Shown here one piece after another: positions 1 through 64,000 of a stretch of DNA of 64,000 bases. The number at the start of each line of letters is the position of its first letter. The first letter of the stretch is position 1. The position numbers and the translations under genes are program-made. Under the pieces are notes generated by a model. That model did no database searches. It was not told where the DNA came from and saw only the letters and a list, made by a program, of their open reading frames with translations. The stretch spans positions 37,022-101,021 of IMG/VR virus record IMGVR_UViG_3300050821_024084, one strand, 5' to 3'. The stretch is from a virus.

Positions 1-623
1 GCTACTTCAGCCGACAGCAGCAGCCCGAGCTCGGTGCAGCCGAGGATCACGCCGTCGCATCCGGCGGCGGCCAGACGTCCGGTGACGTCGCGCAGCTTGT
101 CCCGGCTCTCCTCGGAGATAACGCCCCGGCAGAGCTCATCATAGATGATCCGGTCCACCATCTGACGATCCGGCTCGTCAGGAATCGTGATCGTGAGATC
201 ACGTTCTGCGAGCGCATCTCGGTAGAACTGGTGTTCCATCGTGTAGCGGGTTCCCAGCAGTCCCGGACGAGTCATATCGCGTGTGCGAGCGGCAGCAGTC
301 ACAGCATCGGCGATATGCAGCACCGGTATCGCGACTGCCGTCGCGATCTGAGAGTAGACGCGATGCATCGTGTTCGTGCAGATGATGAGTCCCTCTGCGC
401 CGGCATGCTCCAGATTGCGTGCGCACGTGGCCAGATAATCCCCGGCGAGTTCCCACTGCCCGGACGTCTGGAGATATTCCACGTTCGCGAAGTCGACCGA
501 CAGCACGATGCAGCTCGCGGAATGCAGCTCGCCGAGCCGGGTCCGGACACCCTCGTTGAGCAGACGATAATAGACGGCGGTGCTTTCCCAGCTCATGCCG
601 CCCAGCAGACCGATCGTTTTCAT
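1..623 (-). CDS. Aspartate/glutamate racemase family protein (RacX/YgeA-like), truncated by window edge
   Basis: Absent from the ORF track because it runs off the edge. Manual translation from ATG 623 gives MKTIGLLGGMSWESTAVYYRLLN...IICTNTMH...LGLLGTRYTME...VILGCTEL, with both catalytic Cys motifs. Confidence 0.93.
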   Translation of the reverse strand, partial: MKTIGLLGGMSWESTAVYYRLLNEGVRTRLGELHSASCIVLSVDFANVEYLQTSGQWELAGDYLATCARNLEHAGAEGLIICTNTMHRVYSQIATAVAIPVLHIADAVTAAARTRDMTRPGLLGTRYTMEHQFYRDALAERDLTITIPDEPDRQMVDRIIYDELCRGVISEESRDKLRDVTGRLAAAGCDGVILGCTELGLLLSAEV

Positions 624-847
624 GAATCCGTCCTTCCGTTGTCGAACTGATGTTCGGGAAGCAGGGTCGCTGCGCGACCCTGCACCCCGCCTGGTAACGC
701 TCGCCGCCGGACCGGCAGCGACATCCCGCGTCCCGGTCTGCGCGAGCAGCCGAGCTTGTGCGCGTGACGCATCTGGCATTCCGGGCAGCGTCCGCGCACC
801 CGGAACCAGACCGCCCGGACGCGCTCACTCCAGCTGAGCCCGGTCAT
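620..847 (-). CDS. Small hypothetical protein (CxxC)
   Basis: GGAGG RBS; its stop overlaps the racemase start (ATGA). Confidence 0.55.
   Translation of the reverse strand: MTGLSWSERVRAVWFRVRGRCPECQMRHAHKLGCSRRPGRGMSLPVRRRALPGGVQGRAATLLPEHQFDNGRTDS
642..657. promoter_or_regulatory. LexA/SOS-box-like palindrome TCGAACTGATGTTCGG
   Basis: Matches the Gram-positive/actinobacterial CGAAC-N4-GTTCG consensus, just upstream of the racemase RBS. Confidence 0.55.
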
Positions 848-1268
848 CCCGGCCTCCTGTCGAACTGATGTTCGTATCCGGGCCGGGATCGGCCAGGTCG
901 CGATCGCTCCACAGCGTCACCCGGGTCTCGCGCTGCTCCAGCAGCGACGGCAGCCGGTACCAGGCCACCCGGATGGTGTACCGGCCCGTTCCCTCCGTCA
1001 GGACGGTCCAGCCCCGCACCGTCCGGGGGACGCTCACCTGCGTGAGCGGCATATCCGGGCGCGCGCCCGGTCCCGGGGTCCGGTCGGAGCGTCCGATGTG
1101 AATCCATTCTCCCGAGTACCCGTAGATGTCCGGGTACTTCTCCCGGGTCTGAATCTCCAGGATCCACACATCGTCGCGCTCGAAAATCAGATCGACGCCC
1201 TCGACGTGAATCTCGCCCTGCTCGACCTGGATTTCCCGGTCGGGGGCGCGGGGGATGCCGTCAGTCAT
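825..1268 (-). CDS. Hypothetical phage protein
   Basis: Start MTDGIPRAP with GAGGA RBS; protein-like composition. Confidence 0.6.
   Translation of the reverse strand: MTDGIPRAPDREIQVEQGEIHVEGVDLIFERDDVWILEIQTREKYPDIYGYSGEWIHIGRSDRTPGPGARPDMPLTQVSVPRTVRGWTVLTEGTGRYTIRVAWYRLPSLLEQRETRVTLWSDRDLADPGPDTNISSTGGRDDRAQLE
860..875. promoter_or_regulatory. Second LexA/SOS-box-like palindrome TCGAACTGATGTTCGT
   Basis: Same 15-bp core as 642-656, again just upstream of an RBS and start codon. Confidence 0.55.
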
Positions 1269-1285
1269 GTCCTCGTTCCTTCCTC

Positions 1286-1510
1286 TCAGACGTGATTCCG
1301 GGGAATGCCGAGCAAGTCCAGCGCCTGCTCCAGCAGATCCTCCGGGTGCATCTCGAAAACAGTTTCGTAGTCGTCGCCGGCTGTCCGGTGCACGACTGTC
1401 TGATCGTTGTCGATCCACAGCACGCAGTCCCGGTCCAGCTTTCCCGTCTCGTACGCGGCATGCAGCTCCGCCAGCGTCGCATAGCGCATCATGCGTTCCT
1501 CCTCCATCAC
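1286..1510 (-). CDS. Hypothetical phage protein
   Basis: Compact acidic ORF in a tightly packed operon. Confidence 0.6.
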   Translation of the reverse strand: MMEEERMMRYATLAELHAAYETGKLDRDCVLWIDNDQTVVHRTAGDDYETVFEMHPEDLLEQALDLLGIPRNHV

Positions 1511-1711
1511 TCAGGGGAGGCCCCGGGCCGGGGCCTCCCCGCCACCTGGCTCCTCCTCACCGGTCACGCCCGTCCCGCACCACGGGGACCAGGCGGCCCA
1601 CGTCGTGCGACCATCCGGCAGCGAGACCGACTGCTCCATCCACAGATGCCCGCGCGTCCAGCAGTCCAGACCCGGAACATCCGCCCACAGACCCGCAGGC
1701 GCGTCCATCAC
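1511..1711 (-). CDS. Hypothetical phage protein
   Basis: Abuts or overlaps neighbouring genes. Confidence 0.45.
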   Translation of the reverse strand: MMDAPAGLWADVPGLDCWTRGHLWMEQSVSLPDGRTTWAAWSPWCGTGVTGEEEPGGGEAPARGLP

Positions 1712-2064
1712 ACCCGCTCCTGACGCTGCGACCAGCGACGCAAACGCTCCAGATCCCGCTCATCCGCCAGCTCGCGCGTTGCGGCATGCAGCAGCTCCGA
1801 CCAGCGTCCGCGCTCCTCATTGCAATCCGGACAGCTCAGCGCATAGGCACGCTCCCCGGGCAGATGCAGCAGCGGACGACCATCCGGATACCGGGACCGG
1901 TCATTCAGATGATCAATCGTCGCGAAATCCGCCGGAGTATCACGCGTGCGACCCGCCATCCGCCGCTCCATGTGCAGCGCCAGCGGCATCCCGCACCACC
2001 AGCACGACGGATCCTCCTCGAACAGCCGGAGCAGTCTGCGACGCATCCGGGAAGTATCCGTCAT
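1708..2064 (-). CDS. HNH endonuclease-like protein
   Basis: CWWC...ATIDH...SCPDCNEERG zinc-HNH pattern. Confidence 0.75.
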   Translation of the reverse strand: MTDTSRMRRRLLRLFEEDPSCWWCGMPLALHMERRMAGRTRDTPADFATIDHLNDRSRYPDGRPLLHLPGERAYALSCPDCNEERGRWSELLHAATRELADERDLERLRRWSQRQERV

Positions 2065-2191
2065 CGATCCTCCGCATCCTCATGCGATTCCGTCGTCCAG
2101 ACCCAGCGGAGGATCTGCACATGCCAGCCCAGCGGACTGCGTCCGGCTCCCAGCGCGACATACCCGGGTGCGGTCGTATAGCGACGCCAGC

Positions 2192-2605
2192 TCATGCCGG
2201 CTCACTGTGCCAGATGACATGCAGCGGCGGCCAGTCCGTCCAGCGGGGCCGTCCGCGCACCCAGTCACCCAGTATCATGCGACCGTCCCGGCTCGTCTCC
2301 CGGAACGTCCACCAGGTCAGACCGCTGACATGCAGCTCCAGACGTCCGCACTGGAATTCGAGACGATTCGGCTCGCTGAACGGAGCATTCAGCCCGGCAT
2401 GCAGCCACAGACGCGCAGCCCGGGGACGCATGACCGGCGGCACATTCATCATCACGCATGCGCCCCACGGGAACGCAGGATTCACGTCGGCATGCAGCTC
2501 CAGCCAGCGCGTCCGCACACGGATGCACGGCACCCCCGCGTACGCATCGACGGAGAACACACCTGGTGGTGCAGCGGGGGTCCGGGGGCGGGGAATATCC
2601 GTCAT
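2192..2605 (-). CDS. Hypothetical phage protein
   Basis: 4-bp start/stop overlap with upstream ORF. Confidence 0.45.
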   Translation of the reverse strand: MTDIPRPRTPAAPPGVFSVDAYAGVPCIRVRTRWLELHADVNPAFPWGACVMMNVPPVMRPRAARLWLHAGLNAPFSEPNRLEFQCGRLELHVSGLTWWTFRETSRDGRMILGDWVRGRPRWTDWPPLHVIWHSEPA

Positions 2606-2931
2606 TCGCTCGCTTTCTTCTGTTTCAGGTACCAGGCTTCCAGCAGCTCTTCCGCTCGCTCCAGCTCCTCCAGCGCCTGCGCGCCGTGCAGCGCGCAGAT
2701 GACGGCATCCGCCTCGGCCCGGGTCAGCGCCTGCGCATCAGTCCACGTGCAGCCGCTGGAGCTGTGCGGAGGCGGATGACCCGGCTCCTGCGTGCAGATC
2801 GCGCCGTGCTGACAGAACGACTGACAGCACAGCTCATCAATCAGTCGCACTCCGGATTCTCTTCCCGCTTTCCCGCCGCGCGTCGCGCACGCGACAACGG
2901 ACCCGGCTGATTCGGATTCGGCTGATGCCAT
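2602..2931 (-). CDS. Hypothetical Cys/His-rich protein (true start may be near 2850)
   Basis: Operon packing. Confidence 0.45.
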   Translation of the reverse strand: MASAESESAGSVVACATRGGKAGRESGVRLIDELCCQSFCQHGAICTQEPGHPPPHSSSGCTWTDAQALTRAEADAVICALHGAQALEELERAEELLEAWYLKQKKASE

Positions 2932-3028
2932 CGTCGCGACCGCGACCCGTCATCCCGGTGCAGCTGCCGCAGATACGGCTCTATCTGCCGGTACGCGCTC
3001 GCGCGCCAGCGACCCGGATTGCGACGAC

Positions 3029-3298
3029 TCATTCCTCCTCCTCATAGAACGGCAGCGGCGCGAGCCAGTAGTACACCGTGATCCCGCTGCGCTCCCGGCT
3101 ACGCGACTCCCCCGCCTGCGACCCGTCCGGATACGACGCTCGCCAGACAATCTCATCCTGACCCGTCAGCCTGCGGATCTCATTCGCACGCCGACGAGCT
3201 GCCCCGGGCGATCCGCAGACACACAACGTCACCGGATCGCCATACGCGCCGATCTGCTCCGACAGCGTCCACACCGTCCGGTCAGACATCAGCATCAC
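3029..3298 (-). CDS. Hypothetical phage protein
   Basis: Operon packing. Confidence 0.5.
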   Translation of the reverse strand: MMLMSDRTVWTLSEQIGAYGDPVTLCVCGSPGAARRRANEIRRLTGQDEIVWRASYPDGSQAGESRSRERSGITVYYWLAPLPFYEEEE

Positions 3299-3596
3299 CT
3301 GGTCCCGGCCGGGGGTCCGGGGGAAGCAGCATCTCTGTCTGCATGCGACGCAGCTGCGACGCCGACCGGGGACGCACGGGGATGACCGTCCCCAGCAGCC
3401 GGAACTCCGCCGGATACGCGCGCGCAGCCGCCTGCGCCAGGATCATCCGCTGCACCACGTGAATCGCCGCACGCGCCTCCGCCAGATCCCCCTCGCGATT
3501 CGGACCCTGAGGGACCAGCAGCTCCAGCCTGGTGTAGCAGCCGCCCAGCTCCTGCACCAGCGCACGCTCAGCCGGGGTGAGCACGTCATCCGTCAT
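3282..3596 (-). CDS. Hypothetical phage protein
   Basis: GAGGAG RBS, ATGA overlap, helical composition. Confidence 0.6.
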   Translation of the reverse strand: MTDDVLTPAERALVQELGGCYTRLELLVPQGPNREGDLAEARAAIHVVQRMILAQAAARAYPAEFRLLGTVIPVRPRSASQLRRMQTEMLLPPDPRPGPGDADV

Positions 3597-3799
3597 GACT
3601 CCTCCTCAGAGATCAGCCAGTCACGCAAGCGCCGGATCTCCCGGACCAGCGCCTCACTGTCCACGTACGGCTCGTGCACGTGCGAGCACTGCGGGCGCTC
3701 CGGCTCCGGCAGCAGGTCACCTGCATGATGCATGTGATGAGCCGCCGTCCAGCGCTCCAGCCGGGCTAGCACCTTCGCGGCGAGATCCTTCTCATTCAT
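3593..3799 (-). CDS. Hypothetical phage protein
   Basis: ATGA overlaps at both ends. Confidence 0.55.
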   Translation of the reverse strand: MNEKDLAAKVLARLERWTAAHHMHHAGDLLPEPERPQCSHVHEPYVDSEALVREIRRLRDWLISEEES

Positions 3800-4347
3800 C
3801 CGGCTGGCCCGTCGAGATAATCCCAGACCTGCTGATCCGGATCCGGCCCGACCTGCCGGTCCTGACCCCAGTCAGGTTCCGCCTCGGCGGCGAGCCGGGG
3901 AGCCGGATTCGGACGATGCGCATCGTCGCTGACCGACATGTCCTCGCCAGGATCATCGGCAAACGGCCAGCCCGCATCCGGGAAATGCTCCTGCATCCAC
4001 TCCGGCGTGACCGGGATGTGCCCGACGGACTCGTCCAGCTTCCACGTCCCGAATCCCGAGGCCATCCACTGACCCAGCCGGTGCAGCTGATGTCCCAGCG
4101 ACCGGTCCGCGATGCCGTGCTCATCACGCGGACCCCAGCGCACATGCCACAGCCAGTCCGGCGGACCGAGCAGCAGCGAGCACACCGGACCGGAACGCTC
4201 CGGCGTGCAGCGCCACTCCAGGATGCCCGCCCCGATCTCCTCCAGCAGCAGCGCGTGCAGCGGCTGATAGTACAGCTCGATGGTCGTGCCGCGATCCTGC
4301 TGATGCGTCAGCCGGGCACGCAGGATGCCGCCGTTGTTATTGCTCAC
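3796..4347 (-). CDS. Hypothetical phage protein
   Basis: GTGA overlap, protein-like sequence. Confidence 0.55.
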   Translation of the reverse strand: MSNNNGGILRARLTHQQDRGTTIELYYQPLHALLLEEIGAGILEWRCTPERSGPVCSLLLGPPDWLWHVRWGPRDEHGIADRSLGHQLHRLGQWMASGFGTWKLDESVGHIPVTPEWMQEHFPDAGWPFADDPGEDMSVSDDAHRPNPAPRLAAEAEPDWGQDRQVGPDPDQQVWDYLDGPAG

Positions 4348-4697
4348 CTGTCACAGCTCCCCGGGATGTCGTCGTCATGCAGCTCCGCGAGAATCTCCGC
4401 GAGCCTGGTCGTCCCCTCCGGGGTCCGGGGATCCGCCCGGACGGTCCGCCAGGTCACCTTCCCCAGACCCCGGGGCAGCTCCTGACCCGGCCGGAGCACC
4501 GTCACGACGGGCTTCTCCAGCATGATCGCCAGACCCAGCTCCACGCAGAACCTCACATCCGGGGTGGTCTCCGGCACCATCAGCACCACGTACCGGGACG
4601 TGGTCATGGCAGGCAGCGTCTTCACCTGCACGTGGGAGACAATAGCCTCCCACTCCGCCCGCTCCTGCGGGGGCAGCTCGTCTATCCAGCTGGCCAC
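4344..4697 (-). CDS. Hypothetical protein, possibly nucleoside 2-deoxyribosyltransferase/TIR-like fold
   Basis: CVELGLAIMLEKPVVTV resembles the E-x-G-x-A-xxx-KPV motif; AAGGAG RBS. Confidence 0.5.
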   Translation of the reverse strand: MASWIDELPPQERAEWEAIVSHVQVKTLPAMTTSRYVVLMVPETTPDVRFCVELGLAIMLEKPVVTVLRPGQELPRGLGKVTWRTVRADPRTPEGTTRLAEILAELHDDDIPGSCDR

Positions 4698-4783
4698 CGG
4701 ACTCCTTCCTGTTCCTGCGCGCCGGGCGCGCGCTTACCGCCAGCTTACCACCCGGGGCCGCATGCGGGGCGGTAAAAATAAGG

Positions 4784-4813
4784 TTGCGCGGCAGGGGGCG
4801 CGGGGGGTATAGT
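4784..4813 (+). promoter_or_regulatory. SigA-type promoter for the ncRNA cluster
   Basis: TTGCGC-N18-TATAGT preceded by an A-rich tract, in the divergent intergenic region. Confidence 0.6.
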
Positions 4814-4894
4814 CAGACCTGTGACCGCAGGGAAGTGCAGTTTCCTTCCGTGTGTCCCAACCGAAGAGAAGCGGCTCCCGGCGGTCACGTGAAA

Positions 4895-4908
4895 CTTGAG
4901 AACTCAAC
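4895..4908 (+). promoter_or_regulatory. rrn-leader boxA-like element CTTGAGAACTCAAC
   Basis: Matches the TTGAGAACTCAA element conserved in actinobacterial rRNA leaders; follows a stem-loop at 4821-4888. Confidence 0.5.
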
Positions 4909-4925
4909 TGACGCATCACATAAGC

Positions 4926-5077
4926 TCTCCTCCGATGCGCAGGCAGGCGGGTACTTCGGCAACGCACATGTCTCAGGAACATGCAATTCCTGGTTCAAGC
5001 CCAGGTCGGCGCTCCGGCGTCGATAGCGTAATTTCCCCGCAAGGGGAGTCCCGCAGCCGCTCAGTTCACGGAGGAGA
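4926..5077 (+). ncRNA. Y RNA (YrlA-like) with permuted tRNA-Leu(CAG)-like domain
   Basis: Terminal stem TCTCCTCCG/CGGAGGAGA; shared GATGCGCAG..TACTTC..CAGTTCAC motifs; anticodon arm CATGT-CTCAGGA-ACATG, T arm, loop-closed acceptor stem; Ro60 gene downstream. Confidence 0.75.
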
Positions 5078-5112
5078 CCCCCGGATCCTCGCAAGGGGGT
5101 CCGGGGGACGAG

Positions 5113-5245
5113 CCTCTCCGATGCGCAGTCAGCGAGATACTTCACTGGTAATGAAAAGGTTACAGGTTCGAGTCCTGCCATTCCTCTCGGGGAATGTAGC
5201 TCAAATGGAAGAGCATTTCTCGCAGACGATCAGTTCACGGAGAGG
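5113..5245 (+). ncRNA. Y RNA (YrlA-like) with complete circularly permuted tRNA-Thr(GGT)-like domain
   Basis: Order is anticodon arm (TTCA-CTGGTAA-TGAA), T arm (GGTTCGAGTCC), closed acceptor (CATTCCT-CTCG-GGGAATG), D arm (GCTC-AAATGGAA-GAGC); same flanking motifs as 4926-5077. Confidence 0.8.
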
Positions 5246-5377
5246 ACCTTACTGCGCGATCCCGTCCCGTCCATCACAATGCGGGCACCTGTTTCAGCGG
5301 GATCGCGTTTAACGTCCGGCGCGCAGCAGACGGGGTTTTTCTGAGGGGTTAGACCTCGCCTGCGCGCCGGATCACAC

Positions 5378-5462
5378 GTCAGCCAGATGCGCAGCATGCG
5401 GGTACTTCGAGTTGCGGAAAGCTCACCATCTGTCCCGCGTGCGACCCGGTACACTGGCTGAC
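5378..5462 (+). ncRNA. Short Y RNA without tRNA domain (YrlB/Yrn-like)
   Basis: Terminal stem GTCAGCCAG/CTGGCTGAC with the same GATGCGCAG and GGGTACTTC motifs. Confidence 0.65.
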
Positions 5463-5466
5463 CCGG

Positions 5467-5542
5467 CGCGGGGTAGAGGAGTTCGGTCGTCCTCGTGGCG
5501 CTCATAACGCCGAGATCGCAGGTTCAAATCCTGCCCCCGCTA
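5467..5542 (+). tRNA. tRNA-Met(CAT), initiator-like
   Basis: Full cloverleaf; CGCGGGG acceptor with C1:U72 mismatch; loop CTCATAA; CCA not encoded. Confidence 0.9.
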
Positions 5543-5545
5543 CGA

Positions 5546-5583
5546 GATCCTCCGCGTCTTCCCTCCGGGGGACGCGGGGGATC
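5546..5583 (+). terminator. GC-rich hairpin after the tRNA (terminator or processing signal)
   Basis: GATCCTCCGCGTC...GACGCGGGGGATC inverted repeat with a weak U tract. Confidence 0.4.
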
Positions 5584-5603
5584 TTCCACCCAGGAAGGAT
5601 GTC

Positions 5604-5822
5604 ATGCCACCCAAGCGAAGCAAGAACACTGTCGCCAAGGCGACCCGTGCTGCCAGCTGGGCACGCGGCAAGGAGCGCAGCCAGCGGCGGATCTCGGAGC
5701 AGACTGCGGCCGCGCGACGCAATCGCGAGACCCGCGCAGCGGGCCTCGCCACCCCCTGGCAGCAGGCACGCGCCGTGCGTCGCGCGCGCCGGGCCGAGGA
5801 AAGGAACGCAGCGAATGACTAA
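5604..5822 (+). CDS. Small basic Arg/Ala-rich protein
   Basis: GGAAGGA RBS; MPPKRSKN start. Confidence 0.55.
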   Translation: MPPKRSKNTVAKATRAASWARGKERSQRRISEQTAAARRNRETRAAGLATPWQQARAVRRARRAEERNAAND

Positions 5823-6159
5823 GACGGATGCAGCGGCAGCAGCCCGGGAGATGCTCCGGATGCTGGACGACGGCCGGGGCTGGTGCAAGCAGACCTACTT
5901 CCGGCGCATCAAGGACCCGGATACCGGGCAGCTCGTGGGTCAGTACTGCCTGCAAGGGGCGCTGCATAGTCTGCTGGGCGTGCAGACCTGGGCAGCCGTG
6001 GACACGAGGAACGCGATTGTCAGTATCCTCGCGGAGCAGTACCCGGAGCGTCTCGACCCGCGATGGCTCACGATCCCCAGCTTCAACGATCACGAGGCCA
6101 CCACCTGGGACGACGTGCGCGTCGTCCTGGAGAAGCTCGTCGCACGGGAGGACGCGTGA
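5815..6159 (+). CDS. Tandem paralogue 1 (DUF6197-like)
   Basis: W..., CL.GA, EQYPER, FNDH..TT..DV..VLEK motifs. Confidence 0.75.
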   Translation: MTKTDAAAAAREMLRMLDDGRGWCKQTYFRRIKDPDTGQLVGQYCLQGALHSLLGVQTWAAVDTRNAIVSILAEQYPERLDPRWLTIPSFNDHEATTWDDVRVVLEKLVAREDA

Positions 6160-6506
6160 AGCGGAACCCGCACGTCGCGGAGGACATGCTCGCGTACCTG
6201 GGCGACCCCGGGCACTGGATCCAGGGCAGGTACGAGATGAGGGAGCAGCGCTGTCTGCTCGGAGAACACGGCGCAGCCGCCTACAGCAACGCGAATCACT
6301 GGGCCGGACGCACGCGGCGACCCGGGAATTCCCGGCTGCTCAGGCAGCTGGCGAGCATCATCCAGGAGCAGTACCCGGAACGTCTTGAGTGCCTGCGCGG
6401 CATCGGTGAGGTCATCGCGGGGTTTAACGATCACCCGGAGACCCGGCATGCCGAGGTTGTTGCCGTGCTGGAGAAGCTCGTCGTCCGGGAACAGGAGGAC
6501 GCGTGA
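6156..6506 (+). CDS. Tandem paralogue 2 (DUF6197-like)
   Basis: Same motifs; GTGA overlap. Confidence 0.75.
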   Translation: MKRNPHVAEDMLAYLGDPGHWIQGRYEMREQRCLLGEHGAAAYSNANHWAGRTRRPGNSRLLRQLASIIQEQYPERLECLRGIGEVIAGFNDHPETRHAEVVAVLEKLVVREQEDA

Positions 6507-6868
6507 CTGAAACGAGGACGGAGCACGCTCAGATCGCCCGGGAGATGCTCGATCTGCTAGATGAGGGACGCAGCTGGCTCAAGGGCAGCGTATCCGATGC
6601 GAGCCGGCAGCGTCGCTGCGTGCTCGGCGCGTATCAGCGAGTGATCGAGCTGCGACGGGGGGTCTGGGGGGGTGACTGGTGGACACCGTTCGTGGCGGCG
6701 CTGGAGCAGACGGTACATGAGCAGTACCCGGAGCGCACGCGACGTGCCGCCTCCTTGTTCTGGGCGAACATGATTGATCCGGCAGCGATCAGCTGGTTCA
6801 ATGACCATGAAGACACCACCTGGGATGATATCCGGGTGGTGCTGGAGAAAATGGCGGTGCAGGAATGA
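6503..6868 (+). CDS. Tandem paralogue 3 (DUF6197-like)
   Basis: Same motifs. Confidence 0.75.
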   Translation: MTETRTEHAQIAREMLDLLDEGRSWLKGSVSDASRQRRCVLGAYQRVIELRRGVWGGDWWTPFVAALEQTVHEQYPERTRRAASLFWANMIDPAAISWFNDHEDTTWDDIRVVLEKMAVQE

Positions 6869-7236
6869 ACGAGACGGAAACCGAGATCGCGGTGCTCCGG
6901 GAGATGCTCCGGTGGCTGCGCGATCCGGAGCACTGGGTCAAGAAATCGTACATGAGCCTGGGGCGCATGTGCCTGACGGCTGCTCACGGGTCGATCTGCT
7001 ATCAGAATCCGTTCTACTGGATGACCTGGCGTGACGGGGAAGGACCCTCACTGTCGCTCCGGACGCTGGCGGACGTCATCCGGGAGCAGTACCCGGAGCG
7101 GGCACCCGTGCGGCAGGGTCCGGGACTGCGGCCGGCAGGGGAGATCGTCCTGTTCAACGATCATCCGGACACCGTGCACGCCGATATCATCAGCGTGCTG
7201 GAGAAGTCCATCGCGCGCCTGGAGGAAGCCGCATGA
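6865..7236 (+). CDS. Tandem paralogue 4 (DUF6197-like)
   Basis: Same motifs. Confidence 0.75.
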   Translation: MNETETEIAVLREMLRWLRDPEHWVKKSYMSLGRMCLTAAHGSICYQNPFYWMTWRDGEGPSLSLRTLADVIREQYPERAPVRQGPGLRPAGEIVLFNDHPDTVHADIISVLEKSIARLEEAA

Positions 7237-7589
7237 CCATCAAGGACGAGGCGGAGCAGATGCTCCGGGTACTGCCCGGTCCGGGACAGTGGATGCGCTG
7301 CGGATTCTCCTCCGGTTCGCGTCGGTGCCTGATAGGGGCGTATGCTCAGGCAACCGGGGACATTGCTATGGATCTGGTGTGGGGTCGCACTCCCTCGCGA
7401 TGCGAGGAGATCCCGTATCTCCAGCTCCTGGCGGGCATCATCCGGGAGCAGTACGCCGAGCGCGTGGCGCTCTGCGAGGACGTGACCAATACGATCATGG
7501 GGTTCAACGACAGCGCGTGCACCCGGTACGCGGATGTGCGCGTCGTGCTGGAAAAAGCGCTCGTGCGAGCGCAGGAACAGGAAGAGTGA
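7233..7589 (+). CDS. Tandem paralogue 5 (DUF6197-like)
   Basis: Same motifs (EQYAER, FNDS). Confidence 0.75.
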   Translation: MTIKDEAEQMLRVLPGPGQWMRCGFSSGSRRCLIGAYAQATGDIAMDLVWGRTPSRCEEIPYLQLLAGIIREQYAERVALCEDVTNTIMGFNDSACTRYADVRVVLEKALVRAQEQEE

Positions 7590-8218
7590 TGACAGAACCA
7601 GGCTATGCGCACTACATCGGGCTGTTCGACCGGTCCGGATCCATGGACGGCATCCGGGAAGAAACCGAGAACGGCATCCGGGCGTTCTTCGATCAGCAGC
7701 GCGATCTTCCCGGCAAGGCGACGGTATCCGAATACCAGTTCGATTACGAGCCGGAGCTGATATGCAGCTTCGAGGACCTTCTCAATCTGCGACCCTACAA
7801 GCTCGCGCCGCGCGGCAGCACAGCGCTCCTGGACGCCATCGGCTACGTCCTGGATCATGAGGGACGCAAGCTGGAACTCCTGCCGGAAGAGATGCGACCC
7901 GAGCAGGTGTTCTTCCTCATCGCTACCGACGGGAAGAACAATTCCTCGCGCAACTTCGGGCTCACGGACATCCGGGCCAGGCTCCAGCATCAGCAGGACG
8001 TGTACAAGTGGGAAATCGTGTACATGGGCGCGAACGTGGACGCCTTCGAGGAGGGGAATGCCATGAGCATCCCGAGCACCAGCACGCTCCAGTACGCGAA
8101 CACCACGACAACGGAGGCATACAAGATGTCCGGCGGGGCGGTGCGACGCAGCCGGATCAGCGGACAGTCCGTCAGCTACACTCCGGAAGAACGCGAGCAG
8201 GCGAAGGGCGAGTCCTGA
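7589..8218 (+). CDS. von Willebrand factor A (VWA) domain protein
   Basis: MIDAS DRSGSM, RGSTALLDAIG, ATDG, YMGAN. Confidence 0.88.
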   Translation: MTEPGYAHYIGLFDRSGSMDGIREETENGIRAFFDQQRDLPGKATVSEYQFDYEPELICSFEDLLNLRPYKLAPRGSTALLDAIGYVLDHEGRKLELLPEEMRPEQVFFLIATDGKNNSSRNFGLTDIRARLQHQQDVYKWEIVYMGANVDAFEEGNAMSIPSTSTLQYANTTTTEAYKMSGGAVRRSRISGQSVSYTPEEREQAKGES

Positions 8219-8325
8219 TCCGCCCCTACGTCGAATGGCCACGCGCAGTAATCGACGGACGACGGATCCGCCGGGTGGAAGATGTCGATCTTGCACCCGG
8301 CGGTCCGCTTGCAGAAGGGACTACG

Positions 8326-9207
8326 ATGAAACTGAATCAGCCAGGGACCCGCGCGGGACGCGGACCTCTGGCAACGGAAACCGTCAGCTCAGTCAAGACG
8401 CACGAAGACGGCACCGGCTATCAGCGCGATGAGCGCTCGCAGCTGTTCCTGCTCGCCACCACGACGTTCGCAGGCGAGGGCAGCTTCTACGAGAGCGCTG
8501 CCGTCAGCGACGAGCGACTCAAGACCCTGACGCGCACGCTCGCGATCACGACGGACGGCTGGACGTGGCTCTGCGGATTCCTGCCGTGGCTGCGGAGCGA
8601 CGGCAGCATCCGGACTGCATCGCTGATCTGCGCCGCCGAGGCGGTAGCGGCCCGGATCGCGGAACGGAAGCGTCTGCTTCGTGGGGAACCTGCGACCGGA
8701 AGCTACGAGATTCTCGACACGCAGGGTCCGCCCCTGACGCACCGGCAGCTGATCGCAGTCGTCTGCCAGCGCGCCGACGAGCCCTGCGAGATGCTGGCTT
8801 ATGCGCTGGGGGTCTGGGGGCGCGCGCTGCCGCTGCCGGTCAAGCGAGGCATCGCTGATGCAGCGGTGCGGCTGTGGAACGAGGCTGCCGCGCTGCGCTG
8901 GGACAAGCCGGGGAACGCGGTGCGCTTTGCCGACGTACTGGAGCTCTGTCACCCCCGGACCGGAGCAGACTGGCAGAATGTCATGTTCCGGGATCTGATC
9001 ACGGAACGCAAGGGCCGGGACGACTACGAGCCGGACCGGCTGCTCCGCAAGGTGCGAGCACGCTGGCTGCTCAACCAGCAGCAGCCCGCCGGACGACACG
9101 CCATCGCGCGGCACGCGCTGGACGGCGACATGCAGGACCGGAAGCTCATCGACGACGCGGCAGTCGGTCAATGGGAATGGACACGAAGCTGGCTGGGTGA
9201 AAGGTGA
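8326..9207 (+). CDS. rsr: Ro60/TROVE protein, N-terminal part
   Basis: THEDGTGYQRDERSQLFLLA, FYES, QRADEP, PVKRGIADA, RFADVLELCHP are typical of actinobacterial TROVE. Confidence 0.88.
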   Translation: MKLNQPGTRAGRGPLATETVSSVKTHEDGTGYQRDERSQLFLLATTTFAGEGSFYESAAVSDERLKTLTRTLAITTDGWTWLCGFLPWLRSDGSIRTASLICAAEAVAARIAERKRLLRGEPATGSYEILDTQGPPLTHRQLIAVVCQRADEPCEMLAYALGVWGRALPLPVKRGIADAAVRLWNEAAALRWDKPGNAVRFADVLELCHPRTGADWQNVMFRDLITERKGRDDYEPDRLLRKVRARWLLNQQQPAGRHAIARHALDGDMQDRKLIDDAAVGQWEWTRSWLGER

Positions 9208-10183
9208 CATGGAACCAGATCGCCCCCCGGAGCTGATTGAAGGGCCGGGGGTGCAGGGGGAGCCGAAGGAGCTGCGCTCTGCCCTGCGCCTGACTCCTGC
9301 CGAGCAATGGCAGCTCATGATCCCGCAGATGGGCTACATGGCGCTACTGAGACAGCTGCGCGCGTTCGACAAGGCCGGAATCCCGGAATCCGTCGCGAAC
9401 AAGGTCGCGCAGCGGATTGCCGATCCCGCGCAGGTCGCACGCTCGCGACAGCTGCCGTTCCGGTTCTACTCGGCGTACATCAACGCGCCGTCGCTCCGCT
9501 GGGGGCAGGCACTGGAGCAGGCTCTCCAGGCGTGTCTCCCGAATGTCCCCGAGCTGCCCGGCCGGACGCTGATCCTGATCGACACCTCCGGCTCGATGGA
9601 GAGCTTCCTCTCCGAGCGACCCGACTCCCGGCCCCGACGGGGGAAGGGCCGCCGGGGCGGCAGCCCGGACGAGCCGCCGCCCGTCCGGCCGATGCGCGTC
9701 CAGGCAGCCGCTCTGCTCGGGCTGGCGCTCGCGCTGAAGAACCCGGAAGCTGTAGATGTCTGGGGTTTCGCTGACGGGCAGTTCCGGGTCACGGGCATCG
9801 GGCCGGGTCAGTCCCTGCTCAAGGCGGTGGAGGCGTTCAGCCGGTGCACCGGCAACGTCGGGCATGGTACGCAGATCGCGCTGGCGGCCCGGATGTGCTA
9901 CGGCGCGCACGACCGGGTGTGCATCTTCACGGACATGCAGACCTTCGGGCCGGGCGGAGGATTCGGCTTCTACAGCTCCTACGGCGTCGGGGATGTCAGC
10001 GCGGCGGTGCCTGCGCGGGTGCCGGTCTACGCCTTCAACCTGGCGGGCTACGAGGCGTCGGCTATGCCCGTCGGCGGGGGCAACCGTCACGAGCTGGGCG
10101 GTCTCTCGGACGCGACGTTCACAATGATCCCGGTTATCGAGGCCGGGCGCTCGGCGCGCTGGCCGTGGGAACAAGCAGCATGA
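9197..10183 (+). CDS. rsr: Ro60/TROVE protein, C-terminal part including VWA domain
   Basis: IPQMGYMALLRQLR, RSRQLPFRFYSAY, TLILIDTSGSM, FTDMQ, FNLAGY, GGLSDA. Confidence 0.88.
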   Translation: MKGDMEPDRPPELIEGPGVQGEPKELRSALRLTPAEQWQLMIPQMGYMALLRQLRAFDKAGIPESVANKVAQRIADPAQVARSRQLPFRFYSAYINAPSLRWGQALEQALQACLPNVPELPGRTLILIDTSGSMESFLSERPDSRPRRGKGRRGGSPDEPPPVRPMRVQAAALLGLALALKNPEAVDVWGFADGQFRVTGIGPGQSLLKAVEAFSRCTGNVGHGTQIALAARMCYGAHDRVCIFTDMQTFGPGGGFGFYSSYGVGDVSAAVPARVPVYAFNLAGYEASAMPVGGGNRHELGGLSDATFTMIPVIEAGRSARWPWEQAA

Positions 10184-10228
10184 CGCGCGGGGACCGCTAT
10201 ACTGTAAGCAGCATGCGGTCCCCGCATT

Positions 10229-10507
10229 ATGAGGAGGAAAGCAGTGATCCAGGACATCGAGACCACCCCGCTGCGCGGCAGGCGCGTGATCTGGACCGGC
10301 AGCAATCAGGATGAGATGCGCGAGGTGGCGGGCTACCGGTTCCAGGGCGTGTGGGAGTCCATGGCACTTGTTGCCAGCATGGCAGGCGATACTACGCATC
10401 TGCCCGTCGGCTGGGCGGTGCAGGTCTTCGAGAACGGCAACTGGGTCTCCGGGCCGGAAGTCACGCTGAGCGCTTACACGCAGCTGCGCGTCCCGCAGGA
10501 CGCATGA
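10229..10507 (+). CDS. Hypothetical protein
   Basis: GAGGAGG RBS favours a GTG start near 10244. Confidence 0.5.
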   Translation: MRRKAVIQDIETTPLRGRRVIWTGSNQDEMREVAGYRFQGVWESMALVASMAGDTTHLPVGWAVQVFENGNWVSGPEVTLSAYTQLRVPQDA

Positions 10508-10529
10508 CCGGCACTCAGGAAGGAACCGA

Positions 10530-11021
10530 ATGAAAGACGCTAACACGGCGGTGGTGCTCGATCTGGATAGCACGCTTGCCGACGTCCGGCACCGACGTGG
10601 TCTGCTGCCGCTCGTGAATCCGGCGAGCACCTGGGAGGAGTACTCGCTCGCCTGCGACGGCGACAGCCCGATCCCGGAAACATTCGCCCTGATGAACGCG
10701 CTGTGGCCGCTGCATCAGATCCACATCATCAGCGGGCGGCACGAGATCGCGATGGACAAGACGGTGCGCTGGCTGGCGCACTGCCGGGGCCGGTACGACT
10801 TCCTCCAGCTGCGCACCGACGGTGGTCAGGGGGGATGGACCGCCAACGGCCGGTTCAAGGTCGACTACATCTCGCAGCTGGAAGATTCCGGCGTGCGTGT
10901 CCTGCTGTACGTGGAGGACTACCCGGATGTTGTCCAGCAGGTCCGGGTCGAATGCGAGATCCCGGTCCTGCATGTCCGCACGGCCAGTGCGGAGGACAAC
11001 ATCCCAGATCCGGGCCGGTGA
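10530..11021 (+). CDS. HAD phosphatase, polynucleotide kinase 3'-phosphatase (PseT C-terminal)-like
   Basis: DLDSTLAD, ISGR, K, YVED motifs. Confidence 0.8.
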   Translation: MKDANTAVVLDLDSTLADVRHRRGLLPLVNPASTWEEYSLACDGDSPIPETFALMNALWPLHQIHIISGRHEIAMDKTVRWLAHCRGRYDFLQLRTDGGQGGWTANGRFKVDYISQLEDSGVRVLLYVEDYPDVVQQVRVECEIPVLHVRTASAEDNIPDPGR

Positions 11022-11024
11022 CGC

Positions 11025-11387
11025 GTGATCTGGTGCTTTCTCTCGGTGCTCCAGGTGGGTGTCTACGGCTGGTTTGCGCGCTGCCAGATGCAGGATCCGG
11101 GAAGCTATCGAGCGTGGGTGGCTGACGGGGCAGCGTCGATTGTGACGCTGGGAACCGGGGTTGCTCTCAGTACCACCGGTTACCCCCTGCTGCGTGTCTA
11201 CGGCGCAGGGATGGCCTTGTTCGCGATATTCCTGCTCAGGCGCTGGTGGAAAAAGCGCCCGCCGCGTCAGCGCACGGGCGCTGGCGCTCTGCTCGGCGCG
11301 AAGTCTCGCGCGATGCGCGAGGCCGTGCTTCGCAAGATGCGTGAGGCCGGGGACGGTCTGCGACGGCCCCTGCCGGTGCCCGCGTGA
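11025..11387 (+). CDS. Membrane protein
   Basis: Three hydrophobic segments and a basic tail. Confidence 0.55.
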   Translation: MIWCFLSVLQVGVYGWFARCQMQDPGSYRAWVADGAASIVTLGTGVALSTTGYPLLRVYGAGMALFAIFLLRRWWKKRPPRQRTGAGALLGAKSRAMREAVLRKMREAGDGLRRPLPVPA

Positions 11388-11716
11388 GCGCGGCGGCTAC
11401 CGGTCTGCTCGCGCTCATTGCATGCCTGACGCTTCGCTACGGCCTGAACCTGATCCTGTCTCGCAGGGAGCTGCGCAGACGCGTGCTGGATCTGTGCGAT
11501 GCGGTGGTGCGGGGCCTGAATGACAGGGAGAATCCAGACGGGGCGCCCGTGCAGGGCGTGACGCATGTGGTCAAGACCAGGACCCGGCCTGCCTACTGGA
11601 TAGCCGTCCGCGCGGCACGCGGACGTCCCGTGCATGTCTGGGGCGGCTGGACCTGGCATGCAGATGTAACACGCATCACGCCGGACGTCGTGCAGAAGAG
11701 AAAGCGAGTGCTATAG
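11384..11716 (+). CDS. Hypothetical protein with N-terminal TM segment
   Basis: GTGA overlap. Confidence 0.45.
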   Translation: MSAAATGLLALIACLTLRYGLNLILSRRELRRRVLDLCDAVVRGLNDRENPDGAPVQGVTHVVKTRTRPAYWIAVRAARGRPVHVWGGWTWHADVTRITPDVVQKRKRVL

Positions 11717-11723
11717 TAACCAC

Positions 11724-12338
11724 GTGACGGATGATCTGCACGCGCAGCTCGCGGACTGCATTACGCAGATCATTCCTGTCGTCCGGCAGCTTCAGATGGC
11801 TATGCTGCGTACCTCCGTCCCCGCCGGGACGGGGGTGCGCGTGCATGCGGGGACTGGCAGCCGACCCCCCTGGAATGGCGCGGCGGCTCTGACCGTGCTC
11901 GAATTGCATGCGCTGGTCCGCGCCCTGGAAAAGGAGCTGCGCGACGCACGCGGACTGTCCGCGCGTCTGCGCGGCAGCAGCGACGCGAATACCGAGGCGG
12001 CCCTGAACGCCATTCCTGATCTGCTGACCGCGCTGCCCGTCCCGGAGGGAGCGCGCGTGCTGCGCGTGCTGACACGCTGGCTGCGCGGCGCACGGACCGT
12101 CCTGGGGGATCTGGAGCTGCCGCGCCGGCTGCCGCGTGTCAAGGGCGCAGGTGAGCCGCGCTGTCCGTTCTGCACATTCCAGACTCTGCGGATGTGGGCG
12201 CTGGAAGGCATTGTCCGATGCTTGAATCCGGTGTGCACGGATGCAGAAGGGCGGCATCCCGTGGCGAGAATGGAATTCAGCTCCTTTACCGGGGAGCTGG
12301 AGCTTATCTGGCAAGATGGAGGGGTAGGACTGTCATGA
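11724..12338 (+). CDS. Conserved prophage protein with C-terminal Zn finger
   Basis: GSRPPW and CPFC...CLNPVC; leaderless extended -10 upstream. Confidence 0.65.
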   Translation: MTDDLHAQLADCITQIIPVVRQLQMAMLRTSVPAGTGVRVHAGTGSRPPWNGAAALTVLELHALVRALEKELRDARGLSARLRGSSDANTEAALNAIPDLLTALPVPEGARVLRVLTRWLRGARTVLGDLELPRRLPRVKGAGEPRCPFCTFQTLRMWALEGIVRCLNPVCTDAEGRHPVARMEFSSFTGELELIWQDGGVGLS

Positions 12339-12571
12339 GAACCTTCCGGGGCTACCGGCCCGCCCCGCCGGAGGAGTACACGGCGAAAGGCATCACCAAT
12401 AATGGCGAGATGCCCGACTACGAAGGCATCATGTTCAGCGACGGGACGCTGTGCGTGCGCTGGCTGACGCAGTACCGGTCGCATTCAGTGTGGGAGAGCT
12501 GGGAAGCGTTCTACCATGTGCACGGGCATCCCGAGTACGGGACCCGGATCGAGTGGGACCGTGAGCGCTGA
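12335..12571 (+). CDS. Conserved small actinophage protein
   Basis: EGIMFSDGTLCVRWLT...HGHPEYGTRIEW. Confidence 0.65.
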   Translation: MRTFRGYRPAPPEEYTAKGITNNGEMPDYEGIMFSDGTLCVRWLTQYRSHSVWESWEAFYHVHGHPEYGTRIEWDRER

Positions 12572-12573
12572 TC

Positions 12574-12825
12574 GTGAGCTGGTCCGGATGCGAGCTGCCG
12601 CTGATTGACGGCGACTGGCAGGGACTCTGGACCACAGCCGAGGCGGCGGCGCTGCTGGGGCCGCCCGTGCTGACCGAGCGTCAGGTCCGGGAGATGGTCC
12701 GTCAGCAGGGGGTGCGTCCCGCCGGACGCCGGAAAGACAGCGGAGCGTCCCGGCGCTACCTGCGCGTCTACCGGGTACCGGAGCTTATCCGCGCCTACGA
12801 CGCGTTGGCGACGCCCGCCGCGTAG
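12574..12825 (+). CDS. HTH DNA-binding protein
   Basis: WTTAEAAALLG..TERQVREMVR pattern. Confidence 0.6.
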   Translation: MSWSGCELPLIDGDWQGLWTTAEAAALLGPPVLTERQVREMVRQQGVRPAGRRKDSGASRRYLRVYRVPELIRAYDALATPAA

Positions 12826-13085
12826 CCAACCGGTCAGCCTCGCAAGAAGCGAGGCTGCTACCTGCGGAAACAATAATTTTTTGCGTTTTGCTGCGGCGCG
12901 GTTGCTACCGCTGTAAAGTACGTGGCATACTAATGCCAACGGGCGAGCTGTCTTTGCTGCCGGGTTGGCGTTAGTGCCAGGCCCCGGCCGCAGCGCATCT
13001 GCCCTGACCCTGCCGACAGCAGCGGAACTCCCGGGACGCAGAAGTTCCCGCGCAGCGCGCGGGAACTGACCAGGAGCATCCACGG

Positions 13086-13802
13086 ATGTCGGTACTGCGT
13101 GTTTCCAGCGTGACGGCCGGCCTCGCCAGCATCCTCATGATGGCGATGGCATTCGCAAGTTCTCCGGCTCACGCAAGCGTCCGGCCACAGACTGCGGTGC
13201 ACACCACGACCCTGGACGTCCAGGGGGTGCAGCGCGACCGGACGAGCTTGTCAGCAGGTCCGCATGTGAAAATCGTCGTCAGCGGTAACACGCTGAGCGG
13301 CATCGCTGAGCAGAAGTACGGCAATCCGGCCTGCTGGCCGGGTGTCTACGATGCGAACAAGAAGACGATCGGGTCCGACCCGGACGTCATCACCGTCGGG
13401 GAGCGGCTGACCCTGCCCGCTGCCTGCGACACCACCCCGCCCGTTGAGGTGACCGCCGTCGTGAAGAAGACGGTCCCGGTGCACAGCGGCGCGACGGAGA
13501 CTGTATCTGCGGCCAGGAGCGGCAGCTTCTACGCAGACGTCCTGACCAGAAGCCAGGTCGAGGCGCTGTGGGAGGACGAGGGCGGTCCGGCCGGTGATGC
13601 GGTCGAGGCGGCGGATATCGCCTACTGCGAGTCCGGCTGGAACCGGTTCGCTTACAATCCCTCGGGAGCGACGGGCATCTGGCAGATCCTGGGCGCTGTC
13701 GCACCCGGGAACCTGACCGACCCGTACGTCAACGCCCGGAATGCAGTCGTGAAATTCGACAATGCCGGGCATTCCTTCGCGCCATGGGTGTGCAAGGCGT
13801 AA
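13086..13802 (+). CDS. Secreted LysM + lytic transglycosylase (SLT/Rpf-like) protein
   Basis: Signal peptide; LysM (SGNTLSGIA...ITVGERLTLP); catalytic CESG and GATGIWQI. Confidence 0.85.
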   Translation: MSVLRVSSVTAGLASILMMAMAFASSPAHASVRPQTAVHTTTLDVQGVQRDRTSLSAGPHVKIVVSGNTLSGIAEQKYGNPACWPGVYDANKKTIGSDPDVITVGERLTLPAACDTTPPVEVTAVVKKTVPVHSGATETVSAARSGSFYADVLTRSQVEALWEDEGGPAGDAVEAADIAYCESGWNRFAYNPSGATGIWQILGAVAPGNLTDPYVNARNAVVKFDNAGHSFAPWVCKA

Positions 13803-13894
13803 CAGGGTTACGCTCGCAGGGCGAGCGCACCTGGTACAACTGAATACGCCGCACACCCTCGCAGGACCCGGTACTCTGTGCCGGGTCCTGTGCT

Positions 13895-14596
13895 ATGCTC
13901 AGGAACGTGGATAAGATCGAGCGCGTGAAAATCACCCGGCTGAAGCCATTCCCGGGTAATCCCCGCCGGGGGAACACGGAGGCGATCGCCGCCTCCTTGC
14001 AAGAGCACGGCCTGTACAAGCCGCTCATCGCGCAGCGCAGCACCGGGCACGTGATGGTCGGGAACAACACGCTGGACGCCGCGCAGCAGCTCGGCTGGAC
14101 CGAGATCGACGTCATCTACAAGGACGTCGACGATGACCGGGCGCAGCGCATCATGCTGGTGGACAACAAGACCAGCGACGAGGCCGACTACGACATGGTG
14201 CTGCTGTCAGTCCTCATAGACGCGCTGGAAAATGACTACACCGGCACCGGGTACGACCCGGAAGAAGCCGAGCAGCTCATCGCCCTGCGGCATGCGCTGG
14301 CAGCCGACGGGGAAGCCGCCGATGAGCTGATCGAGCTGACCGAGGTTCCCGCGACTGGCGCGGCCTACGCCGAGACCCCGTATCAGGAAGCCGCCCGTGC
14401 CGAGCGGCAGGCCCAGCAGACCCCCCGGCAGATCGCCGGGATGCGCGAGATCTTCCTGGTGTACCCGGAAGATGAGCACCGGGAGGTCACGGAGCTGCTA
14501 GCTCAGCTCCGGGAGGCGTGGGGGGAGGACATCCGCGCGCCGCAGATGGTGCTCCGGCTGCTGCGAGAAGCTGTCGCAGCCCTGGCTGTGCGGTAA
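13895..14596 (+). CDS. ParB/Srx N-terminal domain protein (may start leaderless at GTG 13907)
   Basis: LKPFPGNPRRGN, SLQEHG..PLI, GNNT, LVDNKTS. Confidence 0.85.
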   Translation: MLRNVDKIERVKITRLKPFPGNPRRGNTEAIAASLQEHGLYKPLIAQRSTGHVMVGNNTLDAAQQLGWTEIDVIYKDVDDDRAQRIMLVDNKTSDEADYDMVLLSVLIDALENDYTGTGYDPEEAEQLIALRHALAADGEAADELIELTEVPATGAAYAETPYQEAARAERQAQQTPRQIAGMREIFLVYPEDEHREVTELLAQLREAWGEDIRAPQMVLRLLREAVAALAVR

Positions 14597-14606
14597 GCTG
14601 GGGACC

Positions 14607-15515
14607 ATGCAACTAGGAATGCAGGTCAGCGAGCTGTGGGACGACTACGTCCGGTTTCACCGGCTCGCTCTGGAAACTCGTGACGTGGATCCCGTCTACC
14701 CGGTGCTCCGCCGGATATGTGACACCCAGGACTGGAGCACCGAGAAACGCGTTCAGGCGGTGCTCGCGCATGTCACGTACTACGATCTCGGCTCCGCGCT
14801 GCTGGCGCTGGAGACCGGCGACTGGCGCAAGCGCCCGATGGGCACGGAGCGTCGCAATCTGTTCCCGGACGAGCAGCTGGGCAAGCACCTGATCTCGACA
14901 GAGAAGGAAGTCGTTTTCTACGGCGGATACGTGCGCTGGCTCGGGGACGATCTGTCCGGCACGGACCGTCAGGGCAACTGGCGCATCGTCACCGAGCGGC
15001 TGCTGCGCGTGCACGGCAACGGTCGATGGGCCGCGTACAAGACATGCGAGATGCTCGCGGAGATCGCGGATTTCCCGCTCGACGCCCCGGACATGGGGCA
15101 TGCCTACTCCACCGGTCCCCGGCAGGGCCTGAATCTGCTGTATCCCGCTGCGCGTCTGGTACGCGGCATGCGCCCGGACGCCATCAGCGCGCTGGACGCC
15201 TACAGTACCCGGCTGTGCGCCCGGCTGGAAGATGCGGGACTCCCGGCGCGCATCGCCCAGACCGAGACCACGCTCTGCGACTTCCACGGTCTGGTAACAG
15301 GCCGGTACTACGTCGGGCATGACATTGATCTCATGCAGAAACAGCTCCTGAAGGCGGGGGAGGCCGGGGGGGATCTGGTGGAAGCAGCCTGGCGCGCACG
15401 GCTGGCGGTACTGCCGGCGAGCTACCTGGGGGAGGTAGGCCGTCGCTGGGAGGGACCGGACCGGCTGCGCAAGCTGGCGTACCGGCGCACGGGGGAGATC
15501 CTCACGCGTGACTGA
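14607..15515 (+). CDS. Amino acid:DNA transferase (aGPT-PPlase clade 2 / AADT)
   Basis: DVDPVY, GRWAAYK, GPRQGL, ETTLCDF, YYVGHDID motifs; kinase and TET in the same cluster. Confidence 0.8.
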   Translation: MQLGMQVSELWDDYVRFHRLALETRDVDPVYPVLRRICDTQDWSTEKRVQAVLAHVTYYDLGSALLALETGDWRKRPMGTERRNLFPDEQLGKHLISTEKEVVFYGGYVRWLGDDLSGTDRQGNWRIVTERLLRVHGNGRWAAYKTCEMLAEIADFPLDAPDMGHAYSTGPRQGLNLLYPAARLVRGMRPDAISALDAYSTRLCARLEDAGLPARIAQTETTLCDFHGLVTGRYYVGHDIDLMQKQLLKAGEAGGDLVEAAWRARLAVLPASYLGEVGRRWEGPDRLRKLAYRRTGEILTRD

Positions 15516-16383
15516 CGGCTGGACATACGGCGTCGAGCTGGAGTGGCCGGATGTTGACGTCCGGACGGAGCTGCCGGACGAATGGGCGTGGTCAGCCACG
15601 GACTACACCGTGGTCAGTTCCGACGGCATAGCGAACGATCCTAAACGCGAGCTGATCCTGCACGGCGGGGAGCTGAACTCCCCGGTGTGCCGGTCGCCGG
15701 AAGAACTGAGCGAGCGCAGCCTGGAGCTGGCCGAGCTGCTCCGGCCGGGCCGGAACTACCGCTCCAATCTGCATATCCACCTTGCGATGCCGGAGCTGGA
15801 GAACCTGGAGCTGCTCAAGCAAGCAGCGGATTTCACCTGGCGTGAGCTGCCGCGCACGCTGGAGGTCATGGATCCGCTGCGGATGCTGCTCAACGGCCTG
15901 ACTGATACTGATGAGATTGCCGGAGCGGAGAAGCGGATGGCGCATTCTGCGCGGTCCCGGCACTACTTCACCAGCCGGACGCGTCACCTGATGCGGATGC
16001 AGGCCCGGTCGCGAGAGGAATTCCTCCGGGCGGAAGTGCCGCTGCGCAAGCGCGACGGTGCGCCGCAGTGGCAGCTCGCCCCGCGCGAGGCGGTGAACTT
16101 CCGGTCGCTGCGCAAGCACGGGACCGTGGAGTTCCGGTTCTTTGCCGGGGATGACCGGGGCCACGGCGTGCGGGCAGCGGCGAGCTTCGCGCGGGACTGG
16201 ATGCGCTGCGCCTGCGAGGACAATAAGGGCTTCGAGGTGCCGTACTGGGATGAGCTGCCGGTGCAGCTCCCGTTCGAGCTGCGGCTTGAGCGGGGCTGGG
16301 CCTGGACCAATCTCCAGCACAATTCGCGTGACACGGTTCGACAGCGCCTGGCTGATATGGGTAAGCTGGATGCATGTACGTGA
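15508..16383 (+). CDS. Putative amidoligase (carboxylate-amine ligase)
   Basis: YGVELE, ELNSP, NLHIH, AVNF..L..HGTVEFR. Confidence 0.8.
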   Translation: MTDGWTYGVELEWPDVDVRTELPDEWAWSATDYTVVSSDGIANDPKRELILHGGELNSPVCRSPEELSERSLELAELLRPGRNYRSNLHIHLAMPELENLELLKQAADFTWRELPRTLEVMDPLRMLLNGLTDTDEIAGAEKRMAHSARSRHYFTSRTRHLMRMQARSREEFLRAEVPLRKRDGAPQWQLAPREAVNFRSLRKHGTVEFRFFAGDDRGHGVRAAASFARDWMRCACEDNKGFEVPYWDELPVQLPFELRLERGWAWTNLQHNSRDTVRQRLADMGKLDACT

Positions 16384-16784
16384 TGGTCGTCTGCGCCGGG
16401 AATGTCGCTCGCAGTCCTGCGCTGGCCTGCCTGCTCCAGGCGTCCCGGGCGGATCTGCGAGTGGAATCAGCTGGCGTCGGCCGCAAGGCTGTTGCCGGCC
16501 TGCGGATGAAGAAGCCGATGCGCGGGCTGCTCACGCAGGCGGGCTACGCGGAATTCGCGCAGGCGCATCGCAGTCGGCTGATAGCCGATCTGCCAGAGCG
16601 CCCGGATCTGTGTATCGCGGTCGGTGTCCCGCAGATGCGACGCCTGGAAGAGCTGCTGCCGGACGTGCCCCGGCAGGCGTGCGATCCGCTGATTCCTGAC
16701 CCGGCCTACGGAGATCAGGTCTCCTACGACCGGGCCTGGACGTGTATCCTGGAGAACGCCGCCCGGCTGGCGGTGGCCCTGTGA
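16374..16784 (+). CDS. LMW protein-tyrosine phosphatase/ArsC-like protein
   Basis: VCAGNVARS (CX5R), VESAG, IPDP. Confidence 0.82.
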   Translation: MYVMVVCAGNVARSPALACLLQASRADLRVESAGVGRKAVAGLRMKKPMRGLLTQAGYAEFAQAHRSRLIADLPERPDLCIAVGVPQMRRLEELLPDVPRQACDPLIPDPAYGDQVSYDRAWTCILENAARLAVAL

Positions 16785-17617
16785 AGCTTATCGTGGTGGG
16801 GGCAGGCATCGCCGGGTCGGCCCTGTGCCAGCTCGCTGAAGAGCGCGGGCACGACGTGACGCTGGTGTCGGACGGCGTGCCGGACAGCCTGGCGGCGACG
16901 GCGGTGCTGCGGCGCGGTTACCATGCGGGCAAGCCGGACCAGCTGGCGGCCCTGGACTACGCCCTGGACTGCTACCAGCGGTGGGGGGTGCCGGTGCGCC
17001 GGGGCGGGCTAGGGCAGAGCTACCGGCGGCTCGGGGATGAGCCGGTGGCAGATGAGGACTGGCTCCTGCTGGACCCCGCCGCTCCGCTGGCGGAACCCGA
17101 CGTGCGCGCTGAGATCCTGACGGTGAAGAACGGGACGGCGTGGCTCGGGGCGGGCCGGTCGCTGGAAGGCGATGCTGTTGTTGTCGCAACCGGTGCCCGG
17201 GAGGGCAATCTCCAGGCGACAGGGAGCGTCACCTGGGGCGTCACCCTGGTGCACAGCCATCCGGAGGCGCTGCGCGACGAGCAGATCCGCATCTACCAGT
17301 GGGCCCCGTACCGGACGATCGTCGCCGGGGTAGTGAACGGGGAAGCCCGGGTGGGCTCGTCATCGGCCCGGAGCCCGGATGCGGCCCGGAACCAGATGAC
17401 CAAGATGCTGGAGAAAGCCTGGGGTCTGGGCTGGCTGACCACGCGAAAAAGCTGGGGCGAGGTGCTGGGCGCGCGACTGAAGACCGAGCAGCTGTCCTGG
17501 CGGGATCCTGAGGACGGGGCCTGGCGGCTGGCCGGGTTCCACCGGACCGGCTATGCGCTAGCTCCGGCTGCGGCACGTGATCTGCTGAGCGAGATCGAGT
17601 TGACGGTCAGCGGGTAA
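16781..17617 (+). CDS. FAD-dependent oxidoreductase (glycine oxidase/DAO-like)
   Basis: VVGAGIAG, VVVATG, GFHRTGYALAP. Confidence 0.82.
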   Translation: MKLIVVGAGIAGSALCQLAEERGHDVTLVSDGVPDSLAATAVLRRGYHAGKPDQLAALDYALDCYQRWGVPVRRGGLGQSYRRLGDEPVADEDWLLLDPAAPLAEPDVRAEILTVKNGTAWLGAGRSLEGDAVVVATGAREGNLQATGSVTWGVTLVHSHPEALRDEQIRIYQWAPYRTIVAGVVNGEARVGSSSARSPDAARNQMTKMLEKAWGLGWLTTRKSWGEVLGARLKTEQLSWRDPEDGAWRLAGFHRTGYALAPAAARDLLSEIELTVSG

Positions 17618-17635
17618 TCTGCTAGTCTCGGGTAT

Positions 17636-18223
17636 GTGTACCTGGTATACCTGACGGGAGCGCCTGCGACCGGGAAATCCTCGCTGATGGCCCGGCTGAC
17701 GAACGGTCTCACGCGCGTGCCGCAGCTGGCAGACGGCGTGGTTCCGTACGAGGAGCTGCTGGCTCCTGACGGGCGGATGACCGGTGTGGAGCTCGGCAAG
17801 CGCCGGGAGCGATTCTCCGGCACGGACGCGATGGCGTACAGCATCATGCCGAAGGTCTGCGCCTGGGTGGAGCGCTCCATGCGCGAGCTGATGCTGGGCG
17901 AGGGCGATCGCCTGTCCAGCATGAAGTTCCTGACTGCTGCTGAGAAGGCGGGCTACGAGATACATCTCGTGCATCTGAGTGCCCGGCAGTCCGTGCTGGA
18001 CGAGCGCTGCGAGGCACGAGGAAGCCGCCAGTCCCGGCACTGGCGCATCGGGCGCGTCACGATGGCTGTCCGCCTGGCGGCTCACGCAGAAGCTGCCGGG
18101 CACACGGTGCACACGCTGGATGCCGAGCGCCCGCTTGATGAGCTGGTGCGTGAGATGCGGGAGCAGATGCCGTTCCTGCTGGAACTGGGGAACGCCGATG
18201 ATCCGGTTGCGACTCGCCACTAG
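17636..18223 (+). CDS. P-loop kinase, probable 5-hydroxymethylpyrimidine DNA kinase
   Basis: GAPATGKS, FSGTDAM, EGDRL, RCEARGS; cluster context. Confidence 0.78.
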   Translation: MYLVYLTGAPATGKSSLMARLTNGLTRVPQLADGVVPYEELLAPDGRMTGVELGKRRERFSGTDAMAYSIMPKVCAWVERSMRELMLGEGDRLSSMKFLTAAEKAGYEIHLVHLSARQSVLDERCEARGSRQSRHWRIGRVTMAVRLAAHAEAAGHTVHTLDAERPLDELVREMREQMPFLLELGNADDPVATRH

Positions 18224-19508
18224 AGTAGCAGATCGCGTTATCAAGGAAAAGCTCGAAGGCTATACCCTAGGTGAGCAGGACTATGACGTCCTGGTGCGCG
18301 GGAAGGCGCTCGTGCGGATGCCGGACGGACGTCCGCTGCTGTGCTATCTGCCGGGCGTCCTGAAAGAGACCCAGGAGCGCGAGGGCGTCTACGATATTCT
18401 GCATCCGCTGTACACGCACATGACCAACAACCGGGGCGCGGCCAGCGGGACGCGGAGGATCGTCCGGGGGTCCGGCGAGAAGACCGGCAAGCGCAGCGAT
18501 GCGATGTCGGTGGCCTCGCCGTTCATCGGGGCGGCAGATCCCGGCGGGATCTACCGGTACTGCCGTCTGACAGAATGGACTGGCAGTCATCTCCCGCAGT
18601 GGGAGGCACTGCATCCGTATCTCCGGGAGATCGCGCATCACTTCGAGCAGCAGATCCCGGATCGGCATGCCGTCCAGATGGAGTACGTGCAGCGCACCGA
18701 CCACGCCTGGGTCGTGCCGGGAACGCCGTTCACCACTATCACCGTCAACAACTCGTTCGCGACGGGCGTGCACAAGGACGCCGGGGATCTGGAGACGGGG
18801 TTCTCCGCGCTGTCCTGCCTGCGTCAGGGCGACTACGAGGGCGGCGTCCTGGTGTTTCCCGCGTATCGCATCGGGGTAGACATGCAGGACGGGGATCTGC
18901 TGCTGATGGACGCGCATCAGTGGCACGGCAACACCCGCATGATGTGCGGCTGCGGGGAGCCTATCCAGCGGCGGTTCTGCGAGACGTGCGGGGCTGAGCG
19001 GATCAGCGTGGTGTGCTATTACCGGACTAAGATAGCCGACTGCGGCACCCCGGAAGAGGAACTGGAACGCGCCGTGACGGACACGGAGCGCCGGTCAGGA
19101 CTAGGAGACGAGCTTGATGAGCGGGACACGAACTCAGACCCTGCAAGTGGACTCCCGGGCGCTCCAGCGGTACGTGCAGGGGATGACCTACCAGCAGATA
19201 GCGGACGCGGAGCAGTGCTCCGAGCAGACAGCTCACATCCGGGTCCGCCGGGCGATCCGGAACCAGTACCGGCTGGAAGCCGACGAGCTCCGCGTCGTCG
19301 CGGACGAGCAGCTCAGCTTCCTGACCCGGCAGCTGACCGCGCTGATCCACAAGAAGTCCTACAAGATAGCGCCCAACGGGAAGATCGCCGTTCACCCGGA
19401 GACCGGGGAGCCGCTGGAGGACTACAGCGAGCAGCGGATGACCGCGCTGGCGCTGCTCAAGGTGGGCGAGTCCCGGCGCAAGCTGCTCGGACTCGACCAG
19501 CCAGTTAA
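18198..19508 (+). CDS. TET/JBP-family 2OG-Fe(II) dioxygenase; last ~130 codons overlap TerS
   Basis: TPFTTITVN, HKD, WHGN, RISVVCYYR. Confidence 0.85.
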   Translation: MIRLRLATRVADRVIKEKLEGYTLGEQDYDVLVRGKALVRMPDGRPLLCYLPGVLKETQEREGVYDILHPLYTHMTNNRGAASGTRRIVRGSGEKTGKRSDAMSVASPFIGAADPGGIYRYCRLTEWTGSHLPQWEALHPYLREIAHHFEQQIPDRHAVQMEYVQRTDHAWVVPGTPFTTITVNNSFATGVHKDAGDLETGFSALSCLRQGDYEGGVLVFPAYRIGVDMQDGDLLLMDAHQWHGNTRMMCGCGEPIQRRFCETCGAERISVVCYYRTKIADCGTPEEELERAVTDTERRSGLGDELDERDTNSDPASGLPGAPAVRAGDDLPADSGRGAVLRADSSHPGPPGDPEPVPAGSRRAPRRRGRAAQLPDPAADRADPQEVLQDSAQREDRRSPGDRGAAGGLQRAADDRAGAAQGGRVPAQAARTRPAS

Positions 19509-19641
19509 GCACCGGGTGGAGATCACCGACAAGATGGACTCCGAGATCGAGCGCCTGGCGCAGGATCTCGCTGCGAACGGCGCAGGCGAGCCGGTGCTGC
19601 CGGAGCTACCTGCCGGGGTGACGTCCGGTGACGGAGACTGA
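19117..19641 (+). CDS. terS: Terminase small subunit (HTH)
   Basis: GMTYQQIA HTH, RRKLLGLDQP, AGGAG RBS, directly upstream of TerL. Confidence 0.78.
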   Translation: MSGTRTQTLQVDSRALQRYVQGMTYQQIADAEQCSEQTAHIRVRRAIRNQYRLEADELRVVADEQLSFLTRQLTALIHKKSYKIAPNGKIAVHPETGEPLEDYSEQRMTALALLKVGESRRKLLGLDQPVKHRVEITDKMDSEIERLAQDLAANGAGEPVLPELPAGVTSGDGD

Positions 19642-22369
19642 CGAGCCTCCGGAGCTCCCCCCTAACTGGCGGGATCTCGGTCCTGATGCCAAGCGCGTGC
19701 TGCTGCACAAGCTGCGCGGCATGGCGGTCAGCAAAGGACTGGGCGGACCTCGTGAGTGGCGGTCGAAAGCGCGGCCCAAGCAGCTGCCCCCGAGTGACCC
19801 AGCACATCATCTGCCGGACGGTAACGGGTTCAGATGCGGATGTTCCGGTCCTGATGAGAACTGGAATATCTGGATGTTCATGGCCGGCCGGGGGTGTGTT
19901 GCCGGGCATACGCGCATCTGGCTACCGCTGGAGAACCGGTTCGAGCGGATCGATACGCTAGTCCGTCAGGGAGAGGCCGTCATTGTCCTCTCCCTGACGG
20001 AGAATGGCGCAGAACCACGTCAGACTGACGGGGCTCCTTTCATCGGGGGCGTGGCAGAGCTGTATGATGTGCTGACTTCGGACGGCAACCGCATCACGGT
20101 GACTGACCGGCATCGTTTCCTGACTCCGCAAGGATGGCTGCCACTCGCTCGCGTGCACGTCGGACAGCTTCTTGCCGGAGGCGCTCCCGCTCCTCCGCAG
20201 GAAGCTTCTTCACACCGGTCAGGGTGGCGTGAAGATGCTCGGAATTGGCGGGGAACACGCGAAGATTCTCCGGACGATTATCCGAGGTATCCCCGTTCAC
20301 ATGATCAACTACCTCGTCAGGGGACAGGCAGCGTCCTAGCACCTGCTCCATCACGAGTCGATGCTGCCGGACATACCCGAGATTATTCATGTGAGGATGA
20401 TTTCTCATCTTCACGAGAATGTAACCGTCCTCGTCGACTGCATAGCCTCCCTTCCAGAAGTAGTTATGCTCGGGACGCGCTTTCGCCTCTAGACACGGAA
20501 GTCCGAGTTCTATCAGGCGTGAGCGAACTGTCTCTGCGTTACAGCCGAGGATGGCTGCCATTTCCGTGCATGTCATCTGCTGGGCATGCAAGTCGCGGAG
20601 CTTATCAGTGTCTACAGGCATGCGACTGCCCTGAGACATGCGCTTGCGCGACAGGTCAGAAGCCCTATGCCCTCGCAGCTGCACCCCGGCACGTTGCAGA
20701 GCGCGTCCTACGGTCTGATAACTTGTTCCGGTTGTCTGAGCAAGGTCTTTCAGCGGCTCTCCTTCCTGATAGCGCCGGATCAGGTCCGGAAGAAGATCTG
20801 ACGGTATCTTGGAGTACTCTCGGCTCGGCATGTGAGCATGGTATCACGTGGACGAGAGTACGGTCGGTCCGGTCTGCGGGAACAGGATGGTTTTATGACC
20901 TGACTGTCCCTGGTGCAGAGAATTATGCGGCGGAAGGTCTCTGGCATCACAATTGCGGAAAAACCTGGTCGGGCGCTAACTGGATAATTGAACAGGCGCT
21001 CCGGAACCCGGGAACGATGTGGGCGGTCGTTGCCCCGACATTCCGGGATGTCCGGGTCACGTGCTTCGAAGGCCCCTCCGGGATTCGACGTCTTCTTCAG
21101 CCTGGTGAGGAAGATCAATGGCGCAGGAATGAGCTGCGCCTGGATCTGGTGAATGGCTCCGTTATTTACGGGTATTCGGCTGACCAGCCGGAACGATTGC
21201 GCGGATCTAACCTTTCCGGGGCGTGGGTAGATGAAATGGGGAGTTTTGCGTATGAGGAAACCTGGTATGAGGGACTAGTCCCTGCGCTACGTATCGGGGA
21301 ACATCCCCGTGTCATGGTCACCACGACTCCGCGCCCGACGAAGCTCATCCGGGATCTGTACTCGCGTCGCGACGGCACCGTTCACACCACCACGGCCTCC
21401 ACCTGGGAGAATGCGGCCAACCTGTCGGCTGCCGCCCTCGATGAGCTCAAGCGCCGGTACGAAGGCACCCGGCTGGGCCGTCAGGAGCTTGAAGGCGTCC
21501 TCCTGGAGGATCTGGAAGGCGCGCTGTGGCGGCGCAGCGATATCGACGCTGCGCGAGTCAGGCCGGAGGACGTGCCAGATCTGGCCCGCGTGGTGGTGGC
21601 GATCGACCCGGCGATGAGCGCCGACGAGGATGCTGACGAGACGGGCATCATCGTGTCCGGGGAAGACGGGCGCGGCCACGGGTACGTCCTGGCGGACTGG
21701 TCGATGCAGGGCACGCCCGAGGCATGCATGCGGCGGGCTGTCCAGGCGTACAAGCACTACAACGCGGACTGCGTCGTGGCTGAGGTCAACAACGGCGGTG
21801 ACTTTATCGGCACGGTGCTGCGCACCGTCGATCCGAATCTGCCCTACCATCAGGTGCGGGCCTCGCGCGGGAAGGCGATCCGGGCAGAGCCTGTGTCGTC
21901 ACTGGCGGAGCAGCACCGGCTGCATCACGTGGGGAACTTCCCGGAGCTGGAAGATCAGCTCTGCTCATTCGTCCCGGGAATCGCCGGGCCGTCCCCGGAC
22001 CGGCTTGACGCGCTGGTCTGGTCAGTATTCGAGCTGAAGAGCTTGTCGCAGTCCAGCTGGCTCTCCGCGTACGGAGCCATCCGCTGCACGCAATGCGAGA
22101 TGGCGTTCCGGGGCTCGGCGACGTGCCCGCGCTGCGGAGCAGATGCACCTGCATCGCCTGACGGGGGAAGCTTCTCCCCGGAGGGGGCGGGGGAGGATCG
22201 CAGCATGGGCGGCTGGGCCTCGGTGTACCGGCTGGCCAGGTGCAGCAAGGGACACGTGTACTCTGAGCGGTCCGGTGGCTGCCCGCAGTGCCGGTCCGGC
22301 GGCCTGGACTGGCTGCGCGCGCACGGCAAGCCCGGTGGACAGGCAGGTTCCGGGGCGGTAAGCTCGTAG
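19628..22369 (+). CDS. terL: Terminase large subunit with one intein and C-terminal Zn-finger extension
   Basis: Spliced Walker A GRG/CGKT, Walker B WVDE, TTTP, nuclease AIDPA, SPDRLDA. Confidence 0.95.
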   Translation: MTETDEPPELPPNWRDLGPDAKRVLLHKLRGMAVSKGLGGPREWRSKARPKQLPPSDPAHHLPDGNGFRCGCSGPDENWNIWMFMAGRGCVAGHTRIWLPLENRFERIDTLVRQGEAVIVLSLTENGAEPRQTDGAPFIGGVAELYDVLTSDGNRITVTDRHRFLTPQGWLPLARVHVGQLLAGGAPAPPQEASSHRSGWREDARNWRGTREDSPDDYPRYPRSHDQLPRQGTGSVLAPAPSRVDAAGHTRDYSCEDDFSSSRECNRPRRLHSLPSRSSYARDALSPLDTEVRVLSGVSELSLRYSRGWLPFPCMSSAGHASRGAYQCLQACDCPETCACATGQKPYALAAAPRHVAERVLRSDNLFRLSEQGLSAALLPDSAGSGPEEDLTVSWSTLGSACEHGITWTRVRSVRSAGTGWFYDLTVPGAENYAAEGLWHHNCGKTWSGANWIIEQALRNPGTMWAVVAPTFRDVRVTCFEGPSGIRRLLQPGEEDQWRRNELRLDLVNGSVIYGYSADQPERLRGSNLSGAWVDEMGSFAYEETWYEGLVPALRIGEHPRVMVTTTPRPTKLIRDLYSRRDGTVHTTTASTWENAANLSAAALDELKRRYEGTRLGRQELEGVLLEDLEGALWRRSDIDAARVRPEDVPDLARVVVAIDPAMSADEDADETGIIVSGEDGRGHGYVLADWSMQGTPEACMRRAVQAYKHYNADCVVAEVNNGGDFIGTVLRTVDPNLPYHQVRASRGKAIRAEPVSSLAEQHRLHHVGNFPELEDQLCSFVPGIAGPSPDRLDALVWSVFELKSLSQSSWLSAYGAIRCTQCEMAFRGSATCPRCGADAPASPDGGSFSPEGAGEDRSMGGWASVYRLARCSKGHVYSERSGGCPQCRSGGLDWLRAHGKPGGQAGSGAVSS
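19895..20953 (+). mobile_element. Intein (353 aa) in TerL Walker A
   Basis: Starts CVAGHT, block B VTDRHRF, ends YDLTV...HHN before Cys +1. Confidence 0.92.
20094..20831 (-). CDS. HNH homing endonuclease with HTH repeats, antisense within the intein
   Basis: WKGG...DGY, YVRQHRLVME, EVVDHVNGDTSDNRPENL; own TGnTACCAT leaderless promoter. Confidence 0.9.
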   Translation of the reverse strand: MPSREYSKIPSDLLPDLIRRYQEGEPLKDLAQTTGTSYQTVGRALQRAGVQLRGHRASDLSRKRMSQGSRMPVDTDKLRDLHAQQMTCTEMAAILGCNAETVRSRLIELGLPCLEAKARPEHNYFWKGGYAVDEDGYILVKMRNHPHMNNLGYVRQHRLVMEQVLGRCLSPDEVVDHVNGDTSDNRPENLRVFPANSEHLHATLTGVKKLPAEERERLRQEAVRRARERVAAILAESGNDAGQSP

Positions 22370-22370
22370 C

Positions 22371-22613
22371 ATGCCGCTTCACTTCACTCCGCAGGACCGG
22401 GCCGATGCCCTGGATCTGTTCATGAAAGGCAAGGCATGCGAGCACTGCGGCGGCGTGCATCAGCGTGCCTGCCCGCGCGTCCGTGAGCTGGAATGGAACG
22501 ACAAAGGCCAGATCCGGCGCGTGGTGTACTGGGCCGACGCGGAGTGGCAAGGGGCGCGGGAGTTCATCACCTGGCCGGAAGACTGCTACGAGGAGGACGA
22601 AGACGATGAGTGA
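22371..22613 (+). CDS. Small Zn-binding protein
   Basis: CEHCGGVH..ACP. Confidence 0.6.
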   Translation: MPLHFTPQDRADALDLFMKGKACEHCGGVHQRACPRVRELEWNDKGQIRRVVYWADAEWQGAREFITWPEDCYEEDEDDE

Positions 22614-22773
22614 CGACGCGCCCGTGTTCCCCCCGATGATGCAGGCTGCCGTCGCGATCCATGAAGCGTTCCTGGCGTACGTGGAGGCCGGGTTCACGCG
22701 TGATGAGGCGCTGAGGATTGTCGTCACGCAGATGAGCTGGTTCAGGCCGCCGCTCCAGCCGGAGCCAGAATGA
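22606..22773 (+). CDS. Small conserved actinophage protein
   Basis: HEAFLAYVEAGFTRDEAL. Confidence 0.6.
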   Translation: MSDDAPVFPPMMQAAVAIHEAFLAYVEAGFTRDEALRIVVTQMSWFRPPLQPEPE

Positions 22774-23102
22774 CCAGCGCGGGAGGCGCGGTCACGATGT
22801 CCCGGCTGTCGCTCCAGTACGTGTCCGTCCCGGTGCAGGCGTACAAGGGGGGCACGGTCTACAATCCCACGAATGACGTGGTGGAATTCGCCTTCGTACA
22901 GAATTACGGGACGGTGCCGTCCAGCTGGGCGGCGGGCAGCTGGGTATCGCAGCTGAATTACACGTATCCGTATGCGGCTCAGTGCCTGGTGGGGCCAGGC
23001 GGGGCGACGGCACCGACCACGGGGGTTTACAACATCTGGGTGCAGATCCAGGACGATCCGGAAGTCCCGGTGTTCATCGCCGGTCAATTGCAGATCATAT
23101 GA
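22770..23102 (+). CDS. Beta-rich virion protein
   Basis: YNIWVQIQDDPEVPV; position in head module. Confidence 0.6.
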   Translation: MTSAGGAVTMSRLSLQYVSVPVQAYKGGTVYNPTNDVVEFAFVQNYGTVPSSWAAGSWVSQLNYTYPYAAQCLVGPGGATAPTTGVYNIWVQIQDDPEVPVFIAGQLQII

Positions 23103-23118
23103 CGGGAAGGGGGCGGGA

Positions 23119-26100
23119 ATGGCGCGTCGCTCCACGCTGATGGCCGCGAAGTACATGCCGGGCGCGGCGTCCCCGACCTCCGCCCCGCAGAATGCGGGGG
23201 CTCCGTACTACGGGCTCGTGTCACCGCTGGCACAGCAGCTCGCGAATGAGCGGGGCTATTCTAATTCCTACGGGCCGTTCCTGCCGAGGCCCGCGCAGAC
23301 ATTTACTGAGGGCGCATTCGGGCCGTTCAGCCCGATTCTCCCGGTCCCGGTAGATGCGCCTCCCGTCGAAGACGGGCTGCCGGATCCCCGGCTGTTCGAG
23401 TACCAGGTCGGGTGGAACCTGCCGGTCGGGCAGCCGGGGACCGAGGGTCTCAAGCTAGTGGATTTCGCTACGCTGCGCACGCTGGGGGATCTGTACTCGG
23501 TCGCGCGGGCGTGCATCGAGAAACGCAAGAACGAGATCACCGGCCTGGACTGGGATATCGTGCCGACGCACGAGGCGTCCAAGGCGTACCAGGGCGACCG
23601 GAAGGCCAACCGGGATCTGGGCGAGCGCATCGCCAAGGCGAAGAAGTTCTTCCGGCAGCCGGACCCGGACTACTTCTCGTTCGGGGAATTCCTCACTGCC
23701 GTGCTGGAGATGGTGTTCGTCTACGACGCGCTGTCTATCGTGCTGCGGCCTAAGCGCGGTAAGGGGATGGGCAAAGGGCTGCTCGGGTCGGATCTGGACT
23801 GCCTGGAGCTAGTTGACGGAGCCACTATTCGCCCGCTTTTGGGAATGCACGGAGAAATTCCGAGGCCGCCCTGCTATAGCGAGGACACGGAAATTCTCAC
23901 CCGGGGCGGCTGGAAGCTGTTCAGCGATCTCAAGGGAACAGAAGAAGTTGCTACCCGCTCGAAAGACGGTGTGTTTGAGTGGCAGCGGCCCACGCATTAC
24001 GTGAATGAGGCGTACACCGGTCCGATGGTGCAATTCTCCGGTCGCACTATTGACTGCCTGGTAACCCCTGATCACCGGATGCTCACGACTGTAGGTCCTG
24101 ACGGCTGGTCCGAGGCTAGCCGGGTGCGAGACAGTAAAGGACGGATCTGCGGTCATGCAGACGGTAAGGACGGGACTCAGCGGGAATGGATCACATCGGC
24201 GCAGCGTCTCCTGGAAAGAAAGCAGGCAGGCGCAAAAAAGGATGACCGGCTGGTAGCTGTCAGCTCGTGGCACGGGCGCGAGCTGCGGAGTGCCACGTTT
24301 ACCGTCACGGGCCAGGTGTTTCGGTGGGACGATGGTGATGTGCATCGTGCAGAGGGACCGGAAATCCCTGCGGATGTGCGGGATCACTCAGTAGAGATGA
24401 CGGGTGATCAGTACGCGGCCTTCATGGGCATGTACCTGTCTGAAGGCGGTCTCATCCACGACAGAGAAAAGCACGGCTACCGGATTACCATCAGCCAGAC
24501 CGCGAACGGAAAGGGAATCGCGGAGTACGGACAGCTTATCCAGGAGCTATTCGGTGATCTTCGGCGAGGCTCTGGCGGGTGGAATATCTGGAGGAAGGCG
24601 CTGTGGCGGTACTGCCATCAGTTCGGATACGCACCGGATAAGTTCGCGCCACCCGAAGTGCTTGATATGTCGCGGCGTCAGCTCAAGATATTCTGGAGGT
24701 ACTACTGGCTAGGCGACGGGCATACGGAGCACACACAGGAGCAGGAAGTCGTGGCGACCTCCAGCTGTCTGATGGCGGGCGCGTTCCAGGAAATCATCCA
24801 GAAACTCGGGTACTCATCATCTGCTCGCCCTAGTGGTGATGGCTATTATCGCTTGCGTACACGGAAGACTGCCTATCCCGGGTATAACGCTAAGCAGGCT
24901 GATTACTCGGGGCGTGTTTACTGCGTGACGGTGCCGAATGGTATTGTTTATGTCCGGAGGAATGGCCGGGCGGTGTGGTCAGGAAATTCGCCCGCCTACC
25001 AGCAGTACCTTTACGGCGTGCCGCGCAGCGACTACATGACAATGATCACGCAGCGGGACATTGATGAAGGCGGCCTGGCCGGATCCGAGATCCAGTCGTT
25101 CACGTCGGATCAGCTGCTGTACCTGCGCACTACTCCCCGGCGCTGGACGCCGTATGGCTTCGCTAACCTGGAGCAGTCGCTCATCCCGGTGCTGACGGGG
25201 CTGCAAAAGCAGGCGTATCAGCTTGATTATTTTCGTGAGGGATGCTATTCTCCGGACACTGAGATTCTCACGAAAGATGGCTGGAAGCTCTTCCCGGACC
25301 TGACCTACGACGATGAGCTTGCTACTCGAAGCGAGCAGGGAGACTTCCGCTGGCATCGACCGGAAGCCATTCTTTCGTACGACTTCGACGGGGAGCTGCT
25401 CGCTTTTCAGAGCAAGGCAGTAGATCAGCTTGTGACACCTGGTCACAGGATGATCGTGCAGCACCTGCCATCCTACGTGCGTGATCACCCGGCTACTCCG
25501 GAACATGGCTGGCACGTGCGGCTCGCGAAATATTTCGCCGAGCATCCAAGCGCCCAGTTCCAGATGCCGGCGACGTCTCGCTGGACAGGACCCGAGCCGG
25601 AGTACCAGGAAATCGACACCTGGCGCAAGGTCAAGCGGCAGTATGGTACGGAGAAGGCCATCACGTGGCTCCGCGAGCACCTGGTGCCGGGTGAGTGGGC
25701 TCCGTCTGCGCAGGTGCTCAAGTCTGCTCAGGCAGCAGGCGTCGGGAGAAACTCTCTTGAGCGTGCGAAAGACGTGCTCGGGATACAATCACGACGCGTC
25801 GGCAGCACGCGCTCCGGAAGGGGAGTTTCTTTCTGGGAGATGCGTCTTCCTGCTGAAGACCTGGCTGTGCTGGAGCGCGCAGAGGAAATCCGTACGGGAA
25901 GCCGCCGGATCCCGATGAAGGAGTTCTGCGGGCTCCTTGGCCTGTATATCTCAGAGGGCTGGGTGCGATCAGATCGTAATGATGTACTCATTGCCCAGCA
26001 TGCGGATAATCCGCGTATCGAGCGTATTCGCGAGATACTGGACAGTACCGGGCTGCACTGGAGCTATCAGGAATCGAACCAGAGATTCGCGGTGTGCAGC

Positions 26101-29100
26101 AAGGACCTCGCGCGCTGGCTTCGGGATAACTGCCCGGGACGGGCATGGGAGAAGCGCATTCCGGTTCGGTTCAAGAACCTCGGCCCGGAATGCCTCGCCG
26201 CTCTGATGGAGGGTCTGACACTCGGAGATGCGCATCTCGGCCCAGCTGGTCAGCGTTACTACACAACGACAAGCCCTGGTCTTGCAGACGATGTGCAGGA
26301 GATTTTCCAGAAGCTCGGGTGTGATGCCTGGATTCGCCAGACGAAGATGGAGAAGTATTTTTCTGGTGAATACGGTGAGACTCCGTATGGCGGTCACGCG
26401 CGACGGCAGATGTATGTCGTCCGGGAACGGATGCAGGATGCTCATATGGTTCCTGCGCCTGTGCCTGTTTCGTACACCGGAAAAGTCTGGTGCGTGACTG
26501 TCCCCGGTGGGGTGGTCTATGTCCGGCGGAATGGTCGCGCTATCTGGTGCGGGAATACTATCCCCGGCATCTATATCAGCCCCGGGGACCCCAACATGAC
26601 CCCGAATCAGATCCGGGAACTGCAAGACGCCCTGAACGCGATTGCCGGGGACCCCGCCTGGCATCACAAGGTCATCGTGCTGCCGCCCGGCTCCAAGACC
26701 GAGCCGCAGCGCCCGGTGGATCTCGCTGACCAGTTCGACGAGATCCTGATGACTGAAGTCTGCATGAACTTCGACATCAACCCGATGGACCTGGGCATCG
26801 TCCCCAAGGTCAGCACTGCCGTCTCGCCGTTCGCGGCGCGTGAGATGGCGCAGGCATCCAAGACGGTGCACGAGCGGACCGCGACCAAGCCGCTGCTGAA
26901 GTTCCTCTGCAACATCTTCGACTCCATCCTGCATCGCGTCTGCGGTCAGGATGATATGAAGTTCACGTTCGAGGGCCTGTCCGAGACGCAGGACGAAGCC
27001 TCGATGACGGATCTTATCGTCAAGCAGGTGCAGTACGGCATCCGGTCGGTGGATGAGGGACGTGCCGAGCTGGAGCTGCCCCCCTGGAATCTGCCCGAGA
27101 CGTCCGGTCCGGTGGTGTTCACCCAGATGGGTCCGGTGGCGTTCGAGCAGGCGCAGCAGCTTCTCCAGGCGCAGGCAGCTCCGCAGCAAGGCAGCGACAC
27201 CAGTCACAACGGGCCGAAGAAGGCCACCAGCACCTCGGGCCGGGGCGACCAGTACGGCGGTCCGGGGCGTCCCCGGCACAGCACCCCGTTCCCGGCTCCG
27301 CAGTCCACCAAGCCTAGCTCGGACGTGCCCCCGGAGCGCGCCGGACGGGGGACGCCCGCGCACGATGCAGCGCGCGCCGGGATGGGTGTCACCGCGCATG
27401 CAGCGGCGAAGGCGGAGCTCGGGGCGCTGACCCGGCACCTGAAGAAGGGCCGTCAGATCTCCACCTGGGAGGCCCGGCACATCCCCGGGGCGACCCTGGC
27501 GGCGATCTCCGAGGATCTGGCCAAGGGACTGTCGGTCGAGCAGGCGGTGGACATCGCCGCGCTGATCATGCTCGGCGAGGACGTGGTGCTCCCAAAAGCG
27601 GAGATGCGGCAGTGGCCGGGGTGGCAGCGTGATCTCGGGCTGGTCGGCGCGTACACGGAGATCATCCGGCATGCGTTCCGGACAGCGGAAAACGAGGACA
27701 TGCAGCTGCGCCGGGATCAGGCACGCGGCGTCGTCACCGTGACCCCCGGGGTGTTCCGGGACATGACCGGGCAGATCCTGCGGGATGCCGTGTCCGGGGC
27801 GCTCGCACCGCTGGTGCGGGATGCCTGGAAGCTGGGGTACGAGTCCGCTCAGGAGCTGGCCGGCGCGTATCCGCACGAGATGCCCGGGGTGATGGACGCC
27901 TTCCTGGCGACAGAGCTGCGGCACTGGTCGGAGCAGATCGGCCGGACGGGGCTAGGGAACGCTTCGCAGCGGGCGGAGCTCATCGCCCGGACTGAGATCT
28001 CCCGGGCGCAGTCCGCTGCCGCGCTCCAGTGCTATCGCGATTCCGGGGTGGCCTACAAGCATCTGCTGACCGCGCCGGACGACGTGTGCCCGGCTTGCCA
28101 GGGGGACGCTGCTGACGGGGACATCCCGCTGGACGCGGCGTTCGGGTCGGGGAATCTCGGGCCTCCGCTGCATCCGGCGTGCCGGTGCGCTGTCGCTCCG
28201 GCCGGGATCGAGGCGGAGCCTCCGCTGGCGCATCTCGGCAAGGCGGAGCAGGATGCCCCCGCTGAGACGGTGGCGTTCCTGCTTATCCGGGCGCTGAACG
28301 TCGAGGGCAAGTGGCGCTATCTGCTCCAGAAGCGGGGGGAGAGCAGCTCGAACCCTGGTGAATGGGGCCTTCCGGGCGGGACAGCACATCCGGATGAGAC
28401 TCCGTGGGCAACCGCGATGCGGGAGTCCGAGGAGGAGATGGGCGCGCTGCCCGGCCTGGCACCAGGGCAGGTGATCTGCGACATGCTGGACGACAGACGG
28501 CAGCGCTTCACGTTCGTCTGCGAGACCGCCTGGTTCGAGCCGTCAATGGACGGGTCCACCCCGGAGGAAGTCGCCGGCTGGGGCTGGTTCCGGCCGAGGG
28601 AGATCGCGGAACTGGACCTGCATCCGGCGTTCGAGCAGACCTGGGAGCTGTTCCGGGACGCTGAGAAGGATCGCAGCCGGTCCCGGGTGCTCGTGAACGG
28701 CCAGGAGATCTACCCCGAGGACAACGAGGAAGAAGACGACTGGCCGCCGGGGGGCGGCGGGGGGACGTATCCGCATCCGCATCGCGCTGACGGCACGGAG
28801 GTTTTCGCCCTCGGCGGGCGGCCGGGAACCGAGCCACCGCGCTGGGACGGTGATGAGACTGAGCCGTTCGTCGCGCTGCCCGCCGGTCCGGCGGGCGCGC
28901 ACGGGGTCCGGGAAGGCCGCGCGGCGCTGCCCCCCGCTGGCGGCACGAGCCCGCACGTCGCGGACGGATCGGTGAAGAAGCCGCGTCCGGCAGACAACGG
29001 CCCGGATGAGGATGATGATGCCTGGTGGCCGCTGGTGCGCGGACGCCCGCCGAACGCGGTGGGCAAGGGAGCTAGTGACTACTGGGACCCGAACCCGGTC

Positions 29101-29511
29101 GAGCCGGAGCATGTCCTGTCGGTCATGCGCTCGAATTTCCCGGAGGACGTGCTCAGCTGGGTGAAGCGAGCGCACTGGATCGGGCCGGTGGAGGTGCCGT
29201 GGGAGAGAGTTAACACCAAGGATGCCGACAGCTGGGCAGCCAGCCATCAGCGGGACGCGGTGCACCGGTTCGCCCGGCAGATCAAAGCCGGGACGGGGCA
29301 TCTCAATCCGAGCATCCTGGTGCAGCGACCAGACGACGATAAGTGTGATATAGTGGACGGGCATCACCGGGCTCTGGCTCGCCATCAGCTCGGGAAACCG
29401 GTGCTCGCTTATGTGGGTTTCGTTCATGCGGGAGACATGCAGGCCGCGCTCGAAACTCACAGCAGTCAGTTCCACTCCGGCAGTAATCCGCAGAACAAAG
29501 GAGAAACATGA
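23119..29511 (+). CDS. Portal protein with two inteins, fused to MuF, Nudix and ParB-like domains
   Basis: Portal LVDGATIRP and PYG..LE; MuF ARTE...CPAC...PPLHPACRC; Nudix GG-x4-E-x7-RESEEEMG; ParB DGHHR. Confidence 0.9.
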   Translation: MARRSTLMAAKYMPGAASPTSAPQNAGAPYYGLVSPLAQQLANERGYSNSYGPFLPRPAQTFTEGAFGPFSPILPVPVDAPPVEDGLPDPRLFEYQVGWNLPVGQPGTEGLKLVDFATLRTLGDLYSVARACIEKRKNEITGLDWDIVPTHEASKAYQGDRKANRDLGERIAKAKKFFRQPDPDYFSFGEFLTAVLEMVFVYDALSIVLRPKRGKGMGKGLLGSDLDCLELVDGATIRPLLGMHGEIPRPPCYSEDTEILTRGGWKLFSDLKGTEEVATRSKDGVFEWQRPTHYVNEAYTGPMVQFSGRTIDCLVTPDHRMLTTVGPDGWSEASRVRDSKGRICGHADGKDGTQREWITSAQRLLERKQAGAKKDDRLVAVSSWHGRELRSATFTVTGQVFRWDDGDVHRAEGPEIPADVRDHSVEMTGDQYAAFMGMYLSEGGLIHDREKHGYRITISQTANGKGIAEYGQLIQELFGDLRRGSGGWNIWRKALWRYCHQFGYAPDKFAPPEVLDMSRRQLKIFWRYYWLGDGHTEHTQEQEVVATSSCLMAGAFQEIIQKLGYSSSARPSGDGYYRLRTRKTAYPGYNAKQADYSGRVYCVTVPNGIVYVRRNGRAVWSGNSPAYQQYLYGVPRSDYMTMITQRDIDEGGLAGSEIQSFTSDQLLYLRTTPRRWTPYGFANLEQSLIPVLTGLQKQAYQLDYFREGCYSPDTEILTKDGWKLFPDLTYDDELATRSEQGDFRWHRPEAILSYDFDGELLAFQSKAVDQLVTPGHRMIVQHLPSYVRDHPATPEHGWHVRLAKYFAEHPSAQFQMPATSRWTGPEPEYQEIDTWRKVKRQYGTEKAITWLREHLVPGEWAPSAQVLKSAQAAGVGRNSLERAKDVLGIQSRRVGSTRSGRGVSFWEMRLPAEDLAVLERAEEIRTGSRRIPMKEFCGLLGLYISEGWVRSDRNDVLIAQHADNPRIERIREILDSTGLHWSYQESNQRFAVCSKDLARWLRDNCPGRAWEKRIPVRFKNLGPECLAALMEGLTLGDAHLGPAGQRYYTTTSPGLADDVQEIFQKLGCDAWIRQTKMEKYFSGEYGETPYGGHARRQMYVVRERMQDAHMVPAPVPVSYTGKVWCVTVPGGVVYVRRNGRAIWCGNTIPGIYISPGDPNMTPNQIRELQDALNAIAGDPAWHHKVIVLPPGSKTEPQRPVDLADQFDEILMTEVCMNFDINPMDLGIVPKVSTAVSPFAAREMAQASKTVHERTATKPLLKFLCNIFDSILHRVCGQDDMKFTFEGLSETQDEASMTDLIVKQVQYGIRSVDEGRAELELPPWNLPETSGPVVFTQMGPVAFEQAQQLLQAQAAPQQGSDTSHNGPKKATSTSGRGDQYGGPGRPRHSTPFPAPQSTKPSSDVPPERAGRGTPAHDAARAGMGVTAHAAAKAELGALTRHLKKGRQISTWEARHIPGATLAAISEDLAKGLSVEQAVDIAALIMLGEDVVLPKAEMRQWPGWQRDLGLVGAYTEIIRHAFRTAENEDMQLRRDQARGVVTVTPGVFRDMTGQILRDAVSGALAPLVRDAWKLGYESAQELAGAYPHEMPGVMDAFLATELRHWSEQIGRTGLGNASQRAELIARTEISRAQSAAALQCYRDSGVAYKHLLTAPDDVCPACQGDAADGDIPLDAAFGSGNLGPPLHPACRCAVAPAGIEAEPPLAHLGKAEQDAPAETVAFLLIRALNVEGKWRYLLQKRGESSSNPGEWGLPGGTAHPDETPWATAMRESEEEMGALPGLAPGQVICDMLDDRRQRFTFVCETAWFEPSMDGSTPEEVAGWGWFRPREIAELDLHPAFEQTWELFRDAEKDRSRSRVLVNGQEIYPEDNEEEDDWPPGGGGGTYPHPHRADGTEVFALGGRPGTEPPRWDGDETEPFVALPAGPAGAHGVREGRAALPPAGGTSPHVADGSVKKPRPADNGPDEDDDAWWPLVRGRPPNAVGKGASDYWDPNPVEPEHVLSVMRSNFPEDVLSWVKRAHWIGPVEVPWERVNTKDADSWAASHQRDAVHRFARQIKAGTGHLNPSILVQRPDDDKCDIVDGHHRALARHQLGKPVLAYVGFVHAGDMQAALETHSSQFHSGSNPQNKGET
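23872..24987 (+). mobile_element. LAGLIDADG intein 1 in portal (372 aa)
   Basis: CYSEDTEIL...VTPDH...GMYLSEG...LGDG...VWSGN/S. Confidence 0.92.
25243..26556 (+). mobile_element. LAGLIDADG intein 2 in portal (438 aa)
   Basis: CYSPDTEIL...VTPGH...GLYISEG...LGDA...IWCGN/T. Confidence 0.92.
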
Positions 29512-29846
29512 CCACGCCCACGCCTCCGGCATCGACGCCGACCCTGACCCTGACCACGGATGCAACGTCCTACGTTGTCGGGTCGACCCTGACCCTGACC
29601 GCTAATTACGCGGACGTCCAGTCCACGCCATCCACCCTGACGATCTCCGTCACCGCGACGGACGCGCAGGGCAACACCGTCTCCGCGACGGACTCGGTCA
29701 CGGTAGTCCAGCAGGTCAGCGAGCTGATGACCGTGGTCCCGACCGACTCGTCCAACGACACGTACACGCTGGTCAGCAACACCGTCTCCAACGGCACCGG
29801 CACGGCGATCTTCACCACGACTGTCGGCACGCCGCCTGCGTCCTGA
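29508..29846 (+). CDS. Thr-rich Ig-like virion protein
   Basis: Beta-strand T/V pattern; AAGGAG RBS. Confidence 0.65.
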   Translation: MTTPTPPASTPTLTLTTDATSYVVGSTLTLTANYADVQSTPSTLTISVTATDAQGNTVSATDSVTVVQQVSELMTVVPTDSSNDTYTLVSNTVSNGTGTAIFTTTVGTPPAS

Positions 29847-29945
29847 TGGCGCTGCTCACGATCACGGCCACGGCGACGGACTCCGCTGGCAGCACTGCCA
29901 CCGGATCCGTCACCGTGACTGTCACACAGACAACCGGAGGTGACG

Positions 29946-30119
29946 ATGGAGCGAGCACGCGCGACAGCCGGAGCGACAATTGACGGCATCACCGTGGATC
30001 TCCGGGTGACCACCGACAAGGCCGGGGATGTGCTGTGCATGCTGGAATGCGACGGCCGGGAAGCCGCCGTTATCTTCCAGAAGAACGGCGAGATCAGCTT
30101 CGACGTTCCCGGTTCATGA
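29946..30119 (+). CDS. Small hypothetical protein
   Basis: 57 aa manual ORF with GGAGG RBS. Confidence 0.45.
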   Translation: MERARATAGATIDGITVDLRVTTDKAGDVLCMLECDGREAAVIFQKNGEISFDVPGS

Positions 30120-30134
30120 CTCAGGAGATAACCG

Positions 30135-30614
30135 ATGGCGATTTCTGACATCTACGAGGCGAACTCGGGACTGATCGCGGTCGCCTCGACCGGCGGCACG
30201 GTTCCCGTCATGTACGTCCAGGCTCCGGCGTCCAAGCGGACGTGGATCGTGGGCGTGCGCGTCGGCGTCGGCGTGACCACGGCGGCGACCGGCAACTCGG
30301 TGCTGTTCGGGCTGTCCCGGAGCACGGTTGCCGCTGCGGGGGGCACGTACCTGGCGCTCAACGCCAATGACAGTGCAGCCGGCTCCGCGTTCACGCAGGC
30401 GTATGCCTCATCGTTCAGCTCGAACCCGGCTCCGGCAGCAACGGGTTTTCTCTGGCAGCAGGAGCTTCCGCAGTCCACCGGGTCATCCTGGGAGGAATTC
30501 CCGCCTCTCGGGTACGAGTGGAGCATCCCGGCTGGCGGGACGGTGGCGTGCTTCGCGGTGCCCTCGGTGAACACGTCCACCCCGGTCTCATTCCAGCTGG
30601 TGATCAGCGAGTAG
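30135..30614 (+). CDS. Virion structural protein
   Basis: AGGAG RBS; beta-rich composition. Confidence 0.65.
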   Translation: MAISDIYEANSGLIAVASTGGTVPVMYVQAPASKRTWIVGVRVGVGVTTAATGNSVLFGLSRSTVAAAGGTYLALNANDSAAGSAFTQAYASSFSSNPAPAATGFLWQQELPQSTGSSWEEFPPLGYEWSIPAGGTVACFAVPSVNTSTPVSFQLVISE

Positions 30615-30663
30615 GCAACCCCGGTTCCGGGCGGTTCCTCTGACGTAAAAGGGCGTTGTCCTG

Positions 30664-32523
30664 ATGACTACGTACCGGCTGATGGACGGCCAGTCGGGTC
30701 GTCCCGGGAACGGCCCGGCATCCGGCACCAGCTACAGCGGGGCGCTGGTTGTCGGGACGATGTTCTGCGTCAGCGCAGGCGGCCTCTGGTTCGAGGGCTT
30801 CTGGTGGTGGGTGCCGTCTGCCAACGGTGACACCGCAAGCGGGCAGAAATTCTGCCTGTGGCAGCTGTCGTCGGCGAGTAACGGGCTGCTTGTCCCGAAT
30901 AGCACGGTCACCGCCGGGACGCTGACCGCTGGCGCGTGGAATTACGTGCCGCTGGCGACTCCGCTGCTGCTGTCGCCATCCGCCTCAAACAGCTACGGGG
31001 CGATCTACCTCGCTGCAACCGGCAAGACGTTCACCTCAGGGTTCCCTGAGACGAAGAACCAGTTCGGCTCCGGTGACACCTACAGCGCCGGGATCACCAA
31101 CGGGCCACTGATCGCACCATCGTCCAGCAGCGGGAGCGCGGCTGCCGGATCAGCGTTCTCCTGGACCAAGCCGCAGTGCCCCTACACGGTCGCGTCTGAT
31201 CCTACGGTCGACATGCCCGGCCAGAATGACAGCGACGCGAATCTGTGGCTGGACGTGCAGATCGCAGATACCCCGCCGTCAGGTGCAACGTACCGGTGCT
31301 TCCCGAACGAGCCCGCATTCGTCGTGCCCGGGGTAAGCGCGCAGTCTGCCGCGTACACGCTGGGGCTGCACTTCGAGCTCACGGAGAGCTGCTCGCTTGA
31401 GCGGATCTGGCACTACTCGCCGCCGAGTGCGACGGTGCTGCCCACACGATGCGGCATCTGGCGTGAGAGTACCCAGGCCGAGGTTGCCGGCACGGGCAAC
31501 TCGTCACCGACGTGGTCAGGTGCGGCGGGATCAGGATGGGTGTCATGCGATTACACCAGCTCGGGGGTAGTTCTCGCTCCGGGCGTCGAGTATATCGTCT
31601 CCACATTCACGAGCGACAATACCGATCCGTGGTTTCTCGCGCAGTCCGGCTTCTGGGGCAGCACTCCCGGTCCGTTTCCCAGCGGCATCACGCAAGGTCC
31701 GCTGGAGGTCCTGGGGAACTCGGCTGCAACCCCCGGTAATGACTCCTGGAATCAGAGTACGGTCTGGACGTACCCGGCCACCAGTACCGAACCTGAATAC
31801 GACGGCATCGATGTTGAGGTCAGCCCTGCCGCCGCGAGCACAGGAACGCCAGCGAACGGCGGCAGTATCATCCAGCGGCAGCCGTCTCAGCGGAACCGCC
31901 TGGTTACCCGGCATCTAGCCGGGACACCTCCGCTCGGGACAGCGCGGACCGGCGGGGCTGTCGTCCGGCATCGCCCGGTACGCGGCACCTGGCGATCCGT
32001 TACCGTGAAGGTCAGTCCGTCCGGTCAGGCTCCGGGCGGCCTGGTCGCCCGGCGGAATGCTGAGCAGATCGCACGGGTGCTGTGGCGGCATGGTCCCGGA
32101 GTGCTGCCGCCTGGGTCTCCGGTCAGCGGGAAGAGCATCACCCGGCGCTCCTCAGCCCGGGTCGTGTGGCACGGTCACGGGGTGGTCGTGCCTCCCGCGC
32201 AGCCGGTCACCGGGGGAGCAGTCAGTCACCGGGTCCGGCCGGCGATCCGAGCCGTCTGGAAGTCGGCTGCCGGGACTCCCGCGCTGCCTCCGGGCAAGGG
32301 CGTCGTTCCGCCGCTGATCGCGGTGTGGCGGCGCACCTGGCGACGAGGGGTGTGGAGCAACCCGGTCCCGCAGGGCGCGAACCGGGTTGTCGTCAGCGGA
32401 CCAGGGCTGACGATTGTCGCGGCGATGCCGGAGCTCACCTGGGATCCGGGTCCGGCGGAAACGAACTGGGGGACCGGCATGCCGGAGGTGACATGGGAGC
32501 CTGGCCCGGCGAGCCTCGCATGA
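30664..32523 (+). CDS. Virion protein with two DUF4082-like beta domains and Arg-rich repeats
   Basis: Duplicated 'LG..F...W' domains; repeated 'RxxWR' units. Confidence 0.6.
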   Translation: MTTYRLMDGQSGRPGNGPASGTSYSGALVVGTMFCVSAGGLWFEGFWWWVPSANGDTASGQKFCLWQLSSASNGLLVPNSTVTAGTLTAGAWNYVPLATPLLLSPSASNSYGAIYLAATGKTFTSGFPETKNQFGSGDTYSAGITNGPLIAPSSSSGSAAAGSAFSWTKPQCPYTVASDPTVDMPGQNDSDANLWLDVQIADTPPSGATYRCFPNEPAFVVPGVSAQSAAYTLGLHFELTESCSLERIWHYSPPSATVLPTRCGIWRESTQAEVAGTGNSSPTWSGAAGSGWVSCDYTSSGVVLAPGVEYIVSTFTSDNTDPWFLAQSGFWGSTPGPFPSGITQGPLEVLGNSAATPGNDSWNQSTVWTYPATSTEPEYDGIDVEVSPAAASTGTPANGGSIIQRQPSQRNRLVTRHLAGTPPLGTARTGGAVVRHRPVRGTWRSVTVKVSPSGQAPGGLVARRNAEQIARVLWRHGPGVLPPGSPVSGKSITRRSSARVVWHGHGVVVPPAQPVTGGAVSHRVRPAIRAVWKSAAGTPALPPGKGVVPPLIAVWRRTWRRGVWSNPVPQGANRVVVSGPGLTIVAAMPELTWDPGPAETNWGTGMPEVTWEPGPASLA

Positions 32524-32864
32524 AGCTGATGGCACGGCATCTGGCGGAGCTGCTGAAATCAGCAGAGACGCCAGTGGTCTCGACAGTTCATCATCCGCTG
32601 GGACGCGAGGGACTCTGGCACACGCCATCGAAGAAAGTACCGGAGAAACAACAGCTTCCCGCGTACGTCCAAAATACGGCACGTGCGCTCATGCGCGACC
32701 ACGGAATGGGCGAAAGCGAAGCAATCGCCACGGCGATTAACGCCGTCAAGGCGTGGGCGCGAGGGGAAGCGTTCGGCGGGAAGGTCAAGGTCACGCCCGA
32801 AGTGCAGGAGGCGGCGCGTCGTGCGCTAGAGGAGTGGGCGGATCTCCGGGCGTCACATCACTGA
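32520..32864 (+). CDS. Conserved head-module protein
   Basis: LPAYVQNTARALMR..GM.ES.AIA. Confidence 0.6.
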   Translation: MKLMARHLAELLKSAETPVVSTVHHPLGREGLWHTPSKKVPEKQQLPAYVQNTARALMRDHGMGESEAIATAINAVKAWARGEAFGGKVKVTPEVQEAARRALEEWADLRASHH

Positions 32865-33133
32865 TCGTTGTCGTCCTGGAGCCATATCCTGCGATGCAGG
32901 TCGTCGGCTTCGCTGGCTTCCAGCACCATCGTTATCGTGATCTCGTGCATGCCTTCATCAAGCCGGGCCGAGGTCAGCTTCTGCGGGCGCTTGAGGGAAT
33001 TCAGTATCTCGACCTCCCGGAGCGCACTCCCGAGCAGATCGCGTATCTCGTAATTGTTCACACCGTCCGGATCGTGCTTCAGGCGCAGGCGCATCTGCTC
33101 GATCTCGGTGGCGAGGCCGGTGTAGTAGTACAT
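32858..33133 (-). CDS. Antisense hypothetical protein (leaderless)
   Basis: TGCTATACT-N6-ATG upstream of MYYYTG. Confidence 0.55.
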   Translation of the reverse strand: MYYYTGLATEIEQMRLRLKHDPDGVNNYEIRDLLGSALREVEILNSLKRPQKLTSARLDEGMHEITITMVLEASEADDLHRRIWLQDDNDQ

Positions 33134-33194
33134 GCGCCCAGTATAGCAGGACAAACGTAAACGACTACAGCCACGCACCACTCAGGGAGGACTC

Positions 33195-35996
33195 GTGGCA
33201 ACGACACTGACCGACAGTGGTGAGCTGACCTTTCTCAGTTTCCCTATCGAGAAGACCGAGGAAACAGCCGACGGCGACGTCATCGTCTGGGGGAAGGCCA
33301 CTGACAGCACGGTGGACTCTGACGGGCAGATCGTCGATGCTGCCTGGTCGGCGAAGGCGATCGCGGAGTGGCTGCCTATCGGTAACGTTCGCGTTCAGCA
33401 TCAGGCTCAGCGTGACCCGGCCGGCAAGGCCATAGATGCATCCTACGGCAGCGACGCGCACTATGTCAAGTCCCTGATCGTCGAGCCGGTTGCCAAGGAG
33501 CTGGTCAAGAAAGGTGTGCTGACCGCCTACTCGGTCGGCATCGCGCGTCCGGTCATCGAGCCGGATATCAGCGGCAAGGCACGCGGCGGGATCATCAAGG
33601 GCGGCAAGCTGGTCGAGCTGTCACTGGTGGACCGGCCCGCGAACAAGAACTGCGGTATCCAGCTCGTCAAGTCCGAGGGTGACGCCGGCCCCGAGTGGAC
33701 CGGCAAGGTCTGGGGAGACGAGGAGCTGCTCACCAAGGCTGCTGTGACCGAGCCCGCTGAGGACAGCGAGACCGAAGATGAGCCGACCCCGCCGTCAGCC
33801 TCGGCGGAAACTCAGCCGACCGTCGGCAAGTCCGTGACGATTGAGCTGCCGGAGGACGTGTCCGTGGCGTTCACGCCACGTGATCTGGAGAAGATGCTGA
33901 CGCGCCGGGGAGCTGCACCCGTCCCGGATACGGAAAAGCGCGACTTCGACCCGAACGTGGGGACGCACGGCACTGATCGCGACGCGATGTCCGGCTCGGA
34001 CTTCGCAGGCCGGGACCGGTCGTTCCCGATACATGATCAGTCCGACGTCTCCGACGCGCTCCAGTCTATCGGCCGGGCGGGCTCGGACAACTATGATGCT
34101 GCCACGCTGCGCGCGAACATCAAGCGGATCGCGCGCCGGAAGGGATTCTCCGTGCCGGGAGACTCGGATTCAGATAAGCCCAAGAAGAAGGCCAGCAAAA
34201 GCGAGGATGCCCCGGTGCTGACCGAGGAGCTGCTGGAGGCGATCATGAAGACCGTCTCCTGCGACATGTGCAAGGGCACCGGCAAGGTGGATGGCAAGTC
34301 GTGCCCGTCGTGCATGACCAAGGGCATGAACCGGATGGACGCCGATGACCACGACGACGACTCCGACGCTGATGAAGACGACAAGGGCGCGGACAAGGCG
34401 GCCAAGAAGCCCAAGGGCAAGAAGCTGCCCCCCTGGCTGAACAAGCCGGATGGCAAGGGCGACAACGACGCTGACAGCGACTCCAGGAGCGACAAGGGCG
34501 GCACGCCAGCCGATGGCGTGACCGGCATGCATGCCGAGCCTGCGCCCGTGCACCGGGAGCCGGACGGATCCGACATCGAGTCGTTCGAGAAGGACGCGAG
34601 CCTGAGCGACGGCGACAACGAGAAGCCGTCCCGGCTGGAGTCGCAGATCGAGGGCAAGCTAGAGCGCGACGCTGTGCTGCACTTCAAGTCACTAGGTGTT
34701 GATCACCAGCTCGGCGTCCTGCACGATCTGTGCTGCCCCGCCTACGCTCCGGAGGACGTGGCGAAGGCGCACCCGGGCTCGGACTTCGCGAACATCGACC
34801 TGGAGTGGTTCGCTCGCAAGGCGATGGACCTGGCGGCAGGCGGCACGCTGGCGGAGGCATCCCGGGCGACCCTGGCCTGGACGCAGGCCCGGACGCTCAA
34901 GACCCTGACGGCTGGCCAGATGGCAGAGCTCCAGGCGGAGGCGCACAAGGCATTCCGGGATGCGAATCCTGGTCCCGGCAGCGCCCCGGTACCTGGCTGT
35001 GTCAGCCCCGAGAAGTTCCACCGACCCTATCTCACGGCGGGACACGCGGCAGAATCGGCCAGCGGGCACGCCGACGGACCGAGCGCGACCATCCCGTCTG
35101 GTCAGATCCACGCCGAGCAGTTCGGGCGCGGCTTCATCTCCGACGGGCATGCGGCGGATTCCCCGGCGAACAAGGGCAGCGTCCCGCAGAGCGTGGACTA
35201 CGTGCCGGTCGTCCGGGAGAACGCGCAGGCGGCGATGCGCGCGATGCACGATCACGTCGCGCAGACTTTCCCGGATGTGTGCCCCATGGAGATGTCCCGG
35301 GATGAGCACACGGTCATGTCGAATCCGGTTCCGGTTCCGGGTGGCACGCCTGCGACCAGCGCCGCACGCATCGGGCAGGTGCACAAGACGGAGGACGCCG
35401 ACGAGCAGATCGAGAAGCTGCTTGCCGAGGCTGAGCTGGAGAAGGCGCAGAAGAAGATGCGCAAGAAGCTCGGCAAGAAGGTCCTCGCCGGCAAGATGAC
35501 AGTTGACGAGGCCCGGTCCAGGCTGGGCCGGACCGTCACGCAGAAGGCGGAGGAGCCGGAGCCTGACGTGCAGAAGGCGGCTGAGACCGCACCGGTATCG
35601 CGCTGGTCTGACGGCAGTCCCGTGCCGCCTGTCTGGGTCACGAATGGCGGTGTCTCGCCTGACCTGATGAAGTCGGCCCTCGACACGGCCCTGGAGCCGC
35701 TGCTAGCCCGGCTCGGTGAGCAGGACGTCCTGCTCAGGAAGCAGGCCCAGATGCTGGACGCGCTCGCGGACCAGCCCGACCCGGCAGTCGCCCCCTTCAA
35801 GGGCCTGGCTGCCAACCCCCAGAAGATGGCTTCTGCGCGCCCGGCGGGCGCGCAGTCAGTGGCTGAGGTCGCGGAGCGGACTCAGGCCATGATGCTCCGG
35901 GAGCTGGAAACTCAGTACCGGACAGCCGCGCATCCTGCGGAGCGGGAAGCGGCGTTTCGTTCCATGATGAAACTACGAGGTCTGAATACGCAGTAA
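33195..35996 (+). CDS. Prohead protease/scaffold fusion
   Basis: DSDGQIVD, VRVQH, AYSVG, ELSLVDRPAN, then long acidic/coiled region. Confidence 0.88.
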   Translation: MATTLTDSGELTFLSFPIEKTEETADGDVIVWGKATDSTVDSDGQIVDAAWSAKAIAEWLPIGNVRVQHQAQRDPAGKAIDASYGSDAHYVKSLIVEPVAKELVKKGVLTAYSVGIARPVIEPDISGKARGGIIKGGKLVELSLVDRPANKNCGIQLVKSEGDAGPEWTGKVWGDEELLTKAAVTEPAEDSETEDEPTPPSASAETQPTVGKSVTIELPEDVSVAFTPRDLEKMLTRRGAAPVPDTEKRDFDPNVGTHGTDRDAMSGSDFAGRDRSFPIHDQSDVSDALQSIGRAGSDNYDAATLRANIKRIARRKGFSVPGDSDSDKPKKKASKSEDAPVLTEELLEAIMKTVSCDMCKGTGKVDGKSCPSCMTKGMNRMDADDHDDDSDADEDDKGADKAAKKPKGKKLPPWLNKPDGKGDNDADSDSRSDKGGTPADGVTGMHAEPAPVHREPDGSDIESFEKDASLSDGDNEKPSRLESQIEGKLERDAVLHFKSLGVDHQLGVLHDLCCPAYAPEDVAKAHPGSDFANIDLEWFARKAMDLAAGGTLAEASRATLAWTQARTLKTLTAGQMAELQAEAHKAFRDANPGPGSAPVPGCVSPEKFHRPYLTAGHAAESASGHADGPSATIPSGQIHAEQFGRGFISDGHAADSPANKGSVPQSVDYVPVVRENAQAAMRAMHDHVAQTFPDVCPMEMSRDEHTVMSNPVPVPGGTPATSAARIGQVHKTEDADEQIEKLLAEAELEKAQKKMRKKLGKKVLAGKMTVDEARSRLGRTVTQKAEEPEPDVQKAAETAPVSRWSDGSPVPPVWVTNGGVSPDLMKSALDTALEPLLARLGEQDVLLRKQAQMLDALADQPDPAVAPFKGLAANPQKMASARPAGAQSVAEVAERTQAMMLRELETQYRTAAHPAEREAAFRSMMKLRGLNTQ

Positions 35997-36017
35997 CACC
36001 AGAAAGGAGAAGTTCGC

Positions 36018-39000
36018 GTGGCGGACATTCTCACGGAAAGCGCCCCGCCCGCAGCGGGTCCGGGCGATCTCAGCCAGCCATCTCGCGAGGTGGCGGTCAT
36101 GGCGAACCGGTATTCGACGACCGGTGACGTCATCAAGGCACGCATGCCCGAGCTAGTCAAGGGCGCGGGCTATGCCCTCGGGGAGAACGCTCCCCTGAAC
36201 GACAACATGGAGATCCTCACCCGGGCGCATCAGGCGACCCTGGACCTGCGGACGGAGACGTATCGCGGGTACACGGACAAGCCGTCCGTGGTCAAGGGGA
36301 TGAACGGCGACTTCCTGGGTCAGCGCGGCTACCTGAAGACGGCGCTGACCGCTCCGTCCATCCAGGAGCAGATGCAGCAGCTCGTCGGCATGCTGCCGGG
36401 CGGCGCGGATGCGCTGAAGTCGTTCACTGCTGGGAACCTTGGGATCGGGTCTGTTTATGGACTCGTTCCTTTCGACCTCAATGGGGTCCTCGCACGGTAA
36501 CGTGCGTGTCCTCCGCTTCGTGAAGAAAATGCCTTGCACCTTCACGGCTGATCTCAAGCGGAGGGATCTCCACTCGGTAACGAGTGTGATCAAACCACGA
36601 GAATTGCTGGGACATCTCGCAGGCACATACGCTACAGCGTGACGTAAAAACGTGAGCGCGACAGCTAAAAAGTTATGTGACAGAGACAATCAGCAGCCGA
36701 GCCCGCCTGATTCGTTCGACGGGAAGGTTCAACGACTATGTACGTGGCTCCTCATGACGAGGATGAAGATATAGTCTGACCTCACGTGAGAGCGTGAGAG
36801 GCCAGCAGAAATGACTGGCCCCGCCGTTTATGCGCGGTGAGTAACAACGTGATCCGGTCTACACAGTATTTCGCAACAAACTGCCCCGTCCGCCCGGACA
36901 GGGTACCGCTCGTCAGGCGAAGGTCTTCACAGGTGTCAGTGGCTCTCAGACCGGCGGTCAGGGCATCATTGACATCTCGATTCCTGAGCTGGTGCAGTCC
37001 GGCGGCTCGCTGTCCTCGACGGCGTGGCCGCTGAACCTGCCTCCGTCGGGATCGCAGACCGAGGTTGATCTCAACATTCCCTATCGCTTCTTCGGTCTCA
37101 CAGAATCACTGTCCTGGCTGGCGCAGTTCGCCGGGCAGGGCTTCGAGGACATCAGCGCACTAGCTAACCTGATCCTGCTGCAAGAAATGATGATGGGTGT
37201 TTTATCCGGATATGTCCGGTTTCGCCCCCTCACTCGGTGACGAGTGAGTGATAACCACGAGAATTGCTGGGACACCCGTATCACCCTGTTGCACCACAAC
37301 GTGGCCCGAAAGGACGAGCGTGACGGTCTGAAAAGCAGCAGGCAGGGGCAATCAGCAGCCGAGCCCACCTGGATTCGCTCCGATGGGAAGGTTCAGAGAC
37401 TATGTACGTGGAGTCTTAGCGCCAGTAATCTGATGAAGCTGCTTCAGCTTTTCTGGCAAGCACGAGGGTGACGTCATCGTACATCCATCGCACCGCTGGT
37501 GCATCGCGCTTGCTTCCGAGCAGATAGTGATACTTCTTGTCCTTACCGGCCATCCTGCGTCGCAGGACACATCCGGTATGCCGCTCGATGATGGCGGCAG
37601 TGCTCTCAAGCACAGACGGTGTGCCTATCAGCCCGATCATCCGCTTGTCGATAGATCCGTCTCCGTCCCAGAGCCCGCGCAGAAGATGGCGTTCCAGCTC
37701 GGGGGCCACAGACGGGAGAGTAGCGGAGTAGCTTTTGTCATGGTGGAGTCCTAGCTTATTCAGGTCCCTTACCATCTTCACGCTGTAGAGCGTGAGTCGC
37801 ATCATCCCGTCCTTCTGAGGGGTGAGCGGTGCGTCATGGTTAAGTTCCCGCGCCACTGCGCGGAGTAGCTCAGCATCGTTCTCTTTCAGGCTGATCTGAA
37901 TTTTGCGACCGTCGTTAGTGACGTGGCCGTCTGCTAGAATAAGCCCGAGGATATACGCCTTCTCGGCGGTGTCTATCCGGGTGAAGTAATCACGGTCTGT
38001 TGTCCATTTCGGCGGTGGGCTCATCTGTACAGTATAGCGCGCTGAGATTATGATATAGTCCGGTCTCATGTGAGAGCATGAGAGGCATGCAGAAATGACA
38101 TGCCCGCTCGCTGTCAAGCGAGAGGTAACAGAACGGAAGAGTATCAGCTCCTGGCTGGTACCTCGACAGCACTTTCTGCTCCGGCAACTCCGACTCTCAC
38201 GGCCCGGACGGCTGGCTCGAACGAGACGGCGCTGTCCACGGACGGCTCCGCCACGTACGTGACCGTCACGGCCACGAACTACTTCGGCGAGACGGTTGCC
38301 AGCACGGCAGCTACCCTCACCCCGACCACGGGGCAGGTCGTTGACGTGACCATCGTCCCGGTCACCGGGGCGCAGTCCTACAACATCTACGTCGGCACGG
38401 CCAACGCCCGGACCACGCTGTACCGCATGGCGACTGGCGTCGGCGGGCAGCGCTACACGCTTCAGGGGACCGCTCCCAGCTCGGGTGCGAACTCGCCGGC
38501 GGCGGACACCGGCACGGGCACCAACACCCGGCTGGAGGGCCTGATCCCGACGCTGACCGGCAAGTCGGCGCAGACCACGGTCTACCCCAACGGGTGGCAG
38601 GGCGGCTACTACCAGCCGTCTGTCGGCACGCACCTGTCGTACAACGCGATCTACACGGCGCTGGATGCGCTGTGGGAGTCGGTATTCACGAACCCGGGAG
38701 CATTCCGGGCGGATCCGGCGGAGATCGCCGGTGACGGCGGCGACATCATGCGGCTGTCCACCGACGTCATCAACCAGGGCTCGGCGACGAACTACCGCCT
38801 GTGGCTCGACCAGGCGGACGTCTCTGGCGTCCGGGTCGGCGCGGCGGTGTCGGAGTTCCAGAACCCGATCACCCGGTCGGTGCTCAAGCTCGTCGTGCAT
38901 CCGTGGATGACGCAGGGCACCGCGATGCTCATGACGTACCAGCTCCCGCAGACGTGGACGAACGTCGCGAATGCGTGGGAGATGACGTGCGTGCAGGACT

Positions 39001-39140
39001 ACGTCTCAATCGCGTGGCCCGTCATTGACGCCACGTTCCGCTACTCGATCTTCCTGTACGCCGCGCTGTGCGGCTACGCTCCGTACTACTCGGGGATTCT
39101 TCAGGGGCTGCAAGTAAGCGATACCACCCCCTACCAGTAA
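36018..39140 (+). CDS. Major capsid protein, join(36018..36478,36532..36554,36852..37198,38136..39140), 611 aa
   Basis: Splicing restores a continuous frame ...PFDL/LAPSRLI/YPVYTVFRNKLPR...EMMMG/EEYQLL...; lies after the protease. Confidence 0.85.
36479..36531 (+). mobile_element. 53-nt core-less group I-type mini-intron
   Basis: P1 with U.G at the 5' splice site, P10, GNRA-capped P2, terminal G, in-frame TAA; removal restores the frame. Confidence 0.75.
36555..36851 (+). mobile_element. Group I intron A (297 nt, no ORF)
   Basis: P AATTGCTGGGA, Q AATCAGCAG, R GTTCAACGACTA, S AAGATATAGTC; P1/P10; omega-G 36851. Confidence 0.93.
37199..38135 (+). mobile_element. Group I intron B (937 nt) with antisense homing endonuclease in P8
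   Basis: P, Q, R (GTTCAGAGACTA) and S (ATGATATAGTC) elements; P1 GGGU/GCCC; omega-G 38135. Confidence 0.93.
37416..38024 (-). CDS. LAGLIDADG homing endonuclease
   Basis: AYILGLILADG and LRGLWDGDGSI; TATACT-N6-ATG leaderless start. Confidence 0.92.
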   Translation of the reverse strand: MSPPPKWTTDRDYFTRIDTAEKAYILGLILADGHVTNDGRKIQISLKENDAELLRAVARELNHDAPLTPQKDGMMRLTLYSVKMVRDLNKLGLHHDKSYSATLPSVAPELERHLLRGLWDGDGSIDKRMIGLIGTPSVLESTAAIIERHTGCVLRRRMAGKDKKYHYLLGSKRDAPAVRWMYDDVTLVLARKAEAASSDYWR

Positions 39141-39198
39141 TCCGCTTGAGGCCGGGCGGCTCGCTGCCGCCCGGCCCCGGCAGAAAGGAAACGGCCCG

Positions 39199-39585
39199 AT
39201 GGCCATCTTCGCAAACGGACCGGACTACCAGACCTACTCGGTCACTGGTACGACCCCGACCCAGATCTTCTACACGCGCGGCTACGGCGGCACCGCCATC
39301 GGGTCCGGCGTGACAGTGCGCAATCCCACGGTTGTCAATGCAGGCACTGTTGCGCTGTACGTGACCGGCGGCACGGTCGCAGCCGTCGGCGCTACTGCCT
39401 CGACCGTGTACGCTCTCGGCGCGGGCATCGCGCTCCAGCCGGGCGATCAGCTGGTGATCTTCGGCACTGCTGTCACTCAGTCCACGGGCAACCAGGGGAC
39501 CTTCGACCTGTTCGGCTGCGTCGCCGGGTCGATCAACACCATCACGGTCGAGGGCGGTTACGCTACGCAGACGATTGTGAGCTGA
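39199..39585 (+). CDS. Capsid decoration/structural protein
   Basis: Follows capsid gene; AAAGGA RBS; beta-rich. Confidence 0.65.
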   Translation: MAIFANGPDYQTYSVTGTTPTQIFYTRGYGGTAIGSGVTVRNPTVVNAGTVALYVTGGTVAAVGATASTVYALGAGIALQPGDQLVIFGTAVTQSTGNQGTFDLFGCVAGSINTITVEGGYATQTIVS

Positions 39586-39587
39586 TC

Positions 39588-40112
39588 ATGGCGAAGGCTA
39601 ACTCTCCCGGGCAGACCACGGGCATTGACCCGCCTGTCGCCACCCCGTCACTTCAGGTATACAATCCCCCGGCTGTGGGGCATCCGCACTGCGTGATCTT
39701 CAACAGCGGCGCGTCGCCTGTCTACCTGGGCGGCACGTCCGTGACCGCGCAGAACGGGTTCTACTTCCCGGCAGGAGCGCAGATCAGCCTGCCGTTCGCC
39801 CCGTTCCCGATCTACGCCATCGACGGGTACACGCTCGGTACCGCGACGGCTACGCTCACGATCAACGCTGTCTCCGGCGGTACTGTCCTGGCAGCCGGGA
39901 GCATCGCGACCTTCACGCCCGGAACGCTCCTCCAGATCGGTAATGCAGGGGCACCGAACTCGCAGGAAGTGGTGGTGATCGCCAATATCCCGAACACCGG
40001 TACGGTCACGACCACGACCCCGATCCTGTACGATCACATCTCCGGGGCAACTGTCACGACAATTGCCAGCCAGAACGCCTCGTCACTGTCGGTGAACGTC
40101 GGGACGACCTGA
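39588..40112 (+). CDS. Structural protein
   Basis: Beta-rich; related to neighbours (VYLGG..VT..NG). Confidence 0.65.
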   Translation: MAKANSPGQTTGIDPPVATPSLQVYNPPAVGHPHCVIFNSGASPVYLGGTSVTAQNGFYFPAGAQISLPFAPFPIYAIDGYTLGTATATLTINAVSGGTVLAAGSIATFTPGTLLQIGNAGAPNSQEVVVIANIPNTGTVTTTTPILYDHISGATVTTIASQNASSLSVNVGTT

Positions 40113-40393
40113 TGCCGTCCGCCATCACACCGGTCACGCTGGCGGCGGGCAGCGTCTCGGTCCTGGTGAATGTCCCGCCAGGTCCGTGCAGTGTCGTCAT
40201 CTCAGCCGGCGCGGGCACGGTGGGGTTGTATTTCGGCCTGGGAACTGCTGTTACGTCATCTAACGGGCTGTACGTCCCCGGGGGCTACCCGCCGTGGCTC
40301 TACCAGCGGTACGTCGGCCAGGCAGGGCGTATCATCTACGCTACCGCACAAAGCGGCACGATCACGGCGACAGCCGGGGTCCTCGAACCGTAG
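40112..40393 (+). CDS. Structural protein
   Basis: TGATG overlap; LYFG...VTSSNG. Confidence 0.6.
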   Translation: MPSAITPVTLAAGSVSVLVNVPPGPCSVVISAGAGTVGLYFGLGTAVTSSNGLYVPGGYPPWLYQRYVGQAGRIIYATAQSGTITATAGVLEP

Positions 40394-40400
40394 GAGGCAT

Positions 40401-40676
40401 ATGGGTCAGCGTGTTCAGCTCCCGCCCGGCTGCGCCGGATTTCGCTGCGCGGACGGGAGTGTCTACTCGGCGAAGCCGGGAACGTCTGTCGTGCTGGAGG
40501 ACCGGCACGCGACATCGCTTTCGAAAAGCCAGCATCAGTCTATCGGCCTGGTGACGGCCGGGGAGAGTTTCTCCCTCGGCACGAAGGAGAGCCGGCGCTG
40601 CCCGGACTGCCGGTTCCTGGCGCAAGCCTGGTCGCAGGACTGCCCGCGCTGCGGAGCGGAGACCATAGCGGCATAG
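40401..40676 (+). CDS. Zn-ribbon protein
   Basis: GGAGG RBS; CPDC...CPRC. Confidence 0.65.
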   Translation: MGQRVQLPPGCAGFRCADGSVYSAKPGTSVVLEDRHATSLSKSQHQSIGLVTAGESFSLGTKESRRCPDCRFLAQAWSQDCPRCGAETIAA

Positions 40677-40786
40677 CGAAACCCCCGGCCCTCGGGAACG
40701 GCAGAGATTACGTCCCAGGGAAGTGAGAACCGGGGGCTCGCTATTCCCGGAGCGCGGGGGTAGAAGGCTCCGGGAGCTTGTGGTGG

Positions 40787-41149
40787 TCAGGCAGGATGGA
40801 TGGCGTCCTCCGTGTGGCCGGGAACCTCGTACGTCGCCTTGAAACTGATGCGCCGGGTGGCGACCCGGGAGCCGTCACGCTGATCGGCTGCGATCCCGCA
40901 ATCCATCAGCGCCCGGCGGATTGCGTTTGCGGCCAGGTGCTTCTGGATGTCGAAGTGCTTGGCTGCCAGCTGATTCAGCCGGTAGATGTCCGCTAGATCA
41001 GCGGTGATGACTCGCACTCCGCCCGGGTGAAGAGCCGGGTATGCCTCGATGAGCATGTCCCGCTCGTCTTCCGCGCGCATCCCGTCGGGCGGGGAGAGCA
41101 GCGGGATGCCGCTCAGCTGGGCCATGACGCTTTCCGTGGTGAGAGCCAT
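40787..41149 (-). CDS. Antisense hypothetical protein
   Basis: AGGAGG RBS; protein-like. Confidence 0.6.
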   Translation of the reverse strand: MALTTESVMAQLSGIPLLSPPDGMRAEDERDMLIEAYPALHPGGVRVITADLADIYRLNQLAAKHFDIQKHLAANAIRRALMDCGIAADQRDGSRVATRRISFKATYEVPGHTEDAIHPA

Positions 41150-41357
41150 GATTCCTCCTGATTCGCCTGTTCCTTGCCCCCGGAGGCCGGACGAGGCTGC
41201 CTAGGAGTTCCCGTCCGCGCCTCCAGCCGAGCTATGTGCCGTCCATGATCGGCCAATATGGACCCGATCGATTCCAGGGCAGTGCACGGGCCGGGGGGCC
41301 TGCCCGCACAACACCAGCATACCGCATAAGGCGGTGTGCTGTAAACAGTGAGAAAAG

Positions 41358-41939
41358 GTGAGTACCACGTCTCTGTACGCACGCTCAGACATCGTGAGCG
41401 TCTGGATACCGCCGGAAAGCGGAGGGTGCGGCAGCACGCACACCCGACCCGTGGACGGCGGGAAGCCTGAGCCGGAATGGCGGCTCGACTGCCCGGCGTG
41501 CACGGCCTACCTGAAGAAGGTCAGGGATCCGCTGTGGGCTGCGATGCCTGCGGACATCCCGGAAACGCCGGATGAGCGGACCATACGCGAGGACGCCGAG
41601 AAGCGCGGCGAGCGCGCCCTGAAGAAGTCACAAGAGGAAATCAACGTCAAGCTGGCGGAGACTACCGTGCAGATCGCGGAGCTGCTGGCCCGGCACGACG
41701 GCCCGGCTCCGGACCAGGCGGACATCGCAGCTCTGGTGGCTGCGGAGGTCGCGAAGCTCATGGAGCAGCGCGACAGTGTGCCGGAGCCCGTGCCTGCGCC
41801 CGTGCAGCTGGAGCTTTTCGAGTCTGAGCCGATGGACCTGTCCCGGCTGCACAGGCAGACTCTCGCAAAGATGTGCCGGGAGCGTGACCTGGATGACACG
41901 GGCGGCAAGGAACAGCTCCTCGCCCGCCTGACGGCCTGA
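41358..41939 (+). CDS. Hypothetical protein with C-terminal SAP/HeH-like motif
   Basis: LAKMCRERDLDDTGGKEQLLARL. Confidence 0.65.
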   Translation: MSTTSLYARSDIVSVWIPPESGGCGSTHTRPVDGGKPEPEWRLDCPACTAYLKKVRDPLWAAMPADIPETPDERTIREDAEKRGERALKKSQEEINVKLAETTVQIAELLARHDGPAPDQADIAALVAAEVAKLMEQRDSVPEPVPAPVQLELFESEPMDLSRLHRQTLAKMCRERDLDDTGGKEQLLARLTA

Positions 41940-41957
41940 CGAAGGGGGAGATGAGAG

Positions 41958-42914
41958 TTGACCATGCCGCTCCCGGTGTCCCCGACACCGTATATCACCC
42001 CGTCGACTCTCATTTCCGCTCCGACCGGAATCAGCTGGTCGACAATCCCGCCCGGCCGGGATACGACACCCGCCCAGAAGTATGCCGAGCAGCTGAATAT
42101 CTGCCAGCGTGCCACGCAGATGGCCGACCAGTACTGCAATCAGGTGCTGCGCGCCACCACGGATACCGAGATGTACACCGGTCCGGGCGACTACGGGGGC
42201 CGGGTCAACATGCAGCAGGACACCGGGCTCACCCGGGTCATCCTCCAGCGCTGGCCGATCCTGACGATCAGCTCGATCCAGGTCGCGGCCAGCTCGGTGT
42301 TCCCCCGGCAGTGGCAGACGCTGCCGGGGGGCTGGTGGTCGCTGGAGAACCCGGTCTCCGGGCTCTACGGGTCTGTGGTGCCGGTCGCTGCCGGGCAGGG
42401 CGGTCAGGCGATGAACATCGGGCCGGGGTATATCAGCTGGTGCCTGGGACGGCAGGGATTCACCATCCAGATCCAGTATATCAACGGCTGGCCGCACGCC
42501 GGGCTGACTGCGAATGCGAGCGTCGGGGCGACCAGCATCACTGTTGACGACTGCACCGGCTGGACCGTGCCGCAGGCGGATACCGGTCTTATCGGGGCAA
42601 CCGGCGTGATCTATGACGGCGGGCAGCAGGAGGTCGTCCAGGTGACCGCCGCCTCGGCGACCTCCGGGCCGGGAATGCTCACGCTGGCAAGCGCGCTGCT
42701 GTATGATCATGAGTCCGGGGTCGCCGTGACGACGCTGCCGGAGACCATCCGGTGGGCGTGCATCCTGTTCGGCGCGGCGATGGCCCTGACGCGAGGTGCG
42801 ACTTCGACGACCGTGCAGGAAAGCCCCGGCGGGAAGCAGAGCTCAGCTGCGCGATCGGAAACCCTGTTCGAGCAGGCATGTCATCAGCTGCACCCCTGGA
42901 AGCGGGTCATCTGA
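41958..42914 (+). CDS. Head-to-tail adaptor
   Basis: ATQMADQYCNQVL, YINGW, LPETIRWAC, L.PW.RV; position. Confidence 0.7.
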   Translation: MTMPLPVSPTPYITPSTLISAPTGISWSTIPPGRDTTPAQKYAEQLNICQRATQMADQYCNQVLRATTDTEMYTGPGDYGGRVNMQQDTGLTRVILQRWPILTISSIQVAASSVFPRQWQTLPGGWWSLENPVSGLYGSVVPVAAGQGGQAMNIGPGYISWCLGRQGFTIQIQYINGWPHAGLTANASVGATSITVDDCTGWTVPQADTGLIGATGVIYDGGQQEVVQVTAASATSGPGMLTLASALLYDHESGVAVTTLPETIRWACILFGAAMALTRGATSTTVQESPGGKQSSAARSETLFEQACHQLHPWKRVI

Positions 42915-43429
42915 TGCCGATCGTCACCACGCAGCAGGAGATTCTCAAGCTGCTGGACAACCTGCCGATGCCGAACGGGAACTACGAGCTCCAGGCATAC
43001 ATCACGCCCCCTGACCCGGAAACGGACTACAGCAACCCGCACGCGTACATCTGGCCTGCGAAAGGCGACGAGTCCCGGAACCCGGCATTCGGCGGGGCGA
43101 TCCCGCGCAATACCGGGGTGTTCACGCCGTCCGGGACGAAGCCGATCCTGCATGAGATGCATGTGTATCTCGTCTGGTTCAGCACAAATGACGATCCGGA
43201 TGCAGATACTTGGTTCCCCGGCATGGTCGACGCGGTGATGTGGGCGCTGCGGACCTCGCCGGATCCGCTGCCGGTGACCGATCCGTTCACCGGGCTGACG
43301 AACAGCCAGCTGGTGGGGATCGGTGAAAGAATGACTTATGAGCTGGTTCTGCGAAGTACTGAGGATGAGGCGTACGACCGGTATGACGCCCTGATAACCA
43401 TCCACATCTGGGAGATCCTGCAAGCCTAG
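42914..43429 (+). CDS. Neck/tail terminator protein
   Basis: TGATG overlap; position before major tail gene. Confidence 0.6.
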   Translation: MPIVTTQQEILKLLDNLPMPNGNYELQAYITPPDPETDYSNPHAYIWPAKGDESRNPAFGGAIPRNTGVFTPSGTKPILHEMHVYLVWFSTNDDPDADTWFPGMVDAVMWALRTSPDPLPVTDPFTGLTNSQLVGIGERMTYELVLRSTEDEAYDRYDALITIHIWEILQA

Positions 43430-43572
43430 AACAAGGCGGACAGGGCGAGGGCGAGCAGCCCGGCGGGCAGCAGCCAGGTCAGGTTCGTGCCCGTGACCAC
43501 GCCCCCGGCGACCAGGGTCGCGAGAGCGAACAGGATGCACGCGGCGACGAGGAAAGCCCTGGACAGCGTCAT
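43426..43572 (-). CDS. 48-aa two-TM membrane peptide, antisense
   Basis: Manual translation MTLSRAFLVAACILFALATLVAGGVVTGTNLTWLLPAGLLALALSALF. Confidence 0.6.
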   Translation of the reverse strand: MTLSRAFLVAACILFALATLVAGGVVTGTNLTWLLPAGLLALALSALF

Positions 43573-43603
43573 ACCTGGTATGTACCCACGAGAGAGGTGA
43601 ATT

Positions 43604-43849
43604 ATGCCTTACACCTACACGTACCCGGACTACATGAATACCGCTACCGGCAAGGCACTGACCGTGACCGCCGGCAGCTCCTACACCTGCGCCATCTTCT
43701 CGGGGCGTCTCACCACGGCGACGTCGTTCCCGAACGACGGGCGCTGGACAAACGCAACGACCTTCATCGACCTGACGCGCGCCCCGGAGCCTGCGCGCCC
43801 GGAGCCTCCGGCCAGGCCGCTCGTGATCCCGGCTACCGAAGGGAAGTAA
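43604..43849 (+). CDS. Small structural protein
   Basis: GAGGTG RBS; abuts tail tube gene. Confidence 0.55.
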   Translation: MPYTYTYPDYMNTATGKALTVTAGSSYTCAIFSGRLTTATSFPNDGRWTNATTFIDLTRAPEPARPEPPARPLVIPATEGK

Positions 43850-43850
43850 C

Positions 43851-45179
43851 GTGCCGAACAACCCGGTTGTCGGGGTTCAGCCCCCGGCTGTCTACCCCGC
43901 CGAGCGCACCTGGCTCGGCATCGGACGGGAGCTGACGGCCGGGACGGCGGTGCTGCCGACCAACACCATCCCGATGGACGCCAAGTCCTACAGTCCGGAA
44001 GACACCCCGCACTTCCTGCCGGACGAGGCGATCCGTGGCCAGATGGCCATGCTGTACAACGAGATTCTCGGCCCGGCTGATGCGACGTTCAGCTTCGGCG
44101 GCCCGAACTTCCTCGACGTGCACGGATTTTTCGCCGATAACATATTCGGGGACACATCCTCGTACTACAACGGGACGCTCACCGGAACGACGACGACGAC
44201 GGCAGCGCTTCTTGTCGGGGCGACGGCTGCCACGGTATCGAACGCGGTGACCCCCGGCTGGACGGTCGGCAGCTACGTCCAGTTCGAGCCGGCGGGCAGC
44301 CCGATCGCAGAAGTGGTCAAGGTCGGCGGTACCTCGGCAACGCAGGTGTTCTTCGCGGGCAACCCGCTGCGGTTCCAGCACGGGTCCGGCGGGTCAATCT
44401 ACACGATCGGCACCCCGGCGAACACGTTCACGCATGTGTTCGCACTGCTGAACAGCTCGTACGGCTACAACGGCATCCTCGGCGCGCAGCCTCCGACGCA
44501 CACGCTGATGGACGTCACGCAGATCATCACCGGCACGGCGAACACGCTCGGCCCGGCGAACCTGTTCGGTGCCAGGGCGTACCCGATGTCGTGCCTGTCC
44601 GCGATGGACTTCACCGGCAACGCCGAGCAGCTGCTCGACATCAAGGTGACGGGCAACTCGTGGCCGTCAGTCGTGGCGAGCACGGTCCCGACGAACGTCA
44701 TCAGCTCGGTAATCCCGGTCGCGAACTGGCAGTCCACCGTATTCATCGGCGGGACGGGGGTGGCGAACCAGGTGTTCGACATCGGCGAGTGGTCGGTGAA
44801 CATCAAGCGCGAGCTGAAGGTCTACTGGACCGCGCAGGGCGCTCAGACACCCTATATCATCGCCCGGGGGCCGCTCTCTGCTTCGGGAGTTATGCAATTC
44901 ACCGTCCCGAGCGATGACTCGCCATTGTACTACCTAATCGAAAATTCGCAACCCCAGGTTCAGGTGAACCTCTCTAACGGTCTCGCAGGTACGAGTCTCG
45001 TCTCTCTCACGATTAACATGCAGGTCGCGGCCTTTGTCAAATCGAAGGTTACGAGGAACCAGGTTCTCGTCGGTTATGATGACAATTATAACGCCGTCGC
45101 GAACGCTACTAACGTCGGTGGATCCGGCGGACTCGGTCCCGTCACGATGACTCTCGTAAACAGCCTCCCCGCTTACTGA
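43851..45179 (+). CDS. Major tail (tube) protein
   Basis: WLGIGRE.T.GTAV.PT..IP; precedes chaperone and tape measure. Confidence 0.8.
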   Translation: MPNNPVVGVQPPAVYPAERTWLGIGRELTAGTAVLPTNTIPMDAKSYSPEDTPHFLPDEAIRGQMAMLYNEILGPADATFSFGGPNFLDVHGFFADNIFGDTSSYYNGTLTGTTTTTAALLVGATAATVSNAVTPGWTVGSYVQFEPAGSPIAEVVKVGGTSATQVFFAGNPLRFQHGSGGSIYTIGTPANTFTHVFALLNSSYGYNGILGAQPPTHTLMDVTQIITGTANTLGPANLFGARAYPMSCLSAMDFTGNAEQLLDIKVTGNSWPSVVASTVPTNVISSVIPVANWQSTVFIGGTGVANQVFDIGEWSVNIKRELKVYWTAQGAQTPYIIARGPLSASGVMQFTVPSDDSPLYYLIENSQPQVQVNLSNGLAGTSLVSLTINMQVAAFVKSKVTRNQVLVGYDDNYNAVANATNVGGSGGLGPVTMTLVNSLPAY

Positions 45180-45207
45180 GCCGGGCGCTGTCTGCGGTAC
45201 TGCGAGC

Positions 45208-45276
45208 GGAAGCCTCGTACAGCCCCTCGTACCCGGGGATTGACGCCCACACTTCACCTGTGCTACTCTCGTCCAT
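45208..45276 (-). pseudogene. NUMOD4 homing endonuclease remnant
   Basis: MDESSTGEVWASIPGYEGLYEAS matches the start of NUMOD4, then similarity stops. Confidence 0.65.
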
Positions 45277-45353
45277 GAGTCCCTCCGACTCGTCTGCCGG
45301 GCGGCGGCTCACCACCGCTGCCCGGCTCAAGTCATATCACGGTCAGGAGACGC

Positions 45354-45713
45354 ATGGCAATCGAGCGCCTGGAGCTGCCGTCCGGGAACTGGATCGAGTA
45401 CCGGTCCGATCTCAAGGCGAAAGACAAGTTCGCGACGCAGGACGCGATCGAGATCACGGTCGGGGAGAACGGCCTCCAGAATATGCGCGGCGGTTTCGCG
45501 AACCGGCTCCGCAATGCCCTGCTGATGCAGCTGATCACCGCCTGGTCGTTTGAGGGCGTCCCGATCCCGTCCGTCAACCTGGCCGGGGCGGACACGGTCG
45601 GCGACGTGCTGGATCTCGATGACTACAACGTCCTGACCGAGGCGGTCGCCCCGCTGCTGATGAAAGTCGCCGGAACGGGTGATTCCCCAAACCGCAAGAC
45701 GTCCGAGCGCTGA
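45354..45713 (+). CDS. Tail assembly chaperone (gpG)
   Basis: ITAWSF motif; position. Confidence 0.8.
   Translation: MAIERLELPSGNWIEYRSDLKAKDKFATQDAIEITVGENGLQNMRGGFANRLRNALLMQLITAWSFEGVPIPSVNLAGADTVGDVLDLDDYNVLTEAVAPLLMKVAGTGDSPNRKTSER
45686..45692 (+). other. -1 programmed frameshift site C CCA AAC giving a gpGT fusion ending at 45967
   Basis: XXXYYYZ heptamer in the correct phase; -1 frame stays open into YGWTPEQV ORF 45761..45967. Confidence 0.8.
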
Positions 45714-45954
45714 CGACGGTCTTCTTCTCGCACGGGAAGAAGGGCTCGCTGCCGCCGGGCATGCCGGTGCAGATGCTCACCTACCGCTGGTGGGCGAAGA
45801 TGTACGGCTGGACGCCGGAGCAGGTCGCGGAGCTCTCGCTGGAGATCTGCGAGTGGTTCCCGGCCATCGAGGAAGCTGAGCACGAGGCTGGCCAGATGCG
45901 ACAGCGGATGCAGCAGCGCTCTGCTGCTCCGCCCGGGAAGGGAGGCGGTCCGGC

Positions 45955-46437
45955 ATGGCGGGCATAGCAGCCACTATCGGCATCCTGGAAGGCATTGAGT
46001 TCCGGACCATCAAGACTGTCCCGGAGGTTGCCCGCGCGATGGGTGACACGTACCGGGATCATCTTCAGAATGTCACGCTGCGACGGACCGCGCACGGGAT
46101 GTACACCTACACGCCGTCTCCGCCCGGAGCGCCGCCGTCGTTCGTGTCAGGTGAGCTGGCCTACTCGATCACCGTCACTGTCAGCCCCGGCTGGCCGCGC
46201 GCCAGCTCCGAGGTCGCGCCGCACACCGTCTACGCGGCGATCCAGGAATTCGGCGGGGACACCTGGCCGGATCACTCTAAGTTCATGCGCTGGTTCATGG
46301 AGGGGCAGTACTGGTACAAGAAGATCGTGCATCTTCCGGAGCGGCCCTACATGCGGCCTGCGCTGGAGGAAGTGATCGCCAGCGGTGAGCTTCAGGATGC
46401 AGCAGTGACCGCGTTCCGTGAGGGGATGGGGATGTAG
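45955..46437 (+). CDS. HK97 gp10-like tail completion protein
   Basis: SPPGAPP..SGEL..SI, YAAIQEFGG, PERPYMRPA. Confidence 0.75.
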   Translation: MAGIAATIGILEGIEFRTIKTVPEVARAMGDTYRDHLQNVTLRRTAHGMYTYTPSPPGAPPSFVSGELAYSITVTVSPGWPRASSEVAPHTVYAAIQEFGGDTWPDHSKFMRWFMEGQYWYKKIVHLPERPYMRPALEEVIASGELQDAAVTAFREGMGM

Positions 46438-49400
46438 ATGCCTGACTTGCCGGAGGTGGAGCAGACTTTTGTCGCTGACGTCACTCAGTATCTGGCTGGC
46501 CTTCAGGCGATGATCCAGGAGGGCCGCGAGTTCATCGAGATGACCGAGGAAGAGGTCGTTGTAGTCGAGGAACTCCAGCACGCTATCGATGACCTGGAGA
46601 GCAAGGTCGTCGTCATCGACCTGGAAGTGCGCGGCACGGACCCGGGAGACTGGTCGACGGAGGCGCTAGCGACGCAGGTTGTCGACTGGGGGAGATTTAC
46701 TGAGGAGCAGCTTGACCTGCTCCAGTACCATATGGATGCCGCACGGCAGGCGATGGCGAGTCTGGGCGAAGAAGCCGAGCAGACCGGGAGTGATCTCGAT
46801 GTTCTCGGCATGCAAGCGCAGGTAGCGTCCCGCAACTGGGGCGAGCTGACCGAGACGCAGTTCGCCTGGGCGAAGGGAGCTGTCGCTGATCAGCTGGCTG
46901 CTGCTGCCCTGGCGGAAGAGCTCACGGGAATGGCACCGAGCGCGGAGCGTTTCGGCGCGGGGCTGGACTATATCTACTCAGAGGCGCAGAAGCTCGACTT
47001 CGGCCTGCGCGTGCTGTCCGACGAGGCTGGCCCGGTCGGGGAGACATTCAGCATATGGTATCTCGGCAGCCTGGACGCAGCTGCTGCCACCCGGCAGGCG
47101 GGTCAGGCGGCTGACAATGCCGGACACCAGTTCCGCATCTGGGGGACAGGCATCACGTTCAGCAGCTACGCGCTGCACTGGATGATCGCCGGCTCGATCG
47201 AGTTCCTGGCTGTCGCCGTTCCCGCGCTTGTCGCCTTCGGGTCGGCTGCGATGGTCGCCGCTCAGGCGGCTACCTGGATGGGTGACCAGCTGGAGGGCAC
47301 CTACACCGCCACCGAGGCAACATCCTCCATGATCGGGGAGACCACCGGGCAGGTGTACGGGCTCAAGTCTGCGCTCCAGCAGGCGCAGAACGCCTCGGAC
47401 CCGCAGGTCTACGAGCTGCTCGGCGCGTCTGTTAACTTCGCGAAGACGTCATTCGGCGGGTTCTGGACCTCGGGCTCGCAGGTCATCGACATGATGGACC
47501 GGCTCGGTGCTGAGATCGATATCGACATGCAGTCCGCGTTCGGGGCGACGGCGCAGGGACTGCTCAGTCACATGGTGGCGGATCTCACGGCGCTCGGGGA
47601 GGTGTTCGGCAACCTGGGGCATGCGATCCTCCAGCTGGCGGGCGACATGCCCGGCCTGGCCGAGGTCATCCTCGGGGTTCTCGCGGGCCTGTCGAAGCTG
47701 CTGGAAATCCTGGTCAACTTCTTCTCGATGGTCCAGATCGGCGGGGTCAGCATCATCACCTTCGCAATGGCGCTGGAAGAGGCCGGGCGCTGGGGTGGCC
47801 TGCTGCTGAACATGTTCGACGGGCTCGTGTCGGGAATCGGCGGTCTCATCACCAAGGTCGGCCTCGGTGTCGCGGAAATGACCGAATTCGAGGGAGCGGG
47901 CATGGCCGTCGGGGAGGCGATGGTCGGCGCGGGCGGTGCGGTTGAGAAGCTCGGCGCGTCCATGACTGAGGCCGGGGCGATGACCAAGACGCTCGGCGGC
48001 ACGTTCAAGATGCTTTTCACGACCGGCTGGGGCTGGGCGATCATCGGAGCAGTCACGCTCGGCATCCTGGTCGAGAAGATGCTGGACACCGGGGACGCAG
48101 CCGAGCAGATGGCCTCCGAGATGGAGAATGCCATCGGCAAGGCCAGTGTCACGCAGGGTCTCACCGATATCCTCCAGGATCTCCCGAAACTCCAGCAGTC
48201 GCTCGTCGCGCCTGTCGAGGCTCTGAAGCAGCTCTCGGACGCGACGAACTCGGCTGGAGCCAGTCTGGAGAAGCAGCACGGCGAGACGACGTCCGCTGTT
48301 GACTCGCTGAACCAGCTCGCCCTGGCGGGTGTCAACGCCGACATGCACGAGGGAGCACTGCGCAACACGACTGAGACTCTGACAACTGCGCAGAATAAGC
48401 TTATCAACCAGTTCGCCGACGCGATGACCATGACGCAGAAGTTCAACGGGGTGACGTACAGTCTCGCAGATACACTCGGGCTGGCGTCGGCAGCCGGCCT
48501 GAATCTCAATACCATGTTCAATAAGCAGGGCCAGATCACGGAGGTCGCGCGGCAGCAGATCCTGAATCTGATCCAGGGCTACCAGAACATGGCGCAGACG
48601 GGCAGCACCCTGGGGAATGACATCAATGCGGTCACGGTGCAGCTCATGGAACAGCAGACCAAGGTCCAGGGGCTGAATCAGGCATGGGATAGCTTCATGA
48701 CCGGCGTGACCGGCGGCACGAACTCGCTGGCGACCCTGAACAGCGACCTGATCACCATGGGCAACGTCACTACCAATGCGACCAGCAAGATCACGGCATA
48801 CGCTCAGCAGCAGCAGGGCCTGTCCTTGTCCACCGGTCAGATCGCGCAGGCGCTCAAGAGCTTCAGCGGCACGAGTGCCCAGGTCTGGCAGAACTATGAC
48901 GCTTCCCTGACTCAGGCTGAGCAGGTGACGGACTGGCTGCGGACCGCAGCATCCGAGGGCATGGTCACGAACACGCAGTACAGCGAGTCTGTCAAGGGCG
49001 TCGTAGCGGAACTGCTGCCGTACGCCAAGAGCAGCTCGACAGCCGTCTCGGAGCTGTCCGCTCTCGCGCAGGAGGCAGGCGGCCCGGCGACGGCGAACTA
49101 CAAGACGCTCAAGGACTGGGTAGGCAACACCAAGACAGCGCAAGATGCCTTGAATGATACTGTCAAGACTGCTACCGGGCTGATGGCCAACCTCGCGAAT
49201 GTAGCAGCGAATCTGTCGTCCACGCTGGACAGCACGGTTGACAGCGCTCTCGCGCAGGGCACGGTCAACATCAAGGGCATCGCTAATGCGACGCAGGCGT
49301 TCTCACAGGATCTCCGGACTAACGGCATCAATGCGAGCTCGACTAAGGGAGCTATCGCATCGCTGGCGAATCAGCTGCATGCCTCAGGGGAGAACGCGCA

Positions 49401-49977
49401 GACTACGGCACAGATCATCTATGCGCTGACCCTGCGGCTGACGGGAAATGCCAAGGAGGCTCAGGCAGCAGCCGACGAAGTGCTTTTCCTGGCGAGGTCC
49501 TGGAATCAGGTCCCGGCGAACAAATCCACCACGTACGATATCTACACCAACAATATCGTGACTAACAGCACGAGGACCACGGTCGGAGGGGGGCCGGCTC
49601 CGCGCATGGCGCGCGGCGGCCTGGTACCCGGTCAGGGACGCGGCGATACCGTCCCGGCGATGCTGGAACCGGGCGAGGCAGTCGTCCCCCGGCATCTGGT
49701 GCCGTCTGTCGCGCCGTACCTGCGATCCCGGGGCGTCCCGGGGTTTGCGACCGGCACGACGAGCGTTCCCCCGATGTTCTGGGGCGGGGGCGGCGTGGAC
49801 GAGTACCCGATCGGGGTCGGCCATGAGGGCAGGCCGCTGCACATCCACCTGGAGATGGACGGACGGTCCCTGGCGGATGCGGTGGTCCCTGCGATGGTCG
49901 GCGCGACGGCCCGGTATAATATCCGTAACTCAGGCCGGGTGACAGGCGTTCTCCGGCCTGCTACCGGAAGGTCGTAG
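46438..49977 (+). CDS. Tape measure protein
   Basis: 1179 aa Ala/Gly helical; C-terminal GGLVPG.G.GDTVPAML.PGEAV. Confidence 0.9.
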   Translation: MPDLPEVEQTFVADVTQYLAGLQAMIQEGREFIEMTEEEVVVVEELQHAIDDLESKVVVIDLEVRGTDPGDWSTEALATQVVDWGRFTEEQLDLLQYHMDAARQAMASLGEEAEQTGSDLDVLGMQAQVASRNWGELTETQFAWAKGAVADQLAAAALAEELTGMAPSAERFGAGLDYIYSEAQKLDFGLRVLSDEAGPVGETFSIWYLGSLDAAAATRQAGQAADNAGHQFRIWGTGITFSSYALHWMIAGSIEFLAVAVPALVAFGSAAMVAAQAATWMGDQLEGTYTATEATSSMIGETTGQVYGLKSALQQAQNASDPQVYELLGASVNFAKTSFGGFWTSGSQVIDMMDRLGAEIDIDMQSAFGATAQGLLSHMVADLTALGEVFGNLGHAILQLAGDMPGLAEVILGVLAGLSKLLEILVNFFSMVQIGGVSIITFAMALEEAGRWGGLLLNMFDGLVSGIGGLITKVGLGVAEMTEFEGAGMAVGEAMVGAGGAVEKLGASMTEAGAMTKTLGGTFKMLFTTGWGWAIIGAVTLGILVEKMLDTGDAAEQMASEMENAIGKASVTQGLTDILQDLPKLQQSLVAPVEALKQLSDATNSAGASLEKQHGETTSAVDSLNQLALAGVNADMHEGALRNTTETLTTAQNKLINQFADAMTMTQKFNGVTYSLADTLGLASAAGLNLNTMFNKQGQITEVARQQILNLIQGYQNMAQTGSTLGNDINAVTVQLMEQQTKVQGLNQAWDSFMTGVTGGTNSLATLNSDLITMGNVTTNATSKITAYAQQQQGLSLSTGQIAQALKSFSGTSAQVWQNYDASLTQAEQVTDWLRTAASEGMVTNTQYSESVKGVVAELLPYAKSSSTAVSELSALAQEAGGPATANYKTLKDWVGNTKTAQDALNDTVKTATGLMANLANVAANLSSTLDSTVDSALAQGTVNIKGIANATQAFSQDLRTNGINASSTKGAIASLANQLHASGENAQTTAQIIYALTLRLTGNAKEAQAAADEVLFLARSWNQVPANKSTTYDIYTNNIVTNSTRTTVGGGPAPRMARGGLVPGQGRGDTVPAMLEPGEAVVPRHLVPSVAPYLRSRGVPGFATGTTSVPPMFWGGGGVDEYPIGVGHEGRPLHIHLEMDGRSLADAVVPAMVGATARYNIRNSGRVTGVLRPATGRS

Positions 49978-52900
49978 ATGGCCGCTATCGTCCAGCAGAT
50001 CACAGGTGCTGTCTCTCCCGATTACGGCATTGCCACGGGGACGATGGCAACAGCAGAGTACAACTCGATTGTAGCTTTCGCCTCCTGGAACACGGCGGGT
50101 GTCGGCGGCACGTCTGTCAATATCCCGGCGGTGAATGTCACCGACAGCGCGGGCAACTGCTGGCGGCAGATCGGTATCAGCACTGCGCTTACGCCGGGGG
50201 GCGTGCGATGCGCGGTCTGGGCTACGCTCAACGCGCGCCCGGTGACGTGGGTGTCTGTCTCGCTGACGGGCTGGGGAGCGGCGACTGCCTATACTATAGC
50301 GGAGATCTCCGGGCTGCCGCAAGCCCTGGCCCTGGATTTCGCGGTCAGCTACGCGGGAGGGATATTCAACGGGACAGCGATCTCGGTGACAGGCATCGCC
50401 TCGACGGCGGATATCGGATTCGCGGTCGTGGGCGCAGATATCAATCCCCTCGGGGGGACAACCGTGAGCACGCCGTCCGGGTGGACGGCACTGGCAACGG
50501 CGGCGACTGTACCGGGCGGGGCCGGCACTGCTGTCGCGCATGCCTACTGGAATACGGCTGTTGCAGCGGGTACTGCCACAGTATCGTGGGTGTTCTCCAA
50601 CGGGCTTAATTTCACGAATCAGGCTGCTGTCTACTGCGGGATCAGCGCGAGCGCGTCCCCTCCGCAGCAAGAGAACCGGAACTTCCCCCTGATCATTGCC
50701 GAGAATGCGTTCGGTGCGACACCCGGCGACACCCGGGCGTCGGTCGATTACACGTTCGATAACAACTACGTCCGGTGGCAGGATATCAGCAGCCGGGTGA
50801 TCGGCGCGGATATCGGGGGACGCATCTCTGATTCGCGCGGGCGGGAGTATGAGCTTCAGCAGGAAGAATCCGGCGAGCTGACCGTTCACCTGAACAACGT
50901 GGACGGCGCGTTCATCCCGGGGAATGCCGCGAGCCCGTACTACAGCAGCGCGCTGAACGGGAACATGAGCTTCGAGACGGGAACGGGCGGCTGGACCGCC
51001 TCGAACGGCGCGGTCACTGCGAGCACTGCCTACGCGTTCTCCGGCACGCAGTCTGCGCAGCTGACCCCGTCCGGCGGCACCATGCAGGCGTACATCAGCT
51101 CGACAGTTATGACTGTCAACCCGAACTACCCGCTGTCCGCTTCAGCTCAGCTCTACACGCCAAACCCGGTGTTCTACGATTCCCTGATCCCGGTGAGCTC
51201 CCCGTCCGGCTGGTGGAAGCTCGCGGATGCTGCCGGGTCACGCGTTGCTGCTGACTCGTCGGGCAATCTGCATAACGCGGTGGCCGGGACAAACGTGACA
51301 TTCGGGTACTCCAGCCTGGCTGTCACGGGTGACACTTCGACGCTCTTCGGCGGATCGGCTGCATCCGCCGGACTGCTGACCAACTGGAAGCCCGTGCTGA
51401 CTCCGGTTACTGTCGAAGCCTGGGTCAACCGGCTGACGATAAACCAGACAGGGAGCCCGCGTATCATCTGCGCCGGGCACACGGACGCGGATTTCACGGG
51501 GTTCGAGCTCTACCTGAACGGCGGCACGCAGCCACGTCTCGTCTTCGGGAACGGAGCAACGGCTGTCACGGTATCGTCGTCGGGCACGGTGCCGAATGCC
51601 GGCTGGACGTACCTGGCAGGCACGTGGAACGGCACGACTGCTACCCTGTACCAGAACGGGGTGAGCGTCGGTACCGGCACCCTGAGCGGGACCATGGCAA
51701 CGCCGGCAGCCCCGGTATCCGTCGGCTACGATGCTGCATACAACGGCGACTACTTCAACGGGGCGATCGCGCAGTGTGCTCTGTACCCCGCAGCGCTGGC
51801 GGCAACCGCGATCACTGCTCATTACGCTGCCGGACCGCTGAATGCTGCCGCGAACATTGACTGGTACAATGCGAGCAACACGTATCTCAGCTCAACGTCG
51901 GGTACCGCGATCCAGGTCCCGGCCGGGACCTGGACGCAGGCAGTCAACCTGGGTGGCTCCGCTCCTGCCGGGGCTGCCGGAGCCCGGATCAGCGTTGTTC
52001 TCGGGGGGACGCCGAGCACGTCAGATGTCCTCTACATCGATGAGGCTGCGCTTGTCTACGGGACGGCAGCTGTCGCGACGAATCTCGTCACGCTGGAGGT
52101 ACCCGCCCGGACGACCGCCTGGTGGAACGGGCGTCAGTACCCGCTGTGGAGCGGATACGCGGAACGCTGGCCGCTGCACTGGCAGGAGCTGCCGCAGTGG
52201 GGATTCGCCGAGATGAAAGCGACGGACGCGATCGCTGTCACGTCCATCGGCGAGATGCTGTCTGCCCTGGACGGCGAGGTTCTCATCGACAATCCGTACG
52301 CCTACCTGCCGTGCAAGGAGCAGTACACGGACGCGTTCACCGGGGCGACGACTGCGCAGCCGTTCCTGTTCGGGACCAGCCCGTACTACGCTCCGGCCGA
52401 TGCCAACGGGCTGATCGCCATCAACAAGGCTCCGGAGAATCAGGTGACCGGCACCTACGGCGACGGGCTGGGCGGTCAGGTATCAACGGGCCTGGACATC
52501 AGCTTCATGGGTGATAGCGGCACCGGGATGGGCACCGACTCGTACGGCAGCGCCACGACGGGGACGCAGGGTCCCCGGATGACATACGCGGATCCCGGCA
52601 TGGCGGCAGTGACATTCATCCCGTCAGAGGGGCCGGGAGGATTCTGCGCGGAGTTCTGGTTCGTGTACGGGGGAACGGCGAGCTCCTGCGACCTGCTCGG
52701 CCTCTACGGAGGCCCGTCCGCTTTTCTCGCGACGGAAGCTGTTGCTATCGGTTCGAGACCCATGAACGGCAATTTCATTCAGATAATGGCGTACCTTAAT
52801 GGCCTCTTCGATGTCACGAGCTTCGGCACGGATGTTCTCAACGGGTACATCAGCAACGGAGGATCTGCACCGCAGCACGTCGTCATCAACTGGAATAACA

Positions 52901-54396
52901 GCTTCCCGGAGATCTATGTCAACGGCGTCTCAAGCGGGATCCCGACTGCCGCTTCCGGTTCCGGTCTTGGGGCCGTCGTGCTCGGCGCGGGACGATATGC
53001 GTACGATCTCGATAACGCGACTCCGCTGCTCTACGGCGTCCAGAACTATGTTGCCGGGCATCTTGCGGTCTACCCCTATCAGCTCTCACCGCAGCGCATC
53101 GTGTCACACTACAACACCGGGCTGAACGGCGCAGCCGGGCTGACCGCCGGGCAGGTCTTCGCGCAGATCCTGACCTGGGCCGGGTTCGGGCTCAGGCGCG
53201 GCGGCTTCCTGTGGTCGTCAGCAACCGGGAACCCTGAGGTGACACAGATCGGCCCGGCATACAACCTGGAGGGCGCGTCTGCTGCGAGCAACCTGTACGC
53301 GCTCCAGCAGTCGGAAGGCGGCCTGATGAACGTCCAGGCGAACGGAAGTCTCGTCTACCTGGAACGCTGGGCGACGTACAATGTCCCGGTCAGCGACTAC
53401 CTGGGAGATAACGCCACCTCGGACTCGATCCTGCTGAACGCGAATTCGTCATTCGCCGGCAACATCTCATCGTACAGCGCGGTAAACGGGACGATCAGCT
53501 TTGTCACGAGCCCGGCGTACGGTCCGGGGGCTGCCGGCTCGTGCCTGCTGTCTCCGGCAGGCACAGCCGCCGTTGCGAGTGTCAACAGCAGTAAGTTCCC
53601 GGTCAGCGGGGGCGGGACCTACACGGCCGGGGCATGGGTCTACTCCCCCGCAGGCTATTCTAGCATATTCGTCGGCTGCGACTGGTATAACGGTGCCACG
53701 TTCCTGTCGAGCAGCAGCAGCACCTTCAGCGTCGCGTCAGCGTCCTGGTCCTACTTCGAGGCAGGCGATGGCGCACCGCTGACCGCAACGCAGGCCGTGC
53801 TCCGGGTAGGAGAGACAGGCAGCCCCGGGACCGCGAATACGCTGAACGTCGCCTGGGCTGCTGCGATTCCGCGCAGCACGGAGATCCCTGTCCTGGGTGA
53901 CGCAGAATTCGATTTCGACAACACGTATATCTACAATGAGGCTATCGTCACCCAGGAGGACGGGCCGAATCAGCTGTTCACCGTTGACGACCGGGACATC
54001 CCGTCTCAGAACGCGCTCTTCAGGCGGACCGCACTGAACATCACGGCTAACGTGGTCAGCCCGTATGACGTAGCCGACAACGCCACCTGGCAGCTCGCGA
54101 CGTTCGGGGAGCCGGAGCTGCACGTGGCGGCGATTACTATCGACGTGGCGTCCAATCCGTCAGTACTCAAGCGCGTCCTCAGCCTGGATATCGGTGATGT
54201 CGTCACGTATACGCGCCGTCCGCTCGGCTCGCAGCCGCTGACGACCTCCGGGATGATCCAGCGAATCTCCCATGACATCGGCCCGGGGTACTTCCGGGTG
54301 AAGCTCCAGGTCTCGCCGGGCGGTCCTGCGCAGAACGTCCTGGCAGCGGATGTTCCCGGGTATGACACGTCTGCGACGACGGAACTGGGGTGGTAG
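49978..54396 (+). CDS. Minor tail protein with LamG and carbohydrate-binding domains
   Basis: RGR.YEL...ESG.L...LNN.DG; LamG TVEAWV...W.YLAGTW. Confidence 0.8.
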   Translation: MAAIVQQITGAVSPDYGIATGTMATAEYNSIVAFASWNTAGVGGTSVNIPAVNVTDSAGNCWRQIGISTALTPGGVRCAVWATLNARPVTWVSVSLTGWGAATAYTIAEISGLPQALALDFAVSYAGGIFNGTAISVTGIASTADIGFAVVGADINPLGGTTVSTPSGWTALATAATVPGGAGTAVAHAYWNTAVAAGTATVSWVFSNGLNFTNQAAVYCGISASASPPQQENRNFPLIIAENAFGATPGDTRASVDYTFDNNYVRWQDISSRVIGADIGGRISDSRGREYELQQEESGELTVHLNNVDGAFIPGNAASPYYSSALNGNMSFETGTGGWTASNGAVTASTAYAFSGTQSAQLTPSGGTMQAYISSTVMTVNPNYPLSASAQLYTPNPVFYDSLIPVSSPSGWWKLADAAGSRVAADSSGNLHNAVAGTNVTFGYSSLAVTGDTSTLFGGSAASAGLLTNWKPVLTPVTVEAWVNRLTINQTGSPRIICAGHTDADFTGFELYLNGGTQPRLVFGNGATAVTVSSSGTVPNAGWTYLAGTWNGTTATLYQNGVSVGTGTLSGTMATPAAPVSVGYDAAYNGDYFNGAIAQCALYPAALAATAITAHYAAGPLNAAANIDWYNASNTYLSSTSGTAIQVPAGTWTQAVNLGGSAPAGAAGARISVVLGGTPSTSDVLYIDEAALVYGTAAVATNLVTLEVPARTTAWWNGRQYPLWSGYAERWPLHWQELPQWGFAEMKATDAIAVTSIGEMLSALDGEVLIDNPYAYLPCKEQYTDAFTGATTAQPFLFGTSPYYAPADANGLIAINKAPENQVTGTYGDGLGGQVSTGLDISFMGDSGTGMGTDSYGSATTGTQGPRMTYADPGMAAVTFIPSEGPGGFCAEFWFVYGGTASSCDLLGLYGGPSAFLATEAVAIGSRPMNGNFIQIMAYLNGLFDVTSFGTDVLNGYISNGGSAPQHVVINWNNSFPEIYVNGVSSGIPTAASGSGLGAVVLGAGRYAYDLDNATPLLYGVQNYVAGHLAVYPYQLSPQRIVSHYNTGLNGAAGLTAGQVFAQILTWAGFGLRRGGFLWSSATGNPEVTQIGPAYNLEGASAASNLYALQQSEGGLMNVQANGSLVYLERWATYNVPVSDYLGDNATSDSILLNANSSFAGNISSYSAVNGTISFVTSPAYGPGAAGSCLLSPAGTAAVASVNSSKFPVSGGGTYTAGAWVYSPAGYSSIFVGCDWYNGATFLSSSSSTFSVASASWSYFEAGDGAPLTATQAVLRVGETGSPGTANTLNVAWAAAIPRSTEIPVLGDAEFDFDNTYIYNEAIVTQEDGPNQLFTVDDRDIPSQNALFRRTALNITANVVSPYDVADNATWQLATFGEPELHVAAITIDVASNPSVLKRVLSLDIGDVVTYTRRPLGSQPLTTSGMIQRISHDIGPGYFRVKLQVSPGGPAQNVLAADVPGYDTSATTELGW

Positions 54397-54399
54397 AAG

Positions 54400-56214
54400 A
54401 TGCCTACGCCTCCGGGTACCTTCTCTACCGGGCCGGTGAGCCCGCAGCAGCTCAACGCGGACATGTACTCCTACGACGGAACCGGGTTCGGGCGCAACGG
54501 CGTGGAGTGGCATTCCCGCAAGCCGGTCCTGCTGGATGTCATCCTCGCGCCGGTCACGCCGCCGTCCTTCAACTCCTCGACCGCCGGGACCTGGAGCAAC
54601 ATGACCACAGTCGGCGGATACAACGTGCTGGACAACTCGGTTTTCAGCGGACTCGGATCGGACTACCCGGGCAGCTACAGTGATATCCAGCTCGTCCCGC
54701 AGGCCATCAGCGGGGCCGGATCGCGGGGAACGTACGGAGGCTGGTACCTGTCGTTCATCAGCGTGGCGCTGACGGCGGCCAGTGCCTCGACCGCTGCGAT
54801 GGGGGCCGGTGTCTATCATGGCGGGACGTTCATCGCGCCCGGGACAGTCCAGCGTCAGTTCAGTTCCGATCCCGGTGTTGCGATATATCTCGACCTCGTG
54901 AACGTGGGGGGGAACACCAGCGGGTGGACCGGCGGCATCCTGGTCGCGCAGGAGGCTGTCATAGCGAAGATGCCGCTATACGTCGTGGACAACAACGATA
55001 ATTCCGGGAAGCAGTCTCGCTTCGAGTGGGTCTGGGCGGCTGTCTCAACGGGGGGCGGAACGGTCGGGTCAGTGCCGGCTCCGGTGACGAACTGGGGGAC
55101 CGTGACATCCGCGAATCTGAATTCCGGGGTGCAGAACTGCTTCACTTTCCTGAATAACCCTCCGTTCCTGCGCGCTGAGCAGGCGCTCCAGACAAGCACC
55201 ACCAGCGGGGTGGCAACGGAGATCGTGTGGGGCACTGCCGCCGCCATCACCGATAACTACGGCGGCTACAGCACCTCGACGGGGAAATACACCGTGCCGC
55301 TATCCGGCCTGTACCTGGCATTCCCGACGCTTTCCTACGGCAGCCCGACGAACAACGGCACGCGCACGGTCGGGGTCGCTGTCAACGGTACTTCCACGAC
55401 GTGCTATGGCGGCAACATGGCGGGGATCGGCCTGGCCCTGCCGACCTGCGTCACCCAGGTGTCTGTCCTTGATCTCAGTGCGGGTGACACGGTTGCCGTG
55501 AACGCGCTCCAGGATTCAGGTGGCGCTATCACGCTGGGGGGCGGATTCACGCTCGGCGGCAAGAGCCGGTTTGATCTGCTGTACCTCTGCCCGCTGACTC
55601 CGGCCGGACAGCTCCTGAGCTACAGCCCGCCGGTCCTCGGGTACCGCTGGCAGGCAGGGATGGCGTCCGGCACTGCGCTGACCGCGCTGCTGAACGCGCA
55701 TCTGGGCAGCGACCTGGAGTTCCTCATCAACCGGCCGTATTTCACCGGAGTGCAGAACGTCGCGCAGACGGGCCTCAGCAACGGTCTTCCGTACCGCATC
55801 ACGATTGACACTCCCGGCGGGATCATTCACGGCTCAAACGGAGACAATTACGGCGGGTGGAGTACTGCGAACAGCTGGTATGTCGCTCCAGTCGCCGGGT
55901 GGTACCTGGTATTCTTCACCGGCTGGGCGACGCCGCCCACGACGACATCCGGCTCGCTGAGTGCCGCTATCGTCGCCCCGACCAGCGGCGGTCTTCCGCC
56001 CGCGACTGCTCCTGACTACTATCATGAACATTTTTACCCGAATACGACTGATCATCCAGCGGCTACGGCAGTCGGCCTGTATTACCTCCTGGAAGGGGAG
56101 TACATCTACCCGGAGCTCGGGGTCAGCAACTGGCTGACCTCAGGTACGTGGGGGACTTATGTCAGCTCCACGGTGTACCGGTCACAGTTCACCGTCATCT
56201 GGGTAAGCGAGTAG
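54400..56214 (+). CDS. Tail fibre/receptor-binding protein (C1q-like repeats)
   Basis: YTVPLSGLY and YVAPVAGWY repeats. Confidence 0.7.
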   Translation: MPTPPGTFSTGPVSPQQLNADMYSYDGTGFGRNGVEWHSRKPVLLDVILAPVTPPSFNSSTAGTWSNMTTVGGYNVLDNSVFSGLGSDYPGSYSDIQLVPQAISGAGSRGTYGGWYLSFISVALTAASASTAAMGAGVYHGGTFIAPGTVQRQFSSDPGVAIYLDLVNVGGNTSGWTGGILVAQEAVIAKMPLYVVDNNDNSGKQSRFEWVWAAVSTGGGTVGSVPAPVTNWGTVTSANLNSGVQNCFTFLNNPPFLRAEQALQTSTTSGVATEIVWGTAAAITDNYGGYSTSTGKYTVPLSGLYLAFPTLSYGSPTNNGTRTVGVAVNGTSTTCYGGNMAGIGLALPTCVTQVSVLDLSAGDTVAVNALQDSGGAITLGGGFTLGGKSRFDLLYLCPLTPAGQLLSYSPPVLGYRWQAGMASGTALTALLNAHLGSDLEFLINRPYFTGVQNVAQTGLSNGLPYRITIDTPGGIIHGSNGDNYGGWSTANSWYVAPVAGWYLVFFTGWATPPTTTSGSLSAAIVAPTSGGLPPATAPDYYHEHFYPNTTDHPAATAVGLYYLLEGEYIYPELGVSNWLTSGTWGTYVSSTVYRSQFTVIWVSE

Positions 56215-56240
56215 CAGCCGCCCGCGAGCAGGAGGGTCTT

Positions 56241-56492
56241 ATGGAAAGATCCGCAGGCCATTCTTTCATACTTCCTGTTGTTATCGTCATCGTCAGTTTC
56301 CTGCTGTTCGCCGGAGGGACGGCCGCTTACACCACCTGGTCTGTCAGTAACTCTCAGCATAACTGGTGCAACACCATTGATCTCCTGCTTGCAGCTCCTG
56401 CTCCTAAAGCAGCCCCGGATAATCCCTCCCGCAACTACGATGCTAAGCTTGCGACGGACTTCCGGGTGCTGAAGGAGAGACTCGGATGCTGA
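56241..56492 (+). CDS. Membrane protein (lysis region)
   Basis: N-terminal TM; AGGAGG RBS. Confidence 0.6.
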   Translation: MERSAGHSFILPVVIVIVSFLLFAGGTAAYTTWSVSNSQHNWCNTIDLLLAAPAPKAAPDNPSRNYDAKLATDFRVLKERLGC

Positions 56493-56845
56493 GCATCCTC
56501 GCGGCAAGCAGCAGCGACGGCGGCGGGAGTGCCGGAGTGCTGACGCTGTATTATCTTGCAGGCTCGATAGCGACTATCCTGGGAGTCGCGTACGGTATCA
56601 TCCGGTACTACGGGCGTCAGCGCGATCGCTGGCAGCAAGAGGGGCAGCAGCGTGCCGAGCAAGCGACAGCCATGAAGAACAATTCCCAGAAGCTCACCGA
56701 GAATACTGAGGCTATCGCCGCCCTGACGCATAAGCTCGATGATTTCATCGACACGGTACGCAGCGAGCTGAACGGGCTGACGCATCGCGTATCCCGGCTG
56801 GAGGAGTACCGGGATGCTTCCGACCGGCGGGATAATCACCTGTGA
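56486..56845 (+). CDS. Holin-like TM + coiled-coil protein
   Basis: One TM then coiled coil ending RVSRLE. Confidence 0.6.
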   Translation: MLSILAASSSDGGGSAGVLTLYYLAGSIATILGVAYGIIRYYGRQRDRWQQEGQQRAEQATAMKNNSQKLTENTEAIAALTHKLDDFIDTVRSELNGLTHRVSRLEEYRDASDRRDNHL

Positions 56846-57273
56846 CGCTGCCCCGGGCTCCGGCAGTCTTCGGATTCGCGGATGGCACAGTCTGCGCGAT
56901 GGGCATCATCGCGGGGCTCGCGATCACTCATCAGGACGCGCGAGCAATCTGGACGGCGGCGTTCTCCGCCGGGCTGGCGGAGTTCGCGGGCATGGCGGCG
57001 GGCCAGTATCAGTCTGCTCCGGAAGACGGGAAGCTCGCGGCGCTGATCTGCGGGCTGGCCTCGACGGCAGGAGCCGTGCTCCCCGCTGTGCCGTACCTGA
57101 TCACCGGAGGGGCACCGGCACTGGCGTGCGCGATCGTCGTCGCGCTGCTGCTGTGCGCGTGCATTGCGTACCTGCGACCCGACCACCAGGGCAGCAGAGC
57201 ATATGTGCAGAGCTACGGGGTCATGGCGGCGGCGATCGGGCTGTGCCTGCTCGGCGGCCTGATCCCGGCGTAA
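56842..57273 (+). CDS. VIT1/CCC1-family membrane protein (minimal)
   Basis: VFGFADG, AGLAEFAGMAAGQYQS, GAVLPAVPY. Confidence 0.75.
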   Translation: MTLPRAPAVFGFADGTVCAMGIIAGLAITHQDARAIWTAAFSAGLAEFAGMAAGQYQSAPEDGKLAALICGLASTAGAVLPAVPYLITGGAPALACAIVVALLLCACIAYLRPDHQGSRAYVQSYGVMAAAIGLCLLGGLIPA

Positions 57274-57286
57274 GGAGGAGCAGCAG

Positions 57287-57760
57287 GTGAGTCTCTACAC
57301 GCATATCCCGCATCCGCATCTGGAGCGACGCCAGAAAGCCGGCCCGGTCAAGGTCGACGACCAGCGGAACCTGGATCACCCCCGCTGGGTGATACGTTTC
57401 AACTCCCGGGTCGCGCTGGCATGCACGCTCGCTGTCGGATCCATGTGGTGCGCGTACGCTTTCGGTCTTCTCGCGCTCCTGGGCCTGCCTACTGCGCTGG
57501 AGCCCGGCAACATCGGGCTGCTGTTCTGGATCTCCAGCGACTTCCTCCAGCTCACGCTGCTCAGCGTGATCATCGTCGGGCAGAACATCCAGGCGGGGGC
57601 TGCCGACAAGCGCTCGGAGCAGACGTATCAGGACAGCGAGATCATTCTGCACGAGCAGGCGCAGCAGGCGGCGCACCTGGCGGCTCAGGACGACAGGATC
57701 GTCGAGATCCAGCGAGCCGTGCAGGATATCCTGGCTCAGGTGAAGGGAGCAGGCTCATGA
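57287..57760 (+). CDS. DUF1003-like membrane protein
   Basis: VGSMWCAY.F, FLQL.LLSVIIVGQN. Confidence 0.7.
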   Translation: MSLYTHIPHPHLERRQKAGPVKVDDQRNLDHPRWVIRFNSRVALACTLAVGSMWCAYAFGLLALLGLPTALEPGNIGLLFWISSDFLQLTLLSVIIVGQNIQAGAADKRSEQTYQDSEIILHEQAQQAAHLAAQDDRIVEIQRAVQDILAQVKGAGS

Positions 57761-58338
57761 CCAGCGCGCAAGGTATTGATGTCAGCGCATTCCAGCCGGT
57801 GCTGACGTCCGCCGATCTGAACGGGCTGGCATTCTGTTTCACCAAGGCGACAGACGGGCCATCGGAGACCGATCCGAATTTCACCCTGAACTGGCGGGTA
57901 ATGAAGTCAGCCGGCATTCACCGGGGGGCGTACCATGAGCTCCGGCCGGGGGCTGCCGGTCCTCAGGCGGAGCACTTTCTCGCTGTTGTGAAAGACGCCG
58001 GGCTTGAGCCGGGCGATATGCTCGCGGTGGTCGCATCTGATTACGGGGGCGTGACGGATGCTGAGGTAAAAACATGGTGCGATCAGGTGCAGGCGGCGTC
58101 ACGCACCTCGCCAGTCCTGATATACTCAGATCTGTCAGTCGCACGTACACTCACGAGCTGCACCGGATATGCTCTGTGGGTCGCGTGGCCGTCGAGTACT
58201 GCGCCATCGTCAGTTACCCCGTGGAAGACCTGGAAATTCTGGCAGTGGAGCGAGACTGATCTCGATCGCGACGCCTATAACGGCACGGCGGCAGAGCTTC
58301 AGGCGTGGCTTGACGCGATCGCGTATCCTGGTAAGTGA
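57757..58338 (+). CDS. GH25 lysozyme (endolysin)
   Basis: GIDVSAFQ, KATDG, RGAYH, LWVA, FWQW, LDRD. Confidence 0.88.
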   Translation: MTSAQGIDVSAFQPVLTSADLNGLAFCFTKATDGPSETDPNFTLNWRVMKSAGIHRGAYHELRPGAAGPQAEHFLAVVKDAGLEPGDMLAVVASDYGGVTDAEVKTWCDQVQAASRTSPVLIYSDLSVARTLTSCTGYALWVAWPSSTAPSSVTPWKTWKFWQWSETDLDRDAYNGTAAELQAWLDAIAYPGK

Positions 58339-58359
58339 CTACTCCGAGAGGCGGTACCC

Positions 58360-59070
58360 ATGCTGAAGCTGGGCAGGCTCCCCGGTCATATCCCGGTCGG
58401 GCTGAAGGACCTGCGGTACTACGTGGCGGGACCGCTGCCCGCACCTCCGGCATCCGTGCCGCTGTCGCCAGGCGTGGCGTGGGGAATGCTCGGGAATGAC
58501 GAGTACGGGGACTGCGGCGTCGCCGGTCATGAGCACGGGCTGATGGCGGCTGCGCAGGCAGCGCATGACAATGAGACGTTCCCGTCTTCAGATCAGGCAG
58601 TCCAGTACTACCTGACGTACACGGGCGGGCAGGACGACGGCGTGGTGCTCGCGAACTTCCTGGCTTACGTCCGGAAGAACGGGTACTACGGCCATACCCT
58701 CGGCGCGTACGCGCCGATGGGGATCAGCGACATCCGGGCGCTTCAGTTCGCGATCTACGCGTTCGGGTACGCGTATACCGGGATCTCCGTCACGCAGCAG
58801 ATGCTCGACGATTTCCAGGCGGGTGTCCCCTGGATGATGAGCAGTCTCGCCGGGAGCCCGGCCGGCGGGCATTGCATTCCCGTTATCGGCTACGACAGCC
58901 TGTATATTTACGCGGTGACCTGGGGGAGTATCCAGGCGATCGCATATCCCGCATGGCACGGCATGGTTGAGGAGGCCTGGGCGACGCTGACCGGCGAGCT
59001 GGATGCCGGAGACGGGCGAGGGCTGAATTATGCTGCGCTCCGGGCGGATCTCGACCGGATAGTCTCGTGA
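58360..59070 (+). CDS. Papain-like (C1) cysteine peptidase
   Basis: GDC, GGHC, GYD, TWG. Confidence 0.7.
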   Translation: MLKLGRLPGHIPVGLKDLRYYVAGPLPAPPASVPLSPGVAWGMLGNDEYGDCGVAGHEHGLMAAAQAAHDNETFPSSDQAVQYYLTYTGGQDDGVVLANFLAYVRKNGYYGHTLGAYAPMGISDIRALQFAIYAFGYAYTGISVTQQMLDDFQAGVPWMMSSLAGSPAGGHCIPVIGYDSLYIYAVTWGSIQAIAYPAWHGMVEEAWATLTGELDAGDGRGLNYAALRADLDRIVS

Positions 59071-59219
59071 ATGCGGCGACCATCACAGCGCTGGCAACAG
59101 CTATCGTGAGCATCATCGGGGCGGTAACGGCGCTGATTACTGCACTCAAGGCTAGTAAGAAGGCGTCCGCTGCGGCGGAGACTGCTGCTAAGCTGGGCAA
59201 TCGTGATACGACTGTATGA
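59067..59219 (+). CDS. Small TM protein (50 aa)
   Basis: Manual ORF with GTGA overlap and one hydrophobic helix. Confidence 0.45.
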   Translation: MNAATITALATAIVSIIGAVTALITALKASKKASAAAETAAKLGNRDTTV

Positions 59220-59988
59220 TACATTCATGTACGGCGGGGAAGCCGACATCCTGGAGTGCCGTCTTCGCGAGCTTGATGACTCCCCGGTGGACAGGTTCGT
59301 GATCGTCGAGGCGGAGCTCACGCACCGGGGAGATCCGAAGCCGCTGTACTTCCGGGAAGACGAGGCGCGCTTCCGGCCGTGGAGTGACCGGATCACGTAC
59401 ATTCCTGTTGAGGCAGATCTGCTGCCCAGCAGGGCACAGAACCCTGACCCCTGGTCACGTGAGCACGCGCAGCGCGAGTTCGCGCTCCTCGGGCTGGCGG
59501 ATGCTGAGCCCGGAGACATCATCCTGCACGGGGACTGCGATGAGATACCGTCGCGCAATGCCATCGGCCGGACCCTCGCGTCTGAGGGGCTGCTGCCGCT
59601 CGTCCTCCAGATGCGGCTCGCGCAGTACGCGGCCGACTGGGTGCATCCGCTGCCGTGGAACGGCACGGTCGCCACGCGCAGGCGCAGCATCGGGACATTC
59701 GCCAGGCTCCGCGCGCTGCGGAACTCGCTGCCGGTGCTGACAGATGCCGGGACGCATCTGTCCTGGATGGGCGGGACGGACGCGCATGTACAGAAGCTCG
59801 GGCTGCACTGTCACCTGGAGATGACTGCTGCGACAGAAGAGGCGCTCCGGAGCGGGCGCTGGCTGCGCGAGGGCCTGCACTCGGACGGGCACAAGCTGAT
59901 CCCGGCGGACGTGGACAGTACCTGGCCTCAGTGGGTGTATCATCGGGAATGTCCGAGCACCTGGTTCAGGCCGAGGGAAGAGGGTTAA
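59203..59988 (+). CDS. GT17-family glycosyltransferase
   Basis: YDTF...E.DILE.RL.EL, FVIVE, RE..QR, DCDEIP, HLSWMGG. Confidence 0.82.
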   Translation: MIRLYDTFMYGGEADILECRLRELDDSPVDRFVIVEAELTHRGDPKPLYFREDEARFRPWSDRITYIPVEADLLPSRAQNPDPWSREHAQREFALLGLADAEPGDIILHGDCDEIPSRNAIGRTLASEGLLPLVLQMRLAQYAADWVHPLPWNGTVATRRRSIGTFARLRALRNSLPVLTDAGTHLSWMGGTDAHVQKLGLHCHLEMTAATEEALRSGRWLREGLHSDGHKLIPADVDSTWPQWVYHRECPSTWFRPREEG

Positions 59989-60833
59989 TGCGAGTACTGG
60001 TCACCGGATCGAGCGGCTTCATCGGGAAATACGTCCAGCGGGCGCTGGAGAAGAACGGGCATTCCTGCATCGAGTTCGATGCCTCCAGTCGCCGTCAGTA
60101 CGTCGACGATAAAGCGGCTCTTGAGAAAGCTGTCTTTTACAAGTCAGACGCCATTATTAACCTGGCCGGGGTGCTCGGCACGAACGAGCTGTTCCATGGC
60201 GGGCGCGAGCACAAGGCTGTCGAGGTGAACATTCTCGGCGCGCTGAATGTCTACGACGTGGCGGCAGAAGCGGGCATCCCGGTCGTGCAGATCGGCACCG
60301 GGCACAAGGGCCAGCCGAACCCGTACGCGATCACTAAAGGAGCAGCGGAAGAGCTGGGCCTGGCGCGTGCCGCCTGGCAGGGCGAGAAGATCGCGGTGGT
60401 GCGGGCCTACCACGTCTACGGGGCAGGTCAGAAGATGTGCGCGCCGCACGGCACCTCGCCGGTCCGGAAGATCATCCCGTCGTTCATCTGCCGGGCGCTG
60501 ACTGGCATGCCGCTGGAGATCTACGGGAACGGCGAGCAGCAGATCGACCTGGTGCATGCTGCGGACGTGGCGGACGTGCTCATAGACGCGATTGACGGTC
60601 CGTACGGGGTTGTCATCGAGGCCGGGACCGGCGTGGCGACGACGGTGAACTCCGCTGCGAGGGGCGTGCTGCACGCATGCGGTGCCCCGCTGGACCAGGT
60701 GCAGCACACGCCCATGCGAGCCGGGGAGCCGGACCAGGCCCGCGTGGTGGCGTCGGAGCCGGCGTGCGCCGTGCGCCCGTGGCCGTGGCAGCTGACGGAG
60801 ACGATTGCCTGGTACCGGGAGCAGCTCGGGTGA
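59988..60833 (+). CDS. NAD-dependent sugar epimerase/dehydratase
   Basis: VTGSSGFIG, YAITK, VYG. Confidence 0.88.
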   Translation: MRVLVTGSSGFIGKYVQRALEKNGHSCIEFDASSRRQYVDDKAALEKAVFYKSDAIINLAGVLGTNELFHGGREHKAVEVNILGALNVYDVAAEAGIPVVQIGTGHKGQPNPYAITKGAAEELGLARAAWQGEKIAVVRAYHVYGAGQKMCAPHGTSPVRKIIPSFICRALTGMPLEIYGNGEQQIDLVHAADVADVLIDAIDGPYGVVIEAGTGVATTVNSAARGVLHACGAPLDQVQHTPMRAGEPDQARVVASEPACAVRPWPWQLTETIAWYREQLG

Positions 60834-61570
60834 TCGGGTACAAGGACATGGCCGTCGTCATGACGGTGTGGCGACGGCCCGGGTACACGCGGAAGGCGCT
60901 GGCGTCCTGGGAGAACGTGCGCGGCGTCGGGGAACTCGGGCTCTTCCGGGTCTATGTCGATCCCTCGGACCGGCAGGATGAGATCCTGAGCGTCTGCGCG
61001 GAGTTCCAGGACGGGATTCCGGGCCTGAGCGTTGAGGTGAACCCGGAGCGCTACGGGGTGTCCTGCAATCCGGAGTTCTCCATGGCGCGGGGGTTCCGCG
61101 AGCACGGTGCGGCGTTCTCTGTCGTGGGTGATGATGACATGCTCGTCAGCACGGACGTGCTGGAGTATCTGCGCTGGGGGGCGGATACGTTCGAGGACCG
61201 GAAAGATGTCGCTGCTGTCTGCGCGCACACGCCGGAGCCTGCGCCTGCGGATTCGGATCAGGAAGCGGTGCAGCTCTTGCCGAGGTACCGCTGCTGGACC
61301 TGGGGAACGTGGCGAGACAGGTGGGACACGGTGTTCGAGCCGACGTGGGACAGGCACTATGACTCCGGGGAACCGGCCGGTTACGACTGGAATATCGATC
61401 TTCGCGTGGTGCCGGGTCGCGGGCTGAGATGCGTGTTCCCGCTCGCCAGCCGCTCGCAGAACATCGGGCGGTTCGAGGGCGTGCATGCCAGCCCGGCTGA
61501 GTTCCTGAAGACGGCGAATCCCTCGTTCCGGCAGGAGCGCGAACCTGTGAGCTACCGGGTGATCACGTGA
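60830..61570 (+). CDS. GT-A fold glycosyltransferase
   Basis: MTVWRRPGY, GDDD, WGTWRDRW, SRSQNIG. Confidence 0.78.
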   Translation: MIGYKDMAVVMTVWRRPGYTRKALASWENVRGVGELGLFRVYVDPSDRQDEILSVCAEFQDGIPGLSVEVNPERYGVSCNPEFSMARGFREHGAAFSVVGDDDMLVSTDVLEYLRWGADTFEDRKDVAAVCAHTPEPAPADSDQEAVQLLPRYRCWTWGTWRDRWDTVFEPTWDRHYDSGEPAGYDWNIDLRVVPGRGLRCVFPLASRSQNIGRFEGVHASPAEFLKTANPSFRQEREPVSYRVIT

Positions 61571-62010
61571 AGCGGCTGAATCTCGGGGCCGGCGCGGACA
61601 TCCGGGCGAGCTGGGTGAACGTGGACCGGATCTTCCTGCCGGGGATCGACGTTGTGCACGATCTGGACATGGATCCGTGGCCGTGGGAAGACGCGAGCGT
61701 CGATGAGATCAGCGCGATCGACGTGTTCGAGCACGTGGAGGACCCGCTGGTGTTCATGAACCAGGCGGGGCGCATCCTGAAGCCCGGGGGCATCCTCCGG
61801 ATACGGACCGGGTACTGGCGGCATGAGAACTCGTTCACCGACCCCACGCACAAGCGTCACTGCACCGAGAAGAGTTTCGACTACTGGATCGCGGGGACGG
61901 AGTTCTACGAGAAGTACCACGCGGCGTACGCAGCTCCCGGGGTAGCGTTCTCGCAGGTCAGCAATAGTCTCGATGGCTCGGAGCTGGTCGTTGTTCTGAG
62001 GAGGCTCTGA
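61567..62010 (+). CDS. SAM-dependent methyltransferase
   Basis: LNLGAG, VFEH, RILKPGG, DPTH. Confidence 0.85.
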   Translation: MKRLNLGAGADIRASWVNVDRIFLPGIDVVHDLDMDPWPWEDASVDEISAIDVFEHVEDPLVFMNQAGRILKPGGILRIRTGYWRHENSFTDPTHKRHCTEKSFDYWIAGTEFYEKYHAAYAAPGVAFSQVSNSLDGSELVVVLRRL

Positions 62011-62027
62011 AGAGAACGGATCGAGGG

Positions 62028-62243
62028 ATGGTCGTATCAATCCTGACTATTACCGGGCTCGTGCTCGCTATCGCCGTCTCTGTCATGACTCTCATCAGGC
62101 TGTTCCGGACGGAACGCAAGATCCAGGAGGTGCACGTGCTCGTGAATTCCCAGCTGTCGAAGGTGCTGGCCCGGGTCACGCAGCTGACGAGCACGCTGGA
62201 AGAGGCAGATATCGAGATTCCGGAGAGCCCTGAAGATGAGTGA
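62028..62243 (+). CDS. Small membrane protein
   Basis: TM followed by VHVLVNS. Confidence 0.55.
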   Translation: MVVSILTITGLVLAIAVSVMTLIRLFRTERKIQEVHVLVNSQLSKVLARVTQLTSTLEEADIEIPESPEDE

Positions 62244-62970
62244 CATGTCTGTCATGATGACCGCCTGGCGACGGCCCGCCTACCTGCGACGCACGCTGGA
62301 ATCGTGGGCTGCCGTGGACGGGCTGAGGGACCTGCGCCAGTTCGTTGTCGCGCTGGACCCGTCGGATCGTCAGGACGCGGTGCGATCCGAGATCAAGCGA
62401 TCCGCGCTCGCCCCGGAACTCTGGGAGAACTCCGCACAGCTCGGCTGCGGGGGGAACCCGGCAGCATCTGCCCAGCGGATGTTCCAGGAAGATCCTGCCC
62501 TGGAGTTCCTCATCTTCGCGGAAGATGATCTCCTGGTCAGCGACGACGTGCTGCGGTACTTCGCGTGGGCAAAGGAGGAATTCCGGGACCGGTCCGACGT
62601 ACTGCTGGCATGCGCGCACTCGAACGATAACCCGTCAGCTGATGCGGATCCCTCTGCCGTGACGCTTGCCTGCCGGTTCCGGTGCTGGGTGTGGGCCACC
62701 TGGCGGGACCGCTGGGACGACGTGCTGTACCCCACCTGGGACTGGGACTACACCAGCGGTGACCAGGGGGGGCCTACCGGGTGGGACCACCATATCAACC
62801 TGCGCATCATGCCGCCGCGCGGTCTGCTGGCCGCGCTCCCGGCTGCGTCCCGGTCTCAGAACATCGGCAGGTTCGAGGGCGTGCACGCGGACCCGGCAGG
62901 CTTCGGGACGACGCAGAATCCCTCGTTCCGGGAGCACCGGGAGCCGGTCACATTTCAGCTATCTCGCTGA
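62236..62970 (+). CDS. GT-A fold glycosyltransferase, paralogue of 60830..61570
   Basis: AEDD; near-identical SRSQNIGRFEGVHA and DPSDRQD. Confidence 0.78.
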   Translation: MSDMSVMMTAWRRPAYLRRTLESWAAVDGLRDLRQFVVALDPSDRQDAVRSEIKRSALAPELWENSAQLGCGGNPAASAQRMFQEDPALEFLIFAEDDLLVSDDVLRYFAWAKEEFRDRSDVLLACAHSNDNPSADADPSAVTLACRFRCWVWATWRDRWDDVLYPTWDWDYTSGDQGGPTGWDHHINLRIMPPRGLLAALPAASRSQNIGRFEGVHADPAGFGTTQNPSFREHREPVTFQLSR

Positions 62971-64000
62971 GGGCGGGCACCCAGTGCTCTTTGAAGACCC
63001 GGTCCACATCGTAGGCCAGGGCGAAGTCCCTGGCCTCTTTTTCCTTGCTCGCCGCCTGCGTGTACGCTAGCTCGTAGCACGCCTCGATCTCCGCGACGCG
63101 AGGCTTGGACCACCAGGCGTGGTGCGCCGCGTTCCAGAACGGCTCGCCGCTTACCATCCAGCCTGCGCCCCGGAGCTCGGCCATCGAACTGAAATTCGTT
63201 ACGATCACAGGCCGACCGCAGCTCTGCGCCTCGATGACCGGGATCCCGAAGCCCTCGGCGTGACTGGCGGAAGACAGCACGTCGATCGCCCCGTACCAGG
63301 CGGCCATGTTCTCCGGCATGATGCGGCCGGTGATCAGGCCGTACGGATCGCTGAACCGGACCTTGCCCTGGAGATCCAGGCTGTTCACCAGATCCATCAG
63401 GTTGAGCGCCTGCGGGGCCTGGGTCAGCGCGTGGATCACCAGGAACGCGTCCGGGTGCTTAGCTGCGAACCGGCTGAATGCCAGGAGCTGCTCCGGGAAG
63501 GACTTGCGCACGGCGTCCTTGTTGGCGGCATTGATCCCGACGATAAATGCATCAGCGGGCAGTCCTATCTCTTCGCGGATGCGCTGCTTGCTGTCCGGCG
63601 GCGTGAAGACCGAGGTGTCGATCGCGTGCGGCACGTACAGCGATGTGAACCCGGCCTGCTCCAGCATGCGCTTGCCGAACCGGCTGACTGCAACCGGTAT
63701 TGCGCCGGAGCGCTGGAAGTACGCGCTGTCCATCGATGACAGCGGAGCGCAGTCAACGGGTGCCCAGTTCACCATCTTCAGGCCGCGCACCTGGTCCGGG
63801 TTCAGGACCCAGGCGTCCATGTGGGCGATGACTACATCGGACTGGACGTGCTTCGCATGCGCGGCAATGATGTCGTTGCCGTAGGGGTCCAGCCCGGCGG
63901 GCAGCACCGGGATGTCGTTCCACAGGGACGGCGCTCCGGCCAGGCCGTGGAACGCGCTGATGAACACCTCATGCCCGGCATCCTTGAGACGGGGAGTCAC
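62948..64000 (-). CDS. GT4 (GT-B) glycosyltransferase, 5' end probably outside the window
   Basis: EGFGIPVIEAQSCGRPVI. Confidence 0.88.
   Translation of the reverse strand: MTPRLKDAGHEVFISAFHGLAGAPSLWNDIPVLPAGLDPYGNDIIAAHAKHVQSDVVIAHMDAWVLNPDQVRGLKMVNWAPVDCAPLSSMDSAYFQRSGAIPVAVSRFGKRMLEQAGFTSLYVPHAIDTSVFTPPDSKQRIREEIGLPADAFIVGINAANKDAVRKSFPEQLLAFSRFAAKHPDAFLVIHALTQAPQALNLMDLVNSLDLQGKVRFSDPYGLITGRIMPENMAAWYGAIDVLSSASHAEGFGIPVIEAQSCGRPVIVTNFSSMAELRGAGWMVSGEPFWNAAHHAWWSKPRVAEIEACYELAYTQAASKEKEARDFALAYDVDRVFKEHWVPALSEIAEM

Follow-up and report, generated by a model that had tools for sequence, protein, structure and literature searches.

An uncultured actinophage operon predicted to hypermodify thymine after replication, with an amidoligase-phosphatase pair in the place of an acetyltransferase

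Seven contiguous plus-strand genes at positions 13895-19508 of the window (the whole 64,000-nucleotide stretch analysed, from the 101-kb record of an uncultured high-GC actinophage) appear to form a late, post-replicative thymine hypermodification operon upstream of the packaging genes, and we regard this six-step explanation as a whole as reasonably probable. A TET/JBP dioxygenase and its ParB-like partner would oxidize thymine in DNA to 5-hydroxymethyluracil (5hmU), which a P-loop kinase would convert to 5-phosphomethyl-U; an amino acid:DNA transferase (AADT) would then swap the phosphate for glycine, giving N-alpha-glycinylthymidine, from which a gp47-like flavin lyase would split off glyoxylate to leave 5-aminomethyl-U. 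In the fifth step, a GS/GCL-fold amidoligase would couple a free carboxylic acid to the amine at the expense of ATP, producing an N-acyl-5-aminomethyluracil and standing in for the acetyl-CoA-dependent acetylation of Pseudomonas phage PaMx11. In the sixth, an LMW-PTP would act with the ligase by stripping phosphate from the acyl donor or from an off-pathway phosphorylated intermediate, or, alternatively, would return leftover 5-phosphomethyl-U to 5hmU. We infer the first four steps by homology to enzymes of published activity; for the fifth we draw on the fold of the ligase, on synteny and on which genes occur together. Which acyl group is added and what the phosphatase does are guesses, and the naming of gamma-glutamyl goes no further than analogy.

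The ends of the seven genes overlap or almost touch, the terminase genes lie directly 3' of the cluster, and the codon-position GC of the cluster genes, about 0.72/0.46/0.82, is coding-like (Table 1). A sequence-only reading of this DNA had named the same genes (ParB, AADT, amidoligase, LMW-PTP, flavin enzyme, P-loop kinase and TET/JBP), and the presence and contiguity of all seven are confirmed. The absence of a cytosine methyltransferase and a dUMP hydroxymethylase, which it had claimed for the window, extends further: the whole 101-kb record yielded no C5-methyltransferase in a PF00145 search and no ThyA-like hydroxymethylase in a PF00303 search. Neither a GNAT nor a class-II GATase was found in the record. 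The HMM searches that it had proposed matched ADDT and Tet_JBP at the values listed, whereas for Amidoligase_2 the window protein itself is without a match and its homologues supply the evidence (see below).

Table 1. Genes of the cluster, with window coordinates
Feature	Coordinates	Strand	Evidence
ParB-like protein, 233 aa	13895..14596	+	Pfam ParB_N E 7e-8
Amino acid:DNA transferase (AADT / aGPT-Pplase2), glycine type	14607..15515	+	Pfam ADDT PF18724 E 1e-13
GS/GCL-fold carboxylate-amine ligase (Amidoligase_2-like), 291 aa	15508..16383	+	Homologues and predicted fold
LMW-PTP, 136 aa	16374..16784	+	Pfam LMWPc PF01451 E 8e-6
Flavin-dependent lyase, PaMx11 gp47 (NGTO) family	16781..17617	+	Profile match to 8Z2O
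P-loop kinase, predicted 5-hydroxymethyluracil DNA kinase	17636..18223	+	Pfam Ploopntkinase3 PF18751 E 2e-33
TET/JBP (5mYOX) dioxygenase	18198..19508	+	Pfam Tet_JBP PF12851 E 2e-17

The TET/JBP gene most likely starts at ATG 18198 and, contrary to the earlier placement of its end at 19120, its frame runs on to 19508 and shares about 390 nt with the gene that follows (a terS-like HTH at 19117-19641). The catalytic core stops near 19110, and the last ~130 codons lie within the terS-like gene, out of frame with it; within 19117-19508, codon-position GC matches the terS frame and not the TET frame. The protein carries the motifs HKD...HGNT...R (the R of 'ERISVV'), with its HxD aligned to that of human TET2, as well as a CxC...CxxC insert. 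Beyond the last conserved Cys lies a conserved stretch, 'GTPEEELERA...', a feature described for ParB-dependent T-dioxygenases (PMC13229309). On the indirect support of downstream enzymes specific for 5hmU-derived bases and of the absence of a C5-methyltransferase from 101 kb, we predict an enzyme that would oxidize T, not 5mC, and would need ParB on dsDNA. The ParB-like protein, which shares 34% identity with Mycobacterium phage Phelemich gp1, retains a ParB_N domain but does not have the arginine-rich CTP-binding box of a chromosome-segregation type CTPase: where GxxRxxA would stand, the sequence reads 'VGNNTLDAA' ('GNNTLDA', no Arg). An Arg-less box is consistent with the reported lack of effect of NTP-site mutations on 5mYOX-associated ParB, and by analogy this protein is likely an activator of the T-dioxygenase.

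The enzymes predicted to act next resemble those of PaMx11. AADT, whose PDB match is an AADT-domain protein (25qc, E 2e-6), keeps six positions of PaMx11 gp46: D24, W146 and K150, which bind glycine, the metal ligands E243 and T244, and the catalytic Cys C247 (PMC11472151). The flavin gene is open from GTG 16742, and its most likely start is GTG 16781, which shares a GTGA with the stop codon of the PTP gene. Pfam matched the product weakly to DAO/Pyr_redox_2, and a single-sequence PDB search gave no match at E 0.01; with a 6-sequence profile of the window clade, the best PDB match was 8Z2O (E 4e-8, first 190 positions), and with a 13-sequence family profile, window included, this 'flavin-dependent lyase' was matched over its full length at E 2e-85. 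The enzyme has GxGxxG and keeps P179/Y180/R181 of NGTO, a class of short (~285 aa) GR2-type FAD enzymes, with Y180 in APY. At the base-cage positions, Y180 is kept, W51 is replaced by Y, Q182 by T and K268 by R; a Q182A mutant showed a modest effect on DNA binding (PMC11472151). It is 39% identical to Phelemich gp4 and only about 20% identical to gp47-like members, and is, judged by these profiles and motifs, a homologue of the N-alpha-glycinylthymidine lyase gp47 of PaMx11. The P-loop kinase (Walker A GAPATGKS) has homologues in 72 of 82 related loci; the HMUDK helical domain (HMUDK_hel; PF18748 + PF18723 architecture) was not found in the window and, among the loci compared, is confined to those of ThyA type. 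The window kinase thus belongs to another kinase family, presumed to do the same job as HMUDK.

Between AADT and the flavin lyase lie the genes of the amidoligase and the LMW-PTP. The amidoligase has no Pfam match of its own (PF12224 gave none at E<=1), but 14 of 16 aligned family members match PF12224 (best E 4e-8), and many of the 134 homologues found carry this domain, including some 60-65% identical to the window protein. All invariant residues of the family alignment are kept, including E10, E12, E55, H89, H91, R193, R199, E208 and R210. Its AF2 model (pLDDT 91.4) drew Foldseek matches to GshF, YbdK, Dop/PafA and glutamine synthetases only, at modest TM-scores of 0.3-0.37, and together the homologues and the model indirectly confirm membership in the GS/GCL fold. 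The LMW-PTP scores 26.5 bits against an LMWPc cut-off of 23.2, and in the PDB it matched Wzb and PtpA best. It has the P-loop C7-AGNVA-R13-S14 and the general-acid pair D109-P110 in 'IPDPAYGD', and C7, G9, N10, R13, S14, D109 and P110 are invariant across 18 homologues.

The gene-neighbourhood survey, also proposed in the sequence-only reading, covered 82 related viral loci, 43 of them with at least 3.5 kb on each side. A PTP homologue adjoins the amidoligase in 75/82, and the two are fused in four cases (P0066, P0087, P0125 and L018): the PTP is the constant partner of the amidoligase. In single cases, the amidoligase is fused to a TET-associated glycosyltransferase (P0125) and the PTP to a DNA kinase (L036). 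Glycosyltransferase, ligase and phosphatase also occur as a triple fusion. The earlier proposal that the CX5R phosphatase removes unreacted 5-phosphomethyl groups is a poor fit to this pattern: the PTP accompanies the amidoligase, sometimes within one protein, and is missing from kinase-bearing pathways of the M6/PaMx11 type that have no amidoligase.

The amidoligase, PTP, AADT and kinase form a core common to 37 of the 43 well-flanked loci, of which 10 have a flavin lyase and 26 a GATase, never together. This division is mirrored in AADT, where the residues of the pocket follow the tailoring enzyme without exception: positions 146/150 are W/K in 14/14 flavin-type loci and Y/F plus F/N/L in 53/53 GATase-type loci. 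Three glycine-type loci lacking both flavin lyase and GATase have radical-SAM plus PLP enzymes instead, which constitute the M6 route to 5-aminoethyl-U. Every glycine-type locus thus has either a flavin lyase or the radical-SAM and PLP enzymes, which implies that each makes a DNA-borne primary amine. In PaMx11-like loci, the amidoligase-PTP pair fills the slot of the gp48 acetyltransferase, and in phage Simon and similar loci the gene order is AADT-flavin-amidoligase-PTP-kinase; among 50,697 phage records, the unverified 'phage Simon' alone had a clear homologue. From this survey, we offer as a testable rule that the pair would cap a DNA-borne primary amine. With a gp47-type lyase, a glycine-type AADT and the pair in the gp48 slot, the product is likely an N-acyl-5-aminomethyluracil. 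The same three lines make the order claimed earlier (TET on T, kinase, amino acid, flavin cleavage, amidoligase acylation) the one best supported by comparative evidence. Its novelty falls below what had been implied: a TET/JBP start with ParB, kinase and AADT has been published (PMC13229309, PMC8989533).

PaMx11 makes 5-acetylaminomethyl-dU with gp46 (AADT/PUGT), gp47 (NGTO flavin lyase), gp48 (acetyltransferase), gp49-50 (kinase) and gp51 (dUMP hydroxymethylase) (PMC8989533, PMC11472151). The window shares with it an AADT of the glycine type, in which the catalytic and pocket residues agree, and a gp47-family lyase, and, by our prediction, 5hmU phosphorylation in DNA and amine capping. However, PaMx11 obtains 5hmU from dUMP hydroxymethylase before replication, whereas TET and ParB are predicted to act on finished DNA; its kinase is of the HMUDK type, helical domain included, rather than Ploopntkinase3; and its acetyltransferase contrasts with an ATP-dependent GS/GCL-fold ligase plus LMW-PTP. 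The dioxygenase end resembles the ParB-linked clade C1 5mYOX enzymes, which are demonstrated T-dioxygenases linked to kinases and AADTs (O'Toole 2026, PMC13229309): both combine TET/JBP and ParB in one operon, with the Cys-following sequence, no C5-methyltransferase, and links to P-loop kinase, AADT and terminase. The window TET differs from clade C1 as described there in its CxC...CxxC insert and read-through tail, and the partners named are GATases, kinases and AADTs, with phosphatase, ligase and oxidoreductase unmentioned. In metavirome contigs, flavin oxidoreductases, amidoligases and glutaminotransferases accompany 5-HMUDK and AADT, one group having TET_JBP in place of dUMP hydroxymethylase (Lee 2021, PMC8989533); in that study, the amidoligase is without an assigned function, an LMW-PTP partner is unmentioned, and the pairing of ligase with PTP, the mutual exclusion of flavin lyase and GATase and the co-variation of the AADT pocket are absent.

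Among cultured actinophages, genes 1-5 of Mycobacterium phages Phelemich and Reprobate (Acadianvirus) run ParB-TET-AADT(-flavin)-kinase just 5' of terminase, where the window cluster also lies, and identity between Phelemich proteins and the window ParB, TET, AADT and flavin enzyme is 27-41%. MakoManhole and other Gordonia phages, together with Rhodococcus phage Tonitrus, have a similar arrangement (PMC11955845). The amidoligase-PTP pair is missing from all of these phages, and the literature searched held no report of their DNA modification. That Phelemich has ParB-TET-AADT-flavin-kinase without the pair suggests that the pair is an add-on acting after 5-aminomethyl-U.

Three other explanations were weighed. 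The amidoligase could act on the carboxylate of N-alpha-glycinylthymidine, adding ammonia or an amine to give a glycinamide- or dipeptide-type base, with the flavin lyase serving a separate fraction of sites or salvage. Carboxylate activation is typical of GS-type enzymes, the ligase lies immediately 3' of AADT in the window, and in 26/43 well-flanked loci the pair is accompanied by a class-II GATase, which supplies ammonia, while a flavin lyase is missing. We nevertheless consider this unlikely: the window record has no GATase, a gp47-type lyase would remove anything added to the glycine carboxylate, and every glycine-type locus has carboxylate-removing, amine-generating enzymes. Moreover, the AADT pocket of GATase-type loci differs, and with Y/F at position 146 the adduct there is probably not glycine. 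Alternatively, the pair might work off DNA, making or trimming the small-molecule donor of AADT or modifying protein or cell wall, with 5-aminomethyl-U as the DNA product. Phage Amidoligase_2 proteins were first predicted to produce metabolites or modify peptides (Iyer 2009, as cited in PMC10580990), LMW-PTPs are mostly protein phosphatases, and Phelemich-type phages manage without the pair. Yet this amidoligase clade is set among AADT, kinase and tailoring genes in 37/43 well-flanked loci, the ligase and PTP are fused, in one case each, to a TET-associated glycosyltransferase and the DNA kinase, respectively, and the AADT pocket for plain glycine is kept, all of which makes an off-DNA role improbable.

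Far more remote is the idea that TET oxidizes 5-methylcytosine from a host or unlinked methylase, so that cytosine, not thymine, would be the base modified by the cluster. Other phage TETs, of clades A/B, are described in PMC8256090 as 5mC dioxygenases, and the genome seen is 88% complete by CheckV estimate; but 101 kb hold no C5-methyltransferase, TET is linked to ParB as in the T-dioxygenase subclass, and AADT and gp47-like enzymes are characterized on uracil-derived bases only.

Several observations count against acylation of 5-aminomethyl-U, which we continue to favour. The flavin enzyme is distant from gp47-like members and lacks Q182; the ligase combines the lack of a direct Pfam match with modest Foldseek scores; most related loci pair amidoligase-PTP with GATase and no flavin lyase; and the window order AADT-ligase-PTP-flavin differs from the proposed reaction order. 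In the GATase loci, the pair might amidate a DNA-borne carboxylate, so the substrate polarity of the amidoligase family may go either way. Finally, ordinary amide ligation gives no reason for a phosphatase. A reading that would supply one, though we think it rather unlikely, is that the pair is a portable, synthase-phosphatase-like capping module, in which the ligase would add a phosphorylated carboxylic acid (e.g., a phospho-hydroxy or phospho-amino acid) to the DNA amine and the phosphatase would free its hydroxyl, which would be glycosylated in some phages.

The pathway type, the TET/JBP start with ParB and the chemistry up to 5-aminomethyl-U are already known; new are the gp47-family lyase, the gp46-like glycine pocket, the ligase-PTP pairing, the amine rule and the gp48-slot replacement. 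Hypermodified thymines protect phage DNA against restriction enzymes and other nucleases, and the enzymes that make them serve as DNA labelling and sequencing tools. Phelemich and Reprobate are cultured mycobacteriophages with the same cassette minus the pair, and the ligase and phosphatase occur together in many uncultured phages, in three pathway backgrounds. If the capping-module reading is true, the hypermodified thymines of these phages would form a new chemical class, with three routes to the amine: flavin lyase, radical-SAM plus PLP, and non-glycine AADT.

The window covers positions 37022-101021 of an IMG/VR virus record (101 kb, about 65% GC). The seven plus-strand genes at 13895-19508 are consecutive, with ends that overlap or nearly touch, and in each of them GC content varies by codon position as in genuine genes. 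The sequence-only reading had described this cluster correctly with two exceptions, namely the end of the TET/JBP gene and the support required for calling the 291-aa product an amidoligase; its expected aGPT-Pplase2 and Tet_JBP families were both recovered. The record is labelled 'provirus' by IMG/VR, a label that may be wrong: a tyrosine integrase was sought across the 101 kb and is absent, and the layout, with the cassette before the terminase, is like that of lytic actinophage genomes. The record also carries a single tRNA-Met (CAT; 5467-5543) and a 328-aa ORF (9197-10183) with a match to the TROVE domain of Ro60-type RNA-binding proteins (E 2e-13), which is unusual for a phage.

Genes of the modification cluster and features downstream of it
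Feature	Position	Strand	Match or remark
ParB-like	13895-14596	+	ParB_N, E 7e-8
Amino acid:DNA transferase (AADT)	14607-15515	+	aGPT-Pplase2, PF18724, E 1e-13
291-aa protein (amidoligase)	15508-16383	+	no Pfam hit
LMW-PTP	16374-16784	+	PF01451, 26.5 bits against a cut-off of 23.2
FAD enzyme	ORF from 16742, likely start GTG 16781, end 17617	+	DAO/Pyr_redox_2, weak
P-loop kinase	17636-18223	+	PF18751, E 2e-33
TET/JBP dioxygenase	likely start ATG 18198, open to 19508	+	Tet_JBP, PF12851, E 2e-17
HTH protein, small-terminase-like (terS-like)	19117-19641		directly downstream of the cluster
Large terminase	19628-22369		Terminase_6N/6C; intein inside (Intein_splicing, residues 102-442)
2179-aa ORF	22972-29511		portal, LAGLIDADG (intein-type), MuF and NUDIX hydrolase domains in one ORF

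The TET gene had been taken to end at 19120, but its frame has no stop before 19508 and overlaps the terS-like gene by about 390 nt (19117-19508) in another frame. In two close relatives (loci L005 and L006), TET has its own C-terminal tail, ~130 residues with many P, E, A and K, and stops ahead of the terS-like gene, whereas the window TET lacks this tail and continues through the first 390 nt of that gene. Because codon-position GC in 19117-19508 follows the terS frame, the only frame there under coding constraint, the extension is not conserved coding sequence but a read-through or, possibly, an artefact of assembly. All three TETs have a CxC...CxxC insert (about 18950-19010; TET residues 'MMCGCGEPIQRRFCETCGAER') that resembles a small zinc ribbon and that ParB-linked TETs at greater distance lack.

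In the pathway that we propose, TET together with ParB would convert T to 5hmU, an activity published for the ParB-dependent clade C1 of T-dioxygenases, whose dependence on ParB has been demonstrated (O'Toole et al., 2026; PMC13229309). The 5hmU would then be phosphorylated, glycine would displace the phosphate, the glycine adduct would be cleaved to 5-aminomethyl-U, and the ligase would acylate the resulting amine. As far as 5-aminomethyl-U we hold this pathway to be very probable. The AADT retains six functional residues of gp46, the AADT of phage PaMx11: Cys247 for catalysis, E243 and T244 as metal ligands, and D24, W146 and K150 for glycine binding; the putrescine-transferring PhiW-14 enzyme has Tyr at 146 (PMC11472151). 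The flavin enzyme found no match in the PDB as a single sequence, but a profile of 13 family members that includes it aligns with the whole of PaMx11 gp47 (E 2e-85), and gp47 is also the best PDB match of a profile restricted to the window's own clade (E 4e-8). This 286-aa 'flavin-dependent lyase' (NGTO) converts N-alpha-glycinylthymidine to 5-aminomethyl-dU (Lee et al., 2021, PMC8989533; PMC11472151). At the base-cage positions of gp47, the window enzyme keeps P179-Y180-R181 and has conservative changes of W51 to Y and K268 to R; Q182 is replaced by T.

Support for the amidoligase came through its family and predicted fold. Amidoligase_2 (PF12224) does not match the window protein itself, yet it is matched by 14 of 16 aligned members (best E 4e-8) and found on many of the 134 homologues in a large protein collection, and the family alignment shows invariant E-x-E, H-x-H, E-F-R and several Arg motifs. 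A PDB search with the family profile returned nothing meaningful, whereas an AlphaFold model built on the family alignment (pLDDT 91.4, pTM 0.89) matched one superfamily exclusively in a Foldseek search of the PDB (best E-value 3.5e-4, TM-scores 0.3-0.37): the GshF gamma-glutamylcysteine ligase domain, YbdK, Dop/PafA, glutamine synthetases and gamma-glutamyl-amide synthetases. Judged by fold and family, the 291-aa protein is thus an ATP-dependent carboxylate-amine ligase. Since nearly all characterised members of this fold activate the gamma-carboxylate of glutamate, a gamma-glutamyl group would be a fair first guess for the acyl moiety.

The position of the ligase gene hints at its substrate. 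PaMx11 has the order gp46 AADT, gp47 flavin lyase, gp48 acetyltransferase, gp49-50 kinase, gp51 hydroxymethylase and gp52 HD, and phage Simon and similar loci have AADT, flavin lyase, amidoligase, PTP, kinase, hydroxymethylase and HD. Because the two orders otherwise match, the amidoligase-PTP pair occupies the exact slot of the amine-capping acetyltransferase; neither a GNAT acetyltransferase nor a class-II GATase was found in the whole 101-kb record. Immediately ahead of its terminase, the Mycobacterium phage Phelemich carries ParB (34% identical to that of the window), TET (27%), AADT (41%), a gp47-like 'oxidoreductase' (39%, E 2e-46) and a kinase, but it lacks the pair, so that by gene content the window cluster is the Phelemich cassette with the pair inserted. 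Several deposited annotations are, by these matches, imprecise: gp2 of the Gordonia phage MakoManhole (801-1661; 'oxidoreductase') matches the TET/JBP HMM, Phelemich gp2 (810-1673; 'hypothetical') is TET-like (E 4e-5), and Phelemich gp4 (2545-3333; 'oxidoreductase/monooxygenase') is the gp47-type flavin lyase homologue. The literature searches returned nothing on DNA modification in mycobacteriophages of the Phelemich type.

The gene-neighbourhood survey proposed earlier was run by scanning IMG/VR with the amidoligase alignment, which gave 80 loci, or 82 with phage Simon and the window, annotated with iteratively built HMMs and spot-checked against Pfam. An LMW-PTP is present in 75 of the 82, almost always as the very next gene, AADT and P-loop kinase in 72 each, and TET in 57, with a ThyA-like hydroxymethylase and HMUDK-type kinase instead in 13. 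Amidoligase and PTP are fused in two collection proteins (P0066, P0087) and one locus (L018), and PTP and kinase in another (L036). In five GATase-type loci (L011, L012, L015, L016, L058) the PTP, whose motifs are intact, adjoins the amidoligase but is encoded on the other strand. The amidoligase-PTP-AADT-kinase core is common to 37 of the 43 loci that have 3.5 kb or more on both sides; of these 43, 26 have a class-II GATase and 10 a flavin lyase, never together. The AADT donor pocket tracks this split perfectly, with W146/K150 in all 14 flavin-type loci and Y or F at 146 and F, N or L at 150 in all 53 GATase-type AADTs. The three glycine-type loci without flavin lyase or GATase (L010, L018, L067) all carry radical-SAM and PLP enzymes, the M6 route from N-alpha-GlyT to 5-aminoethyl-dU (PMC8989533), and thus every glycine-type locus appears to have a route from the glycine adduct to a DNA-borne primary amine.

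Amidation of the glycine carboxylate by the amidoligase is less well supported than acylation of the amine, as is action of the pair on a small molecule or protein instead of the DNA. Action of TET on 5mC is likewise less well supported: no cytosine-C5 methyltransferase occurs in the whole 101-kb record. The record has no thymidylate-synthase-like enzyme either, so that the absence of a cytosine methyltransferase and dUMP hydroxymethylase noted for the window holds throughout. A family-A polymerase and a UDG of the kind recently tied to T-modified phages were not found in the record either.

For the phosphatase, the sequence-only reading had proposed removal of unreacted phosphate. The CX5R-S loop (C7...R13-S14) is indeed present and, like the DP general-acid motif, invariant in 18 homologues, and Wzb and PtpA are the closest solved relatives. 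However, clean-up of 5-phosphomethyl groups left by the kinase does not explain why, across loci, the PTP accompanies the amidoligase and not the kinase; because, moreover, the M6 and PaMx11 pathways have the kinase without a PTP, simple clean-up is not the best fit. An arginine-phosphatase or ArsC-like role was set aside: the window PTP has V where YwlE-type enzymes have T in the P-loop, and ArsC-type cysteines are not evident. Two candidate roles would account for the link to the ligase: synthase-phosphatase logic, in which the acyl donor is used in phosphorylated form and loses its phosphate afterwards, and removal of a phosphorylated species that lies off the pathway.

Contigs from metaviromes on which kinase and AADT occur together with flavin oxidoreductases, amidoligases and glutaminotransferases have been described, as has a group with TET_JBP in place of the hydroxymethylase; the amidoligase was left unexplained (PMC8989533). 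Neither that study nor PMC13229309 mentions an LMW-PTP, and literature and full-text searches returned no paper placing one in thymidine hypermodification clusters. Published work already covers this type of pathway as far as its fourth step, but not the capping pair or the base that it would finally give; the complete pathway, including acylation, is the account that we favour, with some reserve. A metagenome protein of 776 aa (P0125), in which a TET-associated glycosyltransferase, amidoligase and PTP form one polypeptide, hints that some phages couple the addition of a sugar to the action of ligase and phosphatase.

Follow-up and report, generated by a model that had tools for sequence, protein, structure and literature searches.

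The window analyzed here, a 64,000-nt stretch of viral DNA (IMG/VR record IMGVR_UViG_3300050821_024084), contains a gene for a large terminase subunit (TerL) that is interrupted by an intein, and the opposite strand of this intein carries a gene for an HNH endonuclease (Table 1). The TerL assignment follows from Pfam matches to Terminase_6N (E = 1e-19) and Terminase_6C (E = 1.2e-13) and from a PHROG match to the terminase large subunit (E = 1e-31). The intein splits the Walker A loop of the ATPase at GRG/CGKT.

Table 1. Features of the interrupted terminase gene and of the gene opposite to it (window positions).
Feature	Positions	Strand	Basis
TerL precursor ORF, 913 aa including intein	19628..22369	+	ORF list; Terminase_6N, Terminase_6C and PHROG matches
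N-extein end, Gly-Arg-Gly (first half of Walker A)	19886..19894	+	Sequence
Class-1 intein, 353 codons (1059 nt), sense frame without stop	19895..20953	+	Splicing blocks, Pfam Intein_splicing
N-terminal splicing lobe, intein residues 1-103	19895..20203	+	AlphaFold, Foldseek, codon-position variability
Gene for 245-aa tandem-HTH + HNH_3 endonuclease; stop codon 20094-20096	20094..20831	-	Pfam, PHROG, substitution pattern
Doubly constrained zone, intein residues 78-97 opposite HNH C-terminal helix (residues ~216-236)	20126..20185	both	Codon-position conservation
Sense-frame spacer, intein residues 104-313	20204..20833	+	Predicted disordered, without amino-acid constraint
HNH (beta-beta-alpha-metal) nuclease core, residues ~121-207	20211..20471	-	Pfam HNH_3, VIA-align, conserved residues
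Two helix-turn-helix modules, residues ~13-55 and 75-110	20502..20795	-	Pfam HTH_58, Sigma70_r4_2, HTH_23
C-terminal splicing lobe, intein residues 314-353, blocks F and G	20834..20953	+	AlphaFold, conserved motifs
Promoter-like extended -10 element TG-a-TACCAT, ending 6 nt before ATG	20838..20846	-	Conserved hexamer
C-extein start, +1 Cys then Gly-Lys-Thr (second half of Walker A)	20954..20965	+	Sequence

A previous sequence-only reading of this DNA had described the splicing blocks of the intein as normal, and they proved to be intact. The Cys1 codon (19895-19897), block B with Thr70-x-x-His73 (20102-20113) and the terminal His352-Asn353 (20948-20953) are followed by the +1 Cys (20954-20956); Cys1, the block B Thr and His, the block F Asp and the terminal His-Asn are invariant in eight related loci, and the C-lobe retains the conserved series W-T-R-V ... 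F-Y-D-L-T-V-P ... H-N. Pfam Intein_splicing matches the TerL ORF with 42.8 bits (cut-off 35.8), the match being split over residues 102-442. AlphaFold models a HINT fold with a beta-rich N-lobe (pLDDT 77-94) and a C-lobe of pLDDT 65-96. In Foldseek searches, the modeled lobes match the Mtu RecA, Ssp DnaB and Npu DnaB mini-inteins (E = 4e-6), with TM-scores on target of 0.6-0.8 against RecA, DnaB and DnaE mini-inteins. Because the catalytic residues are intact and TerL is essential, the intein probably excises itself, restoring GRG-CGKT.

The segment between the lobes had appeared featureless in the sense frame, and remains so under closer scrutiny: there is no Pfam match at E <= 0.01 in 20201-20836, and residues 104-313 were modeled without secondary structure at pLDDT 26-35. 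Across loci, inteins range from 281 to 401 aa in length and spacers from 180 to 300 residues, the latter with a high content of Ser, Arg, Pro and Gly.

On the minus strand, the HTH-HNH nuclease recognized previously is borne out by profile searches. Its protein matches Pfam HNH_3 at residues 156-196 (E = 3.5e-12; 46.2 bits, cut-off 24.8) and PHROG HNH-endonuclease families (best E = 5e-24), and has homologs in 209 clusters at E <= 1e-10. The HTH region also matches the profile of the tandem-HTH protein 2lvs (E = 1.6e-5), and the model places helices at residues 14-47 and 75-109. Within the nuclease core, D176, N189, N196 and H199 are invariant in 14 sequences and H177 is nearly so; the modeled core comprises strands at 153-155, 174-177 and 190-193 and a helix at 196-204. 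A VIA-align comparison of this core with I-HmuI (1u3e_M) gave a modest Z of 6.9 (rmsd 3.5, 79 residues aligned, 22% identity), and a Foldseek search of the whole HNH model against the PDB returned nothing at E <= 0.001 (best E = 0.4). Neither LAGLIDADG nor Vsr families are among the Pfam matches of the protein. A search for longer forms with the HNH fused in frame had no match at E <= 1e-8, a result of little weight as evidence. In the public annotation this ORF is cut short to 175 aa, and its homologs bear the labels hypothetical protein, transposase or transcriptional regulator.

Both strands are open across the entire 738 nt of the HNH ORF, close to the ~740 nt estimated before. Under other likely genes of the window, the same antisense frame carries 8.8 stops per 245 codons, and none of 341 sliding 245-codon segments in that frame is open; since it is never open over this length elsewhere in the window, the double openness is no chance effect. 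The two strands differ in what is being conserved. In each of 28 pairs compared, HNH nucleotide divergence at antisense position 3 is far above that at the other two positions, as exemplified by the loci L006 and L008 (0.380 at position 3 vs. 0.078 and 0.090 at positions 1 and 2). Along the intein, the most variable codon position in eight loci shifts from sense position 3 in the N-lobe to sense position 2, i.e. antisense position 3, over the middle ~210 codons and back to sense position 3 in the C-lobe. This pile-up of substitutions at antisense third positions indicates that only the HNH frame is protein-constrained in the middle segment: the HNH frame is under purifying selection on its amino-acid sequence.

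The sense frame, for its part, is selected only against stop codons, via the choice among synonymous HNH codons; that selection keeps it stop-free had been proposed in the sequence-only reading. Exact resampling of the synonymous codons with the HNH protein held fixed predicts 4-6 sense stops in the spacer of the present locus, where none is observed; the probability of an open sense frame is 0.07-0.6%, depending on the codon-usage table. For eight related loci, 2.8-5.4 stops are expected and the probability of openness is 0.1-4.7% per locus, and all eight are open. Leu and Val codons preceding an A-starting codon always end in G in these loci. More broadly, the sense frame is open in 56 of 60 non-redundant homologs (mean expectation, 5.6 stops), while four free-standing controls had 9, 14, 2 and 6 stops against expectations of 10.5, 14.3, 4.4 and 6.4, respectively.

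The HNH gene had been placed in the middle of the intein. It does lie antisense within the intein, but it is not confined to the endonuclease slot: its final ~37 codons overlap the N-lobe, including block B, and ~20 of these codons are constrained on both strands. In this doubly constrained zone, all three codon positions are conserved (0.14-0.39, vs. 0.5-0.7 at the free position elsewhere), and the HNH C-terminal helix (residues 212-236) is modeled at pLDDT ~83-85.

Upstream of the HNH start codon (ATG at 20829-20831) lies the hexamer 20838-20843 as part of the arrangement TGaTACCAT-N6-ATG that had been pointed out earlier. TANNNT occurs exactly 6 nt 5′ of the start codon in all eight loci first compared, without a Shine-Dalgarno sequence, and in 32 of 56 non-redundant loci, including the first 18 listed; its background frequency is 0.53% per position. 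Sense residues across the hexamer are variable. Distant relatives carry GGAGG upstream of the HNH start instead of TANNNT. A scan of 19500-21300 for consensus sigma-70 promoters, which demands a -35 hexamer and is uninformative on actinobacterial promoters consisting of a -10 element only, returned no promoter. Given the missing Shine-Dalgarno sequence and the -10-like element 6 nt before the ATG, the HNH mRNA is predicted to be leaderless and to start from its own -10 element. Nuclease expression would thereby be decoupled from late transcription.

TerL relatives were collected with an alignment-based scan of the C-extein, as a scan with the single protein sequence gave no matches. In 78 intein-free relatives, the loop reads as an uninterrupted GRG[W/F/A/L/Y]GK[T/S]; the scan found no intein-free allele more than ~63% identical to the present TerL. 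At the DNA level, the TerL gene had weak partial terminase matches and no close relative among 50,697 deposited phages, and the intein-HNH unit was not found beneath a terminase gene in these genomes; the family is large in metagenomes and proviruses, with more than 599 metagenome matches. The insertion point is constant across the mapped loci (G/xGKT, two residues before Lys), and each of the 40 boundary-mapped loci has Cys, Ser or Thr at +1, which is partly by construction as the boundary search demanded such a residue.

Strawberry-notch-like, SNF2-like and AAA ATPases carry the same unit in their P-loops as well; the family has spread among TerL and other P-loop ATPases. Mobility is indicated by identities that disagree between extein and intein: L006 and L008 share 50% identity in the extein, 79% in the splicing domain and 86% in the HNH. 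GC3 is lowered not only within the intein but also over ~270 to 450 nt of the flanking extein. Intein and HNH have an identical relative frame in all 56 non-redundant intein-resident loci, and the N-lobe overlap recurs in the loci inspected, so that the unit looks like a member of an old family of single origin. This bears on the earlier proposal that an HNH gene invaded a mini-intein backwards: invasion by a free-standing gene stays the proposed origin, but not as a one-off event at this locus, since the family is old and seemingly of single origin. The HNH tree has poor resolution and an uncertain root, and free-standing relatives lie among intein-resident ones. As they do not form one clade, these homologs were rejected as an outgroup for the direction of evolution.

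We interpret the locus, with a probability of roughly 0.75, as a composite selfish element in the Walker A motif of a prophage terminase, in which a splicing intein is combined with an antisense, leaderless HNH gene that drives homing. TerL would be translated straight through the intein, its HINT lobes (residues 1-103 and 314-353) being bridged by the ~210-residue disordered spacer, and the intein would then cut itself out and rejoin the loop. The minus strand of the spacer and of the N-lobe end would serve as a separate tandem-HTH/HNH_3 endonuclease gene with a -10 element of its own and a leaderless transcript. Its product would cut or nick intein-free P-loop alleles, and repair would copy the whole unit. 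That the protein splices, that the -10 element is used and what the nuclease cuts are inferences from the features described above.

Alternatively, the HNH could act on another target or serve another purpose, for example keep out competing phages or aid packaging, and merely ride in a dispensable intein loop with no part in homing. Free-standing HNH relatives interspersed with intein-resident ones in the tree would fit such a lodger, as would the homology of the protein to free-standing phage HNH genes and to HNH domains hidden in phage methylases. We nevertheless consider it unlikely, as intein and HNH keep their relative frame in the 56 non-redundant loci, share the N-lobe overlap where inspected and travel jointly into divergent and non-homologous exteins at a constant P-loop position, which is what would be expected of a nuclease recognizing P-loop DNA. 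The absence of the HNH gene from the 78 related TerL genes argues against a packaging accessory. Still less probable is a function of the spacer itself, for instance as a regulated linker tuning splicing, in which case its openness would owe something to selection other than that against stops. Translation of the spacer in every locus, its length of 180-300 residues and its composition speak for this, but its second codon positions are the most variable of all (0.5-0.7), it has neither a Pfam match nor a predicted structure, and its length varies.

That TerL is made as two polypeptides, trans-spliced by a split intein around a free-standing endonuclease gene, has very little to commend it. An endonuclease gene of free-standing type does sit between the splicing lobes, and the published model of fractured genes predicts intermediates of this kind (Dassa et al. 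2009, PMC2677866), but the endonuclease is oppositely oriented and the sense frame is continuous, with zero stops here and in the 56 non-redundant intein-resident relatives, where 3-11 are expected; we rejected this reading. Likewise rejected, and with next to no probability left to it, is a chance antisense ORF or decaying endonuclease relic, which long spurious antisense ORFs in high-GC genomes and the truncated public call might suggest, but which the strong HNH_3 and PHROG matches, conserved catalytic residues, coding-type substitutions and uniquely open antisense frame contradict.

The preferred reading, a homing element composed of an intein and an antisense HNH gene, has published parallels. 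Antisense LAGLIDADG endonucleases were described in Synechocystis DnaX and a Chloroflexus SpoVR-like protein (Gorbalenya 1998 and Gogarten 2002, as cited in Gosselin, Arsenault and Gogarten), and actinophage inteins, those of TerL among them, harbor antisense endonucleases of the LAGLIDADG or VSR-like type (Gosselin, Arsenault and Gogarten, bioRxiv 10.1101/2025.01.02.630785). As in these inteins, the endonuclease slot of an unbroken intein holds an endonuclease ORF on the opposite strand, the sense frame lacks both stops and structure, phage terminases serve as hosts with a patchy, transfer-like distribution, and invasion by a free-standing endonuclease gene is the proposed origin. The present nuclease differs in being of the tandem-HTH and HNH_3 type, neither LAGLIDADG nor VSR-like (EDxHD), the sole antisense types reported; in the preprint's survey, HNH occurs as an in-frame domain only. 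Its ORF also enters the N-splicing lobe, giving rise to the doubly constrained zone, its start signals are conserved, and its family is large in metagenomes and proviruses. The caution of the sequence-only reading about novelty was well placed, as the layout is published for other nucleases; we found no published report of an antisense HNH within an intein, and the present case adds a variant to the known antisense-endonuclease layout.

Other comparisons concern the nuclease and the insertion site. The ShiLan domain of mycobacteriophage DNA methylases is a hidden, out-of-frame HNH for which leaderless translation was proposed (Arsenault et al. 2025, PMC11855218), and tblastn with the present HNH finds matches inside methylase genes (27% identity over 82% of the query in Thibault-like phages; 49% over the core in ShiLan). 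Both are homologous HNH_3 domains nested in a host gene whose frame stays open, with leaderless translation proposed, but ShiLan lies on the same strand in another frame and lacks a splicing domain, whereas a complete intein surrounds the present HNH, which is antisense. In fractured genes, a free-standing endonuclease gene separates the two halves of a split intein (Dassa et al. 2009); the position of such a gene between N- and C-lobes, its own expression signals and the evolutionary model are shared. There, however, the host is broken by a stop and a start, the GIY-YIG or Vsr-like endonuclease follows the host orientation, and splicing occurs in trans, while the host frame here is continuous. 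I-HmuI of phage group I introns (PDB 1u3e), the best structural match to residues 121-207, likewise attaches separate DNA-binding modules to an HNH_3-type core, but is intron-encoded on the sense strand and has other modules. In the P-loop inteins of mycobacteriophage terminases, which contain in-frame endonucleases, the classic insertion site separates Lys from Thr in GKT (Kelley et al. 2016, PMC5050341). Both these inteins and the present one interrupt Walker A of the TerL ATPase, P-loops being an intein hot spot, yet the present site lies two residues before Lys.

More tentatively, and with more doubt than confidence, the family might represent widespread, single-origin inteins that home to P-loops by means of an independently transcribed antisense endonuclease. 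Because the nuclease would read Walker A DNA, the unit could hop between non-homologous ATPases, i.e. terminase, Strawberry-notch-like helicase, SNF2-like helicase and AAA+ proteins; and as its own leaderless promoter points against the late operon, the nuclease might be expressed in lysogens. If this were true, a prophage could attack, convert or exclude incoming phages with an intein-free terminase.

Gene callers mis-annotate antisense-HNH intein loci, so that metagenomes probably contain hundreds of mis-described terminase and helicase genes. The locus is a clear natural case of two-strand coding, with selection for the encoded protein on one strand and solely against stops on the other, and as this signal is directly legible in synonymous codon choice, it makes a good model for how antisense overlaps are maintained. 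The insertion point in Walker A, constant among unrelated ATPases, suggests how exteins could be switched in a way open to testing. With respect to the evolution of inteins, the finding supports the view that they gain endonucleases through invasion by free-standing endonuclease genes, and HNH_3 joins the nucleases known to invade inteins in reverse orientation.

The window, drawn from a 101-kb IMG/VR provirus, encodes a terminase (TerL) precursor interrupted by an intein, with an HNH endonuclease gene on the opposite strand. ORF calls, Pfam and PHROG matches, and reading of the DNA reproduced exactly the coordinates and description given by the sequence-only reading. The TerL ORF matches PHROG terminase families (E 1e-31), with its Intein_splicing match falling in two pieces across residues 102–442, and the minus-strand ORF matches PHROG HNH-endonuclease families (best E 5e-24). 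The first intein codon, Cys (TGT, 19895–19897), immediately follows Gly-Arg-Gly, and the last intein residues, His-His-Asn, precede Cys-Gly-Lys-Thr, placing the intein inside the Walker A loop. Past its nuclease domain, TerL bears two zinc-ribbon-like Cys-x2-Cys ... Cys-x2-Cys motifs (22100–22366), as does the related locus L002. An upstream ORF (19114–19641; 175 aa) with HTH/sigma-70 region-4-like matches shares 14 nt with the start of TerL and is probably the small terminase subunit.

Positions of the terminase, intein and endonuclease features in the window
Feature	Position	Strand	Details
TerL precursor ORF	19628–22369	+	913 aa; Terminase_6N residues 443–639; Terminase_6C 658–801
Intein	19895–20953	+	placed by reading the DNA
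Block B, Thr70-x-x-His73	20102–20113	+	from sequence
HNH ORF	20094–20831	-	245 aa; HNH_3 (E 3.5e-12); several HTH families

Modelled with AlphaFold from an eight-sequence alignment, the sense-frame intein was folded over residues 1–103 and 314–353 (pLDDT 65–96), and this part matched (E 4e-6) the Mtu RecA, Ssp DnaB and Npu DnaB mini-inteins. The intervening spacer had been described as featureless; indeed, residues 104–313 were modelled without secondary structure (pLDDT 26–35), and a search with the spacer alone returned no Pfam match. The HNH protein (pLDDT 72.7) was predicted to combine a pair of three-helix HTH modules with a beta-beta-alpha core and a long helix at the C-terminus. Its HTH pair gave a profile match to the tandem-HTH protein 2lvs (E 1.6e-5), its core aligned modestly with I-HmuI (Z 6.9, rmsd 3.5, 79 residues), and its catalytic-motif residues were invariant or nearly so among 14 homologues.

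The layout recurs in seven more independent loci found by scanning viral contigs and species-representative genomes (L002/L006, L003, L005, L008, L009, L010 and L011). L005 is from a Kineosporiaceae MAG, and another hit, L007, is a duplicate in truncated form. Every one has an intein between GRG and xGKT of a TerL gene, a stop-free sense frame, and an HNH ORF on the opposite strand in a constant relative frame, such that antisense codon positions 1, 2 and 3 face sense positions 1, 3 and 2, respectively. More than 599 stretches matched in a metagenome scan, and 80 loci were retained from these; removal of truncated and near-duplicate ORFs left 60 non-redundant HNH genes. In the protein database, 209 clusters, mostly unnamed, were homologous to the HNH protein at E ≤ 1e-10.

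The sense frame acquires a stop wherever TT, CT or TC closes an HNH codon and the next codon starts with A. We calculated the exact probability of an open sense frame given the HNH protein of each locus, with synonymous codons taken from three usage tables. Two observed-usage tables gave 2.8–5.4 expected stops per locus and P(open) of 0.1–4.7%; uniform synonymous choice gave 5.6–7.8 stops and lower probabilities. The frame was open in 8/8 loci, where Leu and Val codons ahead of A-starting codons all end in G. As a control, the window's other likely genes held 8.8 stops per 245 codons in the equivalent antisense frame, and none of 341 sliding windows in them contained an open 245-codon stretch. 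In the larger set, for which expectations were derived conservatively from each gene's own codon usage, 56 of 60 non-redundant genes had no opposite-frame stop (mean expected 5.6, median P(open) 0.28%). The four genes with stops are free-standing, and their counts (9, 14, 2 and 6) match expectation (10.5, 14.3, 4.4 and 6.4). Together, the open frames and the free-standing controls demonstrate the proposed selection against sense-frame stops, which rules out both a chance open frame and a split intein.

When the eight HNH genes were aligned by codon, all 28 pairs diverged chiefly at antisense third positions (e.g. nucleotide divergence of 0.078, 0.090 and 0.380 at antisense positions 1, 2 and 3 between L006 and L008). 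Comparing codon-position conservation on each strand across homologues, a check named in the sequence-only reading, revealed that the freest position changes along the intein: sense position 3 in the N-lobe (residues 1–77) and the C-lobe, and sense position 2, i.e. antisense position 3, in the middle ~210 codons (0.5–0.7). Residues 78–97 (20126–20185) were conserved at all three codon positions; here, the last part of the N-lobe lies opposite the HNH protein's conserved C-terminal helix and is thus constrained on both strands. Past this helix, the HNH tail is variable; it faces block B, a region dominated by the sense frame.

The TGnTACCAT-N6-ATG element previously noticed ahead of the HNH gene is present on the minus strand as TGaTACCAT, six bases and ATG, and a Shine-Dalgarno sequence is absent upstream of this start. 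In 8/8 loci first compared, a TANNNT hexamer (TACCAT, TAGTAT, TAGCAT, TACAAT, TATCAT, TAGAAT, TATAGT or TAAGCT) is separated from the start codon by exactly 6 nt, compared with a background of 0.53% of minus-strand positions; the sense-frame residues across the hexamer vary between loci. TANNNT-N6-start is the geometry expected of actinobacterial leaderless mRNAs, as in mycobacterial and Streptomyces promoters. It was found in 32 of 56 loci of the wider set, including the first 18 listed, and many distant loci instead carry GGAGG 5–10 nt upstream of the start. These two different antisense start solutions argue that the HNH gene would be expressed on its own.

Between L006 and L008, the exteins are only 50% identical, the splicing domains 79% and the HNH proteins 86% (45%, 69% and 64% between the window and L009); L005 and L011 displayed the opposite trend (extein 93%, intein 72–79%). 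An uninterrupted GRG[W/F/A/L/Y]GK[T/S] was present in 78 other TerL family members (44–63% identity to the window). The same intein, together with its antisense HNH gene, also occurs in ~1,900-aa Strawberry-notch-like proteins (AAA_34 and Helicase_C_4), a SNF2/ResIII-like helicase (L179), an AAA ATPase (L183) and other P-loop proteins. In six Strawberry-notch-like loci (L153, L156, L164, L169, L172 and L191; opposite-strand ORFs of 1,670–1,900 aa), it splits the P-loop between GDG and TGxGKG. Of 40 loci with mapped boundaries, 36 have the intein inserted two residues ahead of the Walker A lysine; the other four, all Strawberry-notch-like, have it three residues ahead. In an HNH tree of low resolution and unsure root, Strawberry-notch-resident genes formed one clade (support 99), and TerL-resident genes were the majority, with free-standing genes interspersed rather than basal. 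GC3 was low in the window's intein (0.50–0.68) and HNH gene (0.60), at 0.71 in the N-extein (19628–19894), and at 0.66, 0.56 and 0.72 in the first ~300–450 nt of the C-extein (20954–21400), compared with 0.76–0.88 in distal TerL and 0.89 in the small-terminase-like gene. This depression beside the intein may reflect co-conversion with a donor of lower GC content.

A second TerL intein in L005 (265 aa; L005:875–1669, minus strand of the locus), near the C-terminal site between ELEDQM and C, has a featureless middle with a same-strand, +2-frame ORF of 170 codons bearing an HNH-like motif (H-V-H-H-I-D ... N-L ... H), and would on this basis host a hidden out-of-frame HNH. Its L008 counterpart at the equivalent site, between LEDQL and C (254 aa; L008:1061–1822, minus strand of the locus), has a single long alternative-frame stretch, antisense, 176 codons and motif-less; with no recognisable endonuclease in the sequences examined, it may have decayed or be a mini intein. 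In L167 and L172, the HNH frame stops short of the tblastn match end (internal stop or frameshift) and the opposite-strand host frame was open in a first pass; these may be decaying endonucleases. An ORF fragment at L175:2–265 (minus strand) looks like the N-terminal portion of a further intein and adjoins a free-standing HNH homologue.

Actinophage inteins with non-canonical endonucleases, some in TerL, have been reported by Gosselin, Arsenault and Gogarten (bioRxiv 10.1101/2025.01.02.630785), whose listing gives HNH as an in-frame domain only and who credit the first antisense LAGLIDADG cases to Gorbalenya 1998 and Gogarten 2002. Phage methylases contain a hidden HNH, out-of-frame on the same strand rather than antisense, for which leaderless translation was proposed (Arsenault et al. 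2025, PMC11855218); it is homologous to the window's HNH. Split inteins have been described around free-standing endonuclease genes (Dassa et al. 2009), and the P-loop inteins of mycobacteriophage TerL (Kelley et al. 2016) differ from the window's in insertion position. The earlier caution about novelty was apt for antisense endonucleases as such, published for LAGLIDADG and VSR-like types; full-text literature searches turned up no antisense HNH within an intein, and among 121 deposited phage genomes matching the window's HNH, none had the match under a terminase gene. The observation of a terminase intein with an antisense HNH gene is confirmed and its first interpretation supported with refinements; splicing, transcription of the HNH gene and the cleavage target we infer. 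By this literature and database comparison, the intein with an antisense endonuclease is a known architecture, whereas there seems to be no earlier description of its HNH version, of how large that family is, of the selection signal on the two strands or of the conserved start signals.

What the first reader, a model, noticed from the sequence alone, without database searches (positions are those of the whole stretch)
36470..36860. Core-less 53-nt mini-intron and 23-nt micro-exon that appear to share one group I ribozyme core in the major capsid gene
Seen in sequence: the capsid frame is restored only if both 36479-36531 and 36555-36851 are removed, giving PFDL-LAPSRLI-YPVY. Keeping the first segment leaves a TAA at 36498-36500, and skipping the 23-nt exon shifts the frame. 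The 53-nt segment has the substrate parts of a group I intron: P1 (GACCU/GGGUC, with U.G at the splice site), a P10-like CAA/UUG pairing, a GUAA-capped P2 like those of introns A and B, and an A-rich end with terminal G. It has no P3-P9 core. Its UCCUCCGCUU (36509-36518) is complementary to AAGCGGAGGG (36556-36565), the internal guide sequence of intron A. Inference: this helix blocks intron A's own P1/P10 and presents the mini-intron's P1 to intron A's core. One ribozyme would then perform two ordered splicing events, mini-intron first. I know of no description of such a dependent satellite intron; it could also gate capsid expression.
Basis: partly seen in the sequence, partly recalled or inferred. 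Interest (0 to 1): 0.95.

Follow-up and report, generated by a model that had tools for sequence, protein, structure and literature searches.

The report
Core-less mini-intron beside capsid intron
A phage head-protein gene carries a 53-base piece of a self-splicing (group I) intron that has kept its splice-site helices but has no catalytic part, so it probably has to be cut out by the complete intron that starts 23 bases downstream, which has not been shown for any natural intron.

Summary
Removing 36479-36531 and 36555-36851 gives PFDL-LAPSRLI-YPVYTV. This string is nearly invariant in 23 uninterrupted homologues. It also stands uninterrupted in a sister strain whose exon 1 is 154/154 identical. 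The 23-nt micro-exon is therefore real.

The 53-nt segment is the P1-P2 module of the local group I intron family: a U.G at the 5' splice site, a 6-bp P2 with a GUAA loop, and a terminal G. It has no P3-P9 core. It carries three compensatory pair changes relative to intron A's P1-P2.

In predicted folds this helix beats intron A's own P1 by about 8-11 kcal/mol.

That intron A's core excises the mini-intron is the best reading (about 0.5), but it is inferred. No RNA data could be obtained, and no second DNA copy could be retrieved. The main rival (about 0.27) is a recent core deletion that killed the gene.

This scan had already noted similar core-less mini-introns on other DNA at least ten times. 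I could not check those notes. Published partial precedents are the 56-81-nt degenerate fungal rDNA introns and the Twort tandem introns.

The parts
36018..36478 (+). Exon 1 of the putative major capsid gene (GTG start; ends ..VPFD + CT of a Leu codon)
   Evidence: It is 69-80% identical to the N-termini of uninterrupted homologues and 154/154 identical to P0244.
36479..36531 (+). 53-nt core-less mini-intron (boundaries 36480-36532 give the same product)
   Evidence: Removing it restores the invariant FDL-LAPS junction. Rfam finds no core in it. It carries TAA 36498-500 in the exon-1 frame.
36474..36488 (+). P1 of the mini-intron: GACCU / GGGUC with U36478.G36484 at the 5' splice site, loop CAAUG
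   Evidence: Sequence. Present in the minimum-free-energy folds. C76-G86 here against U52-A66 in intron A's P1 is a compensatory change.
36491..36506 (+). P2 of the mini-intron: CGCACG-GUAA-CGUGCG
   Evidence: direct repeat D2, 73% identical to intron A's P1-P2, 36563-88. It shows two compensatory pair changes against intron A's CACUCG-GUAA-CGAGUG. Other family members have the same layout.
36509..36525 (+). 5' arm of the tether helix (UCCUCCGCUU + CGUGAAG)
   Evidence: It pairs with 36556-65 (10 bp, one U.G) and with 36540-46 (7 bp).
36532..36554 (+). 23-nt micro-exon C-CTT-GCA-CCT-TCA-CGG-CTG-ATC-T, encoding (L)LAPSRLI(Y). 36540-46 is part of the 3' arm of the tether.
   Evidence: It uses rare A/T-ending codons in a gene set with GC3 of 0.81.
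36555..36851 (+). Intron A, a complete ORF-less group I intron (297 nt). P1 36550-54/36564-68; guide sequence 36556-68; P2 36571-86; P3 36595-99/36743-47; P4 36605-10/36690-95; P7 36734-39/36771-76; P8 36749-63; P9 36781-98; terminal G36851.
   Evidence: Rfam RF00028, 65.7 bits. An orthologue sits at the same site (ATCT|) in L016/L276. Helix coordinates were read from the sequence and the Rfam alignment.
36852..37198 (+). Exon 2 (AT-CCG-GTC.. to ..ATG-GGT)
   Evidence: It is 99/101 identical to P0244.
37199..38135 (+). Intron B, a group I intron (937 nt) with L2 = GUGA. It is a possible but less likely alternative helper.
   Evidence: Rfam, 42 bits, E = 7.9e-9, full model length. The junction MMMG|EEYQ matches homologues.
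37416..38024 (-). LAGLIDADG homing endonuclease gene inside intron B, on the opposite strand
   Evidence: Pfam PF14528, E = 6.1e-12. ORF.
38136..39140 (+). Exon 3 of the capsid gene

Best explanation
The 53-nt segment is a non-autonomous group I intron. It is what remains of a full intron of the local family that once sat at the FDL|L site. It kept the substrate module (P1 with U.G, P2 with a GUAA loop) and a 3'-terminal G, and it lost P3-P9.

Proposed mechanism:
1. The mini-intron is removed at the RNA level by the catalytic core of intron A, 23 nt downstream.
2. In the precursor, a 17-bp tether (36509-25 with 36540-46 and 36556-65) ties the mini-intron to the micro-exon and to intron A's guide sequence. 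This prevents intron A's own P1 and P10 from forming.
3. The mini-intron's P1-P2 then takes the place of intron A's P1-P2 on the core. An exogenous G attacks after U36478.
4. G36531, which lies in the apical loop of the tether, occupies the G-site, and exon 1 is joined to the micro-exon.
5. Once the tether is undone, probably by ribosomes reading the new exon 1-micro-exon junction, intron A forms GAUCU/GGAUC plus UCCG/CGGA and splices normally.

A variant I cannot separate from this: intron A splices first, and its excised RNA stays bound through the same 10-nt guide complement and acts in trans.

Shown: the anatomy, the predicted product, and the predicted stability of the tether. Inferred: every catalytic step and the order of events.
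For: (1) Only the two-removal product matches the invariant PFDLLAPSRLIYPVYTV of 23 homologues and of a sister strain with an identical exon 1. It uses canonical group I boundaries: a U.G in P1 and a terminal G.

(2) The element aligns with the P1-P2 module of intron A and of L016. P1 is 5 bp, the joiner is 2 nt, P2 is 6 bp with a GUAA loop, followed by UGU/UGA. Three pair changes are compensated on both strands. The module therefore descends from a working intron of this family, and its L2 loop equals intron A's (GUAA) and differs from intron B's (GUGA).

(3) The same intron start at the same site (FDL|xGVLAx-stop, that is, the P1 3' strand plus a P2 whose GNRA loop gives the stop) closes exon-1 ORFs in at least seven other clusters or members, at 57-69% exon identity.

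(4) The tether helix is in the minimum-free-energy and centroid folds. It is 8-11 kcal/mol better than a fold forced to form intron A's P1, and it is rarely matched by shuffles. Its bulge leaves exactly intron A's 5' splice site unpaired, and its loop presents the mini-intron's 3' splice site.

(5) The rest of the gene is intact, and the contigs carrying this allele (131,096 and 130,994 nt) match the roughly 128-135-kb genome size of related phages. This suggests a whole phage rather than a decayed one (inference).

(6) Precedent that an upstream intron's 5' part can work with a downstream intron's core: Twort orf142 and engineered tandem Tetrahymena introns form 'a single large ribozyme' (PMC10136302).

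(7) Leads only, not checked by me: earlier notes of this scan report similar mini-introns just upstream of full introns in other phages. One note reports clean excision in soil RNA.
Against:
- No second DNA copy of the 53-nt element was found. Without one there is no covariation, and no evidence that the arrangement persists over time.
- The sister strain with an identical exon 1 lacks both introns. The arrangement is therefore recent, and an unselected recent deletion cannot be excluded.
- The tether is close to a perfect inverted repeat, so a DNA-level rearrangement could have made it.
- A comparably strong duplex is found between two ordinary tandem introns in L071 when a longer window is used.
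- The released mini-intron should stay annealed (-26 to -29 kcal/mol) and keep blocking intron A.
- P10 is weak (3 bp), and I found no convincing P9.0 for G36531.
- The same hybrid ribozyme could use intron A's own terminal G and skip the micro-exon, which shifts the frame.
- IMG/VR labels the record a provirus at 88% completeness, so a dead capsid gene could persist.
Confidence: 0.5

Rival explanations
1. Dead remnant. A full intron at FDL|L recently lost its core by an internal deletion, perhaps with fold-back repair that created the inverted repeat. The 53-nt stump cannot be spliced, and the capsid gene of this provirus-labelled genome is a fresh pseudogene.
For: No ribozyme core lies in the 53 nt. 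The record is called a provirus at 88% completeness. A sister strain with an identical exon 1 lacks the element, so the state is young and decay elsewhere would not yet show. The tether is nearly a perfect inverted repeat. None of about 125 related IMG/VR capsid loci has a second mini-intron.
Against: A random deletion would have to remove the core while sparing P1, P2, the terminal G and both exon borders. A simple fold-back copy would be contiguous, but the 5' arm lacks exactly the 9 nt that hold intron A's 5' splice site. All three exons, intron A and intron B are intact. The contig length equals a full genome of this phage group. Unchecked notes of this scan describe the same layout repeatedly in other phages.
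Confidence: 0.27
2. The element is excised without intron A. Either it acts as a minimal self-splicing group I intron helped by flanking RNA, as claimed for the 56-81-nt Phialophora rDNA introns, or intron B or a host factor does the work.
For: PMC3160393 reports small introns that keep P1 and P10 plus a pairing between the intron middle and the 3' exon. These spliced in vitro only when about 300 nt of downstream RNA was included. Here 36519-25 pairs with 3'-exon bases 36540-46 in a similar way.
Against: No P7-like helix with a bulged base and a G-binding pair is present, and P2 is a perfect GNRA hairpin. Intron B's L2 (GUGA) and 8-bp P2 differ from the mini-intron's, whereas intron A's match. 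The 10-bp complement is to intron A's guide sequence specifically.
Confidence: 0.06
3. Translational bypass. The ribosome takes off at GCA 36492-94, inside the hairpin and two codons before UAA, and lands on GCA 36536-38. It skips 41 nt, in the manner of phage T4 gene 60 (established knowledge, not tested here).
For: The take-off and landing codons are identical. A stable hairpin sits at the take-off site with a stop codon in its loop. The product has no stop.
Against: The product FDL-NGV-LAPSRLI adds three residues inside a nearly invariant block, whereas splicing reproduces the block exactly. The hairpin and its stop are explained by homology to P2 and its GNRA loop in the intron family. Intron A would still have to splice while the tether helix stays in place.
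Confidence: 0.04
4. One large intron. 36479-36849 is removed in a single event using the mini-intron's P1 and intron A's core, with G36849 as the terminal G. This gives an in-frame capsid variant, FDL-DPVY, that lacks the micro-exon.
For: The product is in frame with no stops. The fold of the whole region looks like one intron with extra P2-type helices. Exon skipping is known for Twort and Coxiella tandem introns.
Against: It deletes LAPSRLI and changes the Y, which are invariant or nearly so in all homologues. The 23 nt encode exactly these residues, which cannot be chance. The family's 3' ends place the terminal G at 36851, and that position gives a frameshift.
Confidence: 0.03

Closest known systems
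Staphylococcus phage Twort orf142 introns 2 and 3 (Landthaler and Shub 1999, as described in PMC10136302), and engineered tandem Tetrahymena introns (PMC10136302)
   Same: Two group I-type introns lie in one phage structural gene, separated by a 23-nt exon. The 5' part of the upstream intron can cooperate with the core of the downstream intron as 'a single large ribozyme'.
   Different: There both introns are complete ribozymes, and the cooperation produces exon skipping. Here the upstream element has no core at all, and the cooperation would have to include the exon.
Small degenerate group I introns (56-81 nt) in fungal SSU rDNA: Phialophora PaSSU, Porpidia, Arthonia (Harris and Rogers 2011, PMC3160393)
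   Same: These are group I derivatives far below the minimal ribozyme size. They keep P1 and P10 plus a pairing between the intron middle and the 3' exon. In vitro splicing needed about 300 nt of downstream RNA.
   Different: They lie in eukaryotic nuclear rDNA, with no neighbouring intron. They have a claimed P7 and a terminal U. The helper RNA is rRNA/ITS, not another ribozyme. Here the element has P2 instead of P7, a terminal G, and a full intron 23 nt away.
Full-length tandem introns of the same capsid family (L071, L057, L053, L058, L072, L239, L016/L276), and the mycobacteriophage LittleE capsid intron (PMC3706429)
   Same: This is the same gene family and intron family. Insertion sites cluster in residues 143-168, and micro-exons of 17-75 nt lie between the introns. 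Splicing of a capsid-gene intron was shown experimentally for LittleE.
   Different: Every one of those introns is 214 nt or longer and has its own core. Only the window's element is 53 nt.
Group III introns and mini group II introns of Euglena plastids (own knowledge, not checked here)
   Same: They are streamlined derivatives of a self-splicing intron class that lack most catalytic domains and are thought to depend on parts supplied by other introns.
   Different: They belong to a different intron class with different chemistry (lariat), they are organellar, and the helper is not an adjacent intron tied on by a helix.

Membership tests
Group I intron (the 53-nt element) | P1 helix formed by the 5' exon end and an internal guide, with a U.G wobble at the 5' splice site | tested here: met
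   GACCU (36474-78) pairs with GGGUC (36484-88), with U36478.G36484. Present in the folds.
Group I intron (the 53-nt element) | Terminal G at the 3' splice site, giving an exact exon junction | tested here: met
   G36531. The junction reproduces the invariant FDL-LAPS.
Group I intron (the 53-nt element) | P10 pairing of the 3' exon with the guide sequence | tested here: inconclusive
   Only CAA (36479-81) with UUG (36534-36), 3 bp and not adjacent to the splice site.
Group I intron (the 53-nt element) | Conserved catalytic core: P3-P8 and P4-P6 domains with the G-binding site in P7 | tested here: not met
   Only P1, P2 and 25 further nt are present. The Rfam RF00028 match starts downstream at 36540, and nothing in 36479-36531 matches any family even at E up to 5.
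Group I intron (the 53-nt element) | Self-splicing with a guanosine cofactor | not testable with these tools
   Needs in vitro transcription and splicing.
Group I intron (intron A, 36555-36851) | Match to the family covariance model above the curated threshold, with P1 U.G and a terminal G | tested here: met
   RF00028, 65.7 bits against a cut-off of 50. GAUCU/GGAUC with U36554.G36564. G36851. An orthologue sits at the same site in L016/L276.
Programmed translational bypass (T4 gene 60 type) | Matched take-off and landing codons, with a hairpin and a stop at the take-off site | tested here: met
   GCA 36492-94 and GCA 36536-38. Hairpin 36491-36506 with UAA in its loop.
Programmed translational bypass (T4 gene 60 type) | The bypass product equals the conserved protein sequence | tested here: not met
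   The product FDLNGVLAPSRLI has three extra residues inside a nearly invariant block.
Degenerate small group I introns of fungal rDNA (PMC3160393) | P1, P10, a P7 with a bulged base next to a G-C pair, and a pairing of the intron middle with the 3' exon | tested here: inconclusive
   P1 and a middle-to-3'-exon pairing (36519-25/36540-46) are present. No P7-like helix is present, and the terminal base is G rather than U.
Major capsid protein (host gene) | Recognisable capsid family or fold, and position in the head module | tested here: inconclusive
   No Pfam hit. The match is to phrog_13692, of unknown function. The AlphaFold model is poor, pLDDT 42. Supporting points: the gene follows an ORF whose N-terminus matches a head maturation protease (phrog_9427, E = 4.9e-10), and Atlas neighbours include a cluster in which 15% of members carry SU10_MCP.

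The most novel reading that the evidence does not exclude
A natural, non-autonomous group I intron. It is a 53-nt P1-P2-omegaG cassette with no ribozyme of its own. A 17-bp helix tethers it to the next intron, and that intron's catalytic core excises it, so one ribozyme carries out two exon-including splicing events on one mRNA. If the same-site elements seen only as ORF tails in at least seven other capsid lineages have the same build, this would be a recurrent class of 'satellite' introns that ride on full introns.
Probability: 0.5. Interest if true: 0.85.

Novelty: new variant of a known kind. Interest (0 to 1): 0.72.

Why it matters
Group I introns are defined by catalysing their own removal. 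A natural intron that keeps only the substrate side and borrows a neighbour's core would show several things:
- The intron's substrate and catalyst modules can separate in nature, as they do in engineered trans-splicing ribozymes.
- An intron can decay inside an essential gene without killing it.
- Expression of the most abundant virion protein then depends on one ribozyme and on an RNA helix that orders two splicing events.

There is also a practical point. Gene callers truncate this capsid gene at residue 160, and a 23-nt exon is invisible to them. The case can be tested directly with a transcript of about 500 nt.

Tried and rejected
The contigs behind P0129, P0156, P0161, P0183, P0229, P0260 and P0270 could therefore not be read.

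Searches that found nothing useful.
- The phage collection has no match by DNA or by exon-1 or exon-2 protein.
- Pattern scans for the mini-intron's 5' end gave only chance hits. These were mostly HAD-hydrolase 'FDLDGVL' motifs in viral, metagenome and genome collections.
- blastn-short of the 53 nt against all loci found no relative.
- An exhaustive protein search with a spurious 74-aa frame spanning mini-intron, micro-exon and the start of intron A gave 0 hits. The aim was to find the same arrangement called as an ORF elsewhere.
- Chained tblastn over about 125 related IMG/VR capsid loci found no second intervening segment under 200 nt.
- A permissive Rfam scan of 36300-38300 found no small ribozyme in or near the element.
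- The AlphaFold2 model of the full-length homologue P0004 had pLDDT 42, too poor for a fold search. A PDB sequence-profile search found nothing relevant.

Ideas considered and rejected.
- Simple frameshifting: the exon-1 frame closes at 36498-500, and the micro-exon frame opens only after the TGA at 36521-23.
- Archaeal-type bulge-helix-bulge splicing: no such motif is present.
- Assembly artefact: the same ORF tail is seen in separate JGI and Logan/ENA assemblies.
- Testing the L2-to-P8 receptor rule across the family: inconclusive, and several family members lack P2 altogether.
Full report
**What is in the sequence**

A gene starting at GTG 36018 reads ..GLVPFDL and then runs into NGVLAR and TAA at 36498-500. 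Downstream frames encode DPVYTVFRNK.. (from 36851) and EEYQLLAG.. (from 38136). Rfam finds a complete group I intron at 36540-36798 (65.7 bits, cut-off 50). At a permissive threshold it finds a second one at 37202-38082 (42 bits, E = 7.9e-9). Nothing matches inside 36479-36531.

**Is the micro-exon real?**

Yes. A search with exon 1 found 159 longer proteins, mostly 600-626 aa. In an alignment of 23 of them, the string PFDLLAPSRLIYP(V/M)YTVFRNK is nearly invariant.

Several products were built in a script:
- Removing 36479-36531 and 36555-36851 gives exactly GLVPFDLLAPSRLIYPVYTVFRNK with no stops.
- Removing only one of the two segments leaves stops.
- One removal, 36479-36851, shifts the frame.
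- One removal, 36479-36849, is in frame but gives FDL-DPVY and loses seven invariant residues.

The strongest single datum is P0244. It is a member of the same 90% cluster, from a 128,348-nt contig. It is 154/154 identical to exon 1 and 99/101 identical to exon 2, and it reads PFDLLAPSRLIYPVYTV without interruption. A sister strain therefore carries the very sequence that two splicing events would produce here.

**What the 53 nt are**

The segment begins with a 5-bp P1: GACCU/GGGUC, with U36478.G36484 at the splice site. There follow two bases, a perfect 6-bp hairpin closed by GUAA (36491-36506), then UGU, 22 more bases, and a terminal G36531.

Intron A starts in the same way: GAUCU/GGAUC, UC, CACUCG-GUAA-CGAGUG, UGA. 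So does its orthologue in L016: GAUCU/GGAUC, CU, CGUUCG-GUAA-CGAACG, UGU.

Between the mini-intron and intron A, one P1 pair and two P2 pairs differ on both strands and stay paired. The module therefore descends from a functional intron of this family and was fitted to its own 5' exon. Its last bases, AAAAUG, resemble the 3' end of the L016/L276 orthologue..GUAACAAAAUG. There is no room for P3-P9. The element meets the substrate-side criteria of a group I intron and fails the core criterion.

**Relatives of the element**

Exon-1 ORFs that end FDL + (N/K/D)GVLA + one residue + stop occur in P0129, P0156, P0161, P0183, P0260 (8 contigs), P0229 and P0270. Their exon identity to the window is 57-69%. 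These tails are what the same P1 3' strand, followed by a P2 closed by GUAA or GUGA, would encode. An intron with this 5' end at this site is therefore widespread.

Pattern scans of the viral, metagenome and genome collections returned only chance hits.

**The gene family is an intron hot spot**

In about 125 related IMG/VR loci I found introns after residues 143, 147, 152, 158, 159, 161, 162, 165, 168, about 237, 266, 272, 278, about 565 and about 583. Tandem pairs surround micro-exons of 17-75 nt in L016/L276, L071, L057, L239, L053, L072 and L058.

Every one of those introns is 214 nt or longer. The window's 53-nt element is the only short one. Micro-exons between tandem introns are thus ordinary here. 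The missing core is not.

**The helix**

It continues with CGUGAAG 36519-25 pairing with CUUCACG 36540-46 inside the micro-exon. The result is a 17-bp helix with two notable features:
- Its 9-nt bulge (36547-55) holds intron A's 5' splice site.
- Its 14-nt loop (36526-39) holds the mini-intron's 3' splice site.

The helix is in the minimum-free-energy and centroid structures of both a 135-nt and a 405-nt window (z = -5.07 and -4.01). Forcing intron A's P1 costs 8-11 kcal/mol relative to it.

As a bimolecular duplex it is worth -26 kcal/mol. This is reached by 4 of 5000 shuffles and by 40 of 5000 random 25-mers from the window. A similar energy appears between two ordinary tandem introns of L071 when a 45-nt window is used. 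The helix is therefore unusual, but it is not proof of function.

**How it most likely works**

The simplest reading that makes the gene functional is that the mini-intron's P1-P2 docks on intron A's core while intron A's own guide sequence is held in the tether. The core then performs both steps at U36478 and G36531. Intron A splices afterwards.

Points in favour:
- The mini-intron's L2 equals intron A's (GUAA), whereas intron B's is GUGA on an 8-bp P2.
- The tether is complementary to intron A specifically.
- Published work shows that the 5' part of one tandem group I intron can cooperate with the core of the next (PMC10136302).

Open problems:
- The excised 53-mer should remain annealed and block intron A unless it is unwound. 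Ribosomes reading the new junction are a candidate (inference).
- P10 is weak.
- The hybrid ribozyme could instead use G36851 and skip the exon.

I cannot distinguish 'in cis, mini-intron first' from 'intron A first, then acting in trans through the same 10-nt complement'.

**Rivals**

(a) A fresh, unspliceable deletion remnant.
- Points in favour: the record is labelled a provirus at 88% completeness. The sister strain shows that the arrangement is very young. The tether is nearly an inverted repeat.
- Points against: the deletion spares every splice-site element. The 5' arm omits exactly the 9 nt around intron A's splice site. All exons and both full introns are intact. The contigs (131,096 and 130,994 nt) have the size of whole genomes of this phage group.

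(b) Minimal self-splicing, as claimed for fungal rDNA mini-introns (PMC3160393). There is no P7-like element here.

(c) Ribosomal bypass from GCA 36492 to GCA 36536. This adds NGV inside an invariant block.

(d) Single large-intron excision. This loses invariant residues or shifts the frame.

**Host gene**

Pfam gives nothing, and the PHROG match is to a family of unknown function. The AlphaFold model was too poor to use. Three points support the capsid assignment, which I treat as probable:
- The gene follows an ORF whose N-terminus matches head maturation proteases.
- It is about 605 aa long.
- Its Atlas neighbours include a cluster partly annotated SU10_MCP.

**Relation to what is known**

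Published precedents:
- Introns in phage capsid genes: LittleE, PMC3706429.
- A 23-nt exon between tandem introns, with exon skipping: Twort, via PMC10136302.
- 56-81-nt degenerate group I introns that need downstream RNA: PMC3160393.

In four full-text searches I found no description of a natural core-less group I intron served by an adjacent intron.

This scan's own earlier notes report the same kind of element at least ten times on other DNA. One note claims RNA evidence, and another describes 'tether helices'. I could not check those notes. They raised my prior but are not counted as evidence.

**Verdict**

- Observation: confirmed.
- Interpretation: partly supported.
- Best explanation: a non-autonomous group I intron using intron A's core, confidence about 0.5.
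- Novelty: a new variant of a known kind.

Noticed in passing
window 37199-38135 (ORF 38024-37416, minus strand): Intron B carries a LAGLIDADG homing endonuclease gene on the strand opposite to the intron and the host gene (PF14528, E = 6.1e-12). Introns at the same MM(L/M)G|EEY site in relatives (L038, L053, L055, L059, L066, L067, L072) have no P2 hairpin at all.
   Followed up: partly
window 36430-36478, 36532-36554 and 36852-36890: The codons flanking the intron sites are mostly A/T-ending (CTT, TCT, GTT, TAT, GGA, CCT, GCA, TCA, ACA, GTA, TTT, AAA), in a gene set with GC3 of 0.81. This looks like a co-conversion tract imported with the introns from a lower-GC donor.
   Followed up: partly
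P0244 (JGI contig of 128,348 nt; DNA not readable here): A sister strain with an identical exon 1 lacks the mini-intron and intron A. Its ORF ends ..GQGFEDIS-K, which suggests a different intron after residue 263. That site is also used in L036. Intron content therefore differs between near-identical phages.
   Followed up: partly
loci L003-L082 and L237-L311 (for example L071 4382-5034, L057 4433-5036, L072 7019-7651, L239 4488-5901): This capsid family has at least 15 distinct group I intron insertion sites. Seven of them fall within residues 155-168. Tandem introns around micro-exons of 17-75 nt are frequent, and gene callers split all of these genes.
   Followed up: yes
L016 (end) and L276 (start), contig IMGVR_UViG_3300032898_000001: The two ends of this 95.5-kb contig overlap inside the orthologue of intron A, so the assembly is circular or terminally redundant. 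That intron is followed by a 17-nt micro-exon (ACCCCGTGTACACCGTC) and by a second intron of about 1.14 kb that contains an ORF.
   Followed up: partly
window 36534-36546 and 36720-36732: The micro-exon (UUGCACCUUCACG) is 11/13 complementary to the J6/7-P7 region of intron A (CGGGAAGGUUCAA). I did not assess whether this alternative pairing matters or is chance.
   Followed up: no
window 36565-36568 and 36589-36592: GAUC/GAUC can extend intron A's P2 by 4 bp in the predicted folds. This uses the same bases as the 3' strand of intron A's P1, so it is a second competitor for P1 formation.
   Followed up: no
window 33147-35996: The 949-aa ORF upstream of the capsid gene has an N-terminal head-maturation-protease-like region (phrog_9427, E = 4.9e-10), followed by a long, acidic, low-complexity stretch and a helical tail. 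This looks like a protease-scaffold fusion.
   Followed up: partly
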